DNA of 64,000 nucleotides from Candidatus Omnitrophota bacterium (GTDB lineage Bacteria; Omnitrophota; Gorgyraeia; VGKH01), in contig JAKLEP010000002.1 in NCBI GenBank assembly GCA_022703055.1, positions 96,480-160,479 on the forward strand, given 5' to 3'. Below are positions 1-64,000 of this stretch, piece after piece (positions within the stretch are counted from its first letter, which is position 1; every line of letters begins with the position of its first letter). The translations under genes and the position numbers were made by a program. The notes below the pieces were generated by a model that ran no database searches, was not told where the DNA came from, and saw only the letters and a list, made by a program, of their open reading frames with translations.

Positions 1-33
1 TCTAACCTTGCAATCTTTAAAAATCCCTTAATG

Positions 34-3000
34 TCAGCCATCTAAAGCCTCCGATAATCCCAGCTTCTTCTCTACGACTGCACCCTCCAAAATCCGCTTA
101 TACTCGATAGGAATTACTCTTACAAAATTCTTAATCTCATCCTGCATATTCCTCAAAATCTTTTCGGCTTTCTTACTTTTTGTGTATTTGAAGTGATTGT
201 GGATTAAATTATACAAAATATCCCTATCTTCCTCTTTAACAGCTTCCAATACAATCATATCAATATTACAGCGATCCTTGAGCGTTTTATTCTCATCGTA
301 TACATAGGCTATACCACCGGACATGCCGGCTCCGAAGTTTCTTCCGGTTTTGCCTAAAACTACTACGCGTCCGCCAGTCATATATTCGCATCCATGATCG
401 CCTACTCCCTCTACTACTGCATAAAGTCCGGAATTTCTGATACAAAACCTCTCACCGGCAACGCCTCCGATATAAGCTTCTCCAGTGATGGCGCCGTAAA
501 ATGTAGTATTGCCGATAATAATATTTTCATCTGATTTATAAGAAGCTTCTTTATCAGGGTAAATAATAACCCTCCCTCCGGAAATACCTTTTCCTACATA
601 ATCATTAGCCATACCCTCTAGCTCAAAAGTTATGCCTTTAGCAAGAAACGCTGCAAAGCTTTGCCCGGCGATTCCTTTAAACTTACAGTAAATGGTGTCC
701 TCCAAAAGCACATTGTCGCCGCAACGTCTGCAGACTTCTCCGCTTAACATAGCACCGACAGTTCTGTTGGTATTGTTAATTTCAAGCGATAGCTTAACAG
801 ATTGGTTCTTTAAGAAAGTCGGCTCACAAAGTTTTATTAGTCTTTTATCAAGGATGCTACTTATTTCGGCTTTGCTCTCTGATAAATAGCGCCTGCCAAA
901 TTCTTTTGGAAGCTCGGGCTTATAGAGAATTCTCGCATAATCTATATGTCTAGCTTTTTCAGGAATGATATCTGGATTCAATTCGAGCAAGTCGGTTCTT
1001 CCCACCATTTCATCTATGGTTCTCAAGCCAAGCTTTGCCATAATTTCGCGTAGTTCTTCAGCGACAAAGCTAAAATAATTTACTATATATTCTGGTTTTC
1101 CCTTAAAACGCTTTTGCAAGACATCGTCCTGAGTGGCAACTCCCACCGAACAATTATTAAGATGACAGTGTCTTAACATGACGCAGCCGACCGTAATCAA
1201 AACCGCTGTACAAAATCCGAATTCTTCAGCGCCTAATAATGCCGCGATTGCCACATCTCTACCGGTCCGTAATTGGCCGTCGGTCTGCAATCTAACTCTC
1301 GAACGTAGATTATTCAAAAGTAGCGTCTGATGCGTCTCTGAAAGCCCTAGTTCCCAAGGAAGGCCGGCATGCATTATAGAGCTGCGCGGTGATGCGCCTG
1401 TTCCTCCGTCTCCACCTGAAATAAGAATCATATCGGCATGGCCTTTAGCCACCCCCGCCGCCACAGTACCAACTCCAACTTCAGAAACCAACTTAACACT
1501 GATTCGCGCCTCGGGATTCGCATTCTTTAAATCGAATATTAACTGGGCCAAATCTTCAATCGAATAAATATCATGATGCGGCGGAGGAGAAATCAATGTT
1601 ACTCCCGGAGTAGTGTATCTGGTTCTGGCGATTATCTCGCTTACTTTGTGTCCGGGAAGCTGTCCGCCCTCGCCAGGCTTTGCTCCCTGCGCAATTTTAA
1701 TTTGAATTTCGTCTGCATTCACTAAATAGTTTATGGTTACTCCGAATCGACCTGATGCCACCTGTTTTATGGCGCTTCTTTTGGAATCGCCGTTAGGCAG
1801 ACTAACAAATCTGTTGGGATCTTCTCCGCCCTCGCCAGTATTAGATTTCGCCCCTATTCTATTCATGGCGATTGCAATAGTTTCATGAGCACCCCTGCTT
1901 ATTGAGCCAAAGCTCATGGCACCAGTCGCAAATCTCTTCATAATATTTTCTGCCGATTCAACTTCACTAATCGGTATGGCTTCAGTCTTCTTAAATTTAA
2001 ATAAGCTCCTCAAAGTCGTAGGATTGCAGGATTGGTCATTTATCAGCCGAGCAAATTCTTTATACCTATCGTAGTTATTAAATTGTGTGGCATCTTGAAG
2101 CGCAGCTATACTATTTGGATTCCATAGATGAAATTCGCCATCTTTTTTCCATTGATAGACACCACCGCTTGCCAAATAAGGCAACTCTACAGCCGACTCC
2201 GGATAGGCCTGCTTGTGCCTGAATACAGTCTCGCTAAATATTTCATCAAGTCCTAAACCTTCAATTCTTGAAACCGTCCCTGTAAAATACTTATATACTA
2301 GCTCATTATTTAAACCTAACGCTTCAAATATCTGAGCGCCTCGGTAACTTCTAAGCGTAGATATTCCCATCTTTGATAATATTTTCAATATTCCATCAGT
2401 TAATGCCTTACGATAATTACTCAAAGCCTTTTTGCTATCCAAGGCTATCTCTTTTTCTTGAGCCAGATAATTTAAAGATTCGTAGGCAAGATACGGATTG
2501 ACGCAATCTGCTCCGTATCCGAATAGTAAAGCTATATGGTGCACCTCGCGAGGTTCCGCGCTTTCAACAACAATGCCCACCTCTGAACGTATCGTCTTTT
2601 TTACAAGATGCTGGTGTATAGCGCTTATCGCCAAAAGTGCTGGTAGAGCCATATTATCCCCATCGATGCCTCTATCGCTTAAAATTATAAAAGAGTGACC
2701 GGTCTCTATGGCGTATTCTGCTTCATAGCATATTCTATCTAATGCTTGCACAAATGCATCCTCACCGCCAAGAGGATTGAAAAAAGTAAATATAGTCTTG
2801 GTTCTAAAACCATTAATACTGATATCTTTTATCTTTTCTAGTTCTTCGTTGGTAAGGATAGGATTTTTAACCTTAAGCTTATGGCAATGCCTGGGAGATT
2901 CCTCCAATATGTTTTTTTCCGGGCCGATAAAACTCTCCAAGCTCATAACCAATTTTTCTCTTATAGGGTCTATAGCGGGATTGGTGACTTGGGCAAATAA

Positions 3001-4566
3001 TTGTTTAAAATAATTATAAAGAAGCTGTGGCTTATGAGAGAAAATCGCGTGCGGAGTATCATTACCCATCGAACCCACAGGTTCTTTTCCTTCTTCGGCC
3101 ATGGGTTTGATGATCATTTTAAGGTCTTCGCGCGTGTAACCAAATGCCTTTAGATAAGTCAATATTTCGCTAGGTTTGGCAGATGCCTGCTGTGTAGCAA
3201 TTATGCTGTCGAGCTCGATTGTATTCTGGCTATTCCATTGGCCGTAAGGAGATTTCTGGGCGATCTCTTTCTTTACATCTAAATCATCTACTATCTGTCC
3301 AAGCTTCGTGTCGATGAGAAATATCTTACCTGGCTCAAGTCTACCTGATATTTTAATATCTTTTGCTTCAATATCAATTACTCCCACTTCGGAAGCCATG
3401 ATTACAAAACCACTCTTAGTTATAATGTACCTGGCCGGACGAAGTCCATTTCTATCCAATACAGCGCCTATTTTTTCTCCATCTGTAAACGCGATGGCTG
3501 CCGGACCGTCCCACGGCTCCATAAAACAGGCGTGAAATTGATAGAAATCCTTAAGCTCTTGGTCCACGAATTTATCCTGCTCCCATGCCCCCGGAATTAG
3601 CATCATCATCACATGCGGTAAAGACCTTCCGGATAAGGTAAGCAGCTCAAACACATTATCAATTGTGGCGGAATCGCTGCCACCTTCGACAATTACAGGC
3701 TTTAACTTCTCGATATCATTGCCAAAAAGCTCACTCGACATCAATCTTTCTCTGGCACGTGTCCAGTTTATGTTGCCTCTTAATGTATTGATTTCGCCAT
3801 TATGCGCCAGAAACCTAAATGGCTGGGCCAAATCCCATGTCGGAAATGTATTGGTGCTATAACGAGAATGGACCAGGCAAATTGCACTTGCGATATCCTT
3901 ATCCTTAAGATCTAAGAAGAAATCCTTTAATTGAGATGGCATCAACAATCCCTTATAGCTTAATGTCCTGGAAGAAAGGTTGGTAATATAAAACGATCTC
4001 TTTTGCGTTAAATTAGATTCTTTCACCAGAGCCTCAACTTGTTTTCTGATAACATAAAGCTTTCTTTCAAAATTAAGCTGGTCTTTTATATCGCTATTTT
4101 TAGCGATAAATACCTGCCGCATTACCGGCATGGTATCTTTGGCAATCTTACCTATTGCAGAGCTATCTGTCGGGACATCGCGCCAGCCCAGAACCTGCTG
4201 CCCTTCATCCCTGACAACTTTACCAAGAATTTCAATACAAATCTTTTGATCATTCTTATCATTGGGCAGAAAAACTAAGCCCGTACCATAATGTCCTGGT
4301 TTGGGTAATTTAATATTTATCTTTTCGCAGGCTTTTAACAAAAACTCATGGGGAATCTGGATTAATATCCCGGCACCGTCTCCAGTGTTGGGATCGGCGC
4401 CAACCGCTCCACGATGGCTCAATCTCTCCAAAACCTTAATGCCGTTTCCCACGACTGAATATGATTTTTCTCCCCTAATATTGCATACGAATCCCACCCC
4501 ACAGCTATCATGTTCAAACCGAGGATCATACAAACCCTGTTTTTTGGGAAACCATGAATTATTCAT
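34..4566 (-). CDS. gltB: Glutamate synthase large subunit (GOGAT alpha chain)
   Basis: 1510-aa ORF. N-terminal amidotransferase Cys (HDSCGVGFV), central FMN/Fe-S region and C-terminal GXGXG beta-helix region (GGRVVVLGKTGRNFGAGMSGG) are typical of GltB. Confidence 0.97.
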   Translation of the reverse strand: MNNSWFPKKQGLYDPRFEHDSCGVGFVCNIRGEKSYSVVGNGIKVLERLSHRGAVGADPNTGDGAGILIQIPHEFLLKACEKINIKLPKPGHYGTGLVFLPNDKNDQKICIEILGKVVRDEGQQVLGWRDVPTDSSAIGKIAKDTMPVMRQVFIAKNSDIKDQLNFERKLYVIRKQVEALVKESNLTQKRSFYITNLSSRTLSYKGLLMPSQLKDFFLDLKDKDIASAICLVHSRYSTNTFPTWDLAQPFRFLAHNGEINTLRGNINWTRARERLMSSELFGNDIEKLKPVIVEGGSDSATIDNVFELLTLSGRSLPHVMMMLIPGAWEQDKFVDQELKDFYQFHACFMEPWDGPAAIAFTDGEKIGAVLDRNGLRPARYIITKSGFVIMASEVGVIDIEAKDIKISGRLEPGKIFLIDTKLGQIVDDLDVKKEIAQKSPYGQWNSQNTIELDSIIATQQASAKPSEILTYLKAFGYTREDLKMIIKPMAEEGKEPVGSMGNDTPHAIFSHKPQLLYNYFKQLFAQVTNPAIDPIREKLVMSLESFIGPEKNILEESPRHCHKLKVKNPILTNEELEKIKDISINGFRTKTIFTFFNPLGGEDAFVQALDRICYEAEYAIETGHSFIILSDRGIDGDNMALPALLAISAIHQHLVKKTIRSEVGIVVESAEPREVHHIALLFGYGADCVNPYLAYESLNYLAQEKEIALDSKKALSNYRKALTDGILKILSKMGISTLRSYRGAQIFEALGLNNELVYKYFTGTVSRIEGLGLDEIFSETVFRHKQAYPESAVELPYLASGGVYQWKKDGEFHLWNPNSIAALQDATQFNNYDRYKEFARLINDQSCNPTTLRSLFKFKKTEAIPISEVESAENIMKRFATGAMSFGSISRGAHETIAIAMNRIGAKSNTGEGGEDPNRFVSLPNGDSKRSAIKQVASGRFGVTINYLVNADEIQIKIAQGAKPGEGGQLPGHKVSEIIARTRYTTPGVTLISPPPHHDIYSIEDLAQLIFDLKNANPEARISVKLVSEVGVGTVAAGVAKGHADMILISGGDGGTGASPRSSIMHAGLPWELGLSETHQTLLLNNLRSRVRLQTDGQLRTGRDVAIAALLGAEEFGFCTAVLITVGCVMLRHCHLNNCSVGVATQDDVLQKRFKGKPEYIVNYFSFVAEELREIMAKLGLRTIDEMVGRTDLLELNPDIIPEKARHIDYARILYKPELPKEFGRRYLSESKAEISSILDKRLIKLCEPTFLKNQSVKLSLEINNTNRTVGAMLSGEVCRRCGDNVLLEDTIYCKFKGIAGQSFAAFLAKGITFELEGMANDYVGKGISGGRVIIYPDKEASYKSDENIIIGNTTFYGAITGEAYIGGVAGERFCIRNSGLYAVVEGVGDHGCEYMTGGRVVVLGKTGRNFGAGMSGGIAYVYDENKTLKDRCNIDMIVLEAVKEEDRDILYNLIHNHFKYTKSKKAEKILRNMQDEIKNFVRVIPIEYKRILEGAVVEKKLGLSEALDG

Positions 4567-4787
4567 CTTTTAAACCTTTGCACATCTATATTGAGTTTCT
4601 TTACCTTTGCATGTAAAGTATTGCGATTTAATCCGAGTATTTTTGCCGCCATTACCTGATTTCCGTAAGAACGCTCCAGCGCCTTCTCAATAAGTATCTT
4701 TTCAATATAGCTGATTACTTTTTCATAAACATAATCGCTGCCATCCAAAAGAAAACCTTCATCAATCTTTTCTAAAATATCTTTCAT
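4563..4787 (-). CDS. Small Fis-family (NtrC C-terminal-like, HTH_8) DNA-binding protein
   Basis: 74 aa. C-terminal motif SYGNQVMAAKILGLNRNTLHAKVKKL matches the Fis/NtrC HTH pattern. Its stop overlaps the gltB start by 4 nt. Confidence 0.7.
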   Translation of the reverse strand: MKDILEKIDEGFLLDGSDYVYEKVISYIEKILIEKALERSYGNQVMAAKILGLNRNTLHAKVKKLNIDVQRFKR

Positions 4788-4821
4788 AATCTAAAATTGC
4801 CTATTTTTTAAGCATCTGTTT

Positions 4822-4873
4822 ACAAAAAAATTTTGCCTGCCTGTCCCTTGATAGGCTTAAAGAGACAGGCAGG
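4822..4873 (-). terminator. Rho-independent terminator downstream of glnA
   Basis: Perfect 10-bp GC-rich stem, CCTGCCTGTC (4836-4845) with GACAGGCAGG (4864-4873). On the minus strand it is followed by CAAAAUUUUUUU (plus-strand A-run 4824-4830). Confidence 0.7.
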
Positions 4874-4890
4874 AATTTAACATTCTTTAC

Positions 4891-6222
4891 CTAAACCACC
4901 GGTAGGTATTGATCCAATTCATATTTTGTAACCTGGATACGATAATCATCCCATTCTTTTTTCTTTAATTCTATAAATCTGGGGAAAATATGTTCTCCGA
5001 GGACCTTCTTCACGAGCTCGCTCTCTTCTGTAATAGCTATGGCATGACCCAGGCTGTCAGGAAGGGTCTCAATTCCTTTTTGTTTACGTTCTGCATCAGT
5101 CAGATGATATAAATTTGTATCCATTGGTCTGGGAATCTTATAGCCTTTCTCTATTCCATCAAGCCCTGCATGAAGCATAGCGGCGAATGTTAAATAAGGA
5201 TTGCACGCTGGATCGCATGCCCTGAATTCGCATCTAGTTGCCTTTTCCTTACCAGGATAATAGAAGGGAACCCTGACCAAAGCACTTCTGTTCCTACGGC
5301 TCCATGCAATGTATACCGGTGCTTCGTAGCCCGGGACCAATCTTTTGTAGGAGTTGGTGGTCTGGGCAAATATAGAACAAATTTCCTTGGAATGTTTTAA
5401 CAATCCCGCTATAAACTTGTAAGCGGTATCTGATAGATGATCTTCGGACTTTGCATCAAAAAAAGCATTCTTGTCGCCCTTAAAAAGCGATTGGTGGGTA
5501 TGCATACCTGAACCATTGACACCAAAAATCGGCTTAGGCATAAACGTGGCATAAACCCCGAATTTACTGGCTATCTCTTTTACTACCACACGATAAGTGA
5601 TAACATTGTCTGCCATCTCTAGTGCATCTTTGTAACGCATGTCCACTTCATGCTGGGAAGGCGCAACTTCATGGTGGGAATATTCAACATTAATTCCCAT
5701 TTTCTCCAAGGCCAACACTGTTTCTCTCCTGAGGTCGCTAGCAACATCCAGTGTCGTCAAATCAAAATAACCTCCCCTATCTAATATCTCGGTACTGTCG
5801 TCACTCTTTAAATAGAAAAACTCAAGCTCCGGTCCAAGATAATAATGGTCAAATCCCATCTTTTTTGCCCGTTCAAGCGCGCGTTTTAATACATAGCGCG
5901 GGTCTCCCTCATAAGGAGTTTTGTCAGGATTTAAGACATCACATATCATCCTGGCGACTGCTTTTTCTTGAGGGCGCCAGGGAAGTATTTGGAAGGTATC
6001 CGGATCGGGCATCGCGATCATATCCGACTCTTCAATATCCTGATAACCGGTGATGGAAGAACCGTCAAATCCCATGCCGTTTTCCAATGCGCCTTCCAAT
6101 TCGCTGTCGGTTATAGCAAAACTCTTCACATGGCCCAAGACATCGGTAAACCAAAGCCTGATAAATTTTACATCATTTTCCTTAACCAGCTTTAATATCT
6201 CCTGCTTCGTTCTCTTTGCCAT
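4891..6222 (-). CDS. glnA: Glutamine synthetase, type I
   Basis: 443 aa. N-terminal beta-grasp region (VKFIRLWFTDVLG) and catalytic-domain motifs (NGSGMHTHQS, NPYL) are typical of GS-I. Confidence 0.97.
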   Translation of the reverse strand: MAKRTKQEILKLVKENDVKFIRLWFTDVLGHVKSFAITDSELEGALENGMGFDGSSITGYQDIEESDMIAMPDPDTFQILPWRPQEKAVARMICDVLNPDKTPYEGDPRYVLKRALERAKKMGFDHYYLGPELEFFYLKSDDSTEILDRGGYFDLTTLDVASDLRRETVLALEKMGINVEYSHHEVAPSQHEVDMRYKDALEMADNVITYRVVVKEIASKFGVYATFMPKPIFGVNGSGMHTHQSLFKGDKNAFFDAKSEDHLSDTAYKFIAGLLKHSKEICSIFAQTTNSYKRLVPGYEAPVYIAWSRRNRSALVRVPFYYPGKEKATRCEFRACDPACNPYLTFAAMLHAGLDGIEKGYKIPRPMDTNLYHLTDAERKQKGIETLPDSLGHAIAITEESELVKKVLGEHIFPRFIELKKKEWDDYRIQVTKYELDQYLPVV

Positions 6223-6253
6223 AAAAACCCCTCCTTTATATTGTCGTTATCTA

Positions 6254-6303
6254 TAAAAAAACGTTCTACAAGATTGCCTTTTTCTTATAGAACGCCTTCG
6301 TTC
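6254..6303 (-). promoter_or_regulatory. Terminator/antiterminator-like leader element immediately upstream of the glnA RBS
   Basis: Minus-strand RNA reads GAACG-AAGG-CGUUCUA-(19 nt)-UAGAACG-UUUUUUU. The CGUUC segment can pair with either the upstream GAACG or the downstream UAGAACG. The U-tract ends 31 nt before the glnA ATG, leaving no room for a promoter. Confidence 0.4.
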
Positions 6304-6527
6304 CGAGCTATTTCTGCACAAACTGTGTGATTTTCAGGACATACTTGCTTATCTACTATTATTAAGTAAAGAACTGCCCTTTTTGGTAACCTCTTTTTTT
6401 ATTTTTCTTCCGGTATTCCTTTTACGGATATTTTCAGAATAATGAGGCGGCTGGCTGCCCCAAACCTTGGCAATGGGGTCCAAAAAACTATTTAAGTCTC
6501 CTCCTCCGAAATCCATATAATTCTCCT

Positions 6528-6869
6528 TTAGCCGATTGCTGTTCCGCCGCGTTCTTCCGTACGTATACGGATGCATTCCTTAAGATCCAAGACAAAAATC
6601 TTCCCGTCGCCAGTATTACCGGTCTTTGCACCTTTGACAATCGCTTTTATCGTAGGTTCTACGAAGTCTTCATTAACGGCGATCTCCAGACGGATCTTTT
6701 TCAGGAGATTTCCCGTCTCCTTGGCTCCGCGATAAATTTCGGTAACTCCCTTCTGCCTTCCATGGCCAAGTACCTCGCTTACTGTAATAAGATTTACTTC
6801 TTCCTTATACAATTCTTCCTTTACCGCTTCCAGTTTATAAGGTTGAATTATGGCGATAATAAGCTTCAT
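6528..6869 (-). CDS. glnB: Nitrogen regulatory protein P-II (GlnB/GlnK family)
   Basis: 113 aa. [20 protein letters not shown] start and a T-loop ([14 protein letters not shown]). Starts 8 nt after the amtB stop. Confidence 0.95.
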
Positions 6870-6877
6870 CTATCCTC

Positions 6878-8107
6878 CTATTCCAGGACCGTATACGCAG
6901 TTTCGTGATGCTGAGTAAGATCCAGCCCCATGAATTCTTCTTGCTCGTTGACGCGGATACCCAAGACAAAATCGACCAGTTTATAAATAATTAAGGTGCC
7001 TATAAAAGTATATCCTAGCGTGACTAAAACCGCTGCCAGTTGAATGATCAACTGTTTAGGATTGCCAAAAAACAAACCATTAGCGCCGGCTGGATTCACG
7101 ATCTTGGAAGCAAATAGGCCTGTTGCCAACGCCCCCCAAATTCCTCCCACGCAATGCACCCCAAAAGCGTCTAATGCGTCATCGTAACCTAATTTCGGTT
7201 TGATTACAGTCACGGCAAAGAAACAGAACACACTCACCAATAGGCCAATTATCACAGCTGATAATACGTTGACATAGCCTGCTGCGGGAGTAATGGCAAC
7301 TAAACCTGCCACGGCTCCGGAAGCAGTCCCAAACATTGTAGGTTTACCATGCTTTAACCAATCCAATATCGCCCAGCTTAAACCCGCTGACGCAGCCGCA
7401 GTATTGGTCACTACAAATGCATTCACTGCCAAACCATTGGCAGCCAGGGCGCTGCCGGCATTAAAACCAAACCAACCAAACCATAATAAAGCAGTCCCCA
7501 AGACTACAAAAGCCATACTGTGCGGAACGGGAGCACCGTGATTAAATGTCCTTCTTTTACCAATTACGATAGCCGTAACTAAAGCGGCAAGACCAGCATT
7601 AATATGTACTACCGTGCCTCCGGCAAAATCAAGCGCTCCTAGATTCCTTAACCAACCGCCAATTCCCCACACCCAATGACATACCGGATCATAAACAAAT
7701 GTCGCCCATAAAAGCGTAAAAAGTAAAAACGCAGAAAATTTCATTCTTTCGGCGAAAGCACCGATAATCAAAGCAGGAGTGATGATCGCAAACATTGCCT
7801 GGAAAATCATAAACGCCTGATGGGGGATTGTCGCGGCATAATCTGCGTAAGGCTCAAGGCCGACGCCGTTTAAACCGAACCAGCCAAATCCTCCCCAGAA
7901 TCCTGTCCCCGGATGAAAGGCAAGGCTATAACCAATCAAAACCCACTGCACGCTCAAAGCGCAAAGAATAACAAAGCACTGCATCAAAACGCCTAAGATA
8001 TTCTTGCGCCTAACCATGCCTCCGTAGAAAAATGCCAAGCCTGGAGTCATCAACATTACCAAGGCTGACGAAATCAGAACCCATGCAGTATCACCTGTGT
8101 TTATCAT
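6878..8107 (-). CDS. amtB: Ammonium transporter (Amt family)
   Basis: Multi-TM protein with Amt signatures (DFAGGTVVHINAG, GVHCVGGIWGAL). I prefer the ATG at 8107, which is preceded by AAAGGAGG. The ORF-track start at 8164 is a GTG without an RBS and would translate through a palindromic hairpin. Confidence 0.94.
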   Translation of the reverse strand: MINTGDTAWVLISSALVMLMTPGLAFFYGGMVRRKNILGVLMQCFVILCALSVQWVLIGYSLAFHPGTGFWGGFGWFGLNGVGLEPYADYAATIPHQAFMIFQAMFAIITPALIIGAFAERMKFSAFLLFTLLWATFVYDPVCHWVWGIGGWLRNLGALDFAGGTVVHINAGLAALVTAIVIGKRRTFNHGAPVPHSMAFVVLGTALLWFGWFGFNAGSALAANGLAVNAFVVTNTAAASAGLSWAILDWLKHGKPTMFGTASGAVAGLVAITPAAGYVNVLSAVIIGLLVSVFCFFAVTVIKPKLGYDDALDAFGVHCVGGIWGALATGLFASKIVNPAGANGLFFGNPKQLIIQLAAVLVTLGYTFIGTLIIYKLVDFVLGIRVNEQEEFMGLDLTQHHETAYTVLE

Positions 8108-8123
8108 TTCTTTTGCCTCCTTT

Positions 8124-8155
8124 GAAAACACAAGGCGCCTTTTGGGCGCCTTTGT
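8124..8155 (-). promoter_or_regulatory. Terminator-like hairpin directly upstream of the amtB RBS
   Basis: Minus-strand RNA reads ACAAAGGCGCC-CAAAA-GGCGCCUUGU-GUUUUC, followed by AAAGGAGG and the ATG at 8107. A second hairpin, AGUGUAA/UUACACU, lies at about 8170-8190. Confidence 0.4.
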
Positions 8156-8206
8156 CTTTAACACTACTTAGTGTAAAGTCCTTACACTTATATAAGTAAA
8201 ACTGGA

Positions 8207-8719
8207 TTATTTTTGGTAACCCTTAAGCTTGAATTTATTCATAATTTTCTTCTTATACTTTACTACCATTACATGGGATATGCCGATTTCTGCGGCAATT
8301 TCTCTTACGGTATACCCCTTTATAAGAAAAGAAAATACCTCACTTTCCTTTTTTGTTAAACCTTTATTTCTAATATCGTCTATGGTGAGCTGGTTATCTA
8401 AATCAGATAAGAACATATCTTGTGGAGCCGGGATAATATCTTTTAATGTTACTCCCTCTTCAGATATTGGATCATCAATGCTGACAAATCTAAATTTCTT
8501 TCTCCCTTTCCTTAAATAATTTAGGATATGGAACTCGCATCCTTTAATCGCATAGGCCTCATTGATACCTATGGGTAGGCCTTCGCTATATTCCTGCCAC
8601 AGATACAGACACATCTCTTGATAAAGGTCATTTTCGTCGTAGAAACCCTTTAAAAGATGCTTGCGCGCGATATTCCTCAATGCCGGCGTGATTTTCTCCA
8701 ATAAAACCTTAAAATCCAT
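8207..8719 (-). CDS. Sigma-70 family (ECF-like) RNA polymerase sigma factor with LuxR-type region 4
   Basis: 170 aa. Region-2-like DLYQEMCLYLWQ and a C-terminal HTH (LTKKESEVFSFLIKGYTVREIAAEIGISHVMV). Confidence 0.7.
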   Translation of the reverse strand: MDFKVLLEKITPALRNIARKHLLKGFYDENDLYQEMCLYLWQEYSEGLPIGINEAYAIKGCEFHILNYLRKGRKKFRFVSIDDPISEEGVTLKDIIPAPQDMFLSDLDNQLTIDDIRNKGLTKKESEVFSFLIKGYTVREIAAEIGISHVMVVKYKKKIMNKFKLKGYQK

Positions 8720-8789
8720 TTCTTCGCACCCCTATAAAATAAAAAGCCCTTTTGAAATCGTTCTTCGATTCAAAAAGGGCTACATTGTC

Positions 8790-8826
8790 CTAAAAATAGA
8801 GAAGCCCCAAATTACTTTGGGGCTTC
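8790..8826 (-). terminator. Rho-independent terminator downstream of gdhA
   Basis: Stem GAAGCCCCAA/TTGGGGCTTC (8801-8826), followed on the minus strand by UCUAUUUUUA. A second long imperfect hairpin lies at 8745-8781. Confidence 0.65.
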
Positions 8827-8897
8827 TTTGCCTCAATTAAACTTCATTGTCAATTTAATTATAACACTAAAAATCGCTTTGTCAAGCTTGTGTATTA

Positions 8898-10253
<1,356 letters not shown>

Positions 10254-10265
10254 CTATCTGCCCTA

Positions 10266-10308
10266 CAAATAAAAAATGCGCCCACCCTCCTCATGAGAGA
10301 ACGGACGC
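10266..10308 (-). promoter_or_regulatory. Terminator-like hairpin in the gdhA leader
   Basis: Minus-strand RNA reads GCGUCC-(19-nt, internally paired)-GGGCGC-AUUUUUUAUUU. The G-U wobble forms only on the minus-strand transcript. It ends about 22 nt before the gdhA ATG. Confidence 0.4.
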
Positions 10309-10343
10309 CTTTGTCCTAGAATTTGATTGTCTTTTATATTGTA

Positions 10344-10371
10344 AATATACCAAAACAAGCTTCCCTGTCAA
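10344..10371 (-). promoter_or_regulatory. Putative sigma-70 promoter upstream of gdhA
   Basis: Minus strand reads TTGACA (10366-10371), N16, TATATT (10344-10349). Confidence 0.4.
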
Positions 10372-10394
10372 CAAAATTTTAAATAACTTTTGTC

Positions 10395-11105
10395 TTAAAT
10401 ATAACAGATAGCTGCTGGCTTTCTTTTATGCTCGGTCTTGGCGATGATACTCTTTACTTTACCGATATGGCGGGATTTTCTAGCTTTCTTTCTCCCTAAT
10501 ATACTCCCCAAAGCGGAATCCAGATCGTTATAAGTTATTCCCATCTCGCCCTCGTCGGTTTGCCCTTGCCAAAGCCCAGCAGAAGGCGGCTTATCTATGA
10601 TTCTTTGCGGGATTCCCAGCGAACGCGCCAAACTGCGGACTTGACTTTTATAAAGGTCGGCAATAGGCAGGATATCCACTCCGGCATCGCCATATTTAGT
10701 GAAATATCCGGCATAAAGTTCGGATTTGTTGCCGGTTCCGGCAACCAGATAATTCAATTTGTTGGCAAAATAGTAAAGCGTTATCATACGTAGTCTTGCT
10801 TTTATATTTCCTTTTGTTTTAGTGTCAGATTCAGGTAATATCTTAAGGAAATTATCATATACCCCAGCCAGATTTATTGTTTTGGTATTTAACTTGAACT
10901 TTCTTGCCAATAACTTGGCATCATCCAAATCTTCCTTCAAGCTATGACAAGGTAAAATAAGGCACAGAAGATTCTTACCGATAGCCTTCTGGGATAGTAC
11001 CGCGACCACGCTGGAATCTACTCCTCCGCTGATGCCTAAGACGATACCTTTTGCCTTAGCTTTTTTTACCTGATTCTTAATCCAAGAAACTAATTTTTTT
11101 TCCAT
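10395..11105 (-). CDS. nadE: NH3-dependent NAD+ synthetase
   Basis: 236 aa. PP-loop motif GISGGVDSSV and overall NadE-like layout. Confidence 0.88.
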   Translation of the reverse strand: MEKKLVSWIKNQVKKAKAKGIVLGISGGVDSSVVAVLSQKAIGKNLLCLILPCHSLKEDLDDAKLLARKFKLNTKTINLAGVYDNFLKILPESDTKTKGNIKARLRMITLYYFANKLNYLVAGTGNKSELYAGYFTKYGDAGVDILPIADLYKSQVRSLARSLGIPQRIIDKPPSAGLWQGQTDEGEMGITYNDLDSALGSILGRKKARKSRHIGKVKSIIAKTEHKRKPAAICYI

Positions 11106-11144
11106 AGGTCTATTATGATAACAAATAACTTTGTCTTGGTCTAT

Positions 11145-12311
11145 CTAAAAAATTTTATTGGCGATCCAACCCAATAGAACTACCTGCGGAACAGTCACTA
11201 TAGGAAGCCACATCGCGGTTTTCTTGCCTACATTATGCCAAAGAAGACCAATCTCGGTATAATCCGTGACAACCCCTGCCATCAAGAAAACAAAACTATT
11301 CCCAAAGGCTCCGGTCTGACGATAGATTTCAAAAGCCATAGGCGATGAGCCTTCGGAACAAACCTCTATTACCGTAGCCAATAATAGTGTCAACAAAAGA
11401 CCGACAAAACTTGCGCCCAAATAAGTGGTAAAAACATGTGTTGGGATATAGGCACCGGCGAGGCTCGCCAGCCCCACGCCAATCAAAACCCACCACAAAA
11501 CCATGTTTGATAAAGAAACCACCCCGTTAAATATACCTTTAAAATCTGATTTTAAAGTATCCAGAGAAAACCTATATTGTTTTATCCTCTTTGCCATGTC
11601 TGCGCTAATAGAAAAATTATCTTCTACGACAGTGGTATTTATATTTTTCTCAATCAGATTCTTACTTTCTAAAAGCTGGAAAATAAACCCTGTATTAATA
11701 GCGATAACAATAGCTCCCAGAATAATAAACAATGCCTTAAGACCAAAGAAACTAATAAGCATGATCGTTATAGTCATATTGGCCCAAGGACTGGCAAGTA
11801 AAAATGAAACTACTGCCGGATTAGATGCGCCTTTCTTATGAAGCTGGATTGATAATGCCAAAATTCCATGGGAGCAAACACTCATAAAGAATCCTAAAAT
11901 CACCGAATAGACTATTGTCCGTTTCTTTGGTTTGGCTAAGATGTGTGAGAAATATTCGCGCGGTACGTAATGATCGATTATCCCGCCCAAGAAAAGCCCT
12001 AAAAGAATAGCCCACCAAATCTTTTGGAAATAACTAAGCAACGTTTCCCTAAAAGGTAATAAAAAAGGCAAAACAAAAGACAATAAACTCAAAACTAACA
12101 AAGCCAAGGCAACAAGAAATGTCTTATTTCTATAAAAAGGGATTTTAGGATAAACTATACACGTGTTCACAAGTTCGCTGGATATAGCATTATCCTTCGC
12201 GAATTTTTCCAGACAACGCTGGCTGCAGAAGAAATAATCCTGGCCCTTAAAATTTAATTTTAAGCCAGATTTTTCATCTACCGCCATTCCGCAAATCGGG
12301 TCTTTTGCCAT
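11145..12311 (-). CDS. YHS/TRASH metal-binding domain fused to a UPF0718/ArsP-like permease
   Basis: N-terminus KDPICGMAVD...YFFCSQRCLEKF (YHS/TRASH type) is followed by about 9 TM segments. Confidence 0.65.
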   Translation of the reverse strand: MAKDPICGMAVDEKSGLKLNFKGQDYFFCSQRCLEKFAKDNAISSELVNTCIVYPKIPFYRNKTFLVALALLVLSLLSFVLPFLLPFRETLLSYFQKIWWAILLGLFLGGIIDHYVPREYFSHILAKPKKRTIVYSVILGFFMSVCSHGILALSIQLHKKGASNPAVVSFLLASPWANMTITIMLISFFGLKALFIILGAIVIAINTGFIFQLLESKNLIEKNINTTVVEDNFSISADMAKRIKQYRFSLDTLKSDFKGIFNGVVSLSNMVLWWVLIGVGLASLAGAYIPTHVFTTYLGASFVGLLLTLLLATVIEVCSEGSSPMAFEIYRQTGAFGNSFVFLMAGVVTDYTEIGLLWHNVGKKTAMWLPIVTVPQVVLLGWIANKIF

Positions 12312-12339
12312 AATGTTATAAAGTTTTATAATGCTATAA

Positions 12340-12750
12340 TTATAAGTACCTTAAGATTTTATCCATAATCTTGCGCGCTGCCTCTTCATCGCCTGCCACT
12401 CCTACACGAACCTCGATTTTAGATGTTTTAGGAGTTAAATTATGGATATCAACCCAAATGGTCTTGCCATCGCTGTAGTTACTCATTATCTGCGCGACAT
12501 TATCCTTCCTTGTTTCTTTTTCAACAACGAGCTTTAAAGATTTCAAAGCGGATTTAGTCGCATCTATTGATTTATCGAATGGGGCATTGACTTCTTGAGT
12601 TAATTTATTGGACAGCCAGGCTGCCGTACCTGCTCCGCCCGCAGCGCCTGCCAACAATACAAAACAGCCGCAAAGACAAGGAGCCAAAGCCAATAAAAGC
12701 AACAATACCGACATTCTTTTTAACATACCTACCTCCTTTTTAATATCCAA
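12340..12750 (-). CDS. Putative lipoprotein
   Basis: Signal peptide with a lipobox-like Cys cluster (LLLALAPCLCGC). No recognisable catalytic motif. Confidence 0.45.
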   Translation of the reverse strand: MDIKKEVGMLKRMSVLLLLLALAPCLCGCFVLLAGAAGGAGTAAWLSNKLTQEVNAPFDKSIDATKSALKSLKLVVEKETRKDNVAQIMSNYSDGKTIWVDIHNLTPKTSKIEVRVGVAGDEEAARKIMDKILRYL

Positions 12751-13092
12751 CTATCTATAGGTCTGAAAACCGGGAAGATTATCGCTTTTAACCCTCTGAA
12801 AACGATCATCCTCTACGCTCATTAAAGCTTTAATATAGCGCCAGGGAATAAGAATATTGGTTTTAAATTTCTCCTGTTTCTGCTTCTGCTGAGGAATTAA
12901 TTCGCCATTTTTATCCCACCATATTCCTAAGTCATATTTAGGGTTCTCTATCCAAATTCCCACATCATCTATGCCGGTAACAACTGCCCATAACTCGTCG
13001 GTGTAAATCTGAAAAAGCGGCAGGCTAGGCCTTATATCATCAGAGAATTTAAAAAGCACTAGCTTCCCCTGTAAGTCTTTCAATTGCATCAA
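12751..13092 (-). CDS. Hypothetical protein
   Basis: 113-aa ORF abutting the downstream gene. No recognised motifs. Confidence 0.4.
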   Translation of the reverse strand: MMQLKDLQGKLVLFKFSDDIRPSLPLFQIYTDELWAVVTGIDDVGIWIENPKYDLGIWWDKNGELIPQQKQKQEKFKTNILIPWRYIKALMSVEDDRFQRVKSDNLPGFQTYR

Positions 13093-13211
13093 AGCCTCCT
13101 TTTATAAACATTGATTATCGGCGAACTCTCTATGCTAATATTTATACAAAACAAGTGAGCTAATTTTACTCCAAACAAAAACTATCTGCAACACATTTAT
13201 TAACTTACAAA

Positions 13212-13484
13212 CTATATTTTGCCAATAAATATCAGAACACCGATTATAACGAACAGTAACGCACCTGTATACCTTATAAATTCCGGTTTGATAAATTTAC
13301 CTAATGTAGCCCCGATTAAAACAGTAAGTGCCGTAACAACAATATATGCAGCGACCGAACCGAGCCATACTGTAAACGGCCTTCCTGATTTTGCCGTCAT
13401 TCCAATGCCCACTAACTGCGTCTTATCTGCTAACTCTGCAAAAAATATTGCGCTGAATGTTGCCAGAAAAACTTTCCAGTCCAT
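13212..13484 (-). CDS. GDT1/TMEM165 (UPF0016) family half-size cation transporter
   Basis: 90 aa, 3 TM segments, with the signature E-x-x-DKTQ (FAELADKTQL). Confidence 0.8.
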   Translation of the reverse strand: MDWKVFLATFSAIFFAELADKTQLVGIGMTAKSGRPFTVWLGSVAAYIVVTALTVLIGATLGKFIKPEFIRYTGALLFVIIGVLIFIGKI

Positions 13485-13512
13485 TCCTTCTCCTTTAGAA
13501 AAAACTCTGCCG

Positions 13513-13839
13513 CTAAATCTTCTTTAAATCCTTAGTCAGAAAATGAGTTAAAATCGTCCTGATGATAACAATGACACCCAATATCCCTAAACTCTGCCAT
13601 GTAGGAGTAATGATGGTCTTGACGATATCGCTGGCAATGAAGAATTCTAGCGCCAACACAAGATAACTCCCTAGTTTTATACGGATAGATTCGTTCAGCA
13701 CGACTGCATCTTTTCTATGCATTATCTCTTTCTTTAAGAAATCCGCGAGAGAAAGGATAATCCCCCAGAGAGTAATAAGCGCACCTACAATATTTAATGC
13801 AAAAATTACAGCATTAATAATAATGTGGAATTTTTCCAT
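13513..13839 (-). CDS. Small integral membrane protein (DUF1622-like)
   Basis: 108 aa with 3 predicted TM helices. The family call is from memory only. Confidence 0.45.
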   Translation of the reverse strand: MEKFHIIINAVIFALNIVGALITLWGIILSLADFLKKEIMHRKDAVVLNESIRIKLGSYLVLALEFFIASDIVKTIITPTWQSLGILGVIVIIRTILTHFLTKDLKKI

Positions 13840-13847
13840 ATTAAGGC

Positions 13848-14276
13848 TTACCTCCTCTGTGCCTCGACCGGTTTTTCCTCTTTGGTCTCACCTTGCATCA
13901 TACCACCTGGCTGCATATCTTTCCCCTGCATAGGCATCATCTTTTCTTTCATTGCTGCCATGTCAATTTTAATTTCAACTTCCTTTTGCAAATTAAGATC
14001 TTTATCATATTTTAAAAGCTTATTGCCAATTAAGACAATCACGCCTCCATCTTCGGTTGCCACAACCGATTTTTCCATCATTGATTTCATCATGCAAGGC
14101 ATCGGTTGCATACCTTCCCTTTGCCCTTGTTGCATCATCATACATTTCGGCATCATTCCGGAATCCGCCGAGACGACTGGCTGATCTGTTTTCTGTTGTT
14201 GATCCTCGGAAAAAGAAATTGCCACAAACCCCAACGCTAAAACTATTAATATCAATAGAATTCTACTTTTCCTCAC
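13848..14276 (-). CDS. Secreted methionine-rich protein (possible Cu(I)/metal binding)
   Basis: Signal peptide, then Met-rich clusters (MMPKCMMMQQGQREGMQPMPCMMKSMM; KMMPMQGKDMQPGGMM). Confidence 0.55.
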   Translation of the reverse strand: MRKSRILLILIVLALGFVAISFSEDQQQKTDQPVVSADSGMMPKCMMMQQGQREGMQPMPCMMKSMMEKSVVATEDGGVIVLIGNKLLKYDKDLNLQKEVEIKIDMAAMKEKMMPMQGKDMQPGGMMQGETKEEKPVEAQRR

Positions 14277-14301
14277 AGACTACCCCCTTATTAGAAAATA
14301 A

Positions 14302-14829
14302 CTATTTAAACAAACCGTCTAAAAAACCCTTAAAAGTCTTCTCGCTTTCCTGTTTTATCTGCTGTTTTTTTGTTTCGATGCCGGTGCAGGCGTTTGCCTT
14401 CGTATCGTCAAACTTTTGCTTAATCTGTTGCTTGGTTTCATCGATTTTTTGGACTGTTTTTTCCCTCGCTGAAGTAAAATTCTGGTGAACCTGCCCCTTC
14501 ATTTGCTCGGCTTTATTTTTTATATCTTCCTTAGCGGCGGATACCTTTTCATTTGCCTGATTTTTCATCTGCTCAACAGTAGACTGCGAAGGCTGCTCGA
14601 GCCTTTTTAGCCTACGCTCTTCTAATATCTGGGCTTTTTCCTCTTCTGTCTTACCGAGCGTGACCCACCAGTCTGAAGCTTTATCCAATATTGAAAGATT
14701 TTGTTCATCGACCTGAACTGCCTGATTTAATTCTTGTAAATTTTGAGCCTGCTGTTCTTCTCCAAAAACCAGATATCGACAATTAAAAATAATAATTGAT
14801 AGAAAAATAAATAGTACGAGTTTTTTCAT
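14302..14829 (-). CDS. Secreted coiled-coil / low-complexity protein
   Basis: Signal peptide followed by K/E/Q-rich repeats (KNKAEQMK, KQQIKQK). Confidence 0.5.
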   Translation of the reverse strand: MKKLVLFIFLSIIIFNCRYLVFGEEQQAQNLQELNQAVQVDEQNLSILDKASDWWVTLGKTEEEKAQILEERRLKRLEQPSQSTVEQMKNQANEKVSAAKEDIKNKAEQMKGQVHQNFTSAREKTVQKIDETKQQIKQKFDDTKANACTGIETKKQQIKQESEKTFKGFLDGLFK

Positions 14830-14899
14830 ATCGATTCCCCTATAAATGAAAGCCGGGAGCAGTTTCCCTTCCCGGCCTTCATTTAGTGTATTTTAAATA

Positions 14900-15271
14900 T
14901 TATTTCTTTTTATCCGCGATGTCTCCGGCGATAGGGACTTTAAAATATTCACCTTGATAAGCTTTGATCATCAAAACTATCCACAAAATCAATCCCAACA
15001 ACCATAATAACAAATTAATTAAGCGGAATAGTGGGAAAAAGAAATACAAGTGAACCATGAAAAAAATTGATAGTAAAATTGAAAGGATAATCATTGCGGC
15101 TGTCAAACCGCCAAAGACAATGATGGATTGAAGCGCATGGAAGCGCACAAACTTATTGTCCTTTTCGATTAAAAAGAAAATCAATCCCGTAACCCAACCA
15201 ACCACATAACTCAAAAGCGCCGCGACATTTGGCTCAATGCCAGTTGATGTCTTGCCTAAATCCTTAGCCAT
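14900..15271 (-). CDS. DUF4870-family membrane protein
   Basis: 123 aa. LSYVVGWVTGLIFFLIEKDNKFVRFHALQS pattern plus 3 TM segments. Confidence 0.65.
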   Translation of the reverse strand: MAKDLGKTSTGIEPNVAALLSYVVGWVTGLIFFLIEKDNKFVRFHALQSIIVFGGLTAAMIILSILLSIFFMVHLYFFFPLFRLINLLLWLLGLILWIVLMIKAYQGEYFKVPIAGDIADKKK

Positions 15272-15285
15272 GAATCCCCTCCTTT

Positions 15286-18200
15286 TTAGTTTTTCTTCAG
15301 TATCTGTTTTTCTCCTACCCTAAAGAGCTTAGTTGACTTATCCTTTAGGCCTAATTCGCTATTTTCTATCTCAACCGACAACGCGTAACTACCGTCTTCG
15401 GGTTTATCTGTTAAATCCCATTTAAACGAATTCAACCCTTTCTTTAGATTTTCTATCCCTTCAGTAAATTCCTGACCCTCCTGGCCCCTCTTCAAAACCA
15501 AATCGACAGAAAATGAATCTTCAAGACCTTCCGAAGCATATACTTCTACTAAAACCATCAGAGGAATCCCCGAAGGCACCACGCCTTTTTCTTCTCCCTC
15601 AATGGTCATTTTCTTAATATCAATTTTCAATGCCGGTTTTTTTGCACTCGTTCCTCCTGCGGATTGAACCTGCTGAGCCGATTGACTTGAAGAAACTGTT
15701 GTCACTTGGCTAGTTTGCTGAGCTGAACTAGTTGCCTGGACTGTGTTAGCTTGTTGTGTTGTCTGAGTGGACTGAGTTTGTTGCGTCTGATTAGCTGTAG
15801 TTGCCTGAGAGCTTTGTTGTGACTGCGATGTTGTATTTGCTGTCTGTACAGCTTGTTGTGTCGAAGCAGTAAGTGTCATTGGCGGCAGCGAAATAGTTGC
15901 CGGAAGCGCAAGGTCACCTGTGCCCTGAGAAGGCAATGCCGTAAGCTTGACTTGTTTTGTCGAAGAGGAAGAATAATTGGTTAACGTATAAGTAGTCGTA
16001 TTGATATCCGAAATAAGGACCGGCGCTTTAGTGCCGACTGTAATTTTATATTTTCCGAATTTATCAGGGTAAGGATATTTGTTCCAGTTAAATGTCACTG
16101 ACGACGGTGTCTGAGAGGCGATCTTAAAATCCCAAAGATAGTCGCCGAAGAGTTGGAATTCTTTAATTTCGCTCTCGCCGATATTATTCCACTTATCCTT
16201 CGCCTTCACCTTTATCCGATAATTGCCTGCCTTAAGGCCCGAAGAAAGAGTTATTATATGGTCAGAAACCCCACTTCCCGGAGAAGACATTCCGGTTTTC
16301 CAGGTTGAAGTCTTGATTTTTCCTTCGGGATCCTGATATTCTAAGCTACTTTTTCCCTTTTCATCGTCAAGTTTGAAGCTGACTTGGATTTTGGTTTTTC
16401 CGGCTTGCGCAATGTTTATCTGGGATGCAACCGGAGCTTTTCTATCCGCCGGACAAACAATGGTAATATTTCCAGTGGAAGCGCTTGTAAGCGTAATGGA
16501 ATCCTGGATTGGCAGAATGTTAGACGTTGTTGTTGCCGGAGGCGTAACATCAATAGTAAAGATATGTTCATTATCGTCACTAAAGGTTCCCGAGGTAGCC
16601 GCCTGCCCTTTCAGATCGGTAGTAAGCTGGGCGATAGTGTTATTACCCTCTTTTACCAAAAGAGTAGCGTTCTTAAGCGCTTTATTAGTCGGGTCTTTGA
16701 CTGTAATATTTAAAGTGTACTTACGCGGAAGCATTGTTACTATAACCGGGGTTGCGATAAACCGTCCGCAGAAATTAACGGTTGCAGCAGCTGTCGTTGT
16801 CCTATATCCATCCTTAGTGACGGTAAAAGTGTAAGAACCAGGATTAAATCCCGAATTAAACGCCCAATAACCGCTCGCCGTTGTTGTAGTGCTTACATTG
16901 GCTCCGGCTGAATTCTTTCCAGATACGACCGCTCCGGAAATACCCTGACTCGGAGCAGACACAATAACACCGCCGCGCGGATTAAACTTGTTTACATCAA
17001 TCACTACCTCCCCTAAAGAACCTTGAGCAGTAGCCGAAACTACCAGTTCTTTGGAAGTAACTTCATAACAGGAATTCAATTGCGTACTAAAGGTGTAAGT
17101 TGTGCCCGGATCAAGAATGATATCATTGCTAACGCCTGTTGTACCGGTGCTTACCGATAGACCAAAATCCGGGTCGGTATTTTTCGTCAAAATGACCTGC
17201 ATGTCAGGAACGGAAATATTTCCCTCAGAAGGTGAACGCACACGCAATTTTACCGACGGTGGTGGTGGAGTTGGCAAGGTAGTGATGCTGCCAGTATATC
17301 CAACAGCGTCCTGAGGGTTATTGGTTTCATCATTATTAGTAAAAGTCCAGGAACGTAAATTGTAATAATATTTGGTATTGCCCTCTAAACCCGCCAGCCT
17401 TATAGAATGGTTGGTCTCAAATTGACGCGGGCCTTCGCGAGTTACCCAACCTTGAGTCACGACATCGCCTACTTTTTTCACTGCCATAATATAATTAAGC
17501 GATAAATCCGGCGAGGGAGAAAACATTACTTCTGTAGAGGCCGACTGATTGGTATTCCAGTAGAAATCAACATAACCCGGGCCCGCTACCGCATTGGGAT
17601 TGCTTAAGGTAAGTGTATTACAAACAGCGGACTCTTTTCGCTCCGGACACAAGCCGGCGGCGGTAGTCGCAGTCACCTCTCCTCCGGGGAAAATTTCTCC
17701 TGCCTGATTTACACAATCAACCGCAAAACGATAAGTTTTACCCGATTGGAGATTCGGCACTATCACATTATGTGCCGTTTTAAAGGAATTCTCAATTACT
17801 GTAGCGACCAGAGTATTTCCGTCAAAGGCTTTGACCGTGCCTTTAAGCGGAACCGACGGGCTCGCCCAATTTACCGATACAGATGTGCATCCTCGATTAG
17901 CACGCAGGCTCTGTACTATCCGGTCAGACGGTAATATTGGTATTTCAATAACAAATGGATCGCCCGCTACATTTTTAACAGCCGTGGTATAAGTGACTGT
18001 CTTCTCGACATTATCCAAATCTATCGGTATAACCGATACCTGCACTTTGGCAGTCAAGCCTTGTATTAATCTAAACTCATATGCTATATCTTCGACTTTA
18101 ATGTTTAACTTATCTCCGGGAGAAATAAAAGGTGTAATATCGCGAAAAGTTATTGTCTGTTGCTGGCCCGGCTGAGTAAAATATAAAGTGTAAAGTCCGC

Positions 18201-19056
18201 TTCCTTTGCCTCCGGGGATAAACACTCTGACGTTAACGCGCAGGCTGACTCCCTCCAATTTAAAATACGGGTCCCCCTTTAGAGTCAGCGAAGGCGCATC
18301 GTATATCACGCTTAATGCTTTTTCAATATAATCCTGCAGTATCTCAATTGCTTTTGAATCTGAGCAAGCATTTATAACTTTGATAGCGCGCACAGCATTG
18401 GTCCTGACGCTTTCGGGAATTTTTCCGAAGACTTTCGGTGCTAAGTCTTCTATTTTGGCCTCCGACAAATCAAAGCTGATAAGATCTCTTTCGTTATGAT
18501 AAGCTTCAGTCTTACCTAAAGGAAGGCCACTGGTAGTCGAGGTATTTACACCAATATTACTGACTGCGCTAGCGATAGTATCTCCGACTTTGGGAATCTT
18601 TGCCACTATTTCCCAGAAGTCCAAAGGCAGATCAAACCAGCCAATATCAATAGGAACTCCGCTTACTCCAGCAAAACCAACTTGTAACTTATTAGGAAAA
18701 GAAAGACCGAAAGCTGACTGAAAAGTATTGTAATCTGCACTAGCAGGCTCTGCTTTTACGGCAAAGGTGACATCCTGGCCAGAACGCACAGTGGAAGGAT
18801 CATATCTAAAGGCAAGCTTTACAGGTGTTTTAACCGAGATTGTCCCATCAGAGAATAAAAATCCTATTTTAAAACGAAAACCAACTTGAAGGCCAGGAAA
18901 AAGCCACGGTGTCCAATGCGTTTCGGGAACAGGTTTGCCTTGAAAACTCCAATCAATCGGACCGTATTCATGCACAACATCCAAAGCAAAACAGAAAGTT
19001 CCAGTTATGAAAATACTTACCAGGACAAAAATCAAAACAAATCTTATTTTATCCAT
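15286..19056 (-). CDS. Giant secreted/surface protein with Ig/FN3- and carboxypeptidase-regulatory-like beta domains and a Q/T/S-rich linker
   Basis: 1256 aa. Signal peptide, repeated beta-rich modules (e.g. GYWAFNSGFNPGSYTFTVTKDGY), and a low-complexity block TQQAVQTANTTSQSQQSSQATTANQTQQTQSTQTTQQ encoded at about 15640-15900. Confidence 0.7.
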   Translation of the reverse strand: MDKIRFVLIFVLVSIFITGTFCFALDVVHEYGPIDWSFQGKPVPETHWTPWLFPGLQVGFRFKIGFLFSDGTISVKTPVKLAFRYDPSTVRSGQDVTFAVKAEPASADYNTFQSAFGLSFPNKLQVGFAGVSGVPIDIGWFDLPLDFWEIVAKIPKVGDTIASAVSNIGVNTSTTSGLPLGKTEAYHNERDLISFDLSEAKIEDLAPKVFGKIPESVRTNAVRAIKVINACSDSKAIEILQDYIEKALSVIYDAPSLTLKGDPYFKLEGVSLRVNVRVFIPGGKGSGLYTLYFTQPGQQQTITFRDITPFISPGDKLNIKVEDIAYEFRLIQGLTAKVQVSVIPIDLDNVEKTVTYTTAVKNVAGDPFVIEIPILPSDRIVQSLRANRGCTSVSVNWASPSVPLKGTVKAFDGNTLVATVIENSFKTAHNVIVPNLQSGKTYRFAVDCVNQAGEIFPGGEVTATTAAGLCPERKESAVCNTLTLSNPNAVAGPGYVDFYWNTNQSASTEVMFSPSPDLSLNYIMAVKKVGDVVTQGWVTREGPRQFETNHSIRLAGLEGNTKYYYNLRSWTFTNNDETNNPQDAVGYTGSITTLPTPPPPSVKLRVRSPSEGNISVPDMQVILTKNTDPDFGLSVSTGTTGVSNDIILDPGTTYTFSTQLNSCYEVTSKELVVSATAQGSLGEVVIDVNKFNPRGGVIVSAPSQGISGAVVSGKNSAGANVSTTTTASGYWAFNSGFNPGSYTFTVTKDGYRTTTAAATVNFCGRFIATPVIVTMLPRKYTLNITVKDPTNKALKNATLLVKEGNNTIAQLTTDLKGQAATSGTFSDDNEHIFTIDVTPPATTTSNILPIQDSITLTSASTGNITIVCPADRKAPVASQINIAQAGKTKIQVSFKLDDEKGKSSLEYQDPEGKIKTSTWKTGMSSPGSGVSDHIITLSSGLKAGNYRIKVKAKDKWNNIGESEIKEFQLFGDYLWDFKIASQTPSSVTFNWNKYPYPDKFGKYKITVGTKAPVLISDINTTTYTLTNYSSSSTKQVKLTALPSQGTGDLALPATISLPPMTLTASTQQAVQTANTTSQSQQSSQATTANQTQQTQSTQTTQQANTVQATSSAQQTSQVTTVSSSQSAQQVQSAGGTSAKKPALKIDIKKMTIEGEEKGVVPSGIPLMVLVEVYASEGLEDSFSVDLVLKRGQEGQEFTEGIENLKKGLNSFKWDLTDKPEDGSYALSVEIENSELGLKDKSTKLFRVGEKQILKKN

Positions 19057-19071
19057 TATAGTTTTCCTTCC

Positions 19072-19665
19072 TTACATTAACCTGTCGTACTTAGAACCAA
19101 GCCTGTAGGATTGAACTTCGATCTGCTGCTTACCCGTATCTACGGTAATAACAAATGAGTAGCTCCTTTGCGAGGTTGACTCAAATAAAGACATGTAAAC
19201 ATTGCCTCTTGAATGCGTAGGCTTACTTCCTAATCTTGGGCTTGTAGAAAAACCGGCAGAGCGAAAAGCGCTATGCAGGCTGTCTCCGTCGCCTTCTTTG
19301 ATAATTCGCTTCACAGAATAAATCATCCTGTCTTCCACGACTTCACCGTCTCTTTGCGGGGCCTCAGGGCCTTTGGCAGAGACTAATCTTGCATCGCCAA
19401 AAAATTTCGCTAACACAGGACGGATAATACCATCAATGTCTTTTGCGGTTGTATTGGCGGGAGTTATACCCTTTGCCGAGGAAAATTTGGGATTGCTGGT
19501 AATTCCAGCTGTCGTAGCGCCGGTTTTCTGGGCTTGTTTTGTCAATTGTTCTAGGCCTGCCTGCGATACGTATTTGGTAGGCTCATCCCCTTCTTTCTTA
19601 CCGCAGCCGCTAAACATTACAGCCGCTAAAAAGAACAAACTTAAAATTACAGCAAAACTGCGCAT
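19072..19665 (-). CDS. Putative lipoprotein
   Basis: Signal peptide ending FSGCGKK (lipobox). It is the first gene of the surface-protein operon. Confidence 0.55.
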   Translation of the reverse strand: MRSFAVILSLFFLAAVMFSGCGKKEGDEPTKYVSQAGLEQLTKQAQKTGATTAGITSNPKFSSAKGITPANTTAKDIDGIIRPVLAKFFGDARLVSAKGPEAPQRDGEVVEDRMIYSVKRIIKEGDGDSLHSAFRSAGFSTSPRLGSKPTHSRGNVYMSLFESTSQRSYSFVITVDTGKQQIEVQSYRLGSKYDRLM

Positions 19666-19714
19666 ATTCCCCCCCTATTTTGTGCTGGGTAACTTTAAAA
19701 GGTTTGTAAAGGCT

Positions 19715-19742
19715 ATTATATAGGTTGACTCAAAAAAATCAA
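19715..19742 (-). promoter_or_regulatory. Putative sigma-70 promoter for the lipoprotein/surface-protein operon
   Basis: Minus strand reads TTGATT (19737-19742), N16, TATAAT (19715-19720), about 50 nt upstream of the ATG at 19665. Confidence 0.5.
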
Positions 19743-19792
19743 TATTTTTCACATAAGATGCGAGAAACTAAGAGTTTGAAGCTTTATAAAAT

Positions 19793-19897
19793 TTATTTCA
19801 GCTGTTTCTTAGATAGCACTTTTACAAAATAAAAAACAGTAAAACCAATAATAAATCCCCAGGATAAAATAAGAAATATCCAACCGCTTAGATTCAT
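19793..19897 (-). CDS. MetS-like small subunit of NSS transporter (34 aa, not in ORF track)
   Basis: ATG lies 7 nt after the NSS transporter stop. MNLSGWIFLILSWGFIIGFTVFYFVKVLSKKQLK has a single TM helix and a basic tail, like the small subunits found next to bacterial NSS transporters. Confidence 0.5.
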   Translation of the reverse strand: MNLSGWIFLILSWGFIIGFTVFYFVKVLSKKQLK

Positions 19898-19903
19898 TTG
19901 ATT

Positions 19904-21463
19904 CTACCCTTTTTTATATTTGCGTTTCCAAGCAATCCTCACCAATAAAGCTAACGTCGCAAAGATAGCTAACAATAAAATCCGAGTCGCCAAAATATAG
20001 ACTCTATTATCGGGAGGGACATTTTTCATGAAGATAACCGGGATCCAATCCTGTATAAGCCACAAAGAAAGGATTACAAGCAAAAATAATGGAGTGATAT
20101 ATTTTATGATGAATTTATAGACCTTGGGCACCTCCATATCCGCGCCATGATGGATTTCCTTCCAGGCATTTTCCATGCCAAATATCCAACTAAACAGAAT
20201 AACCTCAATAGTAGCAAACACTACCAGGAAAAATGTCCCTCCCCAGAAATCCAGCTCATCAACTACCCCATTTTTAAGAAAAAACACAGGGATGTGGCAA
20301 AGGACAAAAGCTACGAGCCCAAAAATAAAAACCGCTTTATTGCGTTTGAGATTAAATTCATCTTCCAAAAATGCTACAGCTGGCTGAGCAAGAGAAACGG
20401 ATGAAGTTATGCCCGCTAGGAATAACAGAAAAAACCAGGCAAACCCAAAAAGCTGGGCTAGCGGTAGCTTATTCAGTACTAAAGGCATCGTTACAAAACC
20501 CAGATTAAAGATTCCTCCCTGGCTAATCGTTCTAATATCAACTGGCCCGAAGAATACAAAAGCGGCAGTGAGTACTATACTGCCTCCTAAGATTACTTCC
20601 GCGAATTCATTAACCGTAACTGCTGTAGTCCCGGACAAAACAACATCATCGCCTTTGGAAAGATAGCTGGCATAGGTAAGAATCACACCTATTCCTACGC
20701 TTAAAGTAAAGAATATCTGACCGGCTGCTTCAAGCCAGACCCGAGCAGATTTTAAAGCGGAGAAATCAGGATTCCAAATAAAACCCAGTCCGTTATTGAC
20801 ATTCCATTCTGGCCTGGCAGCGTCGGGTGTTCCCAAAGTAAGAACTCGTAAGAACAGGATAAAACCGCATAAAAACAAACAAGGCATAGCCCATTTGCAG
20901 AATTTCTCTATTCCGCCTTTAATACCGTGAAAAATAACAATTGTATTGGCGATAAAAGTAATCAGGAAAAACAGGTAGGCGGTGCTTAATCCGGTAAAAT
21001 ATTGGTTTTGCTCTAAGCCTTGAAAAGCGCTCAAGAAACTTTTCATTCCGGCCTGATCAATGGCTTGGCTATACTTTCCGGTGAGGGCAAAAAAACTATA
21101 GGCGAGAGTCCAGGATTCAATGTAGGTATAATAAATAAAAATGACTAAGGGTCCGAATATCCCGATAACGCCAAAATATTTGATAAACCGGTTCTTCTGC
21201 CAGACACTATGAAAGATGCCGGGAGCGGTGCCATGGCCGAATCCTCCGCCGTAACGGCCAAGAGTCCATTCGATCCACATAAGCGGGATTCCTAATAAAA
21301 GAAGCGAAATAAAATACGGAACCATAAAGGCTCCGCCACCATTAGCAGCAACTTTGGCGGGAAAGCGTAAAAAATTCCCCAACCCGACTGCTGAACCAGC
21401 CACGGCCATAATAATCCCCAGGCGCGAAGACCACTTATCCCTGGCGGATTTAATAAGCGTCAC
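19904..21463 (-). CDS. Sodium-dependent transporter, neurotransmitter:sodium symporter (NSS/SNF) family
   Basis: 519 aa. N-terminal motif WSSRLGIIMAVAGSAVGLGNFLRFP and 11-12 TM segments. Confidence 0.93.
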   Translation of the reverse strand: MTLIKSARDKWSSRLGIIMAVAGSAVGLGNFLRFPAKVAANGGGAFMVPYFISLLLLGIPLMWIEWTLGRYGGGFGHGTAPGIFHSVWQKNRFIKYFGVIGIFGPLVIFIYYTYIESWTLAYSFFALTGKYSQAIDQAGMKSFLSAFQGLEQNQYFTGLSTAYLFFLITFIANTIVIFHGIKGGIEKFCKWAMPCLFLCGFILFLRVLTLGTPDAARPEWNVNNGLGFIWNPDFSALKSARVWLEAAGQIFFTLSVGIGVILTYASYLSKGDDVVLSGTTAVTVNEFAEVILGGSIVLTAAFVFFGPVDIRTISQGGIFNLGFVTMPLVLNKLPLAQLFGFAWFFLLFLAGITSSVSLAQPAVAFLEDEFNLKRNKAVFIFGLVAFVLCHIPVFFLKNGVVDELDFWGGTFFLVVFATIEVILFSWIFGMENAWKEIHHGADMEVPKVYKFIIKYITPLFLLVILSLWLIQDWIPVIFMKNVPPDNRVYILATRILLLAIFATLALLVRIAWKRKYKKG

Positions 21464-21490
21464 TTAATTATCCGCTCCTAAATATAATTT

Positions 21491-21658
21491 TTATGCTTTT
21501 TTATCTGTTAATACTAACCAAAGTGCATGAATCATTCCTGGGAAAAAGAAAATCAAAGTCAGGACTAAATTAATCCAGAAATTAGTAGTAAGCCCCACTT
21601 GCATGAAAGCTGCAACCGGAGGCAAAATTATCGCTAAGATTATCTTTACGATCTTCAT
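21491..21658 (-). CDS. YqaE/Pmp3-family small hydrophobic protein (55 aa, not in ORF track)
   Basis: Hand translation: MKIVKIILAIILPPVAAFMQVGLTTNFWINLVLTLIFFFPGMIHALWLVLTDKKA. The ILPP...FW.N..LT......PG..HA pattern is typical of Pmp3/YqaE. Confidence 0.7.
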   Translation of the reverse strand: MKIVKIILAIILPPVAAFMQVGLTTNFWINLVLTLIFFFPGMIHALWLVLTDKKA

Positions 21659-21694
21659 TATTATTTCACCTCCCTTCTGTATTTTCTTTCAGTA

Positions 21695-22126
21695 TTAAAA
21701 CCAAATACGCACAAGGAAAATCAGCATAAACGCGCCTATCACAATCTGAACGATAGCAAATAACTTTAAAGCTTTAACAGGGATTTTCGCAAATTGTTCC
21801 TGAATTTTCACAGCAGTCTTCTTTTTTAATAAAAAATAAGCCACGATTATGGCGATAAGCCCGATTAGAAATATATTAGGACCTATATTACTGCTGAAAG
21901 AAGATAGGAGCGAAACAAGATAAAAGGCTATGATAAGCAAAATCCATTTTACCTGACCAAATCCCATACCAATTAGTTTTCGGCGGGCCCGCTCGGGCCA
22001 AATCAGCATTAAAACACCGCTAATAACCAGAAACCAACCTAAAATTACAATGAAAATCTTGCTTTTTCCAAGAATGAAATTAAGCAGCTTAAAAACATAA
22101 CCCCTAATAAGAGTTAATATGCTCAT
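21695..22126 (-). CDS. Integral membrane protein, unknown function
   Basis: 143 aa with 4 predicted TM helices. Confidence 0.45.
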   Translation of the reverse strand: MSILTLIRGYVFKLLNFILGKSKIFIVILGWFLVISGVLMLIWPERARRKLIGMGFGQVKWILLIIAFYLVSLLSSFSSNIGPNIFLIGLIAIIVAYFLLKKKTAVKIQEQFAKIPVKALKLFAIVQIVIGAFMLIFLVRIWF

Positions 22127-22143
22127 AGAGATGCCTTAATTAA

Positions 22144-22608
22144 CTATTTTTCTTCCACATTAATATTATAGACATTGGCGAGTTGAAGCCTGGCTGCTTC
22201 TAATCTTTCGGTAAAAATCTTAACCAGTCTTTTTAACAATTCATATCCTAGATCGGAATTCTTTTCGCATTTCTCTCTTAAACATTTACCGTCTAATGCC
22301 AACGCACGCGTATTTTCTAATGCTTTAGCGCTAAACCGGTAGCGGTAAGGCGGCACAAGCCAAGACCATCCTAAAATATCATTTTCTCCGATGGTCTGGA
22401 TGGTAATTTCTCGTGGCTCAGCTATATACAAAGCCACGTTCCCGCTTCTTATCAGATAAAATTTATCTGCAGGAGTATTTTCTTTTAGGATAACTTCTCC
22501 TGCCTTAAAAAATACGTGTGAGGTACAGCCTAAGATAAAATTGAAATATTCTTCTGGTAAGCCTTTAAAGAATGAATGCTGCCTTAAAATTGGTTCAAGA
22601 TTTTCCAT
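22144..22608 (-). CDS. Cyclic nucleotide-binding domain protein
   Basis: 154 aa. cNMP-binding beta-barrel pattern (FKAGEVILKENTPADKFYLIRSGNVAL ... GENDILGWSW). Confidence 0.75.
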   Translation of the reverse strand: MENLEPILRQHSFFKGLPEEYFNFILGCTSHVFFKAGEVILKENTPADKFYLIRSGNVALYIAEPREITIQTIGENDILGWSWLVPPYRYRFSAKALENTRALALDGKCLREKCEKNSDLGYELLKRLVKIFTERLEAARLQLANVYNINVEEK

Positions 22609-22654
22609 CTAACCTCCTATAGAATTGTTCATTGTATTGTAATTTATTATACTT

Positions 22655-22695
22655 TAAAGAAAAACCCTCTGCAACATATTTTATTGCAGAGGGTT
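22655..22695 (-). terminator. Rho-independent terminator downstream of mscL
   Basis: Stem ACCCTCTGCAA/TTGCAGAGGGT (22664-22694), followed on the minus strand by UUUUUCUUU. Confidence 0.7.
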
Positions 22696-22722
22696 ATAAC
22701 TCATGCCTTAGCAAATTCTAGG

Positions 22723-23049
22723 TTATTGTTTCTTTTTCAAACTGTTGATAGCTTTCACTACCAGGAATATCGAGAATGCTACGATTACAAAATCAAGCAC
22801 TGAGTTGATGAACATGCCATAATTTAGAGTTACCGCCGGCTTATCAAAGGTCGCCGCCTTAAGGACTAACTTTAAATCCTTGAAATCAACGCCACCCAGC
22901 AACAAACCTATCGGAGGCATAATTACATCGGCAACTAAAGAAGTTACAATTTTGCCGAATGCCGCGCCGACGATTATACCAACCGCCATGTCTACCGCGT
23001 TACCTTTTACCGCAAACTCCTTAAACTCTTTAATAATTGACACAGCCAC
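22723..23049 (-). CDS. mscL: Large-conductance mechanosensitive channel
   Basis: 108 aa. Canonical N-terminus [29 protein letters not shown]. Confidence 0.95.
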
Positions 23050-23064
23050 CTCCTTTTTATAGCT

Positions 23065-24036
23065 TTATTTTATAATAAAGTTAAACAAATAGCCAGTAAA
23101 AATTATCCCCATTCCGACAATTCCTGCAAATATCGCTAGCAGCTTTATTTTCATTACTTTTTTCAAAATCATAAATTCTGGCAAGGACAATGCCGTTACG
23201 GCCATCATAAAAGACAAGGTCGTTCCCATGCTTACGCCTTTTTCTGTCAAAACGCTCACTAGGGGGATAACGCCCGCTACATTAGAATAAAGTGGAATAC
23301 CAATAAGCGTGGCTACCGGGACTGCATACCATTTATCGGCACTGGCGTACTTTGCTAAAAAGTCGCTGGGCACATAACCGTGAATCCATGCGCCAATCCC
23401 GATAGCAATAAACAAGTATGGCCAGATATTTTTAATAATGGTGGCGGTATAACCTTTGGCATAATCAATTCTATCCTGCCATCTCCAGTTTATAGTCAAG
23501 AAAGATTGCCCAGCGGCTAATTTATTGTAAGATATATGTTCGACCAAATCTTCAACTTTTAATTTTCCTATAATAACTCCGGAAACAACCGCTATAACAA
23601 GTCCGCTTGAAATATATAATACGGCTATCTTCGCTCCGAACATTCCAAAAAGCAAAATCAAAGCCACTTCATTAATCATCGGTGAAGATATAAGAAAAGA
23701 AAATGTTGCACCTAGTGGCACTCCCGCCTCCAAAAAACCTAAAAACAAAGGAATCGCGCTACAAGTACAGAATGGCGTAATAATACCAAATAAACCAGCC
23801 AATACATTACCTAAGAACCTACCTTTTCGGGAAAGAATATTCTTTATCTTCTCCGGCGGCAAGAATGTTCTGATGATCGACACACAAAAGATTATAACGC
23901 AAAGCAATATAAAAATCTTTATAGTATCAAAAATGAAGAAATTGATCGCTTCGGCGAGAATAGTATCATTTGCGAGGCGCAAAACTTCATAGGTTAGCCA
24001 ATCGGCAAGCTTCTGAATTGGGTAAAATATATACAT
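23065..24036 (-). CDS. UPF0718/ArsP-like permease
   Basis: 323 aa, about 8 TM segments, with the conserved FCTCSAIPLF motif. It is a paralogue of the permease moiety at 11145-12311. Confidence 0.75.
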   Translation of the reverse strand: MYIFYPIQKLADWLTYEVLRLANDTILAEAINFFIFDTIKIFILLCVIIFCVSIIRTFLPPEKIKNILSRKGRFLGNVLAGLFGIITPFCTCSAIPLFLGFLEAGVPLGATFSFLISSPMINEVALILLFGMFGAKIAVLYISSGLVIAVVSGVIIGKLKVEDLVEHISYNKLAAGQSFLTINWRWQDRIDYAKGYTATIIKNIWPYLFIAIGIGAWIHGYVPSDFLAKYASADKWYAVPVATLIGIPLYSNVAGVIPLVSVLTEKGVSMGTTLSFMMAVTALSLPEFMILKKVMKIKLLAIFAGIVGMGIIFTGYLFNFIIK

Positions 24037-24112
24037 ATTGTTTGTATTCTATACCAAGAAAAATCCCCCCGCAACAAAATTTTGCGAAGGGATTGATTGT
24101 CTAACCCCATAA

Positions 24113-24256
24113 CTATGCTGGTTTTAGCCTGCCCTTTTCTATCAAAATACCAGAGTGTATATGGCAATACAATCCATGATTATAAATACTAAGGGTTGCT
24201 TTACAGAGAGGATATTTACATTTTCTTCCCTTGCATGAAGTCTTTACCTTTTTCAT
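24113..24256 (-). CDS. Small Cys/His-rich peptide (47 aa) translationally coupled to the B12-radical SAM gene
   Basis: The internal ATG at 24256 overlaps the radical-SAM stop (ATGA). Sequence: MKKVKTSCKGRKCKYPLCKATLSIYNHGLYCHIHSGILIEKGRLKPA, with a C-x4-C-x5-C...C-H-x-H spacing. Confidence 0.4.
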   Translation of the reverse strand: MKKVKTSCKGRKCKYPLCKATLSIYNHGLYCHIHSGILIEKGRLKPA

Positions 24257-25572
24257 GTAATCCTCTCTTGCCCTGGAACTAATTGATAAACCTTTGGCAA
24301 CCACGACATTTTATGATTACGCTCTAACCATTTCTTGATTATGAAATGCCCCATGAAACGGAACATAGCGTTTCTGAAACGAAAGCGAAAAAGCAGGAAA
24401 AATGACCGATACAAAGAGTAAAATTTCTCGTAGGCCTTTGTCACGTTTAACTGCAGTTCTCTGGCTGATAATAATTTGGGGGCAAAAACAATATGCTGGC
24501 CATCATAGAGATTCCAGTCTCTCGTAAAAATCCTTTTTTGCTTTTGGAGATCATCATAAACCTTTGTTCCCGGAAGAGGCGTAAGAATCATCATCTGGAT
24601 AGTATCTATCTTCTCTTTTAAGGCAAACTTGACCGTATCCCAAATAGTGTTCTTACTGTCGTCGTCCCCGCCCAAAACAAACATACCATGAATTTTGATT
24701 TTCCTTCTGTGAAAAGAACGTATGGAATCAACGATATCACCGACAGTTTGTTTCTTCTGATAAGCAGTAAGCGTCTTGCTATTAACCGACTCAAAACCAA
24801 TACAAACAACACCACAACCGGCTTTAGCCATAAGATGCACAAGCTTCTCGTCCTTCGCCGCGTCTGTCCGCACCTGACAGGTCCATTTGACGATTTTCTC
24901 CTTTAACATTAGACCCAAGAGATCACGTGTCCTCTTCGGATTGGCGGTAAAATTATCGTCACAGAAGAAAAATTGTTTTGTATTGCGGGATTGCAATTCT
25001 TCTAATATCTTTTCTGGGCTGCGAAATCTGTATTCGCGGCCAAACATCTTTGTAACAGAACAAAAGCTGCAATCAAACGGGCATCCTCTGGAAGTAGATA
25101 CAGGGGTAACGAATGCGGGAAATTTATATCCTTCAATCAGAGAAAAATCCGGATACGGCAAGGTATCTAAATCTTCAACTCGTTTACCGTAGACAACCGC
25201 ATCTTTAATTCTACCTTCGGCGATATCGACGATGACTTCCTCGGCTTCTCCTACGACCACTTGCCTGGCAACCGTCAATGACTCCTCCGGCAGAAGGCTT
25301 GCATGGACTCCGCCTATAATGACTTTCTCCTTAGGAAAGTTTCTGGCTATCTCATAACCTCTTCTGGCGGTATTGGTCAATATTGAAATGCCGATAAGGT
25401 CAGCATCCAAGCTAGAATAGTCCGGTATGTATATATTTTCGTTAAAGATGCGAACTGAGTGGCCTGCCTTCTTAAGGATAGTCCCTAGATATACCGGCCC
25501 TAAAAGAGGCATATGCATCTTGCTATAGACATTGGCCTCTGCAGCTTTAGGTTCAATAAGTATTATTTTCAT
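24253..25572 (-). CDS. B12-binding-domain radical SAM protein (class B)
   Basis: 439 aa. N-terminal Rossmann-like B12-binding region, then the CxxxCxxC cluster motif (SRGCPFDCSFCS). Confidence 0.85.
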   Translation of the reverse strand: MKIILIEPKAAEANVYSKMHMPLLGPVYLGTILKKAGHSVRIFNENIYIPDYSSLDADLIGISILTNTARRGYEIARNFPKEKVIIGGVHASLLPEESLTVARQVVVGEAEEVIVDIAEGRIKDAVVYGKRVEDLDTLPYPDFSLIEGYKFPAFVTPVSTSRGCPFDCSFCSVTKMFGREYRFRSPEKILEELQSRNTKQFFFCDDNFTANPKRTRDLLGLMLKEKIVKWTCQVRTDAAKDEKLVHLMAKAGCGVVCIGFESVNSKTLTAYQKKQTVGDIVDSIRSFHRRKIKIHGMFVLGGDDDSKNTIWDTVKFALKEKIDTIQMMILTPLPGTKVYDDLQKQKRIFTRDWNLYDGQHIVFAPKLLSARELQLNVTKAYEKFYSLYRSFFLLFRFRFRNAMFRFMGHFIIKKWLERNHKMSWLPKVYQLVPGQERIT

Positions 25573-25727
25573 ATTTTTCTCAAAAATCTACTCTGGACCC
25601 AAAAAAAACCGAAAGGTTAGGAATCTTAACCTTCCGGCTTAAAACTTCTAATCTCTTTTCTTTGTTAACTCCAATTACATAATATCACATCCTAGCTTCT
25701 TGTCAAACATAATATCTCGCACGTCTA

Positions 25728-26951
25728 CTATTCGTTTGCTAAAATGCCTGTTTTACAAATAATAGAAAACTTTCTGGCGCTATCCCTAACAGTTCTTTTC
25801 TGGGTGTTATAATCAACTTCAATAAGACCAAATCTCGGGGCAAATCCCTTATCCCATTCAAAATTATCTAAAAGCGACCAGTAAAGATAGCCTTTGACAT
25901 CTACGCCTTTTTCCATGGCCAGATAAATATTTCTTAGATGGCTATAAATATATTCCCAGCGCAGATTGTCATCGGAGGTACAGATGCCATTCTCGGTAAT
26001 TATTATAGGGAGACGATATTTCTTCAGTTTTATAAGCAAATCAAGTAAGCCCTGCGGATAAATATCCCAGCCAAGCGAATTCTTTTTAACCGGATGATGG
26101 CTGTTTTGACAGACATCCCAGGCCAAATTGCCGATTCCCCATCTTTTTAACTCAACAAGTTGCCTAGAATAATAATTAAGCCCGATAAAATCCAAGGCCT
26201 TGTGCCGCGCCAAGGTATCAATAATGGCTAAATTATAATACTTATTCCTAAAGGAAGCGGCGAATCGATCCCTAAAATTATTCCTGCAAGCCACATAAGA
26301 CTGGGTATATTGCGAAATACTTATAAAAGGACTAGCCAAATTTAATTCTTTATAAATTTTATTAATTTGACGATAGGCTTTGATGTGGGCTTGAATCAAA
26401 TTGTTTTGAACCTTTTTTGACCTGAATAACGATTTAACTTGCGGCGGCCAGGCGCCAAAAATATAGGCATGAGAAATATAAATCGTAGGCTCGTTGATGG
26501 TAATCCAATAACGGACATGTTTTGCCAGTGCACGGACCACAAAATCACAGTAGCGCAAGAAATAAACAACGGACTCTTTCTCCTCCCATCCACCGCGCTC
26601 AAAAAGCCAGCGGGGATTGGTGAAATGATGCAGGGTAACTATCGGTTCAATATTTCTTCTCTTGAGCGCGAGAATAACTTCAAGATAATGCCCTAATGCC
26701 TCTTGGGAGAATTTTCCTTGTTCCGGCTCGATCCGTGCCCACTCGATAGATAGGCGATGGGAATTATGATTTAAACTTTGGGCTAAATCAAAATCCTGCT
26801 CGTAAAATTCGTAATGGCGGCAGGCTGAACCGGATTTTTCTTTGCCCACTTCCTTCTCCCACTGCCACCAATCAGAATTGACATTATCTCCTTCAACCTG
26901 ATAAGCAGATGTTGCTGACCCCCAAAGAAAATCTTGCGGAAATTTCATCAT
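25728..26951 (-). CDS. Glycoside hydrolase family 1 beta-glucosidase
   Basis: 407 aa. FLWGSATSAYQVEG N-terminus, acid/base TINEP and nucleophile ITENG motifs. Confidence 0.93.
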   Translation of the reverse strand: MMKFPQDFLWGSATSAYQVEGDNVNSDWWQWEKEVGKEKSGSACRHYEFYEQDFDLAQSLNHNSHRLSIEWARIEPEQGKFSQEALGHYLEVILALKRRNIEPIVTLHHFTNPRWLFERGGWEEKESVVYFLRYCDFVVRALAKHVRYWITINEPTIYISHAYIFGAWPPQVKSLFRSKKVQNNLIQAHIKAYRQINKIYKELNLASPFISISQYTQSYVACRNNFRDRFAASFRNKYYNLAIIDTLARHKALDFIGLNYYSRQLVELKRWGIGNLAWDVCQNSHHPVKKNSLGWDIYPQGLLDLLIKLKKYRLPIIITENGICTSDDNLRWEYIYSHLRNIYLAMEKGVDVKGYLYWSLLDNFEWDKGFAPRFGLIEVDYNTQKRTVRDSARKFSIICKTGILANE

Positions 26952-27074
26952 GGTAAAATTATATCATTAAAATAACTAATCCCTATGAAATATTTTTATT
27001 TACAGGCACAAAAATCATCGGGGAAAATTGCGGTAATGCTTGACTAAAAACTCAACAAAGTGTAAATTAATCGT

Positions 27075-28361
27075 ATGCCTACTTTAATAAAACTTATCGA
27101 GAAAACATACAAAATGGCCAAGCCTCATGAACGAAAAGTGATCATGGATAATGTGGCTTCGCTTTCGATGCTACAAGCAATAACCTATCTTCTTCCGATT
27201 TTAATTTTGCCGTACCTATTTAGAATACTGGGTGCCGAGAAATTCGGTCTTATTGCTTTTGCCCAGGCATTCATCCAGTATTTCATAATTCTAACCGATT
27301 ATGGATTCAGTATTTCAGCCACCAAAGAAATATCTCTCTGCAGAAATGAGCATACTAAAGTCTGCAAGGTTTTCTCTTCGGTAATGACAGTAAAAACCGG
27401 GCTGGCGCTTCTGAGCCTCTTGCTGTTAAGTATCACTGTATATTTTATTCCTAAATTCAGAAGCGACTGGCAGGTTTACGTTCTAAGTTTCGGCGCTGTA
27501 ATAGGCAATACTATCTTTCCGATCTGGTTTTTCCAGGGCAAGGAAAAGATGAGATATATCGCCGACCTGAATATCGCAGGAGGAATTATCACCGCGATTC
27601 TCATTTTTCTATTTGTCAAAAAACCCGATGACTACCTGGCTGTTCCTGTTATATATTCAATAATATCTCTAATCACCGGCCTATCGGGACAATACATCGT
27701 ATTCAGGCACTTTGGAGTAACCTTTAACTTTTATGGATATAAAAGCCTGCAGCAACAGCTAAAGGCCGGATGGGATATTTTTATTTCTATCGCAGCTATA
27801 AACGCGTACACCACCACGCGAGTTTTTATACTGGGGCTTCTTACCAATAACACCGTAACCGGTTTTTACTCTATGGCGGAGAAAATTGCTAATTTCTGCC
27901 AGACATTTCCCTTAAATTCTTTTACCCAGGCCATCTTCCCGCGCTTGAGTAAGATATTCCACAGGAATAAAGCTAAAGCCATAGAAATTATGCAGCGGAT
28001 ACAGCACATCACCATAAATGTATCCTTATTTTTACTGTCTTTGATAATTATTGTGGCGCCAGTCATAGTGAGGATAGCCTGCGGAGGAAATTATGTGGAG
28101 ACAGTTTTATCATTAAGGCTTTTGCTTATTTCGGTATTTTTTGTCTGTTCCAATGCTTTCCGCGTCCAGTTTCTGCTTGTCTGCGGTAAAACTTACATCT
28201 ATTCCCGGATCCACGTGCTCATGGCGATGATAGGGCTGCCATTGATATTTCTTCTGATTTATTCTTTCTCTTATATTGGCGCGGCAGTGGCTACGGTGGC
28301 TATCGAGGCGGGGATTTTTGCTATTACCTACTTCACGGTAAAAAGGCTAAAGTACTCCTAG
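27075..28361 (+). CDS. Polysaccharide flippase (Wzx / MOP superfamily)
   Basis: 428 aa with about 12 TM segments. The N-terminal region (NVASLSMLQAITYLLPILILPYLFRILGAEKFG) is typical of O-antigen/polysaccharide flippases. Confidence 0.8.
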   Translation: MPTLIKLIEKTYKMAKPHERKVIMDNVASLSMLQAITYLLPILILPYLFRILGAEKFGLIAFAQAFIQYFIILTDYGFSISATKEISLCRNEHTKVCKVFSSVMTVKTGLALLSLLLLSITVYFIPKFRSDWQVYVLSFGAVIGNTIFPIWFFQGKEKMRYIADLNIAGGIITAILIFLFVKKPDDYLAVPVIYSIISLITGLSGQYIVFRHFGVTFNFYGYKSLQQQLKAGWDIFISIAAINAYTTTRVFILGLLTNNTVTGFYSMAEKIANFCQTFPLNSFTQAIFPRLSKIFHRNKAKAIEIMQRIQHITINVSLFLLSLIIIVAPVIVRIACGGNYVETVLSLRLLLISVFFVCSNAFRVQFLLVCGKTYIYSRIHVLMAMIGLPLIFLLIYSFSYIGAAVATVAIEAGIFAITYFTVKRLKYS

Positions 28362-28370
28362 AAAAACTAC

Positions 28371-29432
28371 TCATAGACGACATCTTACTATCCCAAACAT
28401 TTTCTTATCCCTAGCATATGGACAAATATCGCAAACAGGCACATCTTTTCTATTTTTCTTAATCCTTGACCTCATATCCCGATACAGTTTTCCTTGCCAG
28501 ATATCTTTGAGGGGAGTTTTAAAAACATTACCCATAATATGTTTAGAAAAAGAGTCATAAGAACAAGGAACTACTGTCCCGTCGCTTAAAATTACGGTGC
28601 TGTTGTCGATCCAAAAACACTTATTCAATACATCTCCTTTATAATCTAATCTTCCATCTTTTAAATCAAAACGAGTAAAGGATAAATCTGATGGCAAGAA
28701 TTGTTTTAGCATCTCTTGCGAACGGGGCTCGCTAAAAGAATCAAAAATAAGTAAATTTATTGATTTCTCGCAGTAAATATCTGCGCCGGATTCCTTAGCC
28801 AGACGCCTCATATCATCTCTTTGATGCATGTTATGTTTTAACAAAAGAAGCTGTAATTCTACCTCTGGTCTTTTTGTTTTCAACTCTTTCTTAGTCTCAC
28901 AAACTAACTTAAGCCCTTTTATAGCTTTATCAAGGTTACCGCCTACTCTATATTTAGCGTATGTTTCCTGATCACTGCCGTCTATGGAAAAAACAATTTT
29001 AGCCAGCCCGGTTTTGATTAATTCCGCAACAAAGGCTTTAGACTCAAAAAAAAGACCATTTGTATTTATAGATACCTCAATATTAGATGAGGTTGCATAT
29101 GCTATCATTTTTAATATATCCGGGTTTAAAAACGGCTCGCCGTAATTATAAAGCACTATTTTTATAGTAAAGCACCTAATCTCATCTATTATGCCTTTAA
29201 ACTCTTCGAAACTCATCATTCTTCTCTGGCGCTGCATCTTATTTGAAATTGTAGGACAAAGCGGGCATCGTAAGTTGCATAAATTGGTAGGCTCTATGGT
29301 TACGAGCATCGGTAGGGGCGACAAGAGCTGCTTTCTAAAAATTAACCAGTTGAGTTCATTAATTATTCTATACCAAATAAATAAAAATTTGCCTTTTTTG
29401 CACAAATCGTAAAATCTAATGATTTTATTCAT
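28371..29432 (-). CDS. Radical SAM / SPASM-domain protein
   Basis: 353 aa. CxxxCxxC motif (CNLRCPLCP) and a C-terminal Cys-rich SPASM-like region (CFWIDN...VVPCSYD...VCDICPY). Confidence 0.85.
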   Translation of the reverse strand: MNKIIRFYDLCKKGKFLFIWYRIINELNWLIFRKQLLSPLPMLVTIEPTNLCNLRCPLCPTISNKMQRQRRMMSFEEFKGIIDEIRCFTIKIVLYNYGEPFLNPDILKMIAYATSSNIEVSINTNGLFFESKAFVAELIKTGLAKIVFSIDGSDQETYAKYRVGGNLDKAIKGLKLVCETKKELKTKRPEVELQLLLLKHNMHQRDDMRRLAKESGADIYCEKSINLLIFDSFSEPRSQEMLKQFLPSDLSFTRFDLKDGRLDYKGDVLNKCFWIDNSTVILSDGTVVPCSYDSFSKHIMGNVFKTPLKDIWQGKLYRDMRSRIKKNRKDVPVCDICPYARDKKMFGIVRCRL

Positions 29433-29479
29433 TTTCTTGGGTAGCTAGTTAAAAACGAGATTATTATTCACAGATACTT

Positions 29480-30025
29480 CTACTTTACAAAGCACTTTTC
29501 TTTAGTTAATCCTCCTCTTTCATTCAGTCTGTATAAAATATGGCCAATAAAATTTCGTTTAAAAAGATCCTCGATTTTCTTCTCCCTGCCCACGATAACT
29601 CGAGGAACTCTTGTACCGACAATAAATCCTTCGCACATTGGACACGGCTCATAGGTAGTGTATAAAGTAACATTTCCTTTTATTTTATTAAAATGAGATG
29701 TTCTGAGGATATTGAGCGCATCATTGATAGCCAGCATCTCGGCATGATTCCTCCAGTCTTTCTTTGCCTTTACATCGTTATGCGCCCGGGAAACTATCTT
29801 ACCATCAAGAACCAAAATTGCGCCTACCTTAGCAGGCTCTGATTCCGGAGTCAATTCTGCCTCTTCATAAGCTATCTTCATGAAATACCTGTCAGAATCT
29901 GAAACGCCGATTAACGAATGGCTGATAAAATACAGGAAAAAAACACATAAAAAAAGACTAATTAAAATAAAAAATGAAATTAGCCCAATATAATTTACTA
30001 ATTTTTCCTTATTAAAATTGGCCAT
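29480..30025 (-). CDS. CMP/dCMP-type zinc deaminase (TadA/guanine-deaminase-like) with N-terminal TM anchor
   Basis: 181 aa. HAEMLAI and PCPMC zinc-binding motifs, preceded by a hydrophobic helix (IGLISFFILISLFLCVFFLYFI). Confidence 0.8.
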   Translation of the reverse strand: MANFNKEKLVNYIGLISFFILISLFLCVFFLYFISHSLIGVSDSDRYFMKIAYEEAELTPESEPAKVGAILVLDGKIVSRAHNDVKAKKDWRNHAEMLAINDALNILRTSHFNKIKGNVTLYTTYEPCPMCEGFIVGTRVPRVIVGREKKIEDLFKRNFIGHILYRLNERGGLTKEKCFVK

Positions 30026-30223
30026 ATAGATAATTCCGTCTCGCTATTTAATCCTAGATATTGTTAAAGCTACCCTGACACAAAACTTCATCTTTTGACT
30101 TACGTAACAAACCTGACAATCCTTGTATCTTTCTGTTTTATAAGTATAATATAATAATAGCACTTATTGATGCTGATAGCAACCACTGGTGCTAAAGAGA
30201 CGAGAGTGAATTGAACAAAGAAT

Positions 30224-31474
30224 ATGCATAGCAAAAACCTACCCAATATATCCAACGAGTCTAAGATTCTGTTGCTTTGTTCCCAACTCGATATTTGCGA
30301 TGAGGACAAAGAAATACTTCTCAATATTCTAAAAAAAGATATAAACTGGCAAGCGGTACTAAAATATGCCAATTTCCATCGCGTCACATGCTTATTATAT
30401 AAAAACCTATCTAAGATTGATTTCAATGGCAAAGAGATAATCAATGCCTGGCAAGGATACTATGAATATTTTCTGTCGCTTAACCAAGAGGCACAAAACA
30501 AACTTTCTCTTATATTAAATGAGCTAAAACAAAAAAATATAAAGATAATTATCCGCAAAGGATTAGAATTAATAAAATTGGTATATAAAGATATGGGCCT
30601 GAGACCTACTGGAGATGTCGATGTGCTTGTCAGACCGCAAGACTGGGGAGAAATCAGCGATACGTTAAAAAATGCTGGACTTACTTCGGATGTCGACCTG
30701 CTAAAGATACACAACCTTTCCGCTGGCCGTTTGTATTACCATATTCTTTACTATGATAAAATTCCTGAAAAAAGTTCATTTCTTGCGCATAACCCTTATT
30801 GTCTAGGATACATTAAATATTTTAGATTGGAGCCAAGGCTAAAGCTTTATCATTTTGATTTTTATAAACCTTCTATTGACGAAATCTGGAAAGATGCGAT
30901 TATTTTCTCCAGCGACGGGATGGACGCCTTAATGTTGTCCCATGAAGACATGATTATGGACCTCTGTTTTAACTTAAGTAAATATAATTTTTTCAGATTA
31001 TTGTGTGTATGCGATATCAATGAGTTTATCTTAAAGCACAAAAATGACATCAACTGGGATCTGCTTGTTGCGAAGTCAAACAAAAGATATCTAAATCCTA
31101 TAACTTATTCGGGATTAATGTGTGCAAAAAGGTTATTCGACACGCCCATACCAACTGATTTAATAAAAAATCTAAAACCAACTAAACGTACTACATTCCT
31201 GCTTAAAAAACTCAATCCTGAGATGGATTATACACAACAAGCTTCGGAGCATTGTTTGTCATACATTCCAAACGAAATAAGGTTTTTACTAATAACCTAC
31301 CGATTAGCTGATATGAATATGCTAATTAAGATATTGGTATTCTTTTTAAAATCGACTTTTCCCAGCCCCAAATTTTTATCTTACCGGTACAATATAACAA
31401 TGTCGCCACAAAAAATCATATCTTGTTATCTAAAACGGATAAAGAAAACTCTCGTTAAATTCATACGTAAATGA
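30224..31474 (+). CDS. Uncharacterised nucleotidyltransferase-family protein (NTP_transf_5-like)
   Basis: 416 aa. The GDVDVLV motif after a Gly-rich turn (RPTGDVDVLVRPQDW) is typical of minimal nucleotidyltransferase-fold proteins. Confidence 0.5.
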   Translation: MHSKNLPNISNESKILLLCSQLDICDEDKEILLNILKKDINWQAVLKYANFHRVTCLLYKNLSKIDFNGKEIINAWQGYYEYFLSLNQEAQNKLSLILNELKQKNIKIIIRKGLELIKLVYKDMGLRPTGDVDVLVRPQDWGEISDTLKNAGLTSDVDLLKIHNLSAGRLYYHILYYDKIPEKSSFLAHNPYCLGYIKYFRLEPRLKLYHFDFYKPSIDEIWKDAIIFSSDGMDALMLSHEDMIMDLCFNLSKYNFFRLLCVCDINEFILKHKNDINWDLLVAKSNKRYLNPITYSGLMCAKRLFDTPIPTDLIKNLKPTKRTTFLLKKLNPEMDYTQQASEHCLSYIPNEIRFLLITYRLADMNMLIKILVFFLKSTFPSPKFLSYRYNITMSPQKIISCYLKRIKKTLVKFIRK

Positions 31475-31483
31475 AAAACTAGC

Positions 31484-33451
31484 TCATTCATACCGCAGAG
31501 CTTCGATGGGGTCAAGCTTGGAAGCCTGCCTCGCCGGCCAAAGTCCAAAGACAATTCCTACAAACAAGGAAAAAGTTACCGCAAGGACTACGGAAGTTAA
31601 AGATACCTTAACTGCCCATCCCGCAAACAAAGATATCATAACCGATATTCCTGTTCCCAATAAGATACCAACGACGCCACCGATAAGAGTCATCAATATC
31701 GCCTCGATAAGAAATTGAATCATAATATCGGTATTATTTGCTCCTATTGCTTTGCGCAGACCAATCTCGCGCGTGCGTTCCGTGACCGAAACGAGCATGA
31801 TATTCATAATGCCAATGCCTCCCACCAAAAGAGAAATCGCGGCTATCGCACCTAGCAACAGCGACATGGTTTTGGTTGTGGACTCAAGCGTATTCTTCAT
31901 GTCTGTCATATTGCGAATCTGAAACGAATCCTCATCATTCTTACTAAGATGATGTTGTTTTATAATAGTATTAGATATATCTTCTTGTGCCTGATCAATC
32001 AAATTTGGACTCGCTACTTCCACATAAATAGTATCGATATATTCCTTACCCAATACTCTGTACATCGCAGTAGTAACTGGGATAATTACAGTATCATCTT
32101 GGTCATGAAAACCAGCGGCTCCTTTTGCCGGAAGTACTCCGATAACTTTAAAGTTAACTAGGTTTATTTTGATGGTTTCGCCCACTGGATTGGCATCTCC
32201 AAAAAGTTCGCGGGCGACTGTAGGACCAAGAAGGGCAACTTTTTCCCTCATTTTAACTTCATAATCGGTAAAAAATCTTCCTATTGGCGGGACAGAAGCG
32301 CGCATTTCCGCGTAATCAATATCAACTCCCTCCAATTGCGTATTCCAATTCTTGTTTCCGTAAACAATTTGGCCACGGCCAGATACTGAAGCACTAATCC
32401 TTTTGACTTCGCCGCTAAGTTTCTTAATAGCATCTATATCCTGGAAAGTAAACCGCGTAACCGAACCAGTTTCTAATGCCACTCCGTGAGACCTAGTAGA
32501 ACCGGGCCGCACAATCAAAAGATTTGAACCCAAAGAAGCTAATTGTTTTTCAATAGATTCTTTTGCGCCCTGGCCAATGGCAAGCATGGCTATAACTGCA
32601 GCTACTCCGATTAAAATACCCAAAATAGACAATGTCGATCTGACTTTATGCGAAATCATAGCGGCTCCGGCCTGGCGAAGATAATCAAAGAATTCTGTCT
32701 TTCTTGCCTTCCTTTCCGATTTAGATAAAACCATATCTATGATCTGATCTGTTTGGTTATCCCGAGAAACCTTCTGTTCGGCAGAAATTATTTCATCAGA
32801 GACAATCTTTCCGTCGCGCATAGTTATGATACGCCTGGCGTGGCTCGCTACTTCTCTTTCGTGAGTAACAACGATGATGGTTTTGCCTTTTTGATTTAAT
32901 TTCTTTAGGATGGAGATTATTTCTTCCTTGCTTTTAGAATCAAGGTTGCCTGTCGGCTCATCAGCCATGATAATCAAAGGATCATTAACCAAAGAGCGGG
33001 CTATGGCCACGCGTTGCTGTTGTCCACCTGAAAGCTCGTTGGGGCGATGATTAATCCTTTCAGCTAGCCCTACTTCCTGGATCTCTTCCTTCGCTTTTTC
33101 TTTGAGATGTCGTTTTCCAGCGTAAATCAAAGGCAAAGCCGCATTTTCCAGTGCCGTCATCCTGGGAAGAAGATGAAACTGCTGAAAAACAAAACCCACA
33201 AGGCGATTTCTTACCGCGGATAATTCCTCGTCGGAAAGTATGCTAATCTTTCTTTCCCCCAAGAAATAATCTCCCGAATCAGGCCGATCAAGCAGGCCTA
33301 AAACATGCATAAGCGTGGATTTACCCGAGCCTGAAGGCCCCATAATCGCGACAAATTCTCCGGGAGATACTTTTAGAGAAACGTTCTGCAAGGCTTTCAC
33401 CTCAACCTTGCCCATACGATACGTTTTAGATATGTTTTTTAGTTCGATCAT
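31484..33451 (-). CDS. macB: MacB-type ABC transporter (fused ATPase + FtsX permease)
   Basis: 655 aa. Walker [10 protein letters not shown], signature LSGGQQQRV and Walker B IIMADEPT, then a periplasmic domain and a 4-TM FtsX-like C-terminus. Confidence 0.92.
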
Positions 33452-33456
33452 AATAA

Positions 33457-34410
33457 TTAATGGCGCCTAGGCATAAACGGATTGCTACCTACATTATTCG
33501 TAGGTAGACTGTATTTTTTCGTCTTGAGAATTATCCTGTCATTCTCGGTGATCCCGGAAAGCACTTCCACATTCTTATCATTAGATATGCCCAGCTCGAC
33601 TTTTGTTTTTAACGGTTCTTTGCCGCTGTCTTGTTTGACTAAAACATAATCTTGGTTATTTTCTTTAAAGGTTGATTCTTGAGGAATTAATAAAGCGTTT
33701 GGTTTCCCCTGTTCTATAAAATCTACTGAGGCATTCATTCCGGAACGGAAGAATTCTGGGACCTCTTTAGGCTTGAGGTCAACTTTATAGATAGTGACGT
33801 TATTCACGGTCTCCGATTCATAATAAATATGTTCTACAGCAGCCTCTATTTTTGTATCTGGATAAGCATCGAGAGTAATGTTGGCTTTCATATCAGGCTT
33901 AATCTTCCCGATATCTGTTTCATCGACCTGCGCCCTAACAATCAAATGGTCTGATAATACCACAACCGCATCGCTAGTGGTTATTGTCTGGCCGGGCTGG
34001 GTAGTCGCTACAATCACCTCTCCGTCAATCGGAGCAGGCAAAGGTATTGGTTTATAAGTCTCTTGCCAATATTTTACAGTATCCTCCCCTTTACCTCTGG
34101 CAGCGTCTATCAAAGCTGCTCTCTCGGTAGAACTCATCCATGCCAGAATTTGCCCTGCTTTGACCTTATCTCCTTCCTGAACCAAAACGCTCTCAATTCT
34201 CCCATTTACTGGCGGTTTTATCTCTAGTCTGTTTTTGGGAAGGACTGTACCAGTGCAAGAAATCACAGTATTAATCGAACCGACAAACGGTTTAATTTCT
34301 TTAACTGTATCTCCATTAGATTCTTTTTTTCTAAACTGCGATGCAACAAACAAAGCCACAACCAAAATAACGATTACTACCGCGATTAATTTCCATTTAT
34401 TTTTGCGCAT
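33457..34410 (-). CDS. macA: Efflux periplasmic adaptor (MacA/HlyD family)
   Basis: 317 aa. N-terminal anchor and lipoyl/beta-barrel patterns (GRIESVLVQEGDKVKAGQILA). Sits between the TolC-like and MacB genes. Confidence 0.85.
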   Translation of the reverse strand: MRKNKWKLIAVVIVILVVALFVASQFRKKESNGDTVKEIKPFVGSINTVISCTGTVLPKNRLEIKPPVNGRIESVLVQEGDKVKAGQILAWMSSTERAALIDAARGKGEDTVKYWQETYKPIPLPAPIDGEVIVATTQPGQTITTSDAVVVLSDHLIVRAQVDETDIGKIKPDMKANITLDAYPDTKIEAAVEHIYYESETVNNVTIYKVDLKPKEVPEFFRSGMNASVDFIEQGKPNALLIPQESTFKENNQDYVLVKQDSGKEPLKTKVELGISNDKNVEVLSGITENDRIILKTKKYSLPTNNVGSNPFMPRRH

Positions 34411-35713
34411 ATTCTAACGTATCTCCTTTCGCCCCTAGCCAATTGGCTTCAGCCTGCAATGCATTTACTTGGGCATTAAGAAAAGATTTCTTCGCACTAA
34501 CCAGATTATCTTCTATAATCGTCCAGTTATCGAATTGGATTAATCCTAAAGAATATTGAGCTTCGGCAATATTAGCGCGCTCTTGCGCGGCCTGGAGGAA
34601 TTTTTGCTGAACTCCTACCGAATCTACCGCATCTTGAAGATCTGCCCACATTTGCTCAAGCGCTACGACAAGAGCATCTTTAGTGCTTCTTTCATTTGCT
34701 ACTGCCTGATTAAAAACAGCTTTAGCCTGATCCACCTGTGCCAATCTTAATCCGCCTTCAAATATAGGAACTGATACACTAAGCCCGGCATTCCACTGAT
34801 CATCTTCCGGTGGCCATCGCGAACTGCTTTTGTTGGCTCCTGCCTGCGCAGAAAGGCTGGGATAGAAATTTGCCTCAGCAGACTTGATACTAAAGGAAGC
34901 CGAATTTCTCTGGGCAATAAGCTTCCCTAAGGATGGGTGATTATTGACCAGCGCCTCGAAATCAGGCTTATCCAAAGCAGAATCTTGCACATTAAAATCC
35001 CTTGTTACGCTAATAGGCTCAAATTTAGTCCTGCCCATTTCCTTGGTAAGTTCTCTTTGCGCCACTTCAAGCGAACGATTCGCCTGGGAAATCTCGTATT
35101 GAGACTGGGCTAAATTGGCTTCGGCATTAAGAAGTGCACCCTTGTGTTCCAGGCCAGATTCGTAACGCAAAGTAATCAACATAAGATTATTTCTTCTTAT
35201 ATCATATATCTCTTTAGTAATTTTTAATAACTCCTGGGCCTTCAATAGATTTATGAATGCAGTGCGTAGGTTTAACCTTACTTCGCTTGAGGTAAACTTA
35301 TAAGAAAATTGTGCGGCTTTAATATTCTCTGAGGCGGCGTTTATATTATTTGATGTTTTAAACCCATCAAACAAAAGCTGGCTTCCTGATACGCCGTATT
35401 TGTAGGAATCCGTGGCCTTGCCTGCAGTCTCAGTGGTTGAGCCGCTGGCGCTGGCGTCTATCTGGGGAAAAATTGTACTGGTGGTGATTTTTTTACTGGC
35501 TTCTGATTGTTTTATACTTTCTTGCGCGGAAATCAAATCGGGATGGTTTTTCGCAGCCTCTTTAACACAGTCCTGCCAAGTAAGCATTTCTTCAGCGATT
35601 GACAAGACTGTCAGGTTCGCGCATACAGAAAATACAAAAAAAGCCACTAAAAACCGTTTCATTTCTACGCGCATCTTTTTATCTTTCCTACTTATTTTGA
35701 CTATAGCCAACAC
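34397..35713 (-). CDS. tolC: TolC-family outer-membrane efflux protein
   Basis: 438 aa. Signal peptide plus duplicated coiled-coil/beta repeats typical of the OEP family. The true start is probably the internal MKRFLV. Confidence 0.85.
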   Translation of the reverse strand: MLAIVKISRKDKKMRVEMKRFLVAFFVFSVCANLTVLSIAEEMLTWQDCVKEAAKNHPDLISAQESIKQSEASKKITTSTIFPQIDASASGSTTETAGKATDSYKYGVSGSQLLFDGFKTSNNINAASENIKAAQFSYKFTSSEVRLNLRTAFINLLKAQELLKITKEIYDIRRNNLMLITLRYESGLEHKGALLNAEANLAQSQYEISQANRSLEVAQRELTKEMGRTKFEPISVTRDFNVQDSALDKPDFEALVNNHPSLGKLIAQRNSASFSIKSAEANFYPSLSAQAGANKSSSRWPPEDDQWNAGLSVSVPIFEGGLRLAQVDQAKAVFNQAVANERSTKDALVVALEQMWADLQDAVDSVGVQQKFLQAAQERANIAEAQYSLGLIQFDNWTIIEDNLVSAKKSFLNAQVNALQAEANWLGAKGDTLEYAQK

Positions 35714-35735
35714 TAAAAAGTTCCTTTTATTCCAA

Positions 35736-35981
35736 CTATTTACCTTGCCTATCCATCTCTTTCTTCAATACAGAAATACTCTGCTCAAAATGCTGCAAAA
35801 ATTGAGCGACATGGCTAGATGGAATAAGGCTTATTATTTCTTGCTTTCCCGGCGGACCTGACATAGCAATCAGGTTATCTCCTGGCTCTATTTTAAGTGC
35901 CTTTCTTGCCTTCATAGGGATAACAACCTGACCCCTCGTTCCCATTGTCACTGTACCGTATATTTCTGGTGAACCTTTCAT
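35736..35981 (-). CDS. AbrB/MazE/SpoVT-family DNA-binding protein
   Basis: 81 aa. Swapped-hairpin motif GTVTMGTRGQVVIPMKARKALKIEPGD. Confidence 0.85.
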   Translation of the reverse strand: MKGSPEIYGTVTMGTRGQVVIPMKARKALKIEPGDNLIAMSGPPGKQEIISLIPSSHVAQFLQHFEQSISVLKKEMDRQGK

Positions 35982-36101
35982 TTCTGCCTCCTTTTTGAAA
36001 TCTGTTTAAACAACTCTAGTATGAAAAGTATGATTTTACATATTATTCATACTACAAAATTTAATGCCGGTCAAGCATTTAATAATAATTCTTTTGCCAA
36101 A

Positions 36102-36138
36102 ATGAAGCCCTGGTTGCGATAAGCAACCAGGGCTTCAT
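36102..36138 (-). terminator. Hairpin terminator; probable original terminator of tRNA-Asn, now separated from it by the inserted element
   Basis: Perfect 16-bp stem ATGAAGCCCTGGTTGC/GCAACCAGGGCTTCAT with a 5-nt loop, followed on the minus strand by UUUGG. It lies 33 nt from the left att core. Confidence 0.5.
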
Positions 36139-36170
36139 GTCTCTCTAATTTACCAAAAAGAGAGAATAAC

Positions 36171-36179
36171 TGGCTCCCC
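36171..36179. repeat. Left att core (attL), TGGCTCCCC
   Basis: Identical to the last 9 nt of tRNA-Asn (complement GGGGAGCCA) at 54613-54621. It sits exactly where host-like AT-rich sequence changes to GC-richer sequence. Confidence 0.6.
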
Positions 36180-36602
36180 GAACAGTTCACAGGGAATTGG
36201 CTTTTATGGCACCACACGGCGATCCTGACCGAACAGGGCAAATGGAACCACAGGATCATATCCGTCATCCGGGACGGCCAGACGCCTGAAGACGCCCGCC
36301 GGATCCGCCCCAAACCGCCCAAGACCTACCGCAACCCCATCTTCGTGGCCAAAGAATACGCCCGAATGCTCGAATCAGGCGATGCCAAGAACGAATCTGA
36401 TCTTGCCCGCAAAGTCGGCATCTCCCGGGTCAGAATCTGGCAATATACAAGCCTTCTTAGCCTTAACACCCCACTGGTTAAAGCCATCGAAGCCTTGGGC
36501 GATCCCATGCCCAAACGCCTCGTCACCGAGCGCCAATTGCGGCAACTACTCAAAAATCCCAAAGAGCAGGAGAAGTTTGTTTCTACTCTATCGAACTATT
36601 AG
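36171..36602 (+). other. Detached 3' segment of the serine-recombinase gene (ParB/HTH-like C-terminal domain, 143 codons)
   Basis: Stop-free frame from the att core (W-L-P) to the TAG at 36600-36602. It encodes ...KEYARMLESGDAKNESDLARKVGISRVRIWQYTSLLSL... and has no RBS or ATG of its own at the 5' end. The frame is the same as the recombinase ORF across the right-hand core. Confidence 0.6.
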
Positions 36603-36628
36603 GAATTCCCGAATAGTTCAATTGGTTC

Positions 36629-38464
36629 TCAATGCCGGTTCAAATTACAAAATCTGTGCGTTAACCGTGCATTCGACAATGCGGTCTTACCACCCTCGGA
36701 ATATCGCTCAATATGGTCAACGTGAGCGTCCTCTATATAAGCGATTTTATTTTTGCATAAAGCACACGTACTGTCCTGATCAAATAACCGCTTTTTCTCT
36801 TCGAAAGTAAACAGACGTCGGTCATCCTTTGGCATTCCCATGACTTCCCGTAATTTTCCAACCCACATTTCCATTCTCAACTTAACTTGCGGTGTCCCGT
36901 AAGTGCCTATTTCAATAGTCTCAATGAATTTTTTATTCGAGGTCACAAGCTCAAGAAACGCTTCTTTTATCGCTTGAGCCCGGAGAATAACATCCCGCTT
37001 GCTGTATTCCATAAAACCACACATATGAATATCAAAAATGCCCTGATTAAGGCTCTTATCAATATAACCGCTCGGCATTTCATCATTGCCCGGAAATACT
37101 CTCTTGTAAGCGACATTCCCGAAAACCGTCTGGCATATCTCAACACATTTTTTGAAAAGCTCTCGTTTTTCGTTTGCCTCGGCTTCCGGGATATCTTGCT
37201 TCTGTAACATATAATCATTGAGGAATTTTTTAAGAGGTGATTTATAATTCCGCTCACCCTTATCACAAAAAGCAAAGAAACGAAGTATCCTTTCAATGTC
37301 GAGCATTCGGGAATGTGTGTTTTTAAGCCCCTGCAAACGTAAGAAGTCTTTGTTTTCTGCCAGTTCTTTTAATAGCTCATTGAAACTGCCTCTATAAATG
37401 CAGTTCCTTAGCTCTTGGTCGTTCAGCTTTACTGACCCACGGTTAAGCCGTTCAAATATCTCAAATTTAATATCCGAGTGTGACTCCTTCAAAATCTTTA
37501 CCACTCTTAAAGGTCGATCGCAGAAACCATCCTGTAAATCTCCGAGCCTGTCCGCTATCTCTTTAACAACAGGATCATTTTTATTCGAGAGATCTTTAAA
37601 TTTATAACCGTTAAGTTCTTTCAGAATAGTTAAACCTTTCAATTTGAATTGATTATTCTTGAAGGCGTGAAAGGTTAAAAGTCTCTGTTGCCCATCAATG
37701 ACCAACTCTTTCCCAGTCTGCTCATCCTCTGCGGTATAAATAATCGGGATAGGTACATTTAAAATAACAGATTCAATCAACCGGCTCTTAATAATAGGTT
37801 GTTTTTCCCATACATACTTACGCTGAAAGAACGATCTGACTTCTAACTTGCCCTTGTCAATCTTATCAACGAGGGAATTGATTGTCGGCTCTGACGGCTG
37901 AGTGATAATTTTACGCTCAGAGAGAGGAATTTCGTATTCCTGACCTTCTTCGTAATCGTCCTCGAAATCTTCCTTCTCATAGCTTCCTGAGATAAGAGCG
38001 TTATATTTTCTATCCGAAATCTGCTGGATTGTGTTCATGCCAAAGACCATTTGATCAAAGTCAATATAACGATCCTGCCATTTAACACGAATGAAATTCG
38101 GACAGATGAAATCTTCGCTTTGCCCGGAATAGCGATCTTTGCCCATATTGAGGTCATAAAACGCCTTGCCAGTGACCTCACCAATTCCGACAATAGTTTT
38201 TCTGCCTTTGCGGGCGACAATGACATCGCCTTCTTTAATCTCAGAATAGAATAGTTTGAGCGTGTTGAAAGAACGCTGGGCGTGTTTGTCCGGGTATTCT
38301 TTCTTTAATTTTTCCACCAATGCACTGTCGGAAAGCAGTGAAATATCGCCGACCTTTGACCACCCAATCGCAATAACGCTATTCTTCAAGTCATATGACC
38401 ATGACTCCTCAAAGCCTTCTTCGTTTTTAGATGAATATGGGGCAATGACCCAGTAACGTTTCAT
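36629..38464 (-). CDS. GmrSD-like type IV restriction-type protein: N-terminal beta-barrel reader-like domain + DUF262 (ParB-like NTPase) + C-terminal HNH
   Basis: DUF262 signature VIDGQQRLLTF and C-terminal HNH HVDHIERYSEGGKTALSNARLTHRFCNLNRH. I prefer the start at 38464 (MKRYWV), which is preceded by GGAGG. Confidence 0.85.
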   Translation of the reverse strand: MKRYWVIAPYSSKNEEGFEESWSYDLKNSVIAIGWSKVGDISLLSDSALVEKLKKEYPDKHAQRSFNTLKLFYSEIKEGDVIVARKGRKTIVGIGEVTGKAFYDLNMGKDRYSGQSEDFICPNFIRVKWQDRYIDFDQMVFGMNTIQQISDRKYNALISGSYEKEDFEDDYEEGQEYEIPLSERKIITQPSEPTINSLVDKIDKGKLEVRSFFQRKYVWEKQPIIKSRLIESVILNVPIPIIYTAEDEQTGKELVIDGQQRLLTFHAFKNNQFKLKGLTILKELNGYKFKDLSNKNDPVVKEIADRLGDLQDGFCDRPLRVVKILKESHSDIKFEIFERLNRGSVKLNDQELRNCIYRGSFNELLKELAENKDFLRLQGLKNTHSRMLDIERILRFFAFCDKGERNYKSPLKKFLNDYMLQKQDIPEAEANEKRELFKKCVEICQTVFGNVAYKRVFPGNDEMPSGYIDKSLNQGIFDIHMCGFMEYSKRDVILRAQAIKEAFLELVTSNKKFIETIEIGTYGTPQVKLRMEMWVGKLREVMGMPKDDRRLFTFEEKKRLFDQDSTCALCKNKIAYIEDAHVDHIERYSEGGKTALSNARLTHRFCNLNRH

Positions 38465-38495
38465 AAAAAAGCCTCCTGACAAAAATAGATGCATT

Positions 38496-39731
38496 TCATC
38501 GTTTTTTTAGAATGACGATGCTTTCCCGCGATGGTTTACGACCATACTCAGACATTTGCTGAGCACTGTTACCTCTATAACGAACTGCCAAGATTTTCTC
38601 GCACTTTAAGCCAAGTTTTGATCCGATTTCAGCTATCAATTCATCCACTACAACTGGAATGCCCCCGTATTGCGCATTGCCAACCACATAGGCTATCCGC
38701 GCGCCAGATCGGCACACTCTTTTTACTTCTCGTAATGACAAATGAATATCTATAAAATAACCCTTAATCATTCCGGGCATTCTTTCATCAACATTAGATT
38801 TCTCAAGTCGTTTTAAAGTTTGGGCCAACTGTTTTGGCTCTGAATAATCACTGTAATCGGGCCTTTTGGGATGCGACTCAGGATGTGATTCAAAACTTTG
38901 GTACCGGAGATTTCTTGTTTGCTCCCAATCCAGAAAACCAAACATCAATTCAACACCGAATACACGCGTATAATCATGGCGATTCGGATATGGAGGCGAC
39001 GTAATTATAGCTGAAAAAGTATTCTGGGCGTCTGGAAGAGAACGAGCATCGCTTATGCCAACTTTCCATGTAGCATTGGATTTACCATTGCCTGAAGACA
39101 ATAAATCCTTGATCATAGACTGCACTTGTTTTTCGTATTCATCAGGTAGAGATTTAACTGTCAATCTTCGGTCAATCCACTTCAACCAACCACCAGTAGC
39201 AACAGCGCGACTAAATTTAGGCATCGTCGATAATAAAGCCATCTTAAAGAAATATCGGTTTGACCGACTGAAATCCATTTTATTAATTCGGTTGTTGACA
39301 CTATCAAAAGCTCCGAGTAAATGCCCGGGCAATGCCTTTCGAATTAGCTCTGGATATTCACGCGATGCCCCATTCCATTTGGACGGATCAATGCTATTTC
39401 GTAATTCTTTCCAATTATCGGCTAATTCATCAGGACTATAGTGCCCCAACTTGACACGCGTCGCAAAGACAGCGAAAGGAGAAAGATCATACCCAGTGGC
39501 AGAAATTCCTTTTTCTTTAGCAGCTAATAACGTTGTTCCTGCACCACAAAAAGGGTCTAGGATCATATCCGCAGACGTTAGTGCCCATTCGTCAATAAGT
39601 CCATGGACGAGTTCACTTGTAAAGCTATGCGGAAAAACGCACCATCGATGGACAGGTTTGTCGCGTAAGTATCGTGGCGTTACCCACCATCTCCAATCTG
39701 CCCGACTTTCAATAACAAGATTTGTACTCAT
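38496..39731 (-). CDS. N6-adenine/N4-cytosine DNA methyltransferase, motif I before motif IV (alpha-like order)
   Basis: 411 aa. AdoMet motif ILDPFCGAGTTLLAA near residue 60 and catalytic IITSPPYPN near residue 243. Its start overlaps the HerA-like stop (ATGA). Confidence 0.85.
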   Translation of the reverse strand: MSTNLVIESRADWRWWVTPRYLRDKPVHRWCVFPHSFTSELVHGLIDEWALTSADMILDPFCGAGTTLLAAKEKGISATGYDLSPFAVFATRVKLGHYSPDELADNWKELRNSIDPSKWNGASREYPELIRKALPGHLLGAFDSVNNRINKMDFSRSNRYFFKMALLSTMPKFSRAVATGGWLKWIDRRLTVKSLPDEYEKQVQSMIKDLLSSGNGKSNATWKVGISDARSLPDAQNTFSAIITSPPYPNRHDYTRVFGVELMFGFLDWEQTRNLRYQSFESHPESHPKRPDYSDYSEPKQLAQTLKRLEKSNVDERMPGMIKGYFIDIHLSLREVKRVCRSGARIAYVVGNAQYGGIPVVVDELIAEIGSKLGLKCEKILAVRYRGNSAQQMSEYGRKPSRESIVILKKR

Positions 39732-41461
39732 TTCGTATTATGACCTATCGCCTGATAAACTGGTTTTGGAAACTCAATGCGAACAGGTTGACGGTAAATC
39801 GGGTGCGTTAATAACAACTCACCTTTATTGAGTCTCGTTAAATTTGATTTAACATCTTGTGAAATAAACCTATAAGTCGGGTCGGCGAGCTCCGATGAAT
39901 CACTGCGACCGATCACTTTCGTTGAACAGTTTCCTACAACCTGACCATGTACTTCACTCATAAACTGCTCTGCGGATATTAATACAACTCCAAGTGATCG
40001 TCCTCTTGCCGCTATATCCAAAACATAATCAAGGATAGACGATTCGCCTTCGCCTTTGCGGGCAGGAGCATATTTATTTAACTCATCAACAAAAATGAGA
40101 ACCTTCTTCGGCAATTCACTGCGCTCATCAACTGTTGCTTCAGCATACATGCCATAAACTTCTTTGATGATATGACCAAAAACCAAAGAGCGTTCTTCAT
40201 CTTGTAGTTTTGCAATATCCACGACCATTGTTTGGCCGCCTTGAATTTTTCTTACTTCTTCTCCAAGATTTGCGGCTCTTTTTTGGCTTCGTTGTTCGAC
40301 AAATATTCCTGACTGTCTATTTTTAACAACGCGCCTTAAAATTCTGATGAAACGCCCAACAGAAGAAGCTGCTACCTGACCATATTTTTGCGGGATACCT
40401 TTATCCATCAAAGGTGCTCCATTTAAAAGCGCATCCCATGTACGTACAGCCTGCCATGCTTTTTCGCCATTCATTACCCCTTGCTGAATTTCACCTATAA
40501 GTGCTCCTAGCGTATCCCACGGATCAGGAACTCTAACCAATAAGTCTAAACCCGGGCCGGGATTAGATCGATCCCCAATAACATCCTCTAAAGAATAAGC
40601 ATAGGTGAAAAACTGATCCGGTGGCTCGCCAAAACAATTTGGCAATCCTGTCGTCTGAGTCGACTTACCCCATGGTAATAGGTATCGAACATTATCAAAA
40701 GCTTTTGGCTTTAAGCCCATTGATTCCCAGAAGGCAATTTCTTCAGGTTTTATACCAGTGCGGGCTTTGTCTATAACAAGTAAGTCATTTTGTTTTACAT
40801 TTAACAAAATAACTCCGATTTCGTTAGCATTTGAGGACTGCAAAATTGACTGAATCAGGAACATTGCATATGATGTTTTTGTAGCAAGTCCGGAAATCCC
40901 TGAAATATTCATATGTGCGCCTTCAGGTCCAAGAATGTACCTTTTATCAAGGAAAACTCGTGCTTTTGTACCATTCGACATCCGAATAATACCTGCAGGT
41001 ATCGTAATTTTTTCCTTATGTTCTTTTTCATATTCGAACATTTTGTCAATCCCCAACGCTACATGTATTCCAGCTTCATCTGCAAATTGGACGGGCGACT
41101 CATTTTGAACAGGCATATAAATTCCCATCGGATATCGTTGATTAACCGCTGGGTCAAAGTTTGCTAAAACATTCACCTCAGCCACATTAGCTCCTTGCCG
41201 AGGGGTTTGAGCCGCACCTTCCGTACTTCCAAAATCACTAGAAATATAATTTGAAAGATGCGTAGGAGCATCGGTAATCTGCTTAATATTTGTTACAAGA
41301 CCGAAGGTACGAGTACCTTGCATCTGATCCGCCTCAATAATGTCAAATGGATTAACAATTTCTTCTGGCGCAAGCCAGAAAGAAAACTTCTCGGATGAGT
41401 TTGGTTCATTTTGTGTTGCTGATGCTTTCCCGATGATATTTTTTTTATTTTCTTCTGCCAT
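39728..41461 (-). CDS. HerA/FtsK-type ATPase (DUF87-like)
   Basis: 577 aa. N-terminal barrel-like region (FSFWLAPEEIVNPFDIIEA...TFGLVTNI), degenerate P-loop GISGLATKTS, Walker B VLIFVDELNKY, and GVVLISAEQ...TKVIGR resembling HerA sensor/arginine-finger regions. Confidence 0.7.
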   Translation of the reverse strand: MAEENKKNIIGKASATQNEPNSSEKFSFWLAPEEIVNPFDIIEADQMQGTRTFGLVTNIKQITDAPTHLSNYISSDFGSTEGAAQTPRQGANVAEVNVLANFDPAVNQRYPMGIYMPVQNESPVQFADEAGIHVALGIDKMFEYEKEHKEKITIPAGIIRMSNGTKARVFLDKRYILGPEGAHMNISGISGLATKTSYAMFLIQSILQSSNANEIGVILLNVKQNDLLVIDKARTGIKPEEIAFWESMGLKPKAFDNVRYLLPWGKSTQTTGLPNCFGEPPDQFFTYAYSLEDVIGDRSNPGPGLDLLVRVPDPWDTLGALIGEIQQGVMNGEKAWQAVRTWDALLNGAPLMDKGIPQKYGQVAASSVGRFIRILRRVVKNRQSGIFVEQRSQKRAANLGEEVRKIQGGQTMVVDIAKLQDEERSLVFGHIIKEVYGMYAEATVDERSELPKKVLIFVDELNKYAPARKGEGESSILDYVLDIAARGRSLGVVLISAEQFMSEVHGQVVGNCSTKVIGRSDSSELADPTYRFISQDVKSNLTRLNKGELLLTHPIYRQPVRIEFPKPVYQAIGHNTK

Positions 41462-41490
41462 GATTAAGCCTCCATTTTTCTTAAAAATTC

Positions 41491-42612
41491 TTAAACCTTA
41501 AATGGCCACTTGAGACCAGCTTTTAATGCCTCCGTAGATATAAAACCATTCTTTACTGCCTGTTCAGCTAGATAAATCGCATAAATATGCGCATGCCATC
41601 TTGAATCTTTACCATGCGGCGTAGCTTGTCGTTCTGCAAGTAATGCAGAAGATAATTCATTAATTATATCTGACGATACCGCCTCCTTACTTGGATTAGG
41701 CAACTCTACTTTAACTACCCCCATCAATGGATAATCCATTTGTTTCTGTTCTCGTAATCGTAGAAACCATATTGCGGCATCGCCTGAACGCGCTGAAAAC
41801 GCACATGTTCGAGAAGAATAAGGCAGGTCGGCCAACAATTCGTAGAGGTTAACGGTTTTACTGCCAAGTTTACCTCCCTGTAATTGGAATGTTGGTTCCT
41901 TGCTAAAAGACTTATTAAGCCAGCAAATATTTGGAATATCCTTGTACATATAAAGATCTTTCCCGGCGTTCCCATCCATTATCAACCAATGATTTTTACC
42001 ACGCTTCAAATCTCGTCCAAGCTCCTCTTCAAGTTTAGCCATTAAATGATGCGCTTTATGCGGAGCTCGAGATCTCGGCTCTTTTCCCGGAGATGTTCTT
42101 TCAGTTTCACCGTCTTCTTCTTGAATATCGCAAAAAGCAAACCGATCGCCTGCTTTTTTCACTAATTCTTCAACCTGATCACCAAAAGAAACAGATTTTT
42201 TATCCATCATCAAAATAATTTTATGACATGACTTTGCAACATTTACGTGTCCGTTATCCTGACGATAAACACACGCCGACCCAATCTGTGAAACATGAAT
42301 TGATGTTCGTCTTTTTCCTTCTACGACATCCCCCAAAAAGAATGTGCGCGCAGAACCATCAATAAAATATCTCAGCATATGTTTTTCTTGACGATAAAAA
42401 GGCGTTAATTGGACGTAAGGGCTCCTGTTAGGAGTCTCAAGAAGTACTTCAAAATAATTATCATCTCCCATACGAAGACGATCAATAACTTCGGCATGAT
42501 CCGGACGCACCATATCTTCCATGGCTTGTCCAGTAGCAGGAAGAACCTTAGCTTCTTTAGTAATTAATTCCAAAGCTGGTTTTAAATCTTTAAAAGGGTT
42601 ATCGTATTTCAC
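41491..42612 (-). CDS. NurA-like nuclease (RNase H-like fold), putative
   Basis: 373 aa. FIDGSAR, KLEEEL, LIMDGNAG and a C-terminal H-rich helix (RWHAHIYAIYLAEQ) occur in the order of the NurA catalytic motifs. The GTG start overlaps the upstream stop (GTGA) and GGAGG lies 6 nt upstream. Confidence 0.55.
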   Translation of the reverse strand: MKYDNPFKDLKPALELITKEAKVLPATGQAMEDMVRPDHAEVIDRLRMGDDNYFEVLLETPNRSPYVQLTPFYRQEKHMLRYFIDGSARTFFLGDVVEGKRRTSIHVSQIGSACVYRQDNGHVNVAKSCHKIILMMDKKSVSFGDQVEELVKKAGDRFAFCDIQEEDGETERTSPGKEPRSRAPHKAHHLMAKLEEELGRDLKRGKNHWLIMDGNAGKDLYMYKDIPNICWLNKSFSKEPTFQLQGGKLGSKTVNLYELLADLPYSSRTCAFSARSGDAAIWFLRLREQKQMDYPLMGVVKVELPNPSKEAVSSDIINELSSALLAERQATPHGKDSRWHAHIYAIYLAEQAVKNGFISTEALKAGLKWPFKV

Positions 42613-45600
42613 ATTTCCTCCAAGGATCGTTTAATTTCTTGTAGATCAGTCAATTCAAAACCCCAAAGTTTCGCAACCTCTTGATCGATTTTTTCTTCAA
42701 TTGACAAAACAGTTTTAGAATCTCCGGAGGCAACCGCAGTATGCGCTGACTTAGAAAGGTCAGCTATTCTTCTATGATGGTTGAGAGACGAAGAAAACAA
42801 GGGGACATTAACGTTATTCAAAATATGGGGCGCAATCTGTGTCCCGACTACATATCGTTTGACAGTTAACCGAATTATCGACGAATTCAAAACGCCGCAT
42901 AAATAATGAGCAGACATTTCATCATCGGTGCTAACAGTTATCACACGATGATCAGGAATAATTATTTTTTCTCCTAGAACTTTGTCTTGTATCGGAGCAA
43001 TAACAGCACAGCGAAAATCAGAGTCAATATATCTCCAACCAACTTTATATTTTGATAGAGTATAGGGGCCTACATTAAACATAGACCAAAATGGATCAGT
43101 TTCTTTATAATAACGTTTAAATGCCGCACGGGCTCTCAGCTGAGTTTCAAACCGTCTTAAATATCCATTAAGACTTGGATATTTTGTTTCCATTAAGGAA
43201 ACAGCGATCCCTTTGCGTTTGGTTGCATCTTGAGTGAATAACACATAAAGTGATGGGGAAGAACTCCAACGTTCCAGATCACGACCCCTTAACAAAGGGA
43301 ACAAAAGTTCATTTTCTACCGCGGCTTGTGTTAAAGCCGCTTTTTTCTTAGCCCCTTCAACTACATTAGAAATTATTATCCTACCATCAGGTCTTTTATC
43401 AGAAATTTCTACCCAAAAAATCGAATTAGCACCGCCAGTATTACATCCTTCGTGTGCGTTATATTCAGATTTCCCTAAAACTTTCTGCATAACTTTAAGT
43501 GCTCGTGGACGAGCAGTAAGCCACGCAGATGTTGGGTCATTTTTATCTATTGGCTCGGCATTCCAAACCTGAAATGTAATTTTTTCCTTTGTAACTTCTT
43601 CATAGGGAGTATCAAAACCAATGGATCCACCTCTGCCAGTAATCCTCTTTTTCCAGCATTGATAAGAAACTGGATATGAAACTTTTCGACCTTTTAAAAA
43701 GACTACGACCGAGGTTCGATTTGTAGCCCCTTCGAAGGGCTTTAATTCAACCATGTCTTCAACGACTAGAGGGGCAAAATGAATTTCATTTGGCAATATG
43801 AATCTTCGGAAACCTTGACCCGCACCCGATGTTTTAAATAAATTTTGAGGCAATACGAAACCAATTTTTCCTTGCATCTCAAGATAACGATCTATTGAAA
43901 CAAATGTCATAAGCATGGCTATATCTTTTTTGCCTTTACCCAAAATTGTATCCATCCCTCCATGAGGAAATAATCCATACTGTTCCCATAATGGCTTTGT
44001 CTGCGTACGATATTCATCAGGTAGACTTTCCCAATTAACCCATGGAGGGTTGCCAACAATATATTGGCATGGGTCAAGAAATAATGGGGCAAAAGAATTC
44101 TTAATAATACGCGCCCAAACCCCATTTAATCCTTGCGCGTGTAGCTCTTTTAGCTGATTCAACAATAGGTTAAGTCCGGATTTAGCTTCCTCCCACTCCT
44201 GTAAGGGTAAAGTAATTGCTTTTTCAACACGATTAATAAAAGATTCGGGCCTAACGTCAGACTCAACACTCTCATCAAGAATATCGGCGAGTATATCCAT
44301 TCGTTCGCGACGCGCAAAAGCGTGTGGTATTTTAAATATACCAACAGAAGTTTTTAATGAATAAACCCCTCCATCAAACAACCCTTCACCTTTTGCAGGC
44401 GTTAAAACTGAATCCGCCTGATATACAGGTATATCTATTTCACTTTTACGTTCTTTGAGTAATTCGCCAAGTGCCAATAAATAATTAGTTCTTGCCGCAA
44501 TTACGGCCAAGGGATTCAAATCAATACCAATAATGTTTTGTAGAATAAGCTTCAGCGTTTCGGCTGGTATTCGTTTCTCTTTATCAGATCGATCACGAAT
44601 ATATTTAATAAGAATGACAAGAAATGTTCCCGACCCACATGAGGGGTCAAGAACCCTCTTTGTCACATCACCTAAATCACGACTTCCCAAAGTTTGTCTG
44701 ATTAAACGTTCTGCAAGCCAATCTGGGGTATAGTATTCACCCAAATCATGCCGTATTTCTCGGGGCAATAAATAATGGTAAAGCTTCTTTAAAAGGTCGC
44801 GGGCATTTTCCGGGGCAAGTTCAAGCGTACCCGGGTCATAATCTGCAAGGCGTTTTATAAGATCACTTATACCATCCTCAATTTCATTATCCCAAGCGGG
44901 TATATACCAACCAAAAAAATCCCCTTCAAGAAAATTGCGAATACCATACTCTCGAAAAAGACCGCCTCTCTCAAGATCAGCCATAGCTAATCTTAAATCA
45001 TCACCTTTTTTTAGAGCAAAAGCAGACAATGGCGCGGACTTCCCTCCAGCAAAACGTGCCGTGGCAAGCGATGCGACAAGTTTGATCAATAATGCGTAAT
45101 ATGTATGCAGGACAAAGAAAACTTTTGCGGCATCTAAATGTTTGATTTGTTCTTTTGTCCATAATGAACTTACGAATGAGCGAAATTCCGCTTTTGATTC
45201 AATCTTATCTGCCCATGCCTTATAATCAGTAGCTTCGCTGAAAAATAATCGCCACTGATCAAATAATTTACCGACTAATGGATGTTTTGTGCTATGCAAA
45301 GCCGTATAAAGAGCACGAATAGCGCGTTGGGCACGAATATTTTTTGGGCCAAAGTCGTTAACTAAATTCTCTGGAACTAATGCCGCGCCTTTTGAAAGGG
45401 AGAATAACAGCCTCAAGAATAGTATGGTCGATGACGAATTAACAGCTAAAGGATCGTCAACCGACCAGCCTTCACCGACTCTACGTACAAAGATAAAATA
45501 ATGACCATCAGTAGCTACACCAGCCAGTCTTTGCGCTTCACGCTTTTCGCGTTTTGCGACATCATCAATATAGTCCTTGACTTGTTTAATAACAGCTTGA

Positions 45601-45872
45601 TTTGCAGAAGTAGCATTTGAACTTTTTAAAATACCCGGACGCTTATATTCAAGTATTAAGCGATTATAAACGGAATCAACCCTGCCTCGAGCCACAGAGA
45701 ACTCATCGCGAGGAATAATAGTAAGACCTACCGATAACCCTGCATCTTCAAGTATTCTTGCGGCCTCTCTACGAAAATCCGCTTCATTAGTAGATTGCCG
45801 AGCCACTGAAGATATTTGCCGAGCGATATTAGGCGCGAGTTCAATCGTTATTTTCTCAATATCTTTTTCCAT
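42609..45872 (-). CDS. MmeI-like type IIL/IIG restriction-modification enzyme (PD-ExK nuclease + N6-adenine MTase + TRD)
   Basis: N-terminal D-x9-E-x-K (GRVDSVYNRLILEYKRPG), then MTase motifs EYYTPDW, VLDPSCGSGTFLV and VGNPPW, and a C-terminal region of about 450 aa. The ORF-track start at 45929 is a TTG; the ATG at 45872 gives 1087 aa. Confidence 0.8.
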   Translation of the reverse strand: MEKDIEKITIELAPNIARQISSVARQSTNEADFRREAARILEDAGLSVGLTIIPRDEFSVARGRVDSVYNRLILEYKRPGILKSSNATSANQAVIKQVKDYIDDVAKREKREAQRLAGVATDGHYFIFVRRVGEGWSVDDPLAVNSSSTILFLRLLFSLSKGAALVPENLVNDFGPKNIRAQRAIRALYTALHSTKHPLVGKLFDQWRLFFSEATDYKAWADKIESKAEFRSFVSSLWTKEQIKHLDAAKVFFVLHTYYALLIKLVASLATARFAGGKSAPLSAFALKKGDDLRLAMADLERGGLFREYGIRNFLEGDFFGWYIPAWDNEIEDGISDLIKRLADYDPGTLELAPENARDLLKKLYHYLLPREIRHDLGEYYTPDWLAERLIRQTLGSRDLGDVTKRVLDPSCGSGTFLVILIKYIRDRSDKEKRIPAETLKLILQNIIGIDLNPLAVIAARTNYLLALGELLKERKSEIDIPVYQADSVLTPAKGEGLFDGGVYSLKTSVGIFKIPHAFARRERMDILADILDESVESDVRPESFINRVEKAITLPLQEWEEAKSGLNLLLNQLKELHAQGLNGVWARIIKNSFAPLFLDPCQYIVGNPPWVNWESLPDEYRTQTKPLWEQYGLFPHGGMDTILGKGKKDIAMLMTFVSIDRYLEMQGKIGFVLPQNLFKTSGAGQGFRRFILPNEIHFAPLVVEDMVELKPFEGATNRTSVVVFLKGRKVSYPVSYQCWKKRITGRGGSIGFDTPYEEVTKEKITFQVWNAEPIDKNDPTSAWLTARPRALKVMQKVLGKSEYNAHEGCNTGGANSIFWVEISDKRPDGRIIISNVVEGAKKKAALTQAAVENELLFPLLRGRDLERWSSSPSLYVLFTQDATKRKGIAVSLMETKYPSLNGYLRRFETQLRARAAFKRYYKETDPFWSMFNVGPYTLSKYKVGWRYIDSDFRCAVIAPIQDKVLGEKIIIPDHRVITVSTDDEMSAHYLCGVLNSSIIRLTVKRYVVGTQIAPHILNNVNVPLFSSSLNHHRRIADLSKSAHTAVASGDSKTVLSIEEKIDQEVAKLWGFELTDLQEIKRSLEEM

Positions 45873-45906
45873 TATTTGCTTCCATTGCTTCCTGATAGTC
45901 AAAACG

Positions 45907-46503
45907 TCAGGGAGTTCGTAAAGTCTCAAAGAAATCTTTTATTGGCTTCAATGATGCATTATTGTGGTCCCAATAGCCAGCCTGTGCCGCTTCATTAATC
46001 CTTTTTCCGGGGTCGTCATTAGCACTCAAAAAAGCATATGTTTTTGCCTTATCTTTCTTATGATCAGGAATAATCACGCCTTTGGTTGCCAAACAGCCCA
46101 TAAAAGAATTGATGCACTGATTTTTATCACAATTATTTTGTTCGACAATACGCATCAACAATGTTTCCAACATTCCATTGTCTCGATTATTAGGCAAAAT
46201 GAAGAAGCTGGTTTTTATCGAGAGGCTTAATGAGGAGAGAATATTTTCTGCGCTTCGCTTTGCATCATCAAAACTATCATCGGCGTCTCGAACAATTGCA
46301 AAACATTTAACATTGTCAACAAAACCTGCCTGCTGGATAACTGCAGATACGTTATCATTGTTTGGCTTACCATTTACCCCAAAGAATTGAATATCATTAA
46401 ACGCCCATTCCTTACAAAATTTAGCCAAAACTCCAGCGTCATCTTTACCCTCAACAACAACAAGAATTGGTTTGGAAATAGCCTGATCTTGCACAGCCAT
46501 CAT
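45907..46503 (-). CDS. Small Toprim-like protein (DUF4276/DUF3226/DUF4435-like), partner of the upstream ATPase
   Basis: 198 aa. ILVVVEGKDDAGVL (Toprim glutamate motif) and AIVRDADD (DxD). Its start overlaps the ATPase stop (ATGA). Confidence 0.6.
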   Translation of the reverse strand: MMAVQDQAISKPILVVVEGKDDAGVLAKFCKEWAFNDIQFFGVNGKPNNDNVSAVIQQAGFVDNVKCFAIVRDADDSFDDAKRSAENILSSLSLSIKTSFFILPNNRDNGMLETLLMRIVEQNNCDKNQCINSFMGCLATKGVIIPDHKKDKAKTYAFLSANDDPGKRINEAAQAGYWDHNNASLKPIKDFFETLRTP

Positions 46504-47573
46504 CTGATCTCCAAATCATTCTCTATCGCGGCTTTGATACTTCCTTCATTATAGGCGATGCTCTGGATACCTTGTTTTGTTTCTTCAAAACGAAAAACAC
46601 CGAGGTCAAATTTTTGCTTTCCCGAAAAAGCTTCTACGGCAGAGCGAACACAATCCAAACTATGGGTAGTAGCAATAACTTGAACATCATACTGCTTCGC
46701 AATTTTCTCAATAACCTGCCAAATAGGCAATAATGCTTTCCAGTGCAATCCGACTTCAATCTCATCAACAAGTAAAACGCCTCCGGGAACACTGAGCATG
46801 CTAACTATTAAGCGAAGCACTTTTATCATACCCAAACCAGATAAAGCTAGCGGGATCAAACGGTCTTTTCCAATATCGATTAAAATCGTAATATCACCAC
46901 CTCGCGGAGCAATTTTAATGTCTTTAATTCGTGGTTCCAAAATTTTCAAGGCCCCAACAACTTCGGGATCTTTTTTTGTTTCCAATAACCGCCCTAAGCG
47001 ATCCGCATCTTCTTTTGGGTTATACGATACGTTATGCAAGAATATTGCCTCAAAGAAAGCTGGCCGAACGTTATCTCCGAACGAAATCTGTTTCTTCTCT
47101 GGAAATAAAGTTAGTTTATTGGCGAAATTGTCTTTCTTTGAGTTTTCATAAACAAATTCGCAAAGGACCCTAGACTGATCTCCCCGCAAAGCCATTCTTC
47201 CTTCTGAGTCACTTGTCGACATAAGGATGGTTGAAGGGGCGCTGGATTTTATTGTAACCTTATTCCAATTATCTTCATTTTCAGCCCGTAAGATTATTTC
47301 TTTATCAGTGTTAAAATTATGGAAAAAGCTATTCAAAGGCGATTCAGTTGCCCCTGCTCCTGACAGATTAATACTAATACCTGGCATACCACGGAAAGTA
47401 TCCGTGCGTAACATGAGTTCTCCAGAAGTCCCTGCCATTATGAACATGGTTTCAAGAAATGCTGTTTTCCCAACATTGTTTTGTCCAGTTATCAGATTAA
47501 CTTGTTTTAATCCATCAACTGTTATTTTTTCGAAGCACCTGAAATTTTGAACTTCGACTTTTGAATAAATCAT
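46500..47573 (-). CDS. ABC-type (AAA_15/AAA_21-like) ATPase
   Basis: 357 aa. Walker A GQNNVGKT, signature-like LSGLGMIKVL, Walker B LLVDEIEVGLH and H-loop ATTHS. Confidence 0.85.
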   Translation of the reverse strand: MIYSKVEVQNFRCFEKITVDGLKQVNLITGQNNVGKTAFLETMFIMAGTSGELMLRTDTFRGMPGISINLSGAGATESPLNSFFHNFNTDKEIILRAENEDNWNKVTIKSSAPSTILMSTSDSEGRMALRGDQSRVLCEFVYENSKKDNFANKLTLFPEKKQISFGDNVRPAFFEAIFLHNVSYNPKEDADRLGRLLETKKDPEVVGALKILEPRIKDIKIAPRGGDITILIDIGKDRLIPLALSGLGMIKVLRLIVSMLSVPGGVLLVDEIEVGLHWKALLPIWQVIEKIAKQYDVQVIATTHSLDCVRSAVEAFSGKQKFDLGVFRFEETKQGIQSIAYNEGSIKAAIENDLEIR

Positions 47574-47614
47574 TTTATTCCTCCTATTGAAGCTCTCGAT
47601 GAGAGCTTTTTTAT

Positions 47615-47791
47615 TTAGCCATTACTCCGGTTTTTTATAAATTCCTCCAAATCTTCTGGTTTAATTTTCCACTGTCCTATTTTTACAGCTTTGATCTCCT
47701 TGCGGGCGATTAGATCACGCACCCATTCTTCTGTGATGTCTAGTTTTTTGGCTACTTCGGGAACGGTTAGATATTTGCGAAGGTCGTCCAT
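47615..47791 (-). CDS. Excisionase-family (MerR/AlpA-like) HTH protein, 58 aa (not in ORF track)
   Basis: Hand translation: MDDLRKYLTVPEVAKKLDITEEWVRDLIARKEIKAVKIGQWKIKPEDLEEFIKNRSNG. It matches the excisionase-family DNA-binding domain pattern (..VA..L.i....v..l.....i.a.kiG..w.i....l..f). Confidence 0.7.
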   Translation of the reverse strand: MDDLRKYLTVPEVAKKLDITEEWVRDLIARKEIKAVKIGQWKIKPEDLEEFIKNRSNG

Positions 47792-47947
47792 GTAAAATAC
47801 CTCTGCTTTGTGTTTAGATGAGTATATTTGAGTCCTTCCCAGTCCTTATAAATCCATATTTTATACTCATCCAACCGCCAAGTCAAACGGAATTATGTTT
47901 TATAACAAAGATGTAAAGCAGTACTGAGAATTGGTCTTCCGTATCTC

Positions 47948-48150
47948 GTCACAAAAACAATATGCTTTTTGTGACAGCGTTCCCGTGCCTTTACTGACAC
48001 ACTGACACGGGTGATGTCAGTGGATGTCACTGAAAAATCCCTAATTTTCTCCAAAAACACATAGTTTTGAAGGGGAATTTGCCTTATTTGGGGCATTTTC
48101 ACCGACCTGCTGACACTGACACGAGTTTTTGAAACTGATATCACTGAAAG
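47948..48150. repeat. Repeat cluster: 10-bp inverted repeat plus two CTGACAC-CTGACAC...TCACTGAAA modules
   Basis: Inverted repeat GTCACAAAAA (47948-47957) / TTTTTGTGAC (47966-47975). CTGACAC occurs at 47994, 48002, 48110 and 48116. TCACTGAAA occurs at 48027 and 48141. Confidence 0.5.
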
Positions 48151-48328
48151 ACCGCGCCTCGCCCGACCCTCGGCAAACCCCCTCCCGAAGGACCCATCGC
48201 TTAAAGGATTCCGGAGTCACGCGCAGTCGCAGGGTCACCTCACGCCAACCAGGTAAATCGAAACTCACATCAACCCAGAAGCCCGGCTTCCATTTCTTCT
48301 TTTTGCGTTTACGCCAATACCATCCCAT
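48041..48328 (-). CDS. Hypothetical basic protein (doubtful)
   Basis: GGAG lies 5 nt before the ATG. The N-terminus is MGWYWRKRKKKKWKPGFW. The ORF overlaps the repeat cluster, so coding status is uncertain. Confidence 0.25.
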   Translation of the reverse strand: MGWYWRKRKKKKWKPGFWVDVSFDLPGWREVTLRLRVTPESFKRWVLREGVCRGSGEARSFSDISFKNSCQCQQVGENAPNKANSPSKLCVFGEN

Positions 48329-48460
48329 AACGCTCCTCTAAAAAATGCGTGCGGAGGAGGGCAAGAGGTACCCTCTGCCAGACGCGTTTATCTGGCAAAA
48401 CTTTCACGATGGAAGAGTTAACAAGAACATCGATCCGGTTTCTCCGCATTAAACTTTCTT

Positions 48461-49144
48461 TTATACAGTGACCGCCTCCGATTGCTCTGCTGGTTTTACC
48501 TGTTCCGGCTTATACTTCTTCATCAGGCTTTTTATCTCCTCATCCAGATCGAAGTGTGACACCCAGTGATCCCTGCTTCGAATATTTTCTTCAACGTCCG
48601 CTATTGTTGGACGGCGCAACTCAGCAATGCCTTTGTCTATCTCAGCATGAAAGACCTTGTGCGCGTCTGATCCCAACCCGGGGCTAAACTCAGGAAATTC
48701 TTCAAGATGCCGTCTCGTGGTCTCCGGATGCCCGTAAATAGCGAACGCTAACGCGAACAGCCTGCCTTTAGCCCGCCATAGCTCAAGAATAGCTTTGTCT
48801 TTGTCTCTATTCATCGAGTTTCTGTCTGCGATGATCCGTTTCATTTCTTCATCTCGCTTGGCGACAAGCGATTCTTCGAGCTTCGCTTTCAGCTTCGCGA
48901 GACTTTCACTGATAACATCGAAGTTGATATCGCACTCGCCCAAAGCTAAGTCCGCCTGCTTTATGGCGTCGGGAATAACCCGCTCACCGCACATGACACG
49001 GCTTCTGATTTCTTTCACTTTCTCTTTTGCTTCGACTTTCTCTTGCTCACAAAGCTTCTGCTTTTCTTCAAGAGCTACGATCTGTTCGGCGATCTCTTCG
49101 GGTGTGCTTTTACCCCTTAACACGTTTAAAAAATTGATCTTCAT
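48461..49144 (-). CDS. Coiled-coil hypothetical protein
   Basis: 227 aa, E/K-rich heptad-like sequence, no recognised motif. Confidence 0.5.
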   Translation of the reverse strand: MKINFLNVLRGKSTPEEIAEQIVALEEKQKLCEQEKVEAKEKVKEIRSRVMCGERVIPDAIKQADLALGECDINFDVISESLAKLKAKLEESLVAKRDEEMKRIIADRNSMNRDKDKAILELWRAKGRLFALAFAIYGHPETTRRHLEEFPEFSPGLGSDAHKVFHAEIDKGIAELRRPTIADVEENIRSRDHWVSHFDLDEEIKSLMKKYKPEQVKPAEQSEAVTV

Positions 49145-49232
49145 GGTCTTGTCCTTTCTGTTTGTTTACATTGATATTTTTATCCACCCAATAAATCCGA
49201 TAATGTCAATCCACGGCACACCTCCTTTTTTC

Positions 49233-49514
49233 GTGAGCAACGTGAGGATACTTTCTTGCTTCTTCTACAGGCTCTTTATGATTACTTTCGTGTGTGAATT
49301 TCCCTTTATCCTGTCTTGTTAAAATTAAGAAAATTACCCTCACAATCCTCACAACTTCACCTAACACCTTGTAGATACAGAGATTGACCATGTGAGCAGA
49401 GCCGTGAGCAAGGCGTGAGGAACACTTGTTTCCTCACAGCTCAAAACGGCCGAGGGTCATCGTCCTGCTCACAAAAACCGTCTCTGCTCACATCTTGCTC
49501 ACGCCCATCCTCAC
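49233..49514. repeat. Cluster of 12-13 GTGAG(C/G)A heptamers in both orientations
   Basis: Forward copies at 49233, 49242, 49392, 49404 and 49415. Reverse copies (TGCTCAC/TCCTCAC) at 49337, 49346, 49431, 49466, 49485, 49496 and 49508. Includes the hairpin GTGAGGAA-N7-TTCCTCAC (49415-49437). Confidence 0.6.
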
Positions 49515-51825
49515 ACCCGTAATAATCATCATCGAGCACGGCGCCCGGCATCTTCTTAAGGATAAAAACCCGCCTTCCTGTACCGGCTTCACGTTTATTT
49601 TTCCGCGCGATATCGATCCCCACATTACGCATCACCGGAGCGATACGCGTTAATTCCGTTGATAGCCACTTGGCGTTGGCCGGAATGCCTTTTTCGTCTT
49701 TGTCCGGATTGATAAGCGAAAGAAGCTCGGCCGCTGAACCGTGCCACTCGCCGTTATTCTCGAGCACAATATTGATCAGTTTCTTGGCAAGGGCGCTGTC
49801 TTCGGCAGTGTCCTGCCATTTACGGTCAACTGACTCCTGATACTTCTTGAAAAATTCATCCCGGGTAAACCCCAGAGCCTCGGCCAATGCCGCGCCCCAC
49901 TGGGCAAAGTCCGCCATACGGAATTTCTCATGGCCTTTGACCTGATGGACAATAGCCATCGCGTTTGAAAGGGCAGTAAAGAACCCGCCAAGGATAAACG
50001 GTAATGACGCGTTCCACTGTTCGGTCATTTCTTTTTCCGAGCGTGTTTCTTTGAGCAAAGGGATATCGAAAATAATCGAGCGATCTAAAAGGTCCGGCCT
50101 CCACGCCGAAGCGCCGATACCGTTTAAGACAAAACACCGGCGATACGCCCGAATAAACTCATCGTCATTGGTATAAAGCGAGCGTTTCATGTCGCCTTCA
50201 CCGGTCACAGCTCGGCATAAAAAGTCGCTAAACCACTCCTGAATCTTGGAAATATTGTCAAAAGTATTTATCCAGTGTTTGTCCGCTGTCATCTGAGCGT
50301 GTTCCAAATCTTTCGGCGTTGAAATGAGCATGACCTTTGACGGGTCCACGAGCCCCTTGACCCGTCGGCTGTTATTTGATTTACCCGTGCCTTGCTCGCC
50401 GTTTTGATTAGGGATAACGTGCGGGATATTGGGAATAAAAAATGATGCTACCGAGATCAAGAAAAGACAATGGTCGTCTTTATGAATATTGCAGAATTTC
50501 AGGAAATCTTTGGGATTGCCGCCGGTAACCGGAATGACTTGCTCAGCCTGATGCTGATAACGTCTGAATATCGGAGGAAGATAACAGACCACCCAGCCGT
50601 CTTTCGTGATCCTGACACCACGCCAATCAAGCGTGGTAAGGTCATAATAAAAGTCTCCGTTATAAACGCCTACCCGGTTGAAAAGCTCTATCTGAGGCGC
50701 GTCCTGACAGCGGGCTTCGATCTGGATGCGCGCTTGTTTTAAGGCTTCGTTATTCGGAGGCACGCCGAACTTGTGGCGATATCTTTTCGCGCCCCAGTTA
50801 CGGAAATGCGCGCTTGCTGTCGGGCAAACCTCAACATGATCACCGAATGGCAGGACCACAAAAGGACTGCCTTGCTGGTCACGAAAATAATGTTTTATCT
50901 TTTCCTCATATTCCCGGGTGATTACTTCGCCTTGGGTTGGCTTGCGCTTGAGGGCATCTTCGGATGAGTCGCCGAAAGCTTCCGCGCAATCACTGACCGC
51001 TTTTTCGATAACAGACTCGCCGTATGTCTTGCCGTCGCCAAAGTGTCGCTCGTCCCACTTTGGGCGCATAAGACCGGAATGCCGGAAAATCTTGTCCATG
51101 AGCGCCGGATTTCTACCTGTCCAGAAGGCGAGTTTATTGCAGAAAGCAAGGTCTGCCTCGGATTGAGAAGGATAGGCGTCCTGCCATTTACCTTCATAAA
51201 GTTTGAAGAACACTTCGCTGTCATTGCTTTTTCTGATTCGGTTAAGAAGCGTTCGCTCTTTTCTGTGTTCTTCTTCAAACCGCTCTGATTCTTCAAATAG
51301 CTTGGCGAGTTTGTCTTTTCTTTCTTCAATGGAATTCTTACAGCCGGACACGATGTTGCCGGTAATGGTAAAGAAACGATTGCCCGAATACATCTCAACG
51401 CCCAAAGCGCTGAATTTTCTGTCCTTGGGAAGCGCTCCTTTACAGATGATATGAATACCCGTCCCGGTCGGTGAGAATTCGGTGTAACTATCGAGTAGCT
51501 GGATTATCTTTTTCGCGTTCGAAGCGATCACACCATCCTTAACGCATCTGTCTATATCAATGCCGATATAAGGCGGGGTAATCGCGAATCCTAGGGCGTC
51601 AAGATTGAGCGCTTCGGCCTTGGCGATAACTTCATCAAGCGGCCGCCATGTTACCGGATCATTCGACTTGGCATAGCCGCCGGTCGCGACATTGATCGGC
51701 TCTTTCTTGGGCTTTTTGTCTTTCTGGGGTGTGAATTTGAATCCCACGCCGATAGGCGGGGCTTTAAGTTCTGGCGGGATATTGTCCGCTTGCCATTTCT
51801 TCGCTATTCTTTCCTCGGTTTTCAT
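49441..51825 (-). CDS. Bifunctional prim-pol primase / SF3 (D5/P4-type) helicase replication protein
   Basis: 794 aa. Prim-pol motifs GIDIDRCV, GTGIHIICKG and VEMYSGNRFFTITGN, then the P-loop GEQGTGKS in a D5/P4-like C-terminal NTPase domain. Confidence 0.9.
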   Translation of the reverse strand: MKTEERIAKKWQADNIPPELKAPPIGVGFKFTPQKDKKPKKEPINVATGGYAKSNDPVTWRPLDEVIAKAEALNLDALGFAITPPYIGIDIDRCVKDGVIASNAKKIIQLLDSYTEFSPTGTGIHIICKGALPKDRKFSALGVEMYSGNRFFTITGNIVSGCKNSIEERKDKLAKLFEESERFEEEHRKERTLLNRIRKSNDSEVFFKLYEGKWQDAYPSQSEADLAFCNKLAFWTGRNPALMDKIFRHSGLMRPKWDERHFGDGKTYGESVIEKAVSDCAEAFGDSSEDALKRKPTQGEVITREYEEKIKHYFRDQQGSPFVVLPFGDHVEVCPTASAHFRNWGAKRYRHKFGVPPNNEALKQARIQIEARCQDAPQIELFNRVGVYNGDFYYDLTTLDWRGVRITKDGWVVCYLPPIFRRYQHQAEQVIPVTGGNPKDFLKFCNIHKDDHCLFLISVASFFIPNIPHVIPNQNGEQGTGKSNNSRRVKGLVDPSKVMLISTPKDLEHAQMTADKHWINTFDNISKIQEWFSDFLCRAVTGEGDMKRSLYTNDDEFIRAYRRCFVLNGIGASAWRPDLLDRSIIFDIPLLKETRSEKEMTEQWNASLPFILGGFFTALSNAMAIVHQVKGHEKFRMADFAQWGAALAEALGFTRDEFFKKYQESVDRKWQDTAEDSALAKKLINIVLENNGEWHGSAAELLSLINPDKDEKGIPANAKWLSTELTRIAPVMRNVGIDIARKNKREAGTGRRVFILKKMPGAVLDDDYYGCEDGREQDVSRDGFCEQDDDPRPF

Positions 51826-51827
51826 CT

Positions 51828-52058
51828 TTATACTCCGTTTTGAAATATGAAATCTTTAACCCTTCTGTAGCACTGAAATAACTGCTCCTCTTTGGAATTA
51901 CTGAAAAACTCGTCCGCCAGCTCCTTGGTCTTTTCGCAGTCATCAAAAAGCACCCGTTTTTGCCTTCCGGCGCCGGCAATGCCTTTCATGGCACAGCCCT
52001 TTGAGACCAGATAGGCGGCCAGATATATGTTTCCAGCTTCAAAATATTGTTCTTTCAT
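51828..52058 (-). CDS. Small phage/plasmid-type protein (DUF5659-like?)
   Basis: 76 aa, ending 2 nt before the primase start. The family assignment is from memory of the pattern LAAYLVSKG....G and is weak. Confidence 0.4.
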   Translation of the reverse strand: MKEQYFEAGNIYLAAYLVSKGCAMKGIAGAGRQKRVLFDDCEKTKELADEFFSNSKEEQLFQCYRRVKDFIFQNGV

Positions 52059-52083
52059 CTTGTTTCCTTTGTTTCCTCAAGGC

Positions 52084-52727
52084 GTATATACGACGAAATC
52101 CTCAAAAGTGTCCCACCCATACATACAGATTTTCCTGCCAAAATGTCGCGCTCTAATTCGTACATACGTAAAAATTCTTCAAAGTGTCTCAGCCCTCACC
52201 GTGTACATACAGATTTTTTCGCCGATTTGTCCCCCCTTTAGCGGGTATATACGTAAAAAAATCTCAAAATGTTGCAGGCTTCCTGATAGTACATACAACT
52301 TTTTTTACCAAAGTGTTTCACCAAACCTTCAAATATTCCTTCCACAGCATACATTCCCCGTTTTCCATAAAAGTGTCGGAAGTTTTTTACCCTAAGCATG
52401 TATTCAGGATTTTTCGTCAAAGTGTCGGATTTTTCTTCCTAAGCGTATATTCCGGAAATCCCTCCAAAGTGTCGGAATTTTTTTCTCCCTATGCGTACAT
52501 ACCGGAAAATTCCGCGAACTGTCGGAATTATTTTCATTTCACCTGCAACACTTTAAGAAAAAACATCGTATATACGCTCTAAGGCGGGACACTTTTCGAA
52601 AAAATCCGGTATATACGCCTTAGGGGAAAGATTTTTCCGACACTTTCGGGAAAAAAGCGGAATACATGTATGGGAGGACTTTTTTTAAAGACCCGCGCGA
52701 CATTTCGGAAAAAAAAGTTGTATGTAC
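52084..52727. repeat. Iteron-like array: about 14 degenerate units of roughly 35-60 nt (many 41-44 nt) with a bipartite GTAYATAC ... AAAGTGTC core, switching orientation near 52550 (putative origin)
   Basis: Cores occur at 52084, 52119, 52160, 52203, 52245, 52289, 52348, 52397, 52444 and 52494, each followed about 11 nt later by AAAGTGTC-like boxes. Inverted copies (GACACTTT ... GTATATAC) occur at 52568, 52609, 52662 and 52720. Confidence 0.8.
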
Positions 52728-52732
52728 GAGAT

Positions 52733-52951
52733 ATGGAAGAGAAAAAGACACGTTTAAAAGTAGAAGTCGAATATATCGACTGCCCGGACGGGGACGATCG
52801 GCTGGCTAAGACCGCCAAGCTCCTCTCCACGGGCGTTTATGAATACCTTAAAAAGAAAGGGTCGCTCAAGATTGACCCCCAGCGCCAAGAAAAGGTCCGG
52901 GAAGCCATGGAAAAAGCCCGGGAAATCATCAATCGTAATATTGAGGAATAA
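52733..52951 (+). CDS. Small acidic/basic protein upstream of the integrase (possible regulator or directionality factor)
   Basis: 72 aa from the ATG at 52733 (MEEKKTRLKVEVEYIDCPDGDDRLAKTAKLL...). The longer ORF-track start at 52670 lies inside the repeat array. Confidence 0.45.
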   Translation: MEEKKTRLKVEVEYIDCPDGDDRLAKTAKLLSTGVYEYLKKKGSLKIDPQRQEKVREAMEKAREIINRNIEE

Positions 52952-53001
52952 TGATTGATTCAGCTTGGCTTGTCGCGGGGTTGTGATAGGGTTGGGTCGC
53001 T

Positions 53002-54654
53002 ATGGCAGAGACAAATAAACGATGTGGATTCGTGATCAGGGTCAGTACGGACAAACAAGCCCGGAACCCCGAAGGATCACTCACAAACCAGCTCCAACGC
53101 TTACAGGCGCATGTTGAATACAAAAATACCGCCTGCGACGAGCATTGGGTTGAGGCTGGCCGCTATATTCTTAAAGGCGTATCCGGCAAGGACTCGATCC
53201 GAAGCCCGGAATTCGCCCAGCTATTCGCTGACATGGAATCCGGCAAGGTCAATACAGTCATCTGCACCGCGCTTGACCGCATAAGCCGCTCGGTCAAAGA
53301 CTTTCTGAATTTCTTTGAGATCCTCACCAAGTACAACGTGGAATTCGTCTGCTTAAAACAGAACTACGACACCACCTCATCACAAGGGAAGCTCTTCATA
53401 ACAATCATGATGGCGCTGGCAGAATTCGAGCGCACGCAAACTTCCGAGCGAAACCGGGACGCCACTATCGCCCGGGCAGAGAGGGGCTTATGGAACGGCG
53501 GGCATTTGCTGGGCTACAACTTAAACCCGGCGAAAAAAGGATATCTTGAGATCAATGACGAAGAAAAAGCGATCGTGCAATTCGCCTTTAAGAAGTATCT
53601 GGAATGCGGCTCAGTCATCGAGACCGCCCGGACGCTCAATGATCACGGCTTTCGGACAAAAAGCTACACCTCCCGACGGAATAAAATAAAACCACCTCAA
53701 AAATTCGGCAAGTCATCGACAAAGCAGATGCTCGTCAATCTTGCCTACATTGGCAAAAAGGAAATCAATAAACGCTGGATATGGTCAGATCAGGACAAAC
53801 TGCCGGATTACAAAAAATACCGGGTTGTTCCGGCTGTCTGGGACCCGATCATCGATGAGGACACGTTCTACAAAGCCCAGCATCTTATGAAACGAAACTG
53901 GTCGACCCGGCATAATGGTGTAACGCCAGTCAAACATTTGTACCTGTTAAATGGTGAATTATTGTTCTGCGAAAAATGCGGTAAGCCAATGGAAGGAACC
54001 TGCGGGACCGGACGGCAAGGCATGAAATATTATTATTACCACTGCAAGCACTGCAAATTCAAGATGCCTGCCGGTGAGGTTGAAGGCGTGGTCATCGATA
54101 AGCTCAAAGAACTCGCCACGAACGATGAAGCCGTGGCAATCATGGTCGAGGCCGCGAATAAAGAACTTCACAAAGAGATGCCCCAACTAAAAGGACAGCG
54201 TGACACACTCCAAAAGCGACTCGATGATGTCAAGAAAAGCGCGGACGGCATCATGGAAAAGTGGACAGCCATGGCCACGGATGACAACAGCGTGTTCTTG
54301 CGTGAGAAGCTGGACGAGCTGGCCAAGCAACGAAAAGACATCGAATCCGGACTTTCTGCCTTGGATATTCAAATAAGCGATATCCAGCGGGAGGCGATCA
54401 ATAAGGATGACGTCCTTGAGGCCCTTGGCAAGTTTTCCGAGCTCTTTGAGACGCTCGCCCCATACCTGCGCAAGGAAATCATCCGCCATGTCATGAAGAA
54501 GGCCGTATTGAGCCCCACGAGCATAAAAATAGCCCTGCTCGGGAAACATCCCAAAACAGGGCTATTCGATACAGCGGCGCCTGACGGCGCAATCCGCTGT
54601 CAGACGTCAATATGGCTCCCCCTCGAGGACTCGAACCTCGGACCTGGTGGTTAA
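53002..54654 (+). CDS. Large serine recombinase (integrase), integrated-state form
   Basis: Catalytic-Ser motif CGFVIRVSTDKQ, a resolvase domain, a recombinase domain, a zinc ribbon (CEKCGKPMEGTCG...YYYHCKHCKF) and a coiled coil. The last 13 codons (WLPLEDSNLGPGG) are read from the antisense strand of tRNA-Asn. Confidence 0.93.
   Translation: MAETNKRCGFVIRVSTDKQARNPEGSLTNQLQRLQAHVEYKNTACDEHWVEAGRYILKGVSGKDSIRSPEFAQLFADMESGKVNTVICTALDRISRSVKDFLNFFEILTKYNVEFVCLKQNYDTTSSQGKLFITIMMALAEFERTQTSERNRDATIARAERGLWNGGHLLGYNLNPAKKGYLEINDEEKAIVQFAFKKYLECGSVIETARTLNDHGFRTKSYTSRRNKIKPPQKFGKSSTKQMLVNLAYIGKKEINKRWIWSDQDKLPDYKKYRVVPAVWDPIIDEDTFYKAQHLMKRNWSTRHNGVTPVKHLYLLNGELLFCEKCGKPMEGTCGTGRQGMKYYYYHCKHCKFKMPAGEVEGVVIDKLKELATNDEAVAIMVEAANKELHKEMPQLKGQRDTLQKRLDDVKKSADGIMEKWTAMATDDNSVFLREKLDELAKQRKDIESGLSALDIQISDIQREAINKDDVLEALGKFSELFETLAPYLRKEIIRHVMKKAVLSPTSIKIALLGKHPKTGLFDTAAPDGAIRCQTSIWLPLEDSNLGPGG
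54613..54621. repeat. Right att core (attR), TGGCTCCCC
   Basis: Identical to 36171-36179. It forms the 3' terminal GGGGAGCCA of tRNA-Asn. Confidence 0.6.
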
Positions 54655-54688
54655 CAGCCACTCGCTCTACCGACTGAGCTAAGGGGGA
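54613..54688 (-). tRNA. tRNA-Asn (anticodon GTT), CCA encoded
   Basis: Minus strand: TCCCCCT-TA-GCTC-AGTCGGTA-GAGC-G-AGTGG-CTGTTAA-CCACC-AGGTC-CGAGG-TTCGAGT-CCTCG-AGGGGGA-GCCA. This folds as a cloverleaf with a perfect 7-bp acceptor stem, a GTT anticodon and a TTCGAGT T-loop. Confidence 0.93.
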
Positions 54689-54725
54689 ATTAGATATTAT
54701 TGCAAAAATACTGTTTTTATTCTAC

Positions 54726-55466
54726 TTAAAATCTATCCTTAGTCAAGAAATTTAATCCTTTTAAGGTAAGATTCTTATCTATCTTATCAATGGAACTACA
54801 AAATTTGCTTATCAATCCAATATTACCGCCGGTTGCCACAACAATAGGTTGTTTCTTAAACTGTTTTTTTAATTTTATAACCACGCCGTCGCAAAGGCAA
54901 CCGAATCCATTGAGCATGCCGCTAAGAATGCTATTTTTGGTGTCTTTACCGATAAGTTCTCTGGGCGCGGCTAGTTTCGCTTCGGGTAGAAGCGCGCATT
55001 TTGTTGCCAGTGCCTCCAAAGAAATCTTTAAACCCGGAATGATCATTCCTCCGACGTATTCAGCTCTTGCAGAAACCACATCAAAGGTTATAGCTGTACC
55101 AAAATCTACAATTATTAAAGGTGCGCCGAAGATCTTTAATCCTGCAAAGGCATTCACTAGCCTATCTTGACCTACCTGTTTTGGATTCCGATATAAATTC
55201 TTGACCGGAACTTTAATATCTTCTCCGACGACTAACGGCATGATATGCAACTGCTTAATTACCTTAGCTTTCAATGCTCGCGTAGCCTTCGGAACCACAC
55301 TGCAAATCACAATACTATTTATCGCTGCCTTATTTAATTTTAAATCCCTTCCGGAGACAATCTTGCCCGTAGGAATATCCCAAGACCTAATGAGCCTATT
55401 GGCTTTGAATATTCCAAAGCTTGTATTCGTATTCCCGATATCAATTACTAGATTCTTCATAGGCAA
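54726..55466 (-). CDS. coaX: Type III pantothenate kinase
   Basis: 246 aa. N-terminal LVIDIGNTNT and DFGTAITFD motifs of the CoaX/ASKHA fold. Confidence 0.9.
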   Translation of the reverse strand: MPMKNLVIDIGNTNTSFGIFKANRLIRSWDIPTGKIVSGRDLKLNKAAINSIVICSVVPKATRALKAKVIKQLHIMPLVVGEDIKVPVKNLYRNPKQVGQDRLVNAFAGLKIFGAPLIIVDFGTAITFDVVSARAEYVGGMIIPGLKISLEALATKCALLPEAKLAAPRELIGKDTKNSILSGMLNGFGCLCDGVVIKLKKQFKKQPIVVATGGNIGLISKFCSSIDKIDKNLTLKGLNFLTKDRF

Positions 55467-55480
55467 TATTATACCATTTA

Positions 55481-57487
55481 TCAGATTTTCTTTAATTCTT
55501 TTATCTTATCCCTGATTTTGGCTGCTTTTTCAAATTGTAAGTTTCTTGCCGCCAATTCCATTTCGTATTCTAAACCAGAGATGATAGAATTAAATTCAAA
55601 TTCGTCGTCCGACTCGCCAGACGATTGCCTCACCAATCCTTCCGCCTCTTCCAACTCTTCGATTCCGTCTCGAATCGCCTTCTTGATCGACTGGGGAGTA
55701 ATTTTATTCTTTTGATTAAATTCGACTTGTTTTTCTCTGCGACGCTGGCTCTCCTGGATAGCCTTTCTCATAGAATCAGTTATTGTGTCAGCGTACATAA
55801 TTACCTGGCCGTTAATATTTCTTGCGGCTCTACCTGCAACTTGGATTAACGATGTCTGAGATCTTAAAAAACCTTCTTTATCGGCATCTAAAATCGCGAC
55901 CAGCGATACTTCGGGCAAATCCAGGCCCTCGCGTAAAAGATTAATGCCGACGAGACAATCAAATTTTCCCTGGCGAAGTTCCTTTAAAATCTTGGTGCGT
56001 TCAATGGTCTCGATTTCCGAATGAAGATAACGCGCCTTTAATCCTTTATCCTGCAGGAAACTCGATAAATCCTCGGCCATTCTTTTAGTAAGAGTTGTCA
56101 CAAGTACTCTTTCTTTTCTATCTGAGCGCTCTTTAATCCTGTCCGCTAAATCTTCAATTTGGCCTGCTGTTGGCTTGATAATTATCTCGGGATCCACCAA
56201 ACCGGTAGGACGAATAATCTGTTCAATCACTCTTCCTCTAGACTTCTTAATTTCATAATCTGAAGGCGTAGCCGAAACAAAGATTATCTGTTTGGTCAGT
56301 TTCTCAAATTCGCTAAATTTTAATGGACGATTGTCCAAACAAGATGGCAGCCTAAAGCCGAATTCTACCAGCGTTTGTTTTCTGGCCTTATCCCCCTCAT
56401 ACATCCCGTTTAATTGCGGGATAGTTACGTGCGATTCATCAATTATGGTTAAGAAATCATCTGGAAAATAATCGACAAGACAGAACGGGCGAGAGCCAGG
56501 TTCTCGTCCAGACAAATGCCGCGAATAATTCTCAATCCCGTGGCAATAACCAATCTCTCTCAACATTTCCATATCATAATTTGTACGCTGCAGGATTCTC
56601 TGTGCTTCAAGAAGTTTTCCTTGCGATTGTAATAATTTTATTCTATCATCCAATTCCCATTTGATAGATTTCAAGGCCTCTTCTATCCTGTCCTTAGAGA
56701 TAAGGAAGTGCTTCGCTGGATAAATAGCGACTTTTTCTAAGCGATTAATTTCCTTTCCGGTAAGCGGATTAATCTCGATAATCTTCTCAATCTTATCGTC
56801 TAAAAATTCAATTCTTAGCGCTGTTTCTTTATAAGCGGGAAAAACTTCCAAGACGTCTCCGCGCACCCTGAGCTTCCCTCTTGTGAATTCGTAATCATTT
56901 CTTTCATACTGAATCTCTACAAGCCTTGCTATGATGTCGTCTCGGTTTACTTTCTGATTCCTTTCCAGAAAAACCAATAACGCCTTATATTCTTCCGGAG
57001 AACCGAGATTGTAAATGCAGGATACGGAAGCCACAATGACTACATCCCGACGGGACATAAGCGAGCTGGTCGAAGAAAGCCTTAAGCGATCCAGTCTATC
57101 ATTGATCGAAGAATCTTTTTCGATATAGGTATCGGTCTGCGGGATATATGCCTCTGGCTGGTAATAATCATAATAGCTAACAAAATATTCCACGGCATTT
57201 TCGGGGAAAAACTCTCTAAACTCGCTATAAAGCTGAGCTGCCAAAGTCTTATTATGGGAAATAACTAAGGCGGGTTTATTTATTTTTGCGATAACATTAG
57301 CCAAGGTAAAAGTCTTGCCGCTACCCGTAACTCCTAATAAAACAAGATTCTTTTCATCACTATTTACTGCGCGAATTAAATGCTCTATCGCCTGGGGCTG
57401 ATCGCCTTTAGGCTTAAAAGATGATTTGATTTTAAATTTGTCCAATTTATTCCTTAAAGAGTTAGATAATTTTGAGGGAAAAATCAA
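55481..57487 (-). CDS. uvrB: Excinuclease ABC subunit B
   Basis: 668 aa. Walker A GVTGSGKT, helicase motifs, a beta-hairpin region and the C-terminal UVR domain ([22 protein letters not shown]). Confidence 0.98.
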
Positions 57488-58295
57488 CCGAACTTGCAGA
57501 ATGGGTTAGCGCTCCGACGGAGATTCTCTCAACGCCCACTGCAGCGTAAGAACGCACGTTTTTAAGATCGATATTTCCTGAAACTTCCAATTGATGATGG
57601 AAATTCAGACTTTTTCTGATTTTAACTATTCTTTTTACTTCGCTTGGTGTCATATTATCCAAAAGAATTATGTCGGGGCAAGCCAAGGCCGCATCCCGAT
57701 ATTCTTTTATATTCTTAACTTCAATTTCTATTTTTGCCTTTTTCGGTCTCTTGGTTTTAGCGATCTTCACGACATCTCTTAATCTTAAACCTTTTAGGAC
57801 GCTTAAATGATTATCTTTAATAAGAACCATATCCCGAAGACCTTTTCGATGATTGCATCCTCCTCCGCATCTGACGGCATATTTTTCCAAAATGCGCATT
57901 CCCGGAAGAGTCTTTCTGGTATCGTAGATTTTCGCCTTATAGGACTTAACTACACTGACGAATTTTCTAGTCTCTGTGGCAACGCCAGAAAGATGCCCCA
58001 AGAAATTCAAGGCGGTACGTTCGGTCTTGAGTATTGATCTGGCTTTTCCGCTCAAAGAAATTATCTGGGAATTATTTTTAACTAAATCACCGTCTTTTAC
58101 ATAAGATTTAAACTTTATATTTTTGTCTATTGTCCTAAAGACATCTCTGACTAAGAAAATACCGCAGACAACCGCCTTCTGCTTAACAATAATTGAAGCT
58201 TTTACCTTCTTCTCTTCGGGAATAATGATATCTGTGGTGGTATCTTTCTTGGCACAATCCTCTTTCAATGCTTCTTTTACTATGCCGCTAAACAC
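57462..58295 (-). CDS. nadC: Nicotinate-nucleotide pyrophosphorylase (quinolinate phosphoribosyltransferase)
   Basis: 277 aa. [23 protein letters not shown] and LDNM motifs. Its 3' end overlaps the uvrB start by 26 nt. Confidence 0.92.
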
Positions 58296-58372
58296 TTACT
58301 ATCTCCTTTTTAAAATAAACTATTCAGTATTTTGTTAATACAGGCGGGTAAATAAACTTTTGTAGAAGGAAA

Positions 58373-58765
58373 TTAACGATTGCTTACGATATCTCTCTTC
58401 CAGGATTCGTAAAAATGGTCGAGGAGCTCGTATTTATCTTCGTTATTGATATCAACGAGCCTGCCGCCATACCGGTAATTCCCGTCTTTAAAACTTGACC
58501 AGACTATCTGAATTACCGAGTGTATTTCTCTGTTTATATCGGGATAATTAATAACCACGTCTAGCCTGGAATTATCCTCGATACGGTTCTGGGAAATAAT
58601 CGAAGCACCTTTTCGGCTTATATTTGTTAATTGACCGTTAAATCTTCCTTCTTCTTTGCAGGCAACTGTGCAACAATTGTCCTTCGGGCAATCAATCCTA
58701 GGAAACACTCTTCTTTCTTCCATAGGCCTTGCTCCTTTTTTAAATATATTAAGAAAGTTTGCCAA
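58373..58765 (-). CDS. PilZ-domain protein
   Basis: 130 aa. RRVFPR ... (D/N)xSxxG-type motif (LTNISRKGASI). Overlaps the glgC 3' end by 17 nt. Confidence 0.7.
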   Translation of the reverse strand: MANFLNIFKKGARPMEERRVFPRIDCPKDNCCTVACKEEGRFNGQLTNISRKGASIISQNRIEDNSRLDVVINYPDINREIHSVIQIVWSSFKDGNYRYGGRLVDINNEDKYELLDHFYESWKRDIVSNR

Positions 58766-59978
58766 TTTCTTCCCTCTTTGCTACGACGGTTATCCCGCCC
58801 TCGGTTACATGAAAACGCTTCTTATCTGCCTCTATATTATACCCTATTTCTTCGTGTTGTGGAATCCTTACTTCCTTATCGATAATCGCCCTTCTTATCT
58901 TGGAATATCTACCGACATCGACACCTTCCATAATAATCGAATCTTCAACCGTTGTGTAGCTATTGACTCTCACGTTGGGCGAAAGTATGGAACGATAAAT
59001 CTTGCCGCCGCTGACCACGACTCCTTGAGAAAGAAGCGACTGTACAACTTCGCCTTTTCTCGAAGGCTCCAATGAACCATCGTAAACAGTTTTTGCCGGA
59101 GGAAATTGCTCCTCGTAAGTTCGGATCGGCCATTGTTTATCATAAAGGTCGAATTCCGGAGTCACATTAACCAGGTCCATATTGGCCTCGTAATAGGCAT
59201 CCAGCGTCCCGATATCTCGCCAATAAGCTCCGTATTTTTCGTATTTGTTAAAATCATAAGCAAAAACCTTGAATTCTTTATAGATATTGGGGATAACGTC
59301 TTTGCCGAAATCATGCTGGGACTGCCTCTGAGAATCTTCGGTCAGGATCTTCTTTAAGAACTCAGTCTTGGCAAGATAAATTCCCATCGAGGCATAAAAA
59401 TGATTTGGGGCGTCTTCGATGGTCTTCGGATGCTTAGGTTTCTCGGCAAAACCGACAAGCCTACCGTCTCCGTCCATCTCGCAAACTCCCAATTCTTTTG
59501 ATTTTTCAATCGGCATTCTCACCAGGCCAATAGTGAAATCGGCGTTTTTCTCAAGGTGAAATTTAAACATATTGCCATAATTCATCTTATAGATATGGTC
59601 GCCGGCTAGAATCAAAACATATTCCGGTTTATCGTTTTGTATAACATGGAAATTTTGATAGATGGCATCGGCTGTCCCTTTATACCAACTCTCGTCCACT
59701 CTCTGCTGAGCGGGAATGGTATCGATGAAATTTCCTACTTGCGGGTCAAATATATTCCATCCCATTCTTATATGCCGATCTAGAGACATAGAGCGGTACT
59801 GGGTAAGAACATGGACTCGATGAAATCCTGAATTAAGGCAATTGGAAAGAGTAAAATCGATTATACGGTAGATTCCCCCGAAAGGTACCGCCGGCTTTGC
59901 CCTGTCTCTAGTCAAAGGGAACAGGCGCTGCCCTTTTCCGCCGCACATAATAAAAGTAAGAACATCCTGGTAATGCAT
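58749..59978 (-). CDS. glgC: Glucose-1-phosphate adenylyltransferase
   Basis: 409 aa. GGKGQRLFPLTRDRAKPAVPFGG N-terminal motif and a left-handed beta-helix C-terminus. Confidence 0.93.
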   Translation of the reverse strand: MHYQDVLTFIMCGGKGQRLFPLTRDRAKPAVPFGGIYRIIDFTLSNCLNSGFHRVHVLTQYRSMSLDRHIRMGWNIFDPQVGNFIDTIPAQQRVDESWYKGTADAIYQNFHVIQNDKPEYVLILAGDHIYKMNYGNMFKFHLEKNADFTIGLVRMPIEKSKELGVCEMDGDGRLVGFAEKPKHPKTIEDAPNHFYASMGIYLAKTEFLKKILTEDSQRQSQHDFGKDVIPNIYKEFKVFAYDFNKYEKYGAYWRDIGTLDAYYEANMDLVNVTPEFDLYDKQWPIRTYEEQFPPAKTVYDGSLEPSRKGEVVQSLLSQGVVVSGGKIYRSILSPNVRVNSYTTVEDSIIMEGVDVGRYSKIRRAIIDKEVRIPQHEEIGYNIEADKKRFHVTEGGITVVAKREEIGKLS

Positions 59979-59979
59979 A

Positions 59980-61557
59980 TTATTTATAGACCCTGTAATC
60001 TATTTCTTTAAAAAGATTATACTGGTTAATCCTGCGACCAAGCCACCCCATATCAAGTTTATTATACTTAATCATTTCATATAATTTATTGAATGAATCG
60101 ATGTGATCTTTTATCCTCTGGCAGGCATACTGGCTAAAAATATTAGTCTTCATCATGAATGGCCAGTCGCTGGATTGGGCTAAAAGCAATTCTCTCGCTA
60201 AATGATTCAGGGCTTCTTTCAAATCGCCGCTAGCGTGAGGAAATTCGTGGGTAAGTTCGGTCATTCTCTCGACCATCATATGCAGATGCGGATAAATCCA
60301 GTCATTGGAGCCTTCAAGCCAAACTTCGGAATATCCCTTCCAACCCCAGCTTGAAAGCGATGGGTTAATAATCTGAAATTTATCGTACAACTTTAAATAT
60401 CCCATGGGCGTAATTAACTTAAAGACCTTCTGGTCATAACAGACTTTCCTTATAACAAAATTAAGCCAATCAACTCCTTCAAACCACCAATGGCCATAGA
60501 GTTCGGCATCATAAGGAGCAACAATAATCGGTTTTCTTCCTAATTTCCCATAAAGATGTTCAATCTGCTTCTCGCGGTTAAACATAAAATTTCCGGCGTG
60601 GGCGGATGCCGTTTCTCTGGCAGCGTCCGGATCATAAAGATCTTTATAATCTGACCTACCGGTAATCTTGTGATATTTGATGCCGATATTCATCCTTCCG
60701 TCGCCATTTAGATAAGGTTTTACGTAATCTAAATCCAAATCGTAACCAATATCACGATAAAATTCTCGGTAATTATAATCTCCCGGATATCCCTCTTCAG
60801 CGCTCCATACGGCTTTGGAAGTTTCAATATCTCTGGCAAATGCAGCTACTCCCGATTTGCAATAATAAGGATTATAAACTCCGAACCTAGGGCGAGGCTC
60901 AGCAAATAAAACTCCATGCACATCGACGATAAAAAACCTTAAGCCAAATTCTTTTAAAATGCTGTCTAACCCGGGGTAATAACCGCATTCGGGAAGCCAA
61001 ATTCCTCGGGGGGCGTGCCCAAAAACTCTTTTGTAAGTATCAACTGCAATTTTAACCTGGGACCTCACTGCCTGAGGATACATCTCCATAAGCGGCAGGA
61101 ATCCATGAGTGCCGGCGCAAATCATAAATTCAACTTTACCGCTTTGATCTAATTTTCTAAATGCTTCAAGCAGCCGGCAATGATATTTTTCGGCATAGAT
61201 GTATAGCGCCTCTTTGAACAAATTGTTATACATGTGCGCCAGGCGGTTAAGCCTTGCATCAAATTTTGTGCGCTCAATCTCTTTATAAGAAAGATCAAGC
61301 AACGCCTCGAGCCTTCTTTTGTATCTTGCATTGAGAAGCTCATCTTCCATCATGGCGATGAGCGTAGGGCTTAAAGAAATGGTGATGGCAAAATCAACAT
61401 TGTCATTGAGCAAGCTTTCTAGCATCTTGATCAAAGGAATATAAGTCTCGGTAATTCCTTCGAAAAACCAGCTCTCTTCTAGAAATTGCTCATGTTCGGG
61501 ATGCCTGACAAAAGGAAGGTGAGCATGTAAGATAAAAGATAGATATCCCTTTTCCAT
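59980..61557 (-). CDS. GH57-family 1,4-alpha-glucan branching enzyme
   Basis: 525 aa. YLSFILHAHLPFVRHPE start, WLPECGY and the C-terminal helical domain typical of GH57 GlgB-type enzymes. Confidence 0.85.
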   Translation of the reverse strand: MEKGYLSFILHAHLPFVRHPEHEQFLEESWFFEGITETYIPLIKMLESLLNDNVDFAITISLSPTLIAMMEDELLNARYKRRLEALLDLSYKEIERTKFDARLNRLAHMYNNLFKEALYIYAEKYHCRLLEAFRKLDQSGKVEFMICAGTHGFLPLMEMYPQAVRSQVKIAVDTYKRVFGHAPRGIWLPECGYYPGLDSILKEFGLRFFIVDVHGVLFAEPRPRFGVYNPYYCKSGVAAFARDIETSKAVWSAEEGYPGDYNYREFYRDIGYDLDLDYVKPYLNGDGRMNIGIKYHKITGRSDYKDLYDPDAARETASAHAGNFMFNREKQIEHLYGKLGRKPIIVAPYDAELYGHWWFEGVDWLNFVIRKVCYDQKVFKLITPMGYLKLYDKFQIINPSLSSWGWKGYSEVWLEGSNDWIYPHLHMMVERMTELTHEFPHASGDLKEALNHLARELLLAQSSDWPFMMKTNIFSQYACQRIKDHIDSFNKLYEMIKYNKLDMGWLGRRINQYNLFKEIDYRVYK

Positions 61558-61567
61558 TTAGATTTTT

Positions 61568-62245
61568 TTACCTTTTCTGTTGTAGGATGTGGCTTGAGAG
61601 GCTAAATATAGCTCCTGAAGAAATCCACTCTTCCAGTCTCTTCTTGAAAAGTTCCTTCATCTCCATAGAGCTTTTGCCGATACCAAATCCGCCGGATACG
61701 CCGAAGAGCCAGTAATACTCTTCATCGGAAAGCATCCATTCTGCGTCTAACACGTCTGACATGCCGAACCGCGGGGTACTGATGATGTTTGACCTAGCTA
61801 AAGTATAGAAACCGCCTTCTTTACTAACCATGCCGATCTCGATGCACCAGCGTTTTGCCGGAGCGCCGACATCGATATACCAATTCCTAGCCAAATCTTT
61901 TAAAGAAATATCGAAATAACTTTTTGCGTTAGAGCCGTTAAAATTAGGCACGCCGGTTATATCGTAAATCCTAAGCACTGAGCGATCAAAATTCTGGCCA
62001 GCCTGCCTTATTTTATTCCTGACGGAGTTCTCATTTTCCGGAGTGATTTCCCAGTAGGCAAAAACCCACCAGGGGTCTCTAACCATAGCAATGATTCTAT
62101 CTTTGTTATACGCTGACGGAAGATTAATCTGTCTTGTTAAATGCTCTTCCATGGATGGGTGAGAAAACTTAGTAGTCTCCTGACGTATTTGTTCTTGAGT
62201 TAATGTCTTTTTATTGTTGTTTTTATTATTTGCCATTTCAACCAC
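61568..62245 (-). CDS. DUF4912-domain protein
   Basis: 225 aa. The RDPWWVFAYWEITPE pattern is common in GH57 glycogen clusters. Confidence 0.6.
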   Translation of the reverse strand: MVEMANNKNNNKKTLTQEQIRQETTKFSHPSMEEHLTRQINLPSAYNKDRIIAMVRDPWWVFAYWEITPENENSVRNKIRQAGQNFDRSVLRIYDITGVPNFNGSNAKSYFDISLKDLARNWYIDVGAPAKRWCIEIGMVSKEGGFYTLARSNIISTPRFGMSDVLDAEWMLSDEEYYWLFGVSGGFGIGKSSMEMKELFKKRLEEWISSGAIFSLSSHILQQKR

Positions 62246-62276
62246 CCCCCCAAACCGTTATTTATTATATATCTAT

Positions 62277-64000
62277 TTAAGTGAATTGCAAATTAATTTT
62301 TGTGTCCCAACTTCTTGGCGCTAAAGGAGTTATTTTCCACCTTGTAAAAATACAAGAACATTGATAATTAAGCTCATATGCCCTCTCTGACTGCGACACA
62401 GTCTCAATCGGAAAATACCAAAGACTGTCAGGCTGATTGTCAAATTTAAATTTTAAACCAATTTCCTTGCCAGAGTCGGAAACTCCAAAATTGGACAAGC
62501 CAAAGACGCTTCCAGACGTACCTAATCCGGAAAGATTCTTATTGTCGGAAAAATAATTATACCTATCAGAATTTAAAGACGGCATGGTGATATTAAATTC
62601 TAATCCCAAAGCGATATTTTGTGCAATTGAGCCGAAAATATCGACGCTAATAATGAATTCTAATTCTTTTTCGGATTTTATTTTGATTTGTTTTGCTAGT
62701 TTTAATTTTGAGCCCAAAACTTCTGATGTGCGCTCCAAAACTACCGTATCTTTCTTTTTGGCTATCTTGTATTCGGCAGAAGAAAAATCTCCCAGCTCTG
62801 CATACGCAGAATGGATAAACTCTTCCATGTTCAAATCCTCTTTCAGGAAAAATGTTCTTAAACAATATCGCGGAAATTTATCATAAATTATTTTTTTCTT
62901 TAATATCGGCTTTACTTCTCGAAAATCATCATGAATAGTTTTGATGCCTTCATCGTGCTTCTCTCCCATGGACTCTAAGATTTTCTTATGGTAGACCTCC
63001 TCTTTGCGGGAAAGAGTATTGATAAGATTTAAGGATAACGGCCTGTAATCAAGCTCTTTTAAAACTCCGCCATGAGTGTCTAGATTAAGCGAAAATGTCT
63101 TGTTTTCAACTATGATTTTCTTTTTACCGTCGAGATTAAAATCTACTTCTTTTATATTGAGCCAATGATTATCTTTTTTATGTAAGATTTCATCAGCAAT
63201 CTTATCAGCAGTAATCAGATGGTTATAAATAGCGTTTCTTAAATGGAACAAATAAAGCCCTCCGAACACCCCGTGCCAATATCCGCAGTTGCATTGCCCT
63301 TTATATAATTCTTTGGTGGCCTCTTTTAATTTCGCTGAATCGCTTTTAGTCGCCTTCTTTTGTAAGACGGCAATTTTTTCACTGACGTAAACCATCTTTT
63401 TATGCATTTGGTTGGTTTCGGGATACTTATTGAGGAAATTCATCCAAGAACCTCCCGACCATTCCATCATCTCTTCGTAAGATCCTTGAGGTATTTCTAT
63501 CGTACCGATGGCTTCATTATTTTTATAATAATCAGATAGCTTAATTAAATTTATCCAGTCTCTATTTTGCAGGAGAACTTCAAAAAACCCTTTTAACCAC
63601 TTTTCTTCAAAGACCCATTTATGGGTACCGGGCCACTCTCCGAATTTCTCTCCATCGTCACCATAAGTAAAAAGAAGATTCTCTCTGTATCTTGATTCAT
63701 TCTTAAAATAATCTATCGTTTCATGATGCAGCTTAAACGGCATGGTATAACGAAGCGTCTTATCCGACGGGAAAATCGCAATCTTTTTGGTGCCCTTGCC
63801 GGTTAAGAAATAACCGTGCAGGTCTTCCTTTTTTAATCCCGCCCTTAAAAAATGGGTGTCATCTAAAATTGAATATTTTATTCCCGACTCATTAATCGGT
63901 TTGGTTAGCTCCGGCTGCCAGACGCGCTCGGGAATCCACATCCCTTGTGGTTTTGCGCCAAATCTGTTTTTGATATAATCCGACATCATATTGATTTGGC
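62277..64000 (-). CDS. GH57-family alpha-glucan-active enzyme (4-alpha-glucanotransferase/amylopullulanase-like), 5' end outside window
   Basis: The frame stays open to the window edge. GMWIPERVWQPEL and DDGEKFGEWPGT motifs of the GH57 catalytic domain are present. Confidence 0.8.
   Translation of the reverse strand, partial: QINMMSDYIKNRFGAKPQGMWIPERVWQPELTKPINESGIKYSILDDTHFLRAGLKKEDLHGYFLTGKGTKKIAIFPSDKTLRYTMPFKLHHETIDYFKNESRYRENLLFTYGDDGEKFGEWPGTHKWVFEEKWLKGFFEVLLQNRDWINLIKLSDYYKNNEAIGTIEIPQGSYEEMMEWSGGSWMNFLNKYPETNQMHKKMVYVSEKIAVLQKKATKSDSAKLKEATKELYKGQCNCGYWHGVFGGLYLFHLRNAIYNHLITADKIADEILHKKDNHWLNIKEVDFNLDGKKKIIVENKTFSLNLDTHGGVLKELDYRPLSLNLINTLSRKEEVYHKKILESMGEKHDEGIKTIHDDFREVKPILKKKIIYDKFPRYCLRTFFLKEDLNMEEFIHSAYAELGDFSSAEYKIAKKKDTVVLERTSEVLGSKLKLAKQIKIKSEKELEFIISVDIFGSIAQNIALGLEFNITMPSLNSDRYNYFSDNKNLSGLGTSGSVFGLSNFGVSDSGKEIGLKFKFDNQPDSLWYFPIETVSQSERAYELNYQCSCIFTRWKITPLAPRSWDTKINLQFT

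Follow-up and report, generated by a model that had tools for sequence, protein, structure and literature searches.

Genes and boundaries of the island

We analyzed a stretch of 64,000 nucleotides (the window; positions are counted from its first letter) from the genome of a Candidatus Omnitrophota bacterium (GCA_022703055.1, JAKLEP010000002.1:96480-160479). This Omnitrophota genome hosts an integrative island of ~18.5 kb at roughly 36.1-54.7 kb of the window, with a GC content of ~48% in the island core versus 40% in the host. The right boundary is a tRNA-Asn gene (54613..54688, minus strand; ARAGORN, Rfam) that lies over the 3' end of the integrase gene, and the host genes coaX and uvrB are found beyond it. 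On the other side, host efflux genes run leftwards from ~35.7 kb; a displaced tRNA fragment was sought in order to fix the left end of the island, and nothing longer than 11 nt was found. The island combines an integrase with its own replicon and carries no virion genes, which are the features by which phage satellites are recognized.

Two divergent operons are separated by a non-coding block of repeats. To the left of the block lie, in order, the genes for a DUF5659 protein and a prim-pol, small ORFs with an HTH_17 gene, the defense cargo and the host efflux genes. The DUF5659 protein (76 aa; 51828..52058, minus strand; Pfam PF18903) is encoded by the first gene of this replication operon, and its stop codon is 2 nt upstream of the primase ATG. 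Its AlphaFold2 model (pLDDT 90) has a conserved basic beta-hairpin, GxGRQKR, and matched no fold in the PDB. The second gene encodes a 794-aa prim-pol of the NrS-1/pRN1 type (49441..51825, minus strand; Pfam PF22763, PHROG primase), relatives of which occur in Omnitrophota and neighboring candidate phyla. In Foldseek searches its N-terminus matched NrS-1 N300 at E 1e-15, and pRN1 was matched as well. Further parts are a helix-bundle domain, a P-loop region and, at the C-terminus, a domain with winged-helix topology; this domain hardly varies within the family and is modeled as helix-strand-helix-helix-hairpin at residues 678-758 (pLDDT ~69-85). Since the full-length model is poor in the helicase core, with pLDDT below 50 at residues 465-603, membership in the SF3 helicases is at most tentative. 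The excisionase-like HTH_17 gene (58 aa), together with a canonical sigma-70 promoter, occupies 47615..47886 (minus strand; Pfam HTH_17, E 2e-15); the promoter is composed of TTGACT (47886-47881), 17 nt and TAAAAT (47863-47858). The defense cargo includes an AAA_15 protein with DUF3226, a type IIG restriction-modification enzyme, a methylase and GmrSD.

To the right of the block, a gene for a 72-aa protein (52733..52951, plus strand) opens the integrase operon and is followed by a 550-aa large serine recombinase (53002..54654, plus strand; Pfam Resolvase, Recombinase, Zn_ribbon_recom). Family searches gave no hit for the 72-aa protein. It travels only with this integrase clade and is possibly a recombination directionality factor. 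Homologous 72-aa/integrase modules are present in two integrated elements discussed below (L184 and L185; L numbers denote the loci compared), where the integrases are 56-64% and the 72-aa counterparts 39-47% identical to those of the window.

A divergent block of 14 repeat units

An earlier reading of the window, which we call the first-pass annotation, described about 14 bipartite repeats, spaced 35-60 nt apart, with a switch in orientation. Direct sequence reading and a repeat search bore this out: the block at 52074-52737 holds exactly 14 units of ~42 bp, ten facing one way and four the opposite way. The left arm (52074..52526, minus strand; weight-matrix matches of 29-45 bits, aligned units) is made up of ten promoter-like units that point to the DUF5659/prim-pol operon. 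Its first box is at 52084, and its GACA cores, given as the position of the G, are at 52112, 52147, 52188, 52231, 52273, 52317, 52377, 52426, 52473 and 52523, the last core of this orientation; start-to-start spacings are 35, 41, 43, 42, 44, 60, 49, 47 and 50 nt. The four units of the right arm (52544..52737, plus strand; weight-matrix matches of 33-52 bits, sequence) point to the 72-aa/integrase operon and span 52547-52727, with cores at 52547, 52588, 52639 and 52699 and spacings of 41, 51 and 60 nt. At the back-to-back junction of the arms (52523..52547) the innermost cores are 24 bp apart, and a junction of 23-25 bp is likewise present in L003-L006, L031 and L032. The second box of the proximal left-arm unit stops 25 nt upstream of the DUF5659 ATG (52058). 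That of the last right-arm unit ends 5 nt before the ATG at 52733, and a leaderless transcript is therefore predicted from this unit.

The block is real and beyond chance. A weight matrix built from 83 units of related loci found exactly 14 sites (29-52 bits) in the 64-kb window, all of them in the block, and no further site of at least 8 bits in the rest of the window or in 402 kb of shuffled sequence. Likewise, GTAYATWC occurs 17 times in the window versus 4.4 +/- 2.1 expected (14 of the 17 inside the block), seven of the eight exact AAAGTGTC sites are inside it, and a relaxed unit core has 14 matches in the window, all within the array. A repeat family dispersed through the host, the alternative raised at first pass, is rejected from the confinement of 14 of 14 matrix sites to the block and from the pattern scan of public collections given below. 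Tandem Repeats Finder detected the youngest copies, with periods of 47 and 50, and an Rfam scan of 47000-55000 (E <= 1) had tRNA-Asn as its sole match, so the array corresponds to no known RNA family.

Each unit is longer than first described and reads, in the direction of the operon, t(G/C)C-GACAC-TTT, n3, (G)AAAAA, n2-C-n, G(T/A)AT(A/G)TAC-GC, n-T-T/A, GGGG. The same eight positions never vary among the 14 copies of the window (A1, C2, A3, T6, G21, A23, T24 and A27). The gap between GTATATAC and AAAGTGTC measures 13 nt instead of the ~11 nt reported earlier, and the offset from box to box is rigid: of 87 related units whose second box could be scored, 83 have 22 nt. The near-palindromic box reported for the unit, GTATATAC, is indeed present, but it is one variant only; GAATATAC, GAATACAT and GTATGTAC are also used as second box, which makes the palindrome of GTATATAC incidental. 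Unit spacings fall on a ladder of ~10 bp (41/50/61/71), with a resultant of 0.66 at a period of 9.75-10.

Position and orientation of units in related loci

Related loci were collected via the primase (37 loci), via close homologues (5) and via the exact two-box DNA pattern (9), the last search being independent of any protein. Their comparison establishes the anatomy of the unit, the rules of its orientation and position, its link with a sigma-factor gene and an inverse relation between that gene and unit copy number.

In most of the compared loci a unit lies upstream of the replication operon, and elsewhere in those loci there is none. Units always point at the adjacent operon. Reverse units, one to four in number, are confined to loci whose integrase operon is divergent: the strict pattern detects them in 11 of the 15 loci of this kind, and the 21 loci that lack such an operon have none. 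In single-unit loci the GACA core is 47-49 nt upstream of the start codon with a GGAGG Shine-Dalgarno sequence between them. In arrays the proximal second box is 19-30 nt before the DUF5659 start, with the exception of L001, L002 and L029, where the proximal copy is degenerate. This constant core-to-start distance, together with the purine run that serves as Shine-Dalgarno sequence, identifies the unit as a probable promoter-plus-leader cassette and the arrays as tandem duplications of it. Copy number shifts fast, by gain and loss of whole units, as judged from aligned sequences: the arrays of the window and L038 are ~95% identical apart from two whole-unit indels, with primases that are 92% identical.

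The genes that accompany the units bear on what may bind them. DUF5659 is their companion in nearly all loci. Six loci (L014, L016-19 and L021) encode a primase that is 56-59% identical to that of the window, aligned over residues 1-794, and have zero units within 6 kb on either side; this array-less clade has an HTH_17 gene at the DUF5659 position. Conversely, units are kept beside a helicase-only protein (L022-L024) and beside a prim-pol fused to a different, D5-type helicase (L081, L104). The prim-pol/helicase, one of the binders proposed at first pass, is thus an unlikely reader of the array. The other, the 72-aa protein, is rejected, given that arrays exist without its gene (L001, L002, L011-13, L029 and L034).

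When public collections were scanned with the exact pattern, true units, scoring at least 33 bits, turned up solely beside DUF5659/primase genes or beside a sigma gene; chance matches stayed below 23 bits.

Association of units with a sigma-factor gene

The sigma gene encodes a protein of 190 aa that scores 53.7 bits against the NCBIfam model sigma70-ECF TIGR02937 (cut-off 42.9) and matches Pfam Sigma70_r2 and r4_2. By these sequence matches it is a sigma-70-family, ECF-like sigma factor. In seven sister islands (L008, L010, L025, L039, L040, L107 and L139) the sigma gene is directly upstream of a canonical unit: it fills the place of the array, and ~10 nt further on a single unit is followed by DUF5659. 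Tandem Repeats Finder gave no output for the hairpin modules of L008.

The phage-like locus L078, found via the pattern search, encodes a sigma factor that is 41% identical. One of its units is ahead of the small-ORF/sigma operon and another is after the sigma stop codon, each 47-48 nt before a start codon; a third, read by eye and below the matrix cut-off, is aimed back at the integrase. When IMG/VR was searched with the sigma protein alone, ten viral contigs were recovered. Six of the ten have units of 30-44 bits both upstream of the sigma operon and right after the sigma gene, three have weaker or variant units, and L178 has a variant recognized by eye only.

Five integrated elements from other phyla (L183-L187; Margulisiibacteriota, a 4.5-Mb genome and others) share a common layout. 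Their reverse strand carries a serine integrase and small ORFs, with a reverse unit placed to drive them in L184-L187; in L184 and L185 this single unit serves the 72-aa/integrase module that is homologous to the one in the window. The sigma gene is on the forward strand, and after it come a forward unit right behind the sigma stop codon, an ORF of ~90-110 aa and a replicase. The replicase differs among the elements: SNF2 plus PrimPol/D5, a DnaG-type primase-helicase, or an 810-aa protein of unknown type. Comparison of DUF5659 with the ~90-110 aa product encoded after the unit of sigma elements gave no homology (hhalign probability 1%). The module of sigma gene and unit is thus spread over integrated elements and IMG/VR viral contigs from several little-studied phyla, including Omnitrophota and Margulisiibacteriota.

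Sigma factor and unit also covary. Where the more divergent sigma factors have altered region 4.2 helices, namely TLFDE(I/V)LRI, TVRREIDRI and TVYKEVARI, the first box departs from GACAC as well and reads GGCAC, GCCAT or GGGCACAAA.

Copy number is inversely related to the presence of the sigma gene. Elements that encode the sigma factor carry a single unit for each operon. Among DUF5659 loci that encode the sigma factor, seven of seven have one unit before DUF5659; sigma-less loci have 2-16 units, save L022-L024 with 0-1 variant units. The sigma-encoding DUF5659 loci form one clade, so this relation may reflect a single evolutionary event. The window is of the sigma-less kind, with no sigma homologue in its 64 kb and no sigma domain among the island ORFs tested.

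A putative promoter array for a mobile-element sigma factor

Taken as promoters, the units do not fit the housekeeping class. No site with the sigma-70 consensus (TTGACA, 16-18 nt, TATAAT; A at -11 and T at -7) was found in 51500-53300, and the -10-like box of the units lacks the T at -7 of sigma-70 promoters. Host genes and the HTH_17 gene of the island have canonical TTGACA-N16/17-TATAAT promoters. From the promoter of the HTH_17 gene it is evident that TTGACA/TATAAT is in use in this host and that the units of the array belong to another class.

That class appears to be ECF-like. The units have two boxes at a fixed spacing, lie upstream of genes and point at them from a constant start-codon distance, and in related loci they co-occur and covary with a presumed cognate sigma gene, which is absent from the window. 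We take their -35-like and -10-like boxes to resemble ECF promoters (AAC ... CGT). In the ECF regulons of B. subtilis sigma-W, -M and -X and of E. coli sigma-E, the sigma gene is next to target promoters. Relatives of the island likewise encode a two-domain sigma factor of ~190 aa, whose gene is flanked by presumed promoters that in L078 and L173-L175 are also upstream of its own operon, and an (A/G)AC first box stands at rigid spacing from a (C)GTA-like second box, as in what we take to be the ECF consensus. The present sigma factor differs from those of the known regulons in that its gene is carried by mobile elements, next to genes for a serine integrase and a replicase, and in that no anti-sigma factor was recognized for it; the window, moreover, has 14 tandem promoter copies and no sigma gene.

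On these grounds it appears likely that the units are promoters of a mobile-element sigma factor. With moderate confidence, we further read the whole block as a divergent tandem array of promoters for an element-borne sigma factor that acts in trans on an island with no sigma gene. That the factor is supplied by another element is a plausible but tentative proposal, on which we lean slightly towards doubt. We infer that transcription starts within the units, that the 190-aa sigma family reads them and that supply is in trans. Orientation, start-codon distance and the sigma-gene link are all sequence arguments, and they favor the regulatory hub, with divergent transcription units starting inside it, that the first-pass annotation had named beside an origin.

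In the proposed mechanism, each ~42-bp unit would be one copy of a promoter cassette made up of (C)CGACACTTT as the -35-like box, (C)nG(T/A)AT(A/G)TAC, rigidly spaced from it, as the -10-like box, and a purine run, which in single-copy relatives is the Shine-Dalgarno sequence. RNA polymerase with a ~190-aa ECF-like sigma factor would read the cassette, ten tandem copies driving the DUF5659/prim-pol (replication) operon and four driving the 72-aa/serine-integrase (recombination) operon. These promoters would control excision and replication of the ~18.5-kb defense island. Since the island lacks such a sigma gene and the array region is free of canonical sigma-70 promoters, both operons are expected to be silent until a sigma factor arrives in trans from a related element, a phage or the host. 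Tandem copies may make the response to a scarce sigma factor more sensitive, and the contrast between 2-16 units in sigma-less loci and one in sigma-encoding loci suggests a promoter amplified to capture a foreign sigma factor. Because ten promoters 41-60 bp apart could not all be occupied at once, any benefit of multiplicity is hypothetical.

If the source is the host, a chromosomal sigma factor, either housekeeping or of a stress-induced ECF type, would read the units and the island would answer a host signal. The same promoter evidence applies to this reading, the island has no sigma gene of its own and our view of the host is 64 kb of its genome; in addition, the sigma family has more than 400 members, some of them on megabase-size contigs. 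However, all family members whose context was read belong to mobile elements, with a serine integrase and a replicase as neighbors, and unit-like promoters are lacking from the host genes of the window, where canonical sigma-70 promoters are present instead. We therefore regard a host sigma factor as a rather improbable reader.

The units might also be operators. More than 20 conserved positions per unit and the 10-bp ladder could equally suit a DNA-binding protein that coats the array, with DUF5659 as the candidate. The 76-aa DUF5659 protein would then act on the units as an auto-repressor or activator over promoters, forming a cooperative switch or a titration sink. Its gene comes first after the array in almost every array locus, with any of three replicase architectures, and is replaced by an HTH_17 gene in the array-less primase clade, and its model has the conserved basic hairpin GxGRQKR; the 10-bp ladder of spacings is in keeping with such binding, and in L030 a DUF5659-like gene (30% identical) is preceded by four or five 12-bp ACCAGTA repeats. 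Units and DUF5659 nevertheless come apart: the nine units of L015 are not accompanied by a DUF5659 gene, in L007 an XRE-type gene stands in its place beside the units, and L078, L173-L187 and other sigma elements carry a unit without DUF5659. Unit subtype does not track DUF5659 similarity, and the DUF5659 model matched no known DNA-binding fold. An operator array for DUF5659 is thus unlikely in our estimate.

A DUF5659 operator would be compatible with the units also being promoters.

A site for segregation was considered as well. As a centromere-like partition site of the excised circle, analogous to parC/tubC, the block would offer two opposed clusters of phased repeats around a divergent promoter region, but the island and its relatives have no ParA, ParM or TubZ motor and no centromere-binding gene, and the units are linked to start codons and a sigma gene. 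We consider a partition site extremely improbable.

For the favored reading, promoters read by a mobile-element sigma factor, the closest functional parallel is the helper-activated satellite. P4 late promoters are activated by P2 Ogr or P4 delta, and PICI and PLE are induced by a helper phage. The island resembles these systems in uniting an integrase and a primase-helicase with defense cargo and no structural genes, and its excision and replication operons likewise appear to need a factor from another element. In contrast to them, the island would respond to a sigma subunit and would do so through a tandem array; its dependence on a helper is suggested by the missing sigma gene, and no genes for packaging or capsid redirection were noticed.

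The array may also be a weapon in itself, serving as a sensor of a foreign sigma factor and as a sink for sigma-polymerase; we think this improbable. As a sensor, it would let the ECF-like sigma factor of an infecting or awakening temperate phage or related element fire the excision and replication operons. In the sink role, its 14 sites in each island copy, raised in number as the island replicates, would divert sigma-polymerase from the promoters of the phage sigma operon and replication genes, which would add to defense beside the restriction and abortive-infection cargo.

Literature searches returned nothing on DUF5659, on promoters of this sigma family or on such arrays, and nothing relevant on sigma-dependent satellite induction or tandem-promoter decoys. 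None of the systems compared (ECF regulons, the pRN1 operon and helper-activated satellites) has a 10 + 4 array of sigma-specific promoters on a sigma-less element. If our reading is true, an ECF-like sigma factor and a compact promoter/ribosome-site cassette make up a regulatory module not met in the literature searched, one that would act as a master switch between serine-integrase and replicase operons. In a sigma-less defense island, the sigma gene would then have been lost and the promoter retained and amplified up to 16-fold. This would provide a testable route by which one mobile element senses another through a polymerase subunit rather than an anti-repressor, and the ~42-bp cassette with its 190-aa sigma factor could form a small orthogonal expression pair. 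A likeness of type-B units to T7-type promoters is regarded as coincidence, as no single-subunit polymerase gene is present.

The array and a second conserved element as candidate origins

The main claim of the first-pass annotation, that the array is the likely replication origin of the element, found no support, as the units follow operons and start codons rather than the replicase. In an iteron-type origin, the prim-pol/helicase or DUF5659 as specificity subunit would bind and melt the array, and synthesis would proceed bidirectionally from the orientation switch. Iterons are familiar from plasmids P1, F and RK2, and in P4 both ori and crr are bound by the alpha protein. The array shares with them many phased direct repeats beside an initiator gene, here a primase-helicase gene to which DUF5659 is translationally coupled, and the presence of two repeat regions ~4 kb apart that flank the primase gene. 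Moreover, the strand opposite the first box reads AAAGTGTC and includes GTG, the template site of the NrS-1 and pRN1 prim-pols (PMC8718748), and primers begun at GTG would run outward in both arms. A GTG inside a 9-bp box is, however, likely to arise by chance and is weak evidence.

Other observations speak against an origin in the array. Unlike iterons, the array does not co-occur with the initiator: the six loci with a primase 56-59% identical to that of the window have no units, and units persist with the helicase-only protein and the D5-type helicase. Reverse units vanish along with the divergent operon. The block has no A/T-rich unwinding region (GC of 0.42 over 52001-53000 versus ~0.40 in the host), and a search for DnaA boxes within it found none. 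Its units are twice as long as iterons and contain what appears to be a promoter and ribosome-site cassette. We thus consider an iteron-type origin very unlikely, and conclude that the array is probably not the replication origin.

A more promising conserved site is found downstream. Between the primase and HTH_17 genes lies a second conserved non-coding element (47948..48200, minus strand; conservation with the primase, repeats, alignment), which shows conservation at the DNA level in essentially every primase locus, array-less ones included. Inverted CACTGACA/TGTCAGTG sites of the TGACA(C/T) type are found in two iteron clusters of 37 nt each (47999-48035 and 48113-48149), which flank an A/T-richer spacer of ~77 bp; the element also has a GC-rich invariant block and a perfect 10-bp palindrome (47948-47975). 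Its TGTC/GACA columns are invariant over 13 aligned loci.

In SaPI, SCCmec and pRN1, the origin sits downstream of the helicase or prim-pol gene and the promoter upstream (PMC7581432, PMC4234260). SaPI/PICI and SCCmec origins consist of short iterons bound by the C-terminal domain of the helicase (PMC7581432), and the second element has a similar make-up, with two clusters of short inverted or direct sites around an A/T-richer spacer, downstream of the helicase operon and conserved along with the helicase. The array differs on each count, being upstream, built of 42-bp units, not linked to the helicase and oriented with transcription. The pRN1 genes orf56 and orf904 share one operon, which is preceded by its promoter and followed by a structured element that houses the origin (Berkner et al. 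2014, PMC4234260). The operon in the window similarly joins a small-protein gene to a prim-pol/helicase gene with a matching prim-pol fold; it differs in being part of a bacterial, integrative element, in that its small protein is DUF5659 and not a CopG-type repressor, and in a promoter that seems to belong to a special sigma class and to be amplified 10 + 4 times.

By analogy with SaPI, SCCmec and pRN1, and from its co-occurrence with the primase, 47948-48200 thus appears to be a better origin candidate than the array. If true, the likely origin of this family of prim-pol islands shifts to a different conserved element, which matters for building replicons and vectors for these uncultured bacteria. 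We also looked for covariation between the first box of the array and the sites of the second element and rejected it: the window and L031 share array boxes but differ in their second-element sites (TGACA vs GGACA/CGACA). The array and the second element therefore probably have different readers.

A probable replication origin outside the array

Downstream of the primase operon lies a second conserved, non-coding element (window 47948-48200), which is distinct from the array of promoter-like units. It contains an invariant GC-rich block and inverted CACTGACA/TGTCAGTG sites arranged in two 37-nt clusters, with an A/T-richer spacer of approximately 77 bp between them, and a perfect 10-bp palindrome is found at window 47948-47975. 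All of the compared primase loci possess this element, including those that have no array. The element is probably the replication origin. Alternatively, it may have an att-like role. The first ~43 nt of the element are repeated several kb upstream in four of the related loci (L014, L016, L017 and L021). Two ORFs lie over the candidate origin. An 83-aa ORF (window 47893-48144) is probably a mere translation of the element, and a 95-aa ORF (window 48041-48328), the 3' half of which overlaps the nucleotide-conserved sequence, has relatives at the protein level in several loci.

Array units and the start of the 72-aa gene

In the last right-arm unit of the array (window 52699-52735), the second box ends 5 nt upstream of the ATG of the 72-aa gene. 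A transcription start 7 nt past TATGTA would coincide with the A of this ATG (52733), so that the mRNA of the 72-aa gene would be leaderless; the ATG is not preceded by a good Shine-Dalgarno sequence. In the arrays of four related loci (L001, L002, L015 and L034), units with GTAATCACCTATG and GTGTTCATAG second boxes are mixed among those of the GTATATAC type while the first box is unchanged, as exemplified by the interspersed subtypes at L001 5246-5620. The L015 array also displays alternating unit orientation, and the small gene preceding the primase is absent from this locus. A distant DUF5659-like protein (30% identical) is encoded in L030, and the region upstream of its gene (905-965) contains four or five ACCAGTA direct repeats with a period of ~12 bp as well as two perfect TATAAT boxes. 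These repeats hint that proteins of the DUF5659 family may bind short direct repeats.

Hairpins associated with the sigma factor gene

Every sigma-encoding element carries a conserved hairpin with the sigma start codon at its 3' foot (L008 5100-5136; L183 7965-8003; L184 and L185 7950-8003; L186 and L187 2955-3003). The hairpin follows the pattern GAGAC(A/G)CC, 11-19 nt, GGTGTCTC, (A)ATG, and the ribosome-binding site of the sigma gene is buried within it. RNA fold z-scores for the three hairpins tested ranged from -3.5 to -5.3. The structure could serve in translation control, as an attenuator, or as a palindromic operator for sigma.

In two of the sigma-encoding elements, the whole gap from the integrase-side unit to the sigma gene is occupied by approximately six modules, each some 110-120 bp long (L008 4400-5130 and L025 4650-5130), on which Tandem Repeats Finder made no call. 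Each module ends with a long GC-rich hairpin of the GAGACACC/GGTGTCTC type seen at the sigma start, followed by a T run, an arrangement that resembles a terminator. They may represent either small-RNA genes in tandem or a series of terminators.

Extent and cargo of the island

The island spans window ~36100-54688: it starts shortly to the right of the host efflux operon (window 31484-35713) and extends to tRNA-Asn (window 54613-54688), which overlaps the 3' end of the integrase gene. Its left end is only approximate because a displaced tRNA fragment marking it was sought and not found. Cargo comprises GmrSD (window 36629-38494), a methylase (window 38496-39731), two unknown proteins, a type IIG restriction-modification enzyme (window 42609-45929), and DUF3226 with AAA_15 (window 45907-47573). 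Two related islands, L004 and L006, with arrays of 16 units each, occur in one Omnitrophota genome bin (JBAYES01), and a single host can therefore hold more than one such island.

Follow-up and report, generated by a model that had tools for sequence, protein, structure and literature searches.

The locus described here raises the question of what becomes of a large serine recombinase (LSR) when its reading frame runs directly into the tRNA gene at which its element is inserted. The window, that is, the whole stretch of DNA that was analysed, comprises 64,000 nt from a Candidatus Omnitrophota bacterium (GCA_022703055.1, contig JAKLEP010000002.1, forward strand, positions 96,480-160,479), and all coordinates below are window positions. 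An integrated, plasmid-like mobile element of ~18.4 kb, which carries a primase-polymerase replication module, an iteron array and a cargo of defence genes, occupies 36171-54621, its insertion point being the 3′ end of a tRNA-Asn(GTT). It is likely that this element was inserted by an LSR whose attP lies inside its own gene, int, so that insertion splits the gene and excision restores a 680-aa Int-HTH protein.

The ends of the element and the integrase reading frame

The 9-mer TGGCTCCCC, the reverse complement of the tRNA end GGGGAG-CCA, is present exactly twice in the window, at 36171-36179 (the attL core, with the predicted crossover dinucleotide TC at 36175-36176) and at 54613-54621 (the attR core, with the predicted TC at 54617-54618), both on the forward strand. 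Taken by itself such a repeat is weak, since its expected count is 0.45 per window and two or more copies occur in 6 of 100 shuffles. The case for these positions as the ends of the element therefore depends on context: the GC step, the orphaned hairpins and the comparative data.

GC content rises from 0.316 (36000-36170) to 0.546 (36171-36602), and the step falls exactly at the core. ARAGORN finds a single tRNA in the window, an intact tRNA-Asn(GTT) on the minus strand at 54613-54688, which forms the right (B′) arm of attB and whose 3′ CCA is the complement of TGG at 54613-54615. The host DNA formerly 3′ of this tRNA lies at the other end of the element, on the minus strand at 36102-36165, and includes the left (B) arm of attB, ending ...GAGAGAATAAC. 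This region folds as RNA into two hairpins (36140-36165 and 36102-36138), of which the second has a stem of 16 bp and leads into UUUU (dG -40.2 kcal/mol, z = -7.9 for the region). Judging from the fold, the hairpins were probably the terminator of tRNA-Asn before insertion; a simple terminator scan makes no call on the left-end hairpin, its U-run being of only 4 U. The left flank of L065, another attL from Omnitrophota, is arranged in the same way, with a GAAGCCCTG...CAGGGCTT hairpin followed by TCTCTC...GAGAGA.

The insignificance of the repeat would allow the 9-mer match to be fortuitous, with the element ending elsewhere and the left ORF being an unrelated small HTH gene. Such a coincidence is barely credible, as it is contradicted by the tRNA adjacency, the GC step and the orphaned terminator, and also by the covariation, the homology breaks, the colinear long forms and the core-bearing attL ORFs described below.

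At the right end, the integrated-form integrase ORF (53002-54654, plus strand) encodes 550 aa, consisting of a complete LSR core and a 10-aa tail antisense to the tRNA. The core 9-mer, complementary to the tRNA 3′ end, supplies codons W538-L539-P540, after which ten codons (LEDSNLGPGG) run antisense through the tRNA to a TAA at 54652-54654 that is seen from the sequence to be complementary to U35-U36-A37 of the anticodon loop of tRNA-Asn. At the left end, the same Trp-Leu-Pro frame is open from 36123 to a TAG at 36600-36602, extending 140 codons past the core; it includes the string KEYARMLESGDAKNESDLARKVGISRVRIWQYTSLLSL, and its first in-frame start is a GTG at 36345. Joining 53002-54621 to 36180-36602 gives one uninterrupted ORF of 680 codons. 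The original prediction had put forward the coordinates of both 9-mers, their reading as Trp-Leu-Pro at each end, the ten-codon extension to its stop, the stop-free 140 codons and the 680-codon fusion, and each of these was reproduced when the frames were re-read.

The integrated form contains the domains of an LSR. The resolvase-type catalytic domain, with its serine nucleophile (PF00239, 104.9 bits), spans residues 12-162, and its R13-V14-S15-T16 motif is invariant across 20 sequences. The recombinase domain (DBD1, PF07508) scores 66.8 bits. The zinc ribbon (DBD2, PF13408) scores 22.3 bits in the window protein, slightly below the cut-off of 25.3, and is recorded in most homologues; its cysteines C323, C326, C348 and C351 are invariant in the alignment, and the AF2 model of a close homologue, P0001, shows the zinc-ribbon strands. 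The domain layout taken from this model places the resolvase domain at 12-162, the recombinase domain at 187-299, the start of the zinc ribbon at ~320, the coiled coil at ~375-470 and the end of the zinc domain at ~512. The coiled coil is inserted in the zinc domain, with helices at 347-414 and 417-453 of the P0001 model followed by beta strands at 488-502. Pfam finds serine-recombinase domains only, with no tyrosine-recombinase fold. The integrated ORF thus keeps all the LSR core domains and is predicted to be a catalytically complete recombinase. An exact-protein look-up found the 550-aa integrase not to be on record, and it is likely that gene callers have dropped it, as they do CDSs that overlap a tRNA.

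In the P0001 model, WLP sits in a linker with pLDDT <50, after the complete LSR core and before a confidently predicted HTH; the full-length model gives no confident contact between tail and core, the linker being disordered and the pTM 0.35. The corresponding segment at the left end of the window begins with the right (P′) arm of attP and the linker codons (EQFTGNWLLWHHTAILTEQGKWNHRIISVIRDGQTPEDARRIRPKPPKT; 36180-36326, plus strand), which contain no in-frame start, and continues into a ParB/Noc/KorB-type HTH domain (36327-36602, plus strand), which ends at the TAG and would be the C-terminal domain of the excised-form integrase. The ParB/HTH-like character that had been ascribed to this segment is confirmed by its fold: the AF2 model of the tail has pLDDT >90 over tail residues 50-140, and Foldseek matches it to the DNA-binding domains of Noc, ParB, KorB and SopB with probability 1.0 and rmsd 2.6-3.2 A, at 28-31% identity to the Noc domain. 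Pfam HTH_ParB gives 18.9 bits on the window tail against a threshold of 22.6, and is recorded for P0001 and for several tail ORFs. What is shared with Noc, ParB, KorB and SopB is their HTH DNA-binding domain of ~90 residues, here placed at the end of a recombinase. Unlike those proteins, the fused protein has no CTPase domain, no dimerisation domain and no ParA partner; a search of it for an N-terminal ParB/Srx CTP-binding domain found none, and only the linker precedes the HTH.

Short forms, long forms and detached tails among relatives

Similarity among the homologues ends at (R)CQTSIWLP in all 19 that were aligned. The 120 best homologues include 55 with antisense-tRNA tails, 21 that stop within 4 aa and six long forms with the HTH. 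At 22 related loci, in bins labelled Omnitrophota/Planctomycetes, Dehalococcoidia, Chloroflexia or unclassified, a minus-strand tRNA-Asn(GTT) adjoins int. In the 16 loci checked (14 tRNA-Asn, 2 tRNA-Arg) the Trp codon falls exactly on the tRNA 3′ end, and the tail is likewise 10 aa long in homologues integrated at tRNA-Asn. Core and target covary, in that the two loci at tRNA-Arg(GCG) carry TGGCGTCCC, read as W-R-P. Homologues of ~540-550 aa with natural ends had been foreseen as an argument against a split gene. Many homologues of this size exist, but their ends are not natural, since they stop in antisense tRNA at the tRNA-Asn 3′ end. Five short forms without a recognised tRNA (L015, L019, L020, L030 and L062) were considered as exceptions; at least four of these (L015, L020, L030 and L062) lie at a tRNA-Asn that contains a group I intron. 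L019 gave no intron match, though its flank sequence is the same as that of the intron-split tRNA-Asn loci.

The full-length counterparts that had been anticipated, of about 680 aa and colinear with both parts, were also found. In at least six long homologues (644-740 aa), the integrase part is followed by a variable linker and then by a ParB/Noc/KorB-type HTH, colinear with 36180-36602; the long forms are P0001 (644 aa), P0006 and P0009 (both 679 aa), P0102, P0103, P0114 and an ORF in L018, together with a fragment, P0249. No tRNA was found on the long-form contigs, where minus-strand cargo comes after the gene in the same way as at window position 36629. In L053, the backbone is 92% identical to that of the window, where the backbone genes are intact, and the same replication module adjoins a long-form integrase.

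Identities to the left and right of the core indicate discordant phylogenies for its two sides, and hence a mosaic gene: they are 0.92 and 0.51 between the window and L053, 0.62 and 0.86 between L001 and L018, and 0.90 and 0.52 between L002 and L014. An attP inside the gene would explain this shuffling of N-terminal parts and tails at the core. The window-type tail allele was seen in small ORFs only, and was fused to an integrase in none of 39 close matches and in none of the top 150 representatives.

Stand-alone homologues of the tail, the other finding that had been expected to tell against a split gene, are likewise plentiful as small ORFs, but they carry the core: at least 60 of 186 retain it (as WLP or GSP) with constant spacing to the HTH, and their N-termini are unrelated, being host DNA where checked (L065-L067). 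Since the short integrases end in tRNA antisense and the tail ORFs carry the core, both are halves of integrated copies. A GSP...RTF motif in the tail ORFs was considered as integrase-derived, which would have made these stand-alone attP genes, and was rejected: at the DNA level it is the core again (GGCTCCCC), translated in a different frame, and the genes to its left are those of the host.

The linker is conserved in other attL ORFs, with dN/dS of 0.10 (window/L066) and 0.21 (window/L065), similar to the 0.13-0.25 of the HTH. These ratios indicate purifying selection on the linker at the protein level, although integrated copies have no start codon there. It might be argued instead that the HTH segment is a regulator made alone from an internal start when the element is integrated, for example as an element repressor, and that read-through from int in the free form is incidental or silencing. 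Databases hold hundreds of small tail ORFs, of which about 65 out of 186 start inside the linker, ~35-40 of the 186 immediately ahead of the HTH helices, at MIESGQ.../MLESGD...; an ATG lies within the linker of some relatives (MTEQGKW...), so that the HTH could also be made alone, and JGI annotates an 85-aa GTG-start gene in the window (P0133). However, the selection (dN/dS 0.10-0.21) extends over the 48-50 codons between the core and any candidate start, and in every attL examined, whichever of the two frame registers is used, the linker continues the frame of the core without a stop. Gene callers place the starts variably and often in host DNA, no Shine-Dalgarno sequence is seen before the GTG at 36345 or the next ATG, and continuous Int-HTH ORFs occur in at least six diverged lineages. 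A regulator made alone is thus improbable as the explanation for the segment, but production of the HTH by itself and fusion to Int do not exclude one another.

The source of the long ORFs also needs to be considered. They could be junctions of tandemly integrated elements, with the int of one element meeting the tail of the next, rather than free circles. No long-form contig could be shown to be circular, and int and tail are mosaic; L018 is part of a 43-kb MAG contig and is flanked on either side by mobile-element and defence genes, and in L002 a second, attL-like tail fragment lies 2 kb downstream of the long int. Against this, cargo directly follows the long gene in L001, L002 and L053, as expected for attP, and a tandem origin seems to us unlikely. 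In any case, the frame would be continuous across a tandem junction only by virtue of each attL having its tail in frame with the core, which needs selection on the fused product; tandem arrays would thus alter where the fused gene was sampled and not the conclusion.

No terminal repeats were found in any contig that was compared over its full length, L001 and L002 lying outside this set. As none is demonstrably circular, the long forms could stem from tandem arrays.

The att site within the coding sequence

The left (P) arm shared by attP and attR, CGCTGTCAGACGTCAATA, occupies 54595-54612 (plus strand), inside codons 532-537 (RCQTSI). Its DNA is identical among integrases that are just 65-76% identical overall, and the fraction of identical codons is 0.95 at the P arm against 0.64 upstream. 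In L068 the same P-arm/core DNA is translated as Q-T-G-S-S, and in another clade (L067) the core becomes G-S-P. Identity in diverged integrases, together with reading in other frames, implies that the constraint acts on the DNA.

Only 7-9 bp of identity is shared between the element ends, and the attL sites of L066 and L067 have only GCTCCCC and GGCTCCCC in common with the core. Related attP sites show a dyad centred between T4 and C5 of the core, matching at 14 of 23 positions in L014/65 and at 17 of 23 in L033 and L037. The dyad is weaker in L001, L018 and L053, and the window's reconstructed attP is off-register, with its centre at 2.5 instead of 4.5 and 12 of 23 positions matching. The position of the dyad in the core sequence makes the TC of TGGC-TC-CCC the most likely point of crossover.

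For the window element, the predicted attP junction is CAGACGTCAATATGGCTCCCCGAACAGTTCACAGG (...CTGTCAGACGTCAATATGGCTCCCCGAACAGTTCACAGGG...) and the predicted empty attB is GAGAGAATAACTGGCTCCCCCTCGAGGACTCG (...AAAAAGAGAGAATAACTGGCTCCCCCTCGAGGACTCGAACC...). A degenerate 41-nt pattern covering attP, attB, attL and attR, used to look for the circular junction or the empty site in metagenome_contigs and viral_contigs, returned the attR of three relatives only, with none from the viral set. The scan did not recover the window's own attL or attR either, and the collection so probably lacks the window's own sample, such that this negative result says little. Exact-protein look-up recovered six contigs of the organism with one host flank and five with the other, and the insertion is present in every one. 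Samples that contain the organism include JGI 3300010429 and 3300009838, ENA ERZ761563 and the source of GCA_035389665.1.

It is conceivable that the window copy is a fixed, immobile remnant, its topology being historical and its 680-aa form never made. The insertion is present in all six contigs of the same species, which stem from several samples, the search for attP and attB junctions gave none, and the window P′ arm (GAACAGTTCACAGGG) has neither the dyad of the family nor the GGAC that other P′/B′ arms have 5 nt past the core. However, both halves of the gene are intact ORFs, the dN/dS of the tail against L066 is 0.10-0.25, and the intact backbone genes are 92% identical to those of L053, besides which the window's sample is probably missing from the collection that was scanned. 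The P′ allele of the window (CAACAGTTCTCAGGG) recurs in L066 next to an unrelated left flank, which points to an independent insertion and thus to an allele that works. On this evidence there is perhaps a small chance that the copy is inert, and a mobile element with a split int remains the preferred reading.

Precedents and possible consequences of a detachable C-terminus

The closest precedent is provided by the archaeal SSV-type ‘suicidal’ tyrosine integrases (SSV1 and the pTN3 and pT26-2 family). In these, attP is inside the integrase ORF and a tRNA is the target; integration splits the gene in two, and the N- and C-terminal parts evolve separately, with hybrids produced by site recombination (PMC7253208, PMC8371274). 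The location of attP inside the integrase ORF, the partitioning of the gene and the mosaic halves are common to those systems and to the one described here. However, the archaeal tyrosine recombinases yield two inactive pseudogenes, whereas the bacterial LSR is predicted to stay complete, with an accessory HTH detached. The SSV-type enzyme is destroyed by integration; this LSR would instead be remodelled. The mycobacteriophages BPs, Brujita and Charlie, which Broussard et al. are said to have described in 2013, reportedly also have attP inside an ORF, such that integration at a tRNA swaps the C-terminus of a protein. The gene remodelled there is said to be that of the repressor, which loses a degradation tag, the integrase being a tyrosine recombinase. 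In the window, by contrast, the core crosses the ORF of the serine integrase, and what is exchanged is a folded DNA-binding domain.

In other respects the enzyme resembles the LSRs of phiC31, Bxb1, A118/LI and SPbeta (SprA), having catalytic and recombinase domains and a zinc ribbon with a coiled-coil insert, and, in some of its relatives, short att sites with an imperfect dyad about a predicted central dinucleotide. In the LSRs studied, to our knowledge, attP is outside the int coding sequence and attB is usually in a protein-coding gene, and we know of none with a ParB-type HTH or with attP inside int. tRNA 3′ ends are unusual as LSR targets. The literature searched, which was not exhaustive, reports no serine integrase with attP inside its own ORF. 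These integrases would be a new LSR class with a compact and very conserved target, the 3′ end of tRNA-Asn, and would extend the principle of placing attP inside the integrase gene from archaeal tyrosine to bacterial serine integrases.

The data establish the topology of the gene, where the att site lies, that a fused form exists in relatives and that the linker is under selection as protein. The left arm and core of attP, as codons 532-540 (RCQTSI-WLP), form part of a disordered linker between the LSR core and the HTH. Upon integration, int(1-540) at attR gains the ten tRNA-antisense codons and ends at the anticodon-loop TAA, and the linker and HTH segment is left at attL without a start codon; excision, or any attP-type junction, would restore the 680-aa Int-HTH. 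In the mechanism that we propose, the free element would make Int-HTH, in which a strand-rich segment and the HTH come directly after the zinc domain, where LSR directionality factors bind. This form could favour integration, or could serve in autoregulation or in tethering in cis. The inserted element would make the bare integrase, still catalytically complete by prediction, which could respond to a directionality factor for excision. The two protein forms may accordingly differ in function, with activity, regulation or directionality depending on the integration state.

Unidirectional genome integration relies mainly on LSRs as tools, and the way in which their direction is determined is under active structural study. 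The RDF gp3 is bound by the zinc domain (PMC5814800), an RDF fused by engineering to the Int C-terminus switches directionality (PMC5737554), and it has been proposed that natural extensions C-terminal to DBD2 obstruct the RDF site (PMC12286644). By analogy with the Int-RDF fusions, a polypeptide appended at the C-terminus, by the zinc domain and the base of the coiled coil, might set directionality here too. Those fusions and natural extensions are artificial or constitutive, whereas the extension in the present case would be toggled by recombination, and is a DNA-binding domain and no known RDF. Recombination itself would add or remove a C-terminal domain by the zinc domain, and this provides a testable two-form system (540 versus ~680 aa). 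A more speculative extension, which we offer tentatively and think somewhat doubtful, is that this widespread LSR family builds control of directionality or copy state into its gene structure, with the tail locking the free enzyme into integration or tethering or repressing it in cis, and loss of the tail licensing factor-dependent excision. If this were so, the product of recombination would sense its own state.

The arrangement also creates a blind spot in annotation, as the integrase is dropped for its overlap with the tRNA and the orphaned tail is called as hundreds of ‘hypothetical’ HTH proteins. The layout recurs in many uncultured bacteria, and the elements carry defence islands across several uncultured phyla. 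In the window, the defence cargo (36629-47573, minus strand), identified with PADLOC and with precomputed Pfam matches on the same-species contigs L054 and L059, consists of NsnA/GmrSD-HNH, a type II MTase, a HerA-like ATPase, a 373-aa ORF, a type IIG RM system (MmeI-like) and a PDC-M38/AbiLi pair (DUF3226 and AAA_15). It is followed by a gene for a 58-aa HTH_17 protein of the excisionase family (47615-47791, minus strand; Pfam PF12728 on identical genes in L059-L061), which is a candidate directionality or regulatory factor. The replication module (49441-52058, minus strand) encodes a 794-aa primase-polymerase (NrS1-1 pol-like HBD) and a 76-aa DUF5659 protein.

Between this module and int, at 52069-52727, lies an iteron-like array of ~14 repeats, GTAYATAC-N13-AAAGTGTC, ~10 forward and then ~4 inverted, which is probably the replication origin. 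The array also precedes int in L010, L012, L053 and L064, but not in L014, where the tail of the element is of the window type. It includes a palindrome, GTATATAC, that was looked at as a parS-like site. The iterons were rejected as a general target of the HTH, since the array follows the int/prim-pol backbone and not the tail, the same array being found with two different tails in the window and L053.

The divided integrase gene and its homologues

The nine-nucleotide core TGGCTCCCC occurs only twice in the window, at 36171-36179 and 54613-54621. The sole tRNA that ARAGORN finds there is a tRNA-Asn(GTT) on the minus strand at 54613-54688, so the right-hand core is the reverse complement of the tRNA 3' end, GGGGAG-CCA. 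The integrated form of the large serine recombinase (LSR) gene, int (53002-54654, plus strand, 550 aa), reads this core as W538-L539-P540 and continues for ten codons (LEDSNLGPGG), antisense through the tRNA T arm, to a TAA at 54652-54654 that is the complement of U35-U36-A37 in the anticodon loop. On the left, this frame stays open over 36123-36602, its first start codon being a GTG at 36345. The original prediction of a W-L-P frame at both cores is confirmed in its positions by the sequence and by ARAGORN, and joining the ends in silico reproduced the predicted 680-codon ORF. A 9-mer repeat is by itself non-significant, at least two copies arising in 6 of 100 shuffles. Local signs that support a genuine element boundary are a GC step exactly at 36171 (0.316 to 0.546) and the fold of the pre-insertion DNA downstream of the tRNA, which on the minus strand forms two hairpins, of which the second has a 16-bp stem and then UUUU (dG -40.2 kcal/mol, z = -7.9); a simple terminator scan made no call for the left-end hairpin. 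Very probably, the free (attP) form encodes an Int-HTH fusion, and the inserted form encodes Int(1-540) with a 10-aa tRNA-derived tail plus a start-less fragment.

A search with the fused 680-aa protein returned typical relatives of 533-600 aa (query coverage 79%) and six long relatives with coverage of 93-99%: P0001 (644 aa, 84% identity), P0006 and P0009 (each 679 aa), P0102, P0103 and P0114. Every aligned sequence has a near-invariant ...RCQTSIWLP motif, at which similarity ends. Short forms continue into REGSNLGPIG, LEDSNLGPGG or similar tails of antisense T-arm sequence, and long forms into a variable linker of ~50-100 aa and then a conserved HTH block aligned to window 36330-36600. Among the best 120 homologues, 55 have a clear antisense-tRNA tail, 21 stop within four residues and six are long with the HTH. 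Full-length homologues colinear with both parts, proposed earlier as a check on the fusion, are thus represented by the six long forms, to which fragment P0249, whose alignment to P0103 spans the junction, can be added.

Pfam places Resolvase at residues 12-162, Recombinase at 187-299, a near-threshold zinc ribbon and a sub-threshold HTH_ParB at 592-672 of the fusion. Although this last match is weak, the ParB/HTH-like character claimed for the tail is borne out by its fold: the model (pLDDT >90 over residues 50-140) matches the DNA-binding domains of Noc, ParB, KorB and SopB (probability 1.0, rmsd 2.6-3.2 A). Unlike ParB proteins, the fused integrase tail has no ParB CTPase domain. In the AF2 model of P0001, a canonical LSR core with its last strands at 488-502 is followed by a disordered stretch (509-562, pLDDT <50) that holds WLP, and then by a confident helical domain at 566-640. 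Since the break falls in this disordered stretch, integration removes an accessory domain and leaves a complete recombinase.

Orphaned tails and fused forms

A search with the window tail gave 39 close relatives, all of 77-209 aa; those reaching the linker are attL junction ORFs, with unrelated N-termini followed by (W/K)LP, the conserved linker and the HTH. Searching 1.84 billion representatives with a profile yielded 3134 matches, the best 150 of which are all 78-262 aa. In at least 60 of 186 small tail ORFs the junction lies at a fixed distance from a YRNP motif, behind heterogeneous N-termini, as a WLP (52 aa) or a (G/S)SP....RTF type (27-33 aa). In L067 DNA, GSP is the same core GGCTCCCC in another frame, and to its left lie a hairpin and ordinary genes of the chromosome, so the small 'stand-alone' proteins are orphaned C-terminal halves. 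No window-type tail fused to int was found among the 39 close relatives or the best 150 of the 3134 profile matches; orphaned tails outnumber fused forms because databases sample mostly integrated copies. Locus L065 is the left end of an element of ~17.7 kb, with Thoeris-TIR and DarTG cargo, whose integrase is in L014. Its junction runs from a hairpin through GAGAGATATAAAGA, TGGCTCCCC and GGGCAGTCGTCTGACTGCGG, and its host flank is arranged like that of the window (hairpin, then TCTCTC...GAGAGA). One tail protein, P0164 (232 aa), has two tandem HTH domains (residues 17-97 and 120-218).

The HTH may, though with low probability, be made as a stand-alone protein from an internal start. The 48-50 codons right after the core, which in integrated copies precede any start codon, have dN/dS of 0.10-0.21 (pairs window/L066, window/L065, L066/L065 and L001/L018), similar to the HTH part (0.13-0.25), and an open frame across the core is preserved in two registers (WLP and GSP types). 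Such selection and frame keeping require translation from upstream, that is, of a fused gene.

The two flanks of the core have discordant histories. Over 420 nt on each side, DNA identity is 0.92 (left) and 0.51 (right) for window/L053, 0.62 and 0.86 for L001/L018, and 0.90 and 0.52 for L002/L014, the same mosaic pattern as described for archaeal suicidal integrases (PMC7253208).

No contig tested proved to be a closed circle, so some long forms may be junctions of tandemly integrated elements. In L002 another tail fragment, resembling an attL, lies 2 kb downstream of the long P0006 gene (5137-5586; preceded by a hairpin and AAAAAGCTCCCC); it may be a remnant or reflect nested or tandem elements. 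Contigs with a long form (L001, L002, L018 and L053) contain no tRNA, and directly after the long int they carry minus-strand cargo, as the window does at 36629 after the tail. L053 has a backbone in common with the window (794-aa primase-polymerase, 76-aa DUF5659 protein, iterons). Neither an attP nor an attB junction of the window element was found in same-species contigs or in junction-pattern scans of metagenomic and viral contigs.

The att site and its targets

The att site is a DNA element that lies within codons. The P arm CGCTGTCAGACGTCAATA and core are identical between integrases of only 65-76% overall identity, and at codons 532-540 synonymous pairs use the same codon in a fraction of 0.95, compared with 0.64 at conserved upstream codons. 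L068 has the same DNA (...CTCTGAGACCCCAGAC, TGGCTCCTC, GGGTAGGACTCGAACC, then tRNA-Asn) in another frame, read Q-T-G-S-S. The dyad symmetry of attP-type sites is centred between T4 and C5 of TGGCTCCCC, with 14/23 matches in the reconstructed L014/L065 site and 17/23 in L033 and L037. The attL sites of L066 and L067 overlap the core only over GCTCCCC and GGCTCCCC, respectively, and the crossover therefore falls within that stretch; taken with the dyad centre, this makes TC (54617-54618 and 36175-36176) the predicted crossover dinucleotide. The reconstructed window attP fits this symmetry poorly (best centre 2.5, 12/23 matches), and its P' arm GAACAGTTCACAGGG (36180-36200; CAACAGTTCTCAGGG after GCTCCCC in L066) is without the GGAC motif and dyad symmetry of other members. 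The allele is present at two independent insertion sites, and its recurrence in L066 beside an unrelated flank argues that it works.

L033 (10001-11581) and L037 (10001-11572, also 15739-16026, minus strand) lie on one chromosomal Dehalococcoidia contig (CAXXTF010000002.1, 1.49 Mb), with two convergent integrase copies ~15 kb apart and a third fragment. Each of these has a strongly symmetric attP-like site (17/23) and a conserved 60-aa tail without the HTH, and the arrangement may reflect a different C-terminal module or another use such as inversion.

Among the 43 genome and 7 viral-collection loci fetched, a minus-strand tRNA-Asn(GTT) adjoins the int end in 22, and the Trp codon starts exactly at the tRNA 3' coordinate in 16/16 loci checked (14 tRNA-Asn, 2 tRNA-Arg). 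The sub-clade of L028 (3090-3166) and L029 (3828-3904) targets tRNA-Arg(GCG); its core is TGGCGTCCC and encodes W-R-P, so that integrase codon and target covary. L015 (3036-3267), L020 (1928-2137), L030 (1902-2113) and L062 (1748-1990) were candidates for tRNA-less int loci; each has a tRNA-Asn(GTT), missed by ARAGORN, that carries a group I intron (Rfam RF00028, 68-81 bits) in its anticodon loop, mostly in Omnitrophota/Planctomycetales-labelled bins. The layout is widespread, with loci in Omnitrophota/Planctomycetes-labelled bins, in Dehalococcoidia, Chloroflexia and Elusimicrobia, and in further groups.

Possible roles of the two forms, and the element backbone

A mycobacteriophage repressor is known to exchange its C-terminus according to integration state. 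Archaeal tyrosine integrases are an established case of an integrase gene that contains attP (PMC7253208, PMC8371274); the principle is common to those suicidal enzymes and to this element, although here the enzyme is a serine integrase, for which our literature search found no report of attP inside its own gene. The long and short forms may differ in function. The extension starts directly after the zinc domain, where recombination directionality factors (RDFs) bind LSRs (PMC5814800) and where C-terminal extensions have been suggested to cover the RDF site (PMC12286644); an engineered C-terminal RDF fusion switches integrase direction (PMC5737554). The most economical hypothesis is that in the free replicon the long form would work in integration mode or regulate itself, and that the short form would be an RDF-responsive excision enzyme of the inserted element. 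A real directionality or regulatory difference between the proteins is, on balance, rather doubtful.

From left to right, the element comprises the tail fragment, defence cargo (36629-47573: NsnA/GmrSD, MTase, HerA-like ATPase, type IIG RM and PDC-M38/AbiLi), a 58-aa excisionase-like HTH_17 gene, a 227-aa ORF, primase-polymerase and DUF5659 genes, an iteron array (~14 repeats, 52069-52727) overlapping a 93-aa ORF, and int. The iteron repeat is GTAYATAC-N13-AAAGTGTC, with GTATATAC palindromic, in ~10 forward and then ~4 inverted copies. L010, L012, L053 and L064 share the array, and there are no iterons upstream of int in L014, whose element bears the window-type tail. The iterons track the backbone rather than the tail allele, which speaks against their being the HTH target; the array is probably a replication origin.

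Public gene calls for the same organism (L059 10736-12509, L060 1222-2995 and L061 1213-2986, equivalent to window 53002-54654) have spurious opposite-strand ORFs in place of the 550-aa integrase, and the exact protein is absent from a 15-billion-protein collection. The omission is likely due to the CDS-tRNA overlap, an annotation blind spot for the whole integrase family.

The cargo has the GC content of the host (0.40), the backbone 0.47-0.50, and the backbone (47600-54612) and tail fragment together 0.47-0.55. Relatives carry quite different cargo on the same backbone: DUF3223 (L053), Thoeris/DarTG (L065) and caspase-helicase (L002). A mobile-element hotspot appears to lie downstream of tRNA-Asn. 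Immediately left of the L014/L065 attL lie an unrelated 543-aa large serine recombinase gene and a DUF2924 gene (L065 7424-9492), followed by SNF2/PLD and MmeI-like genes.
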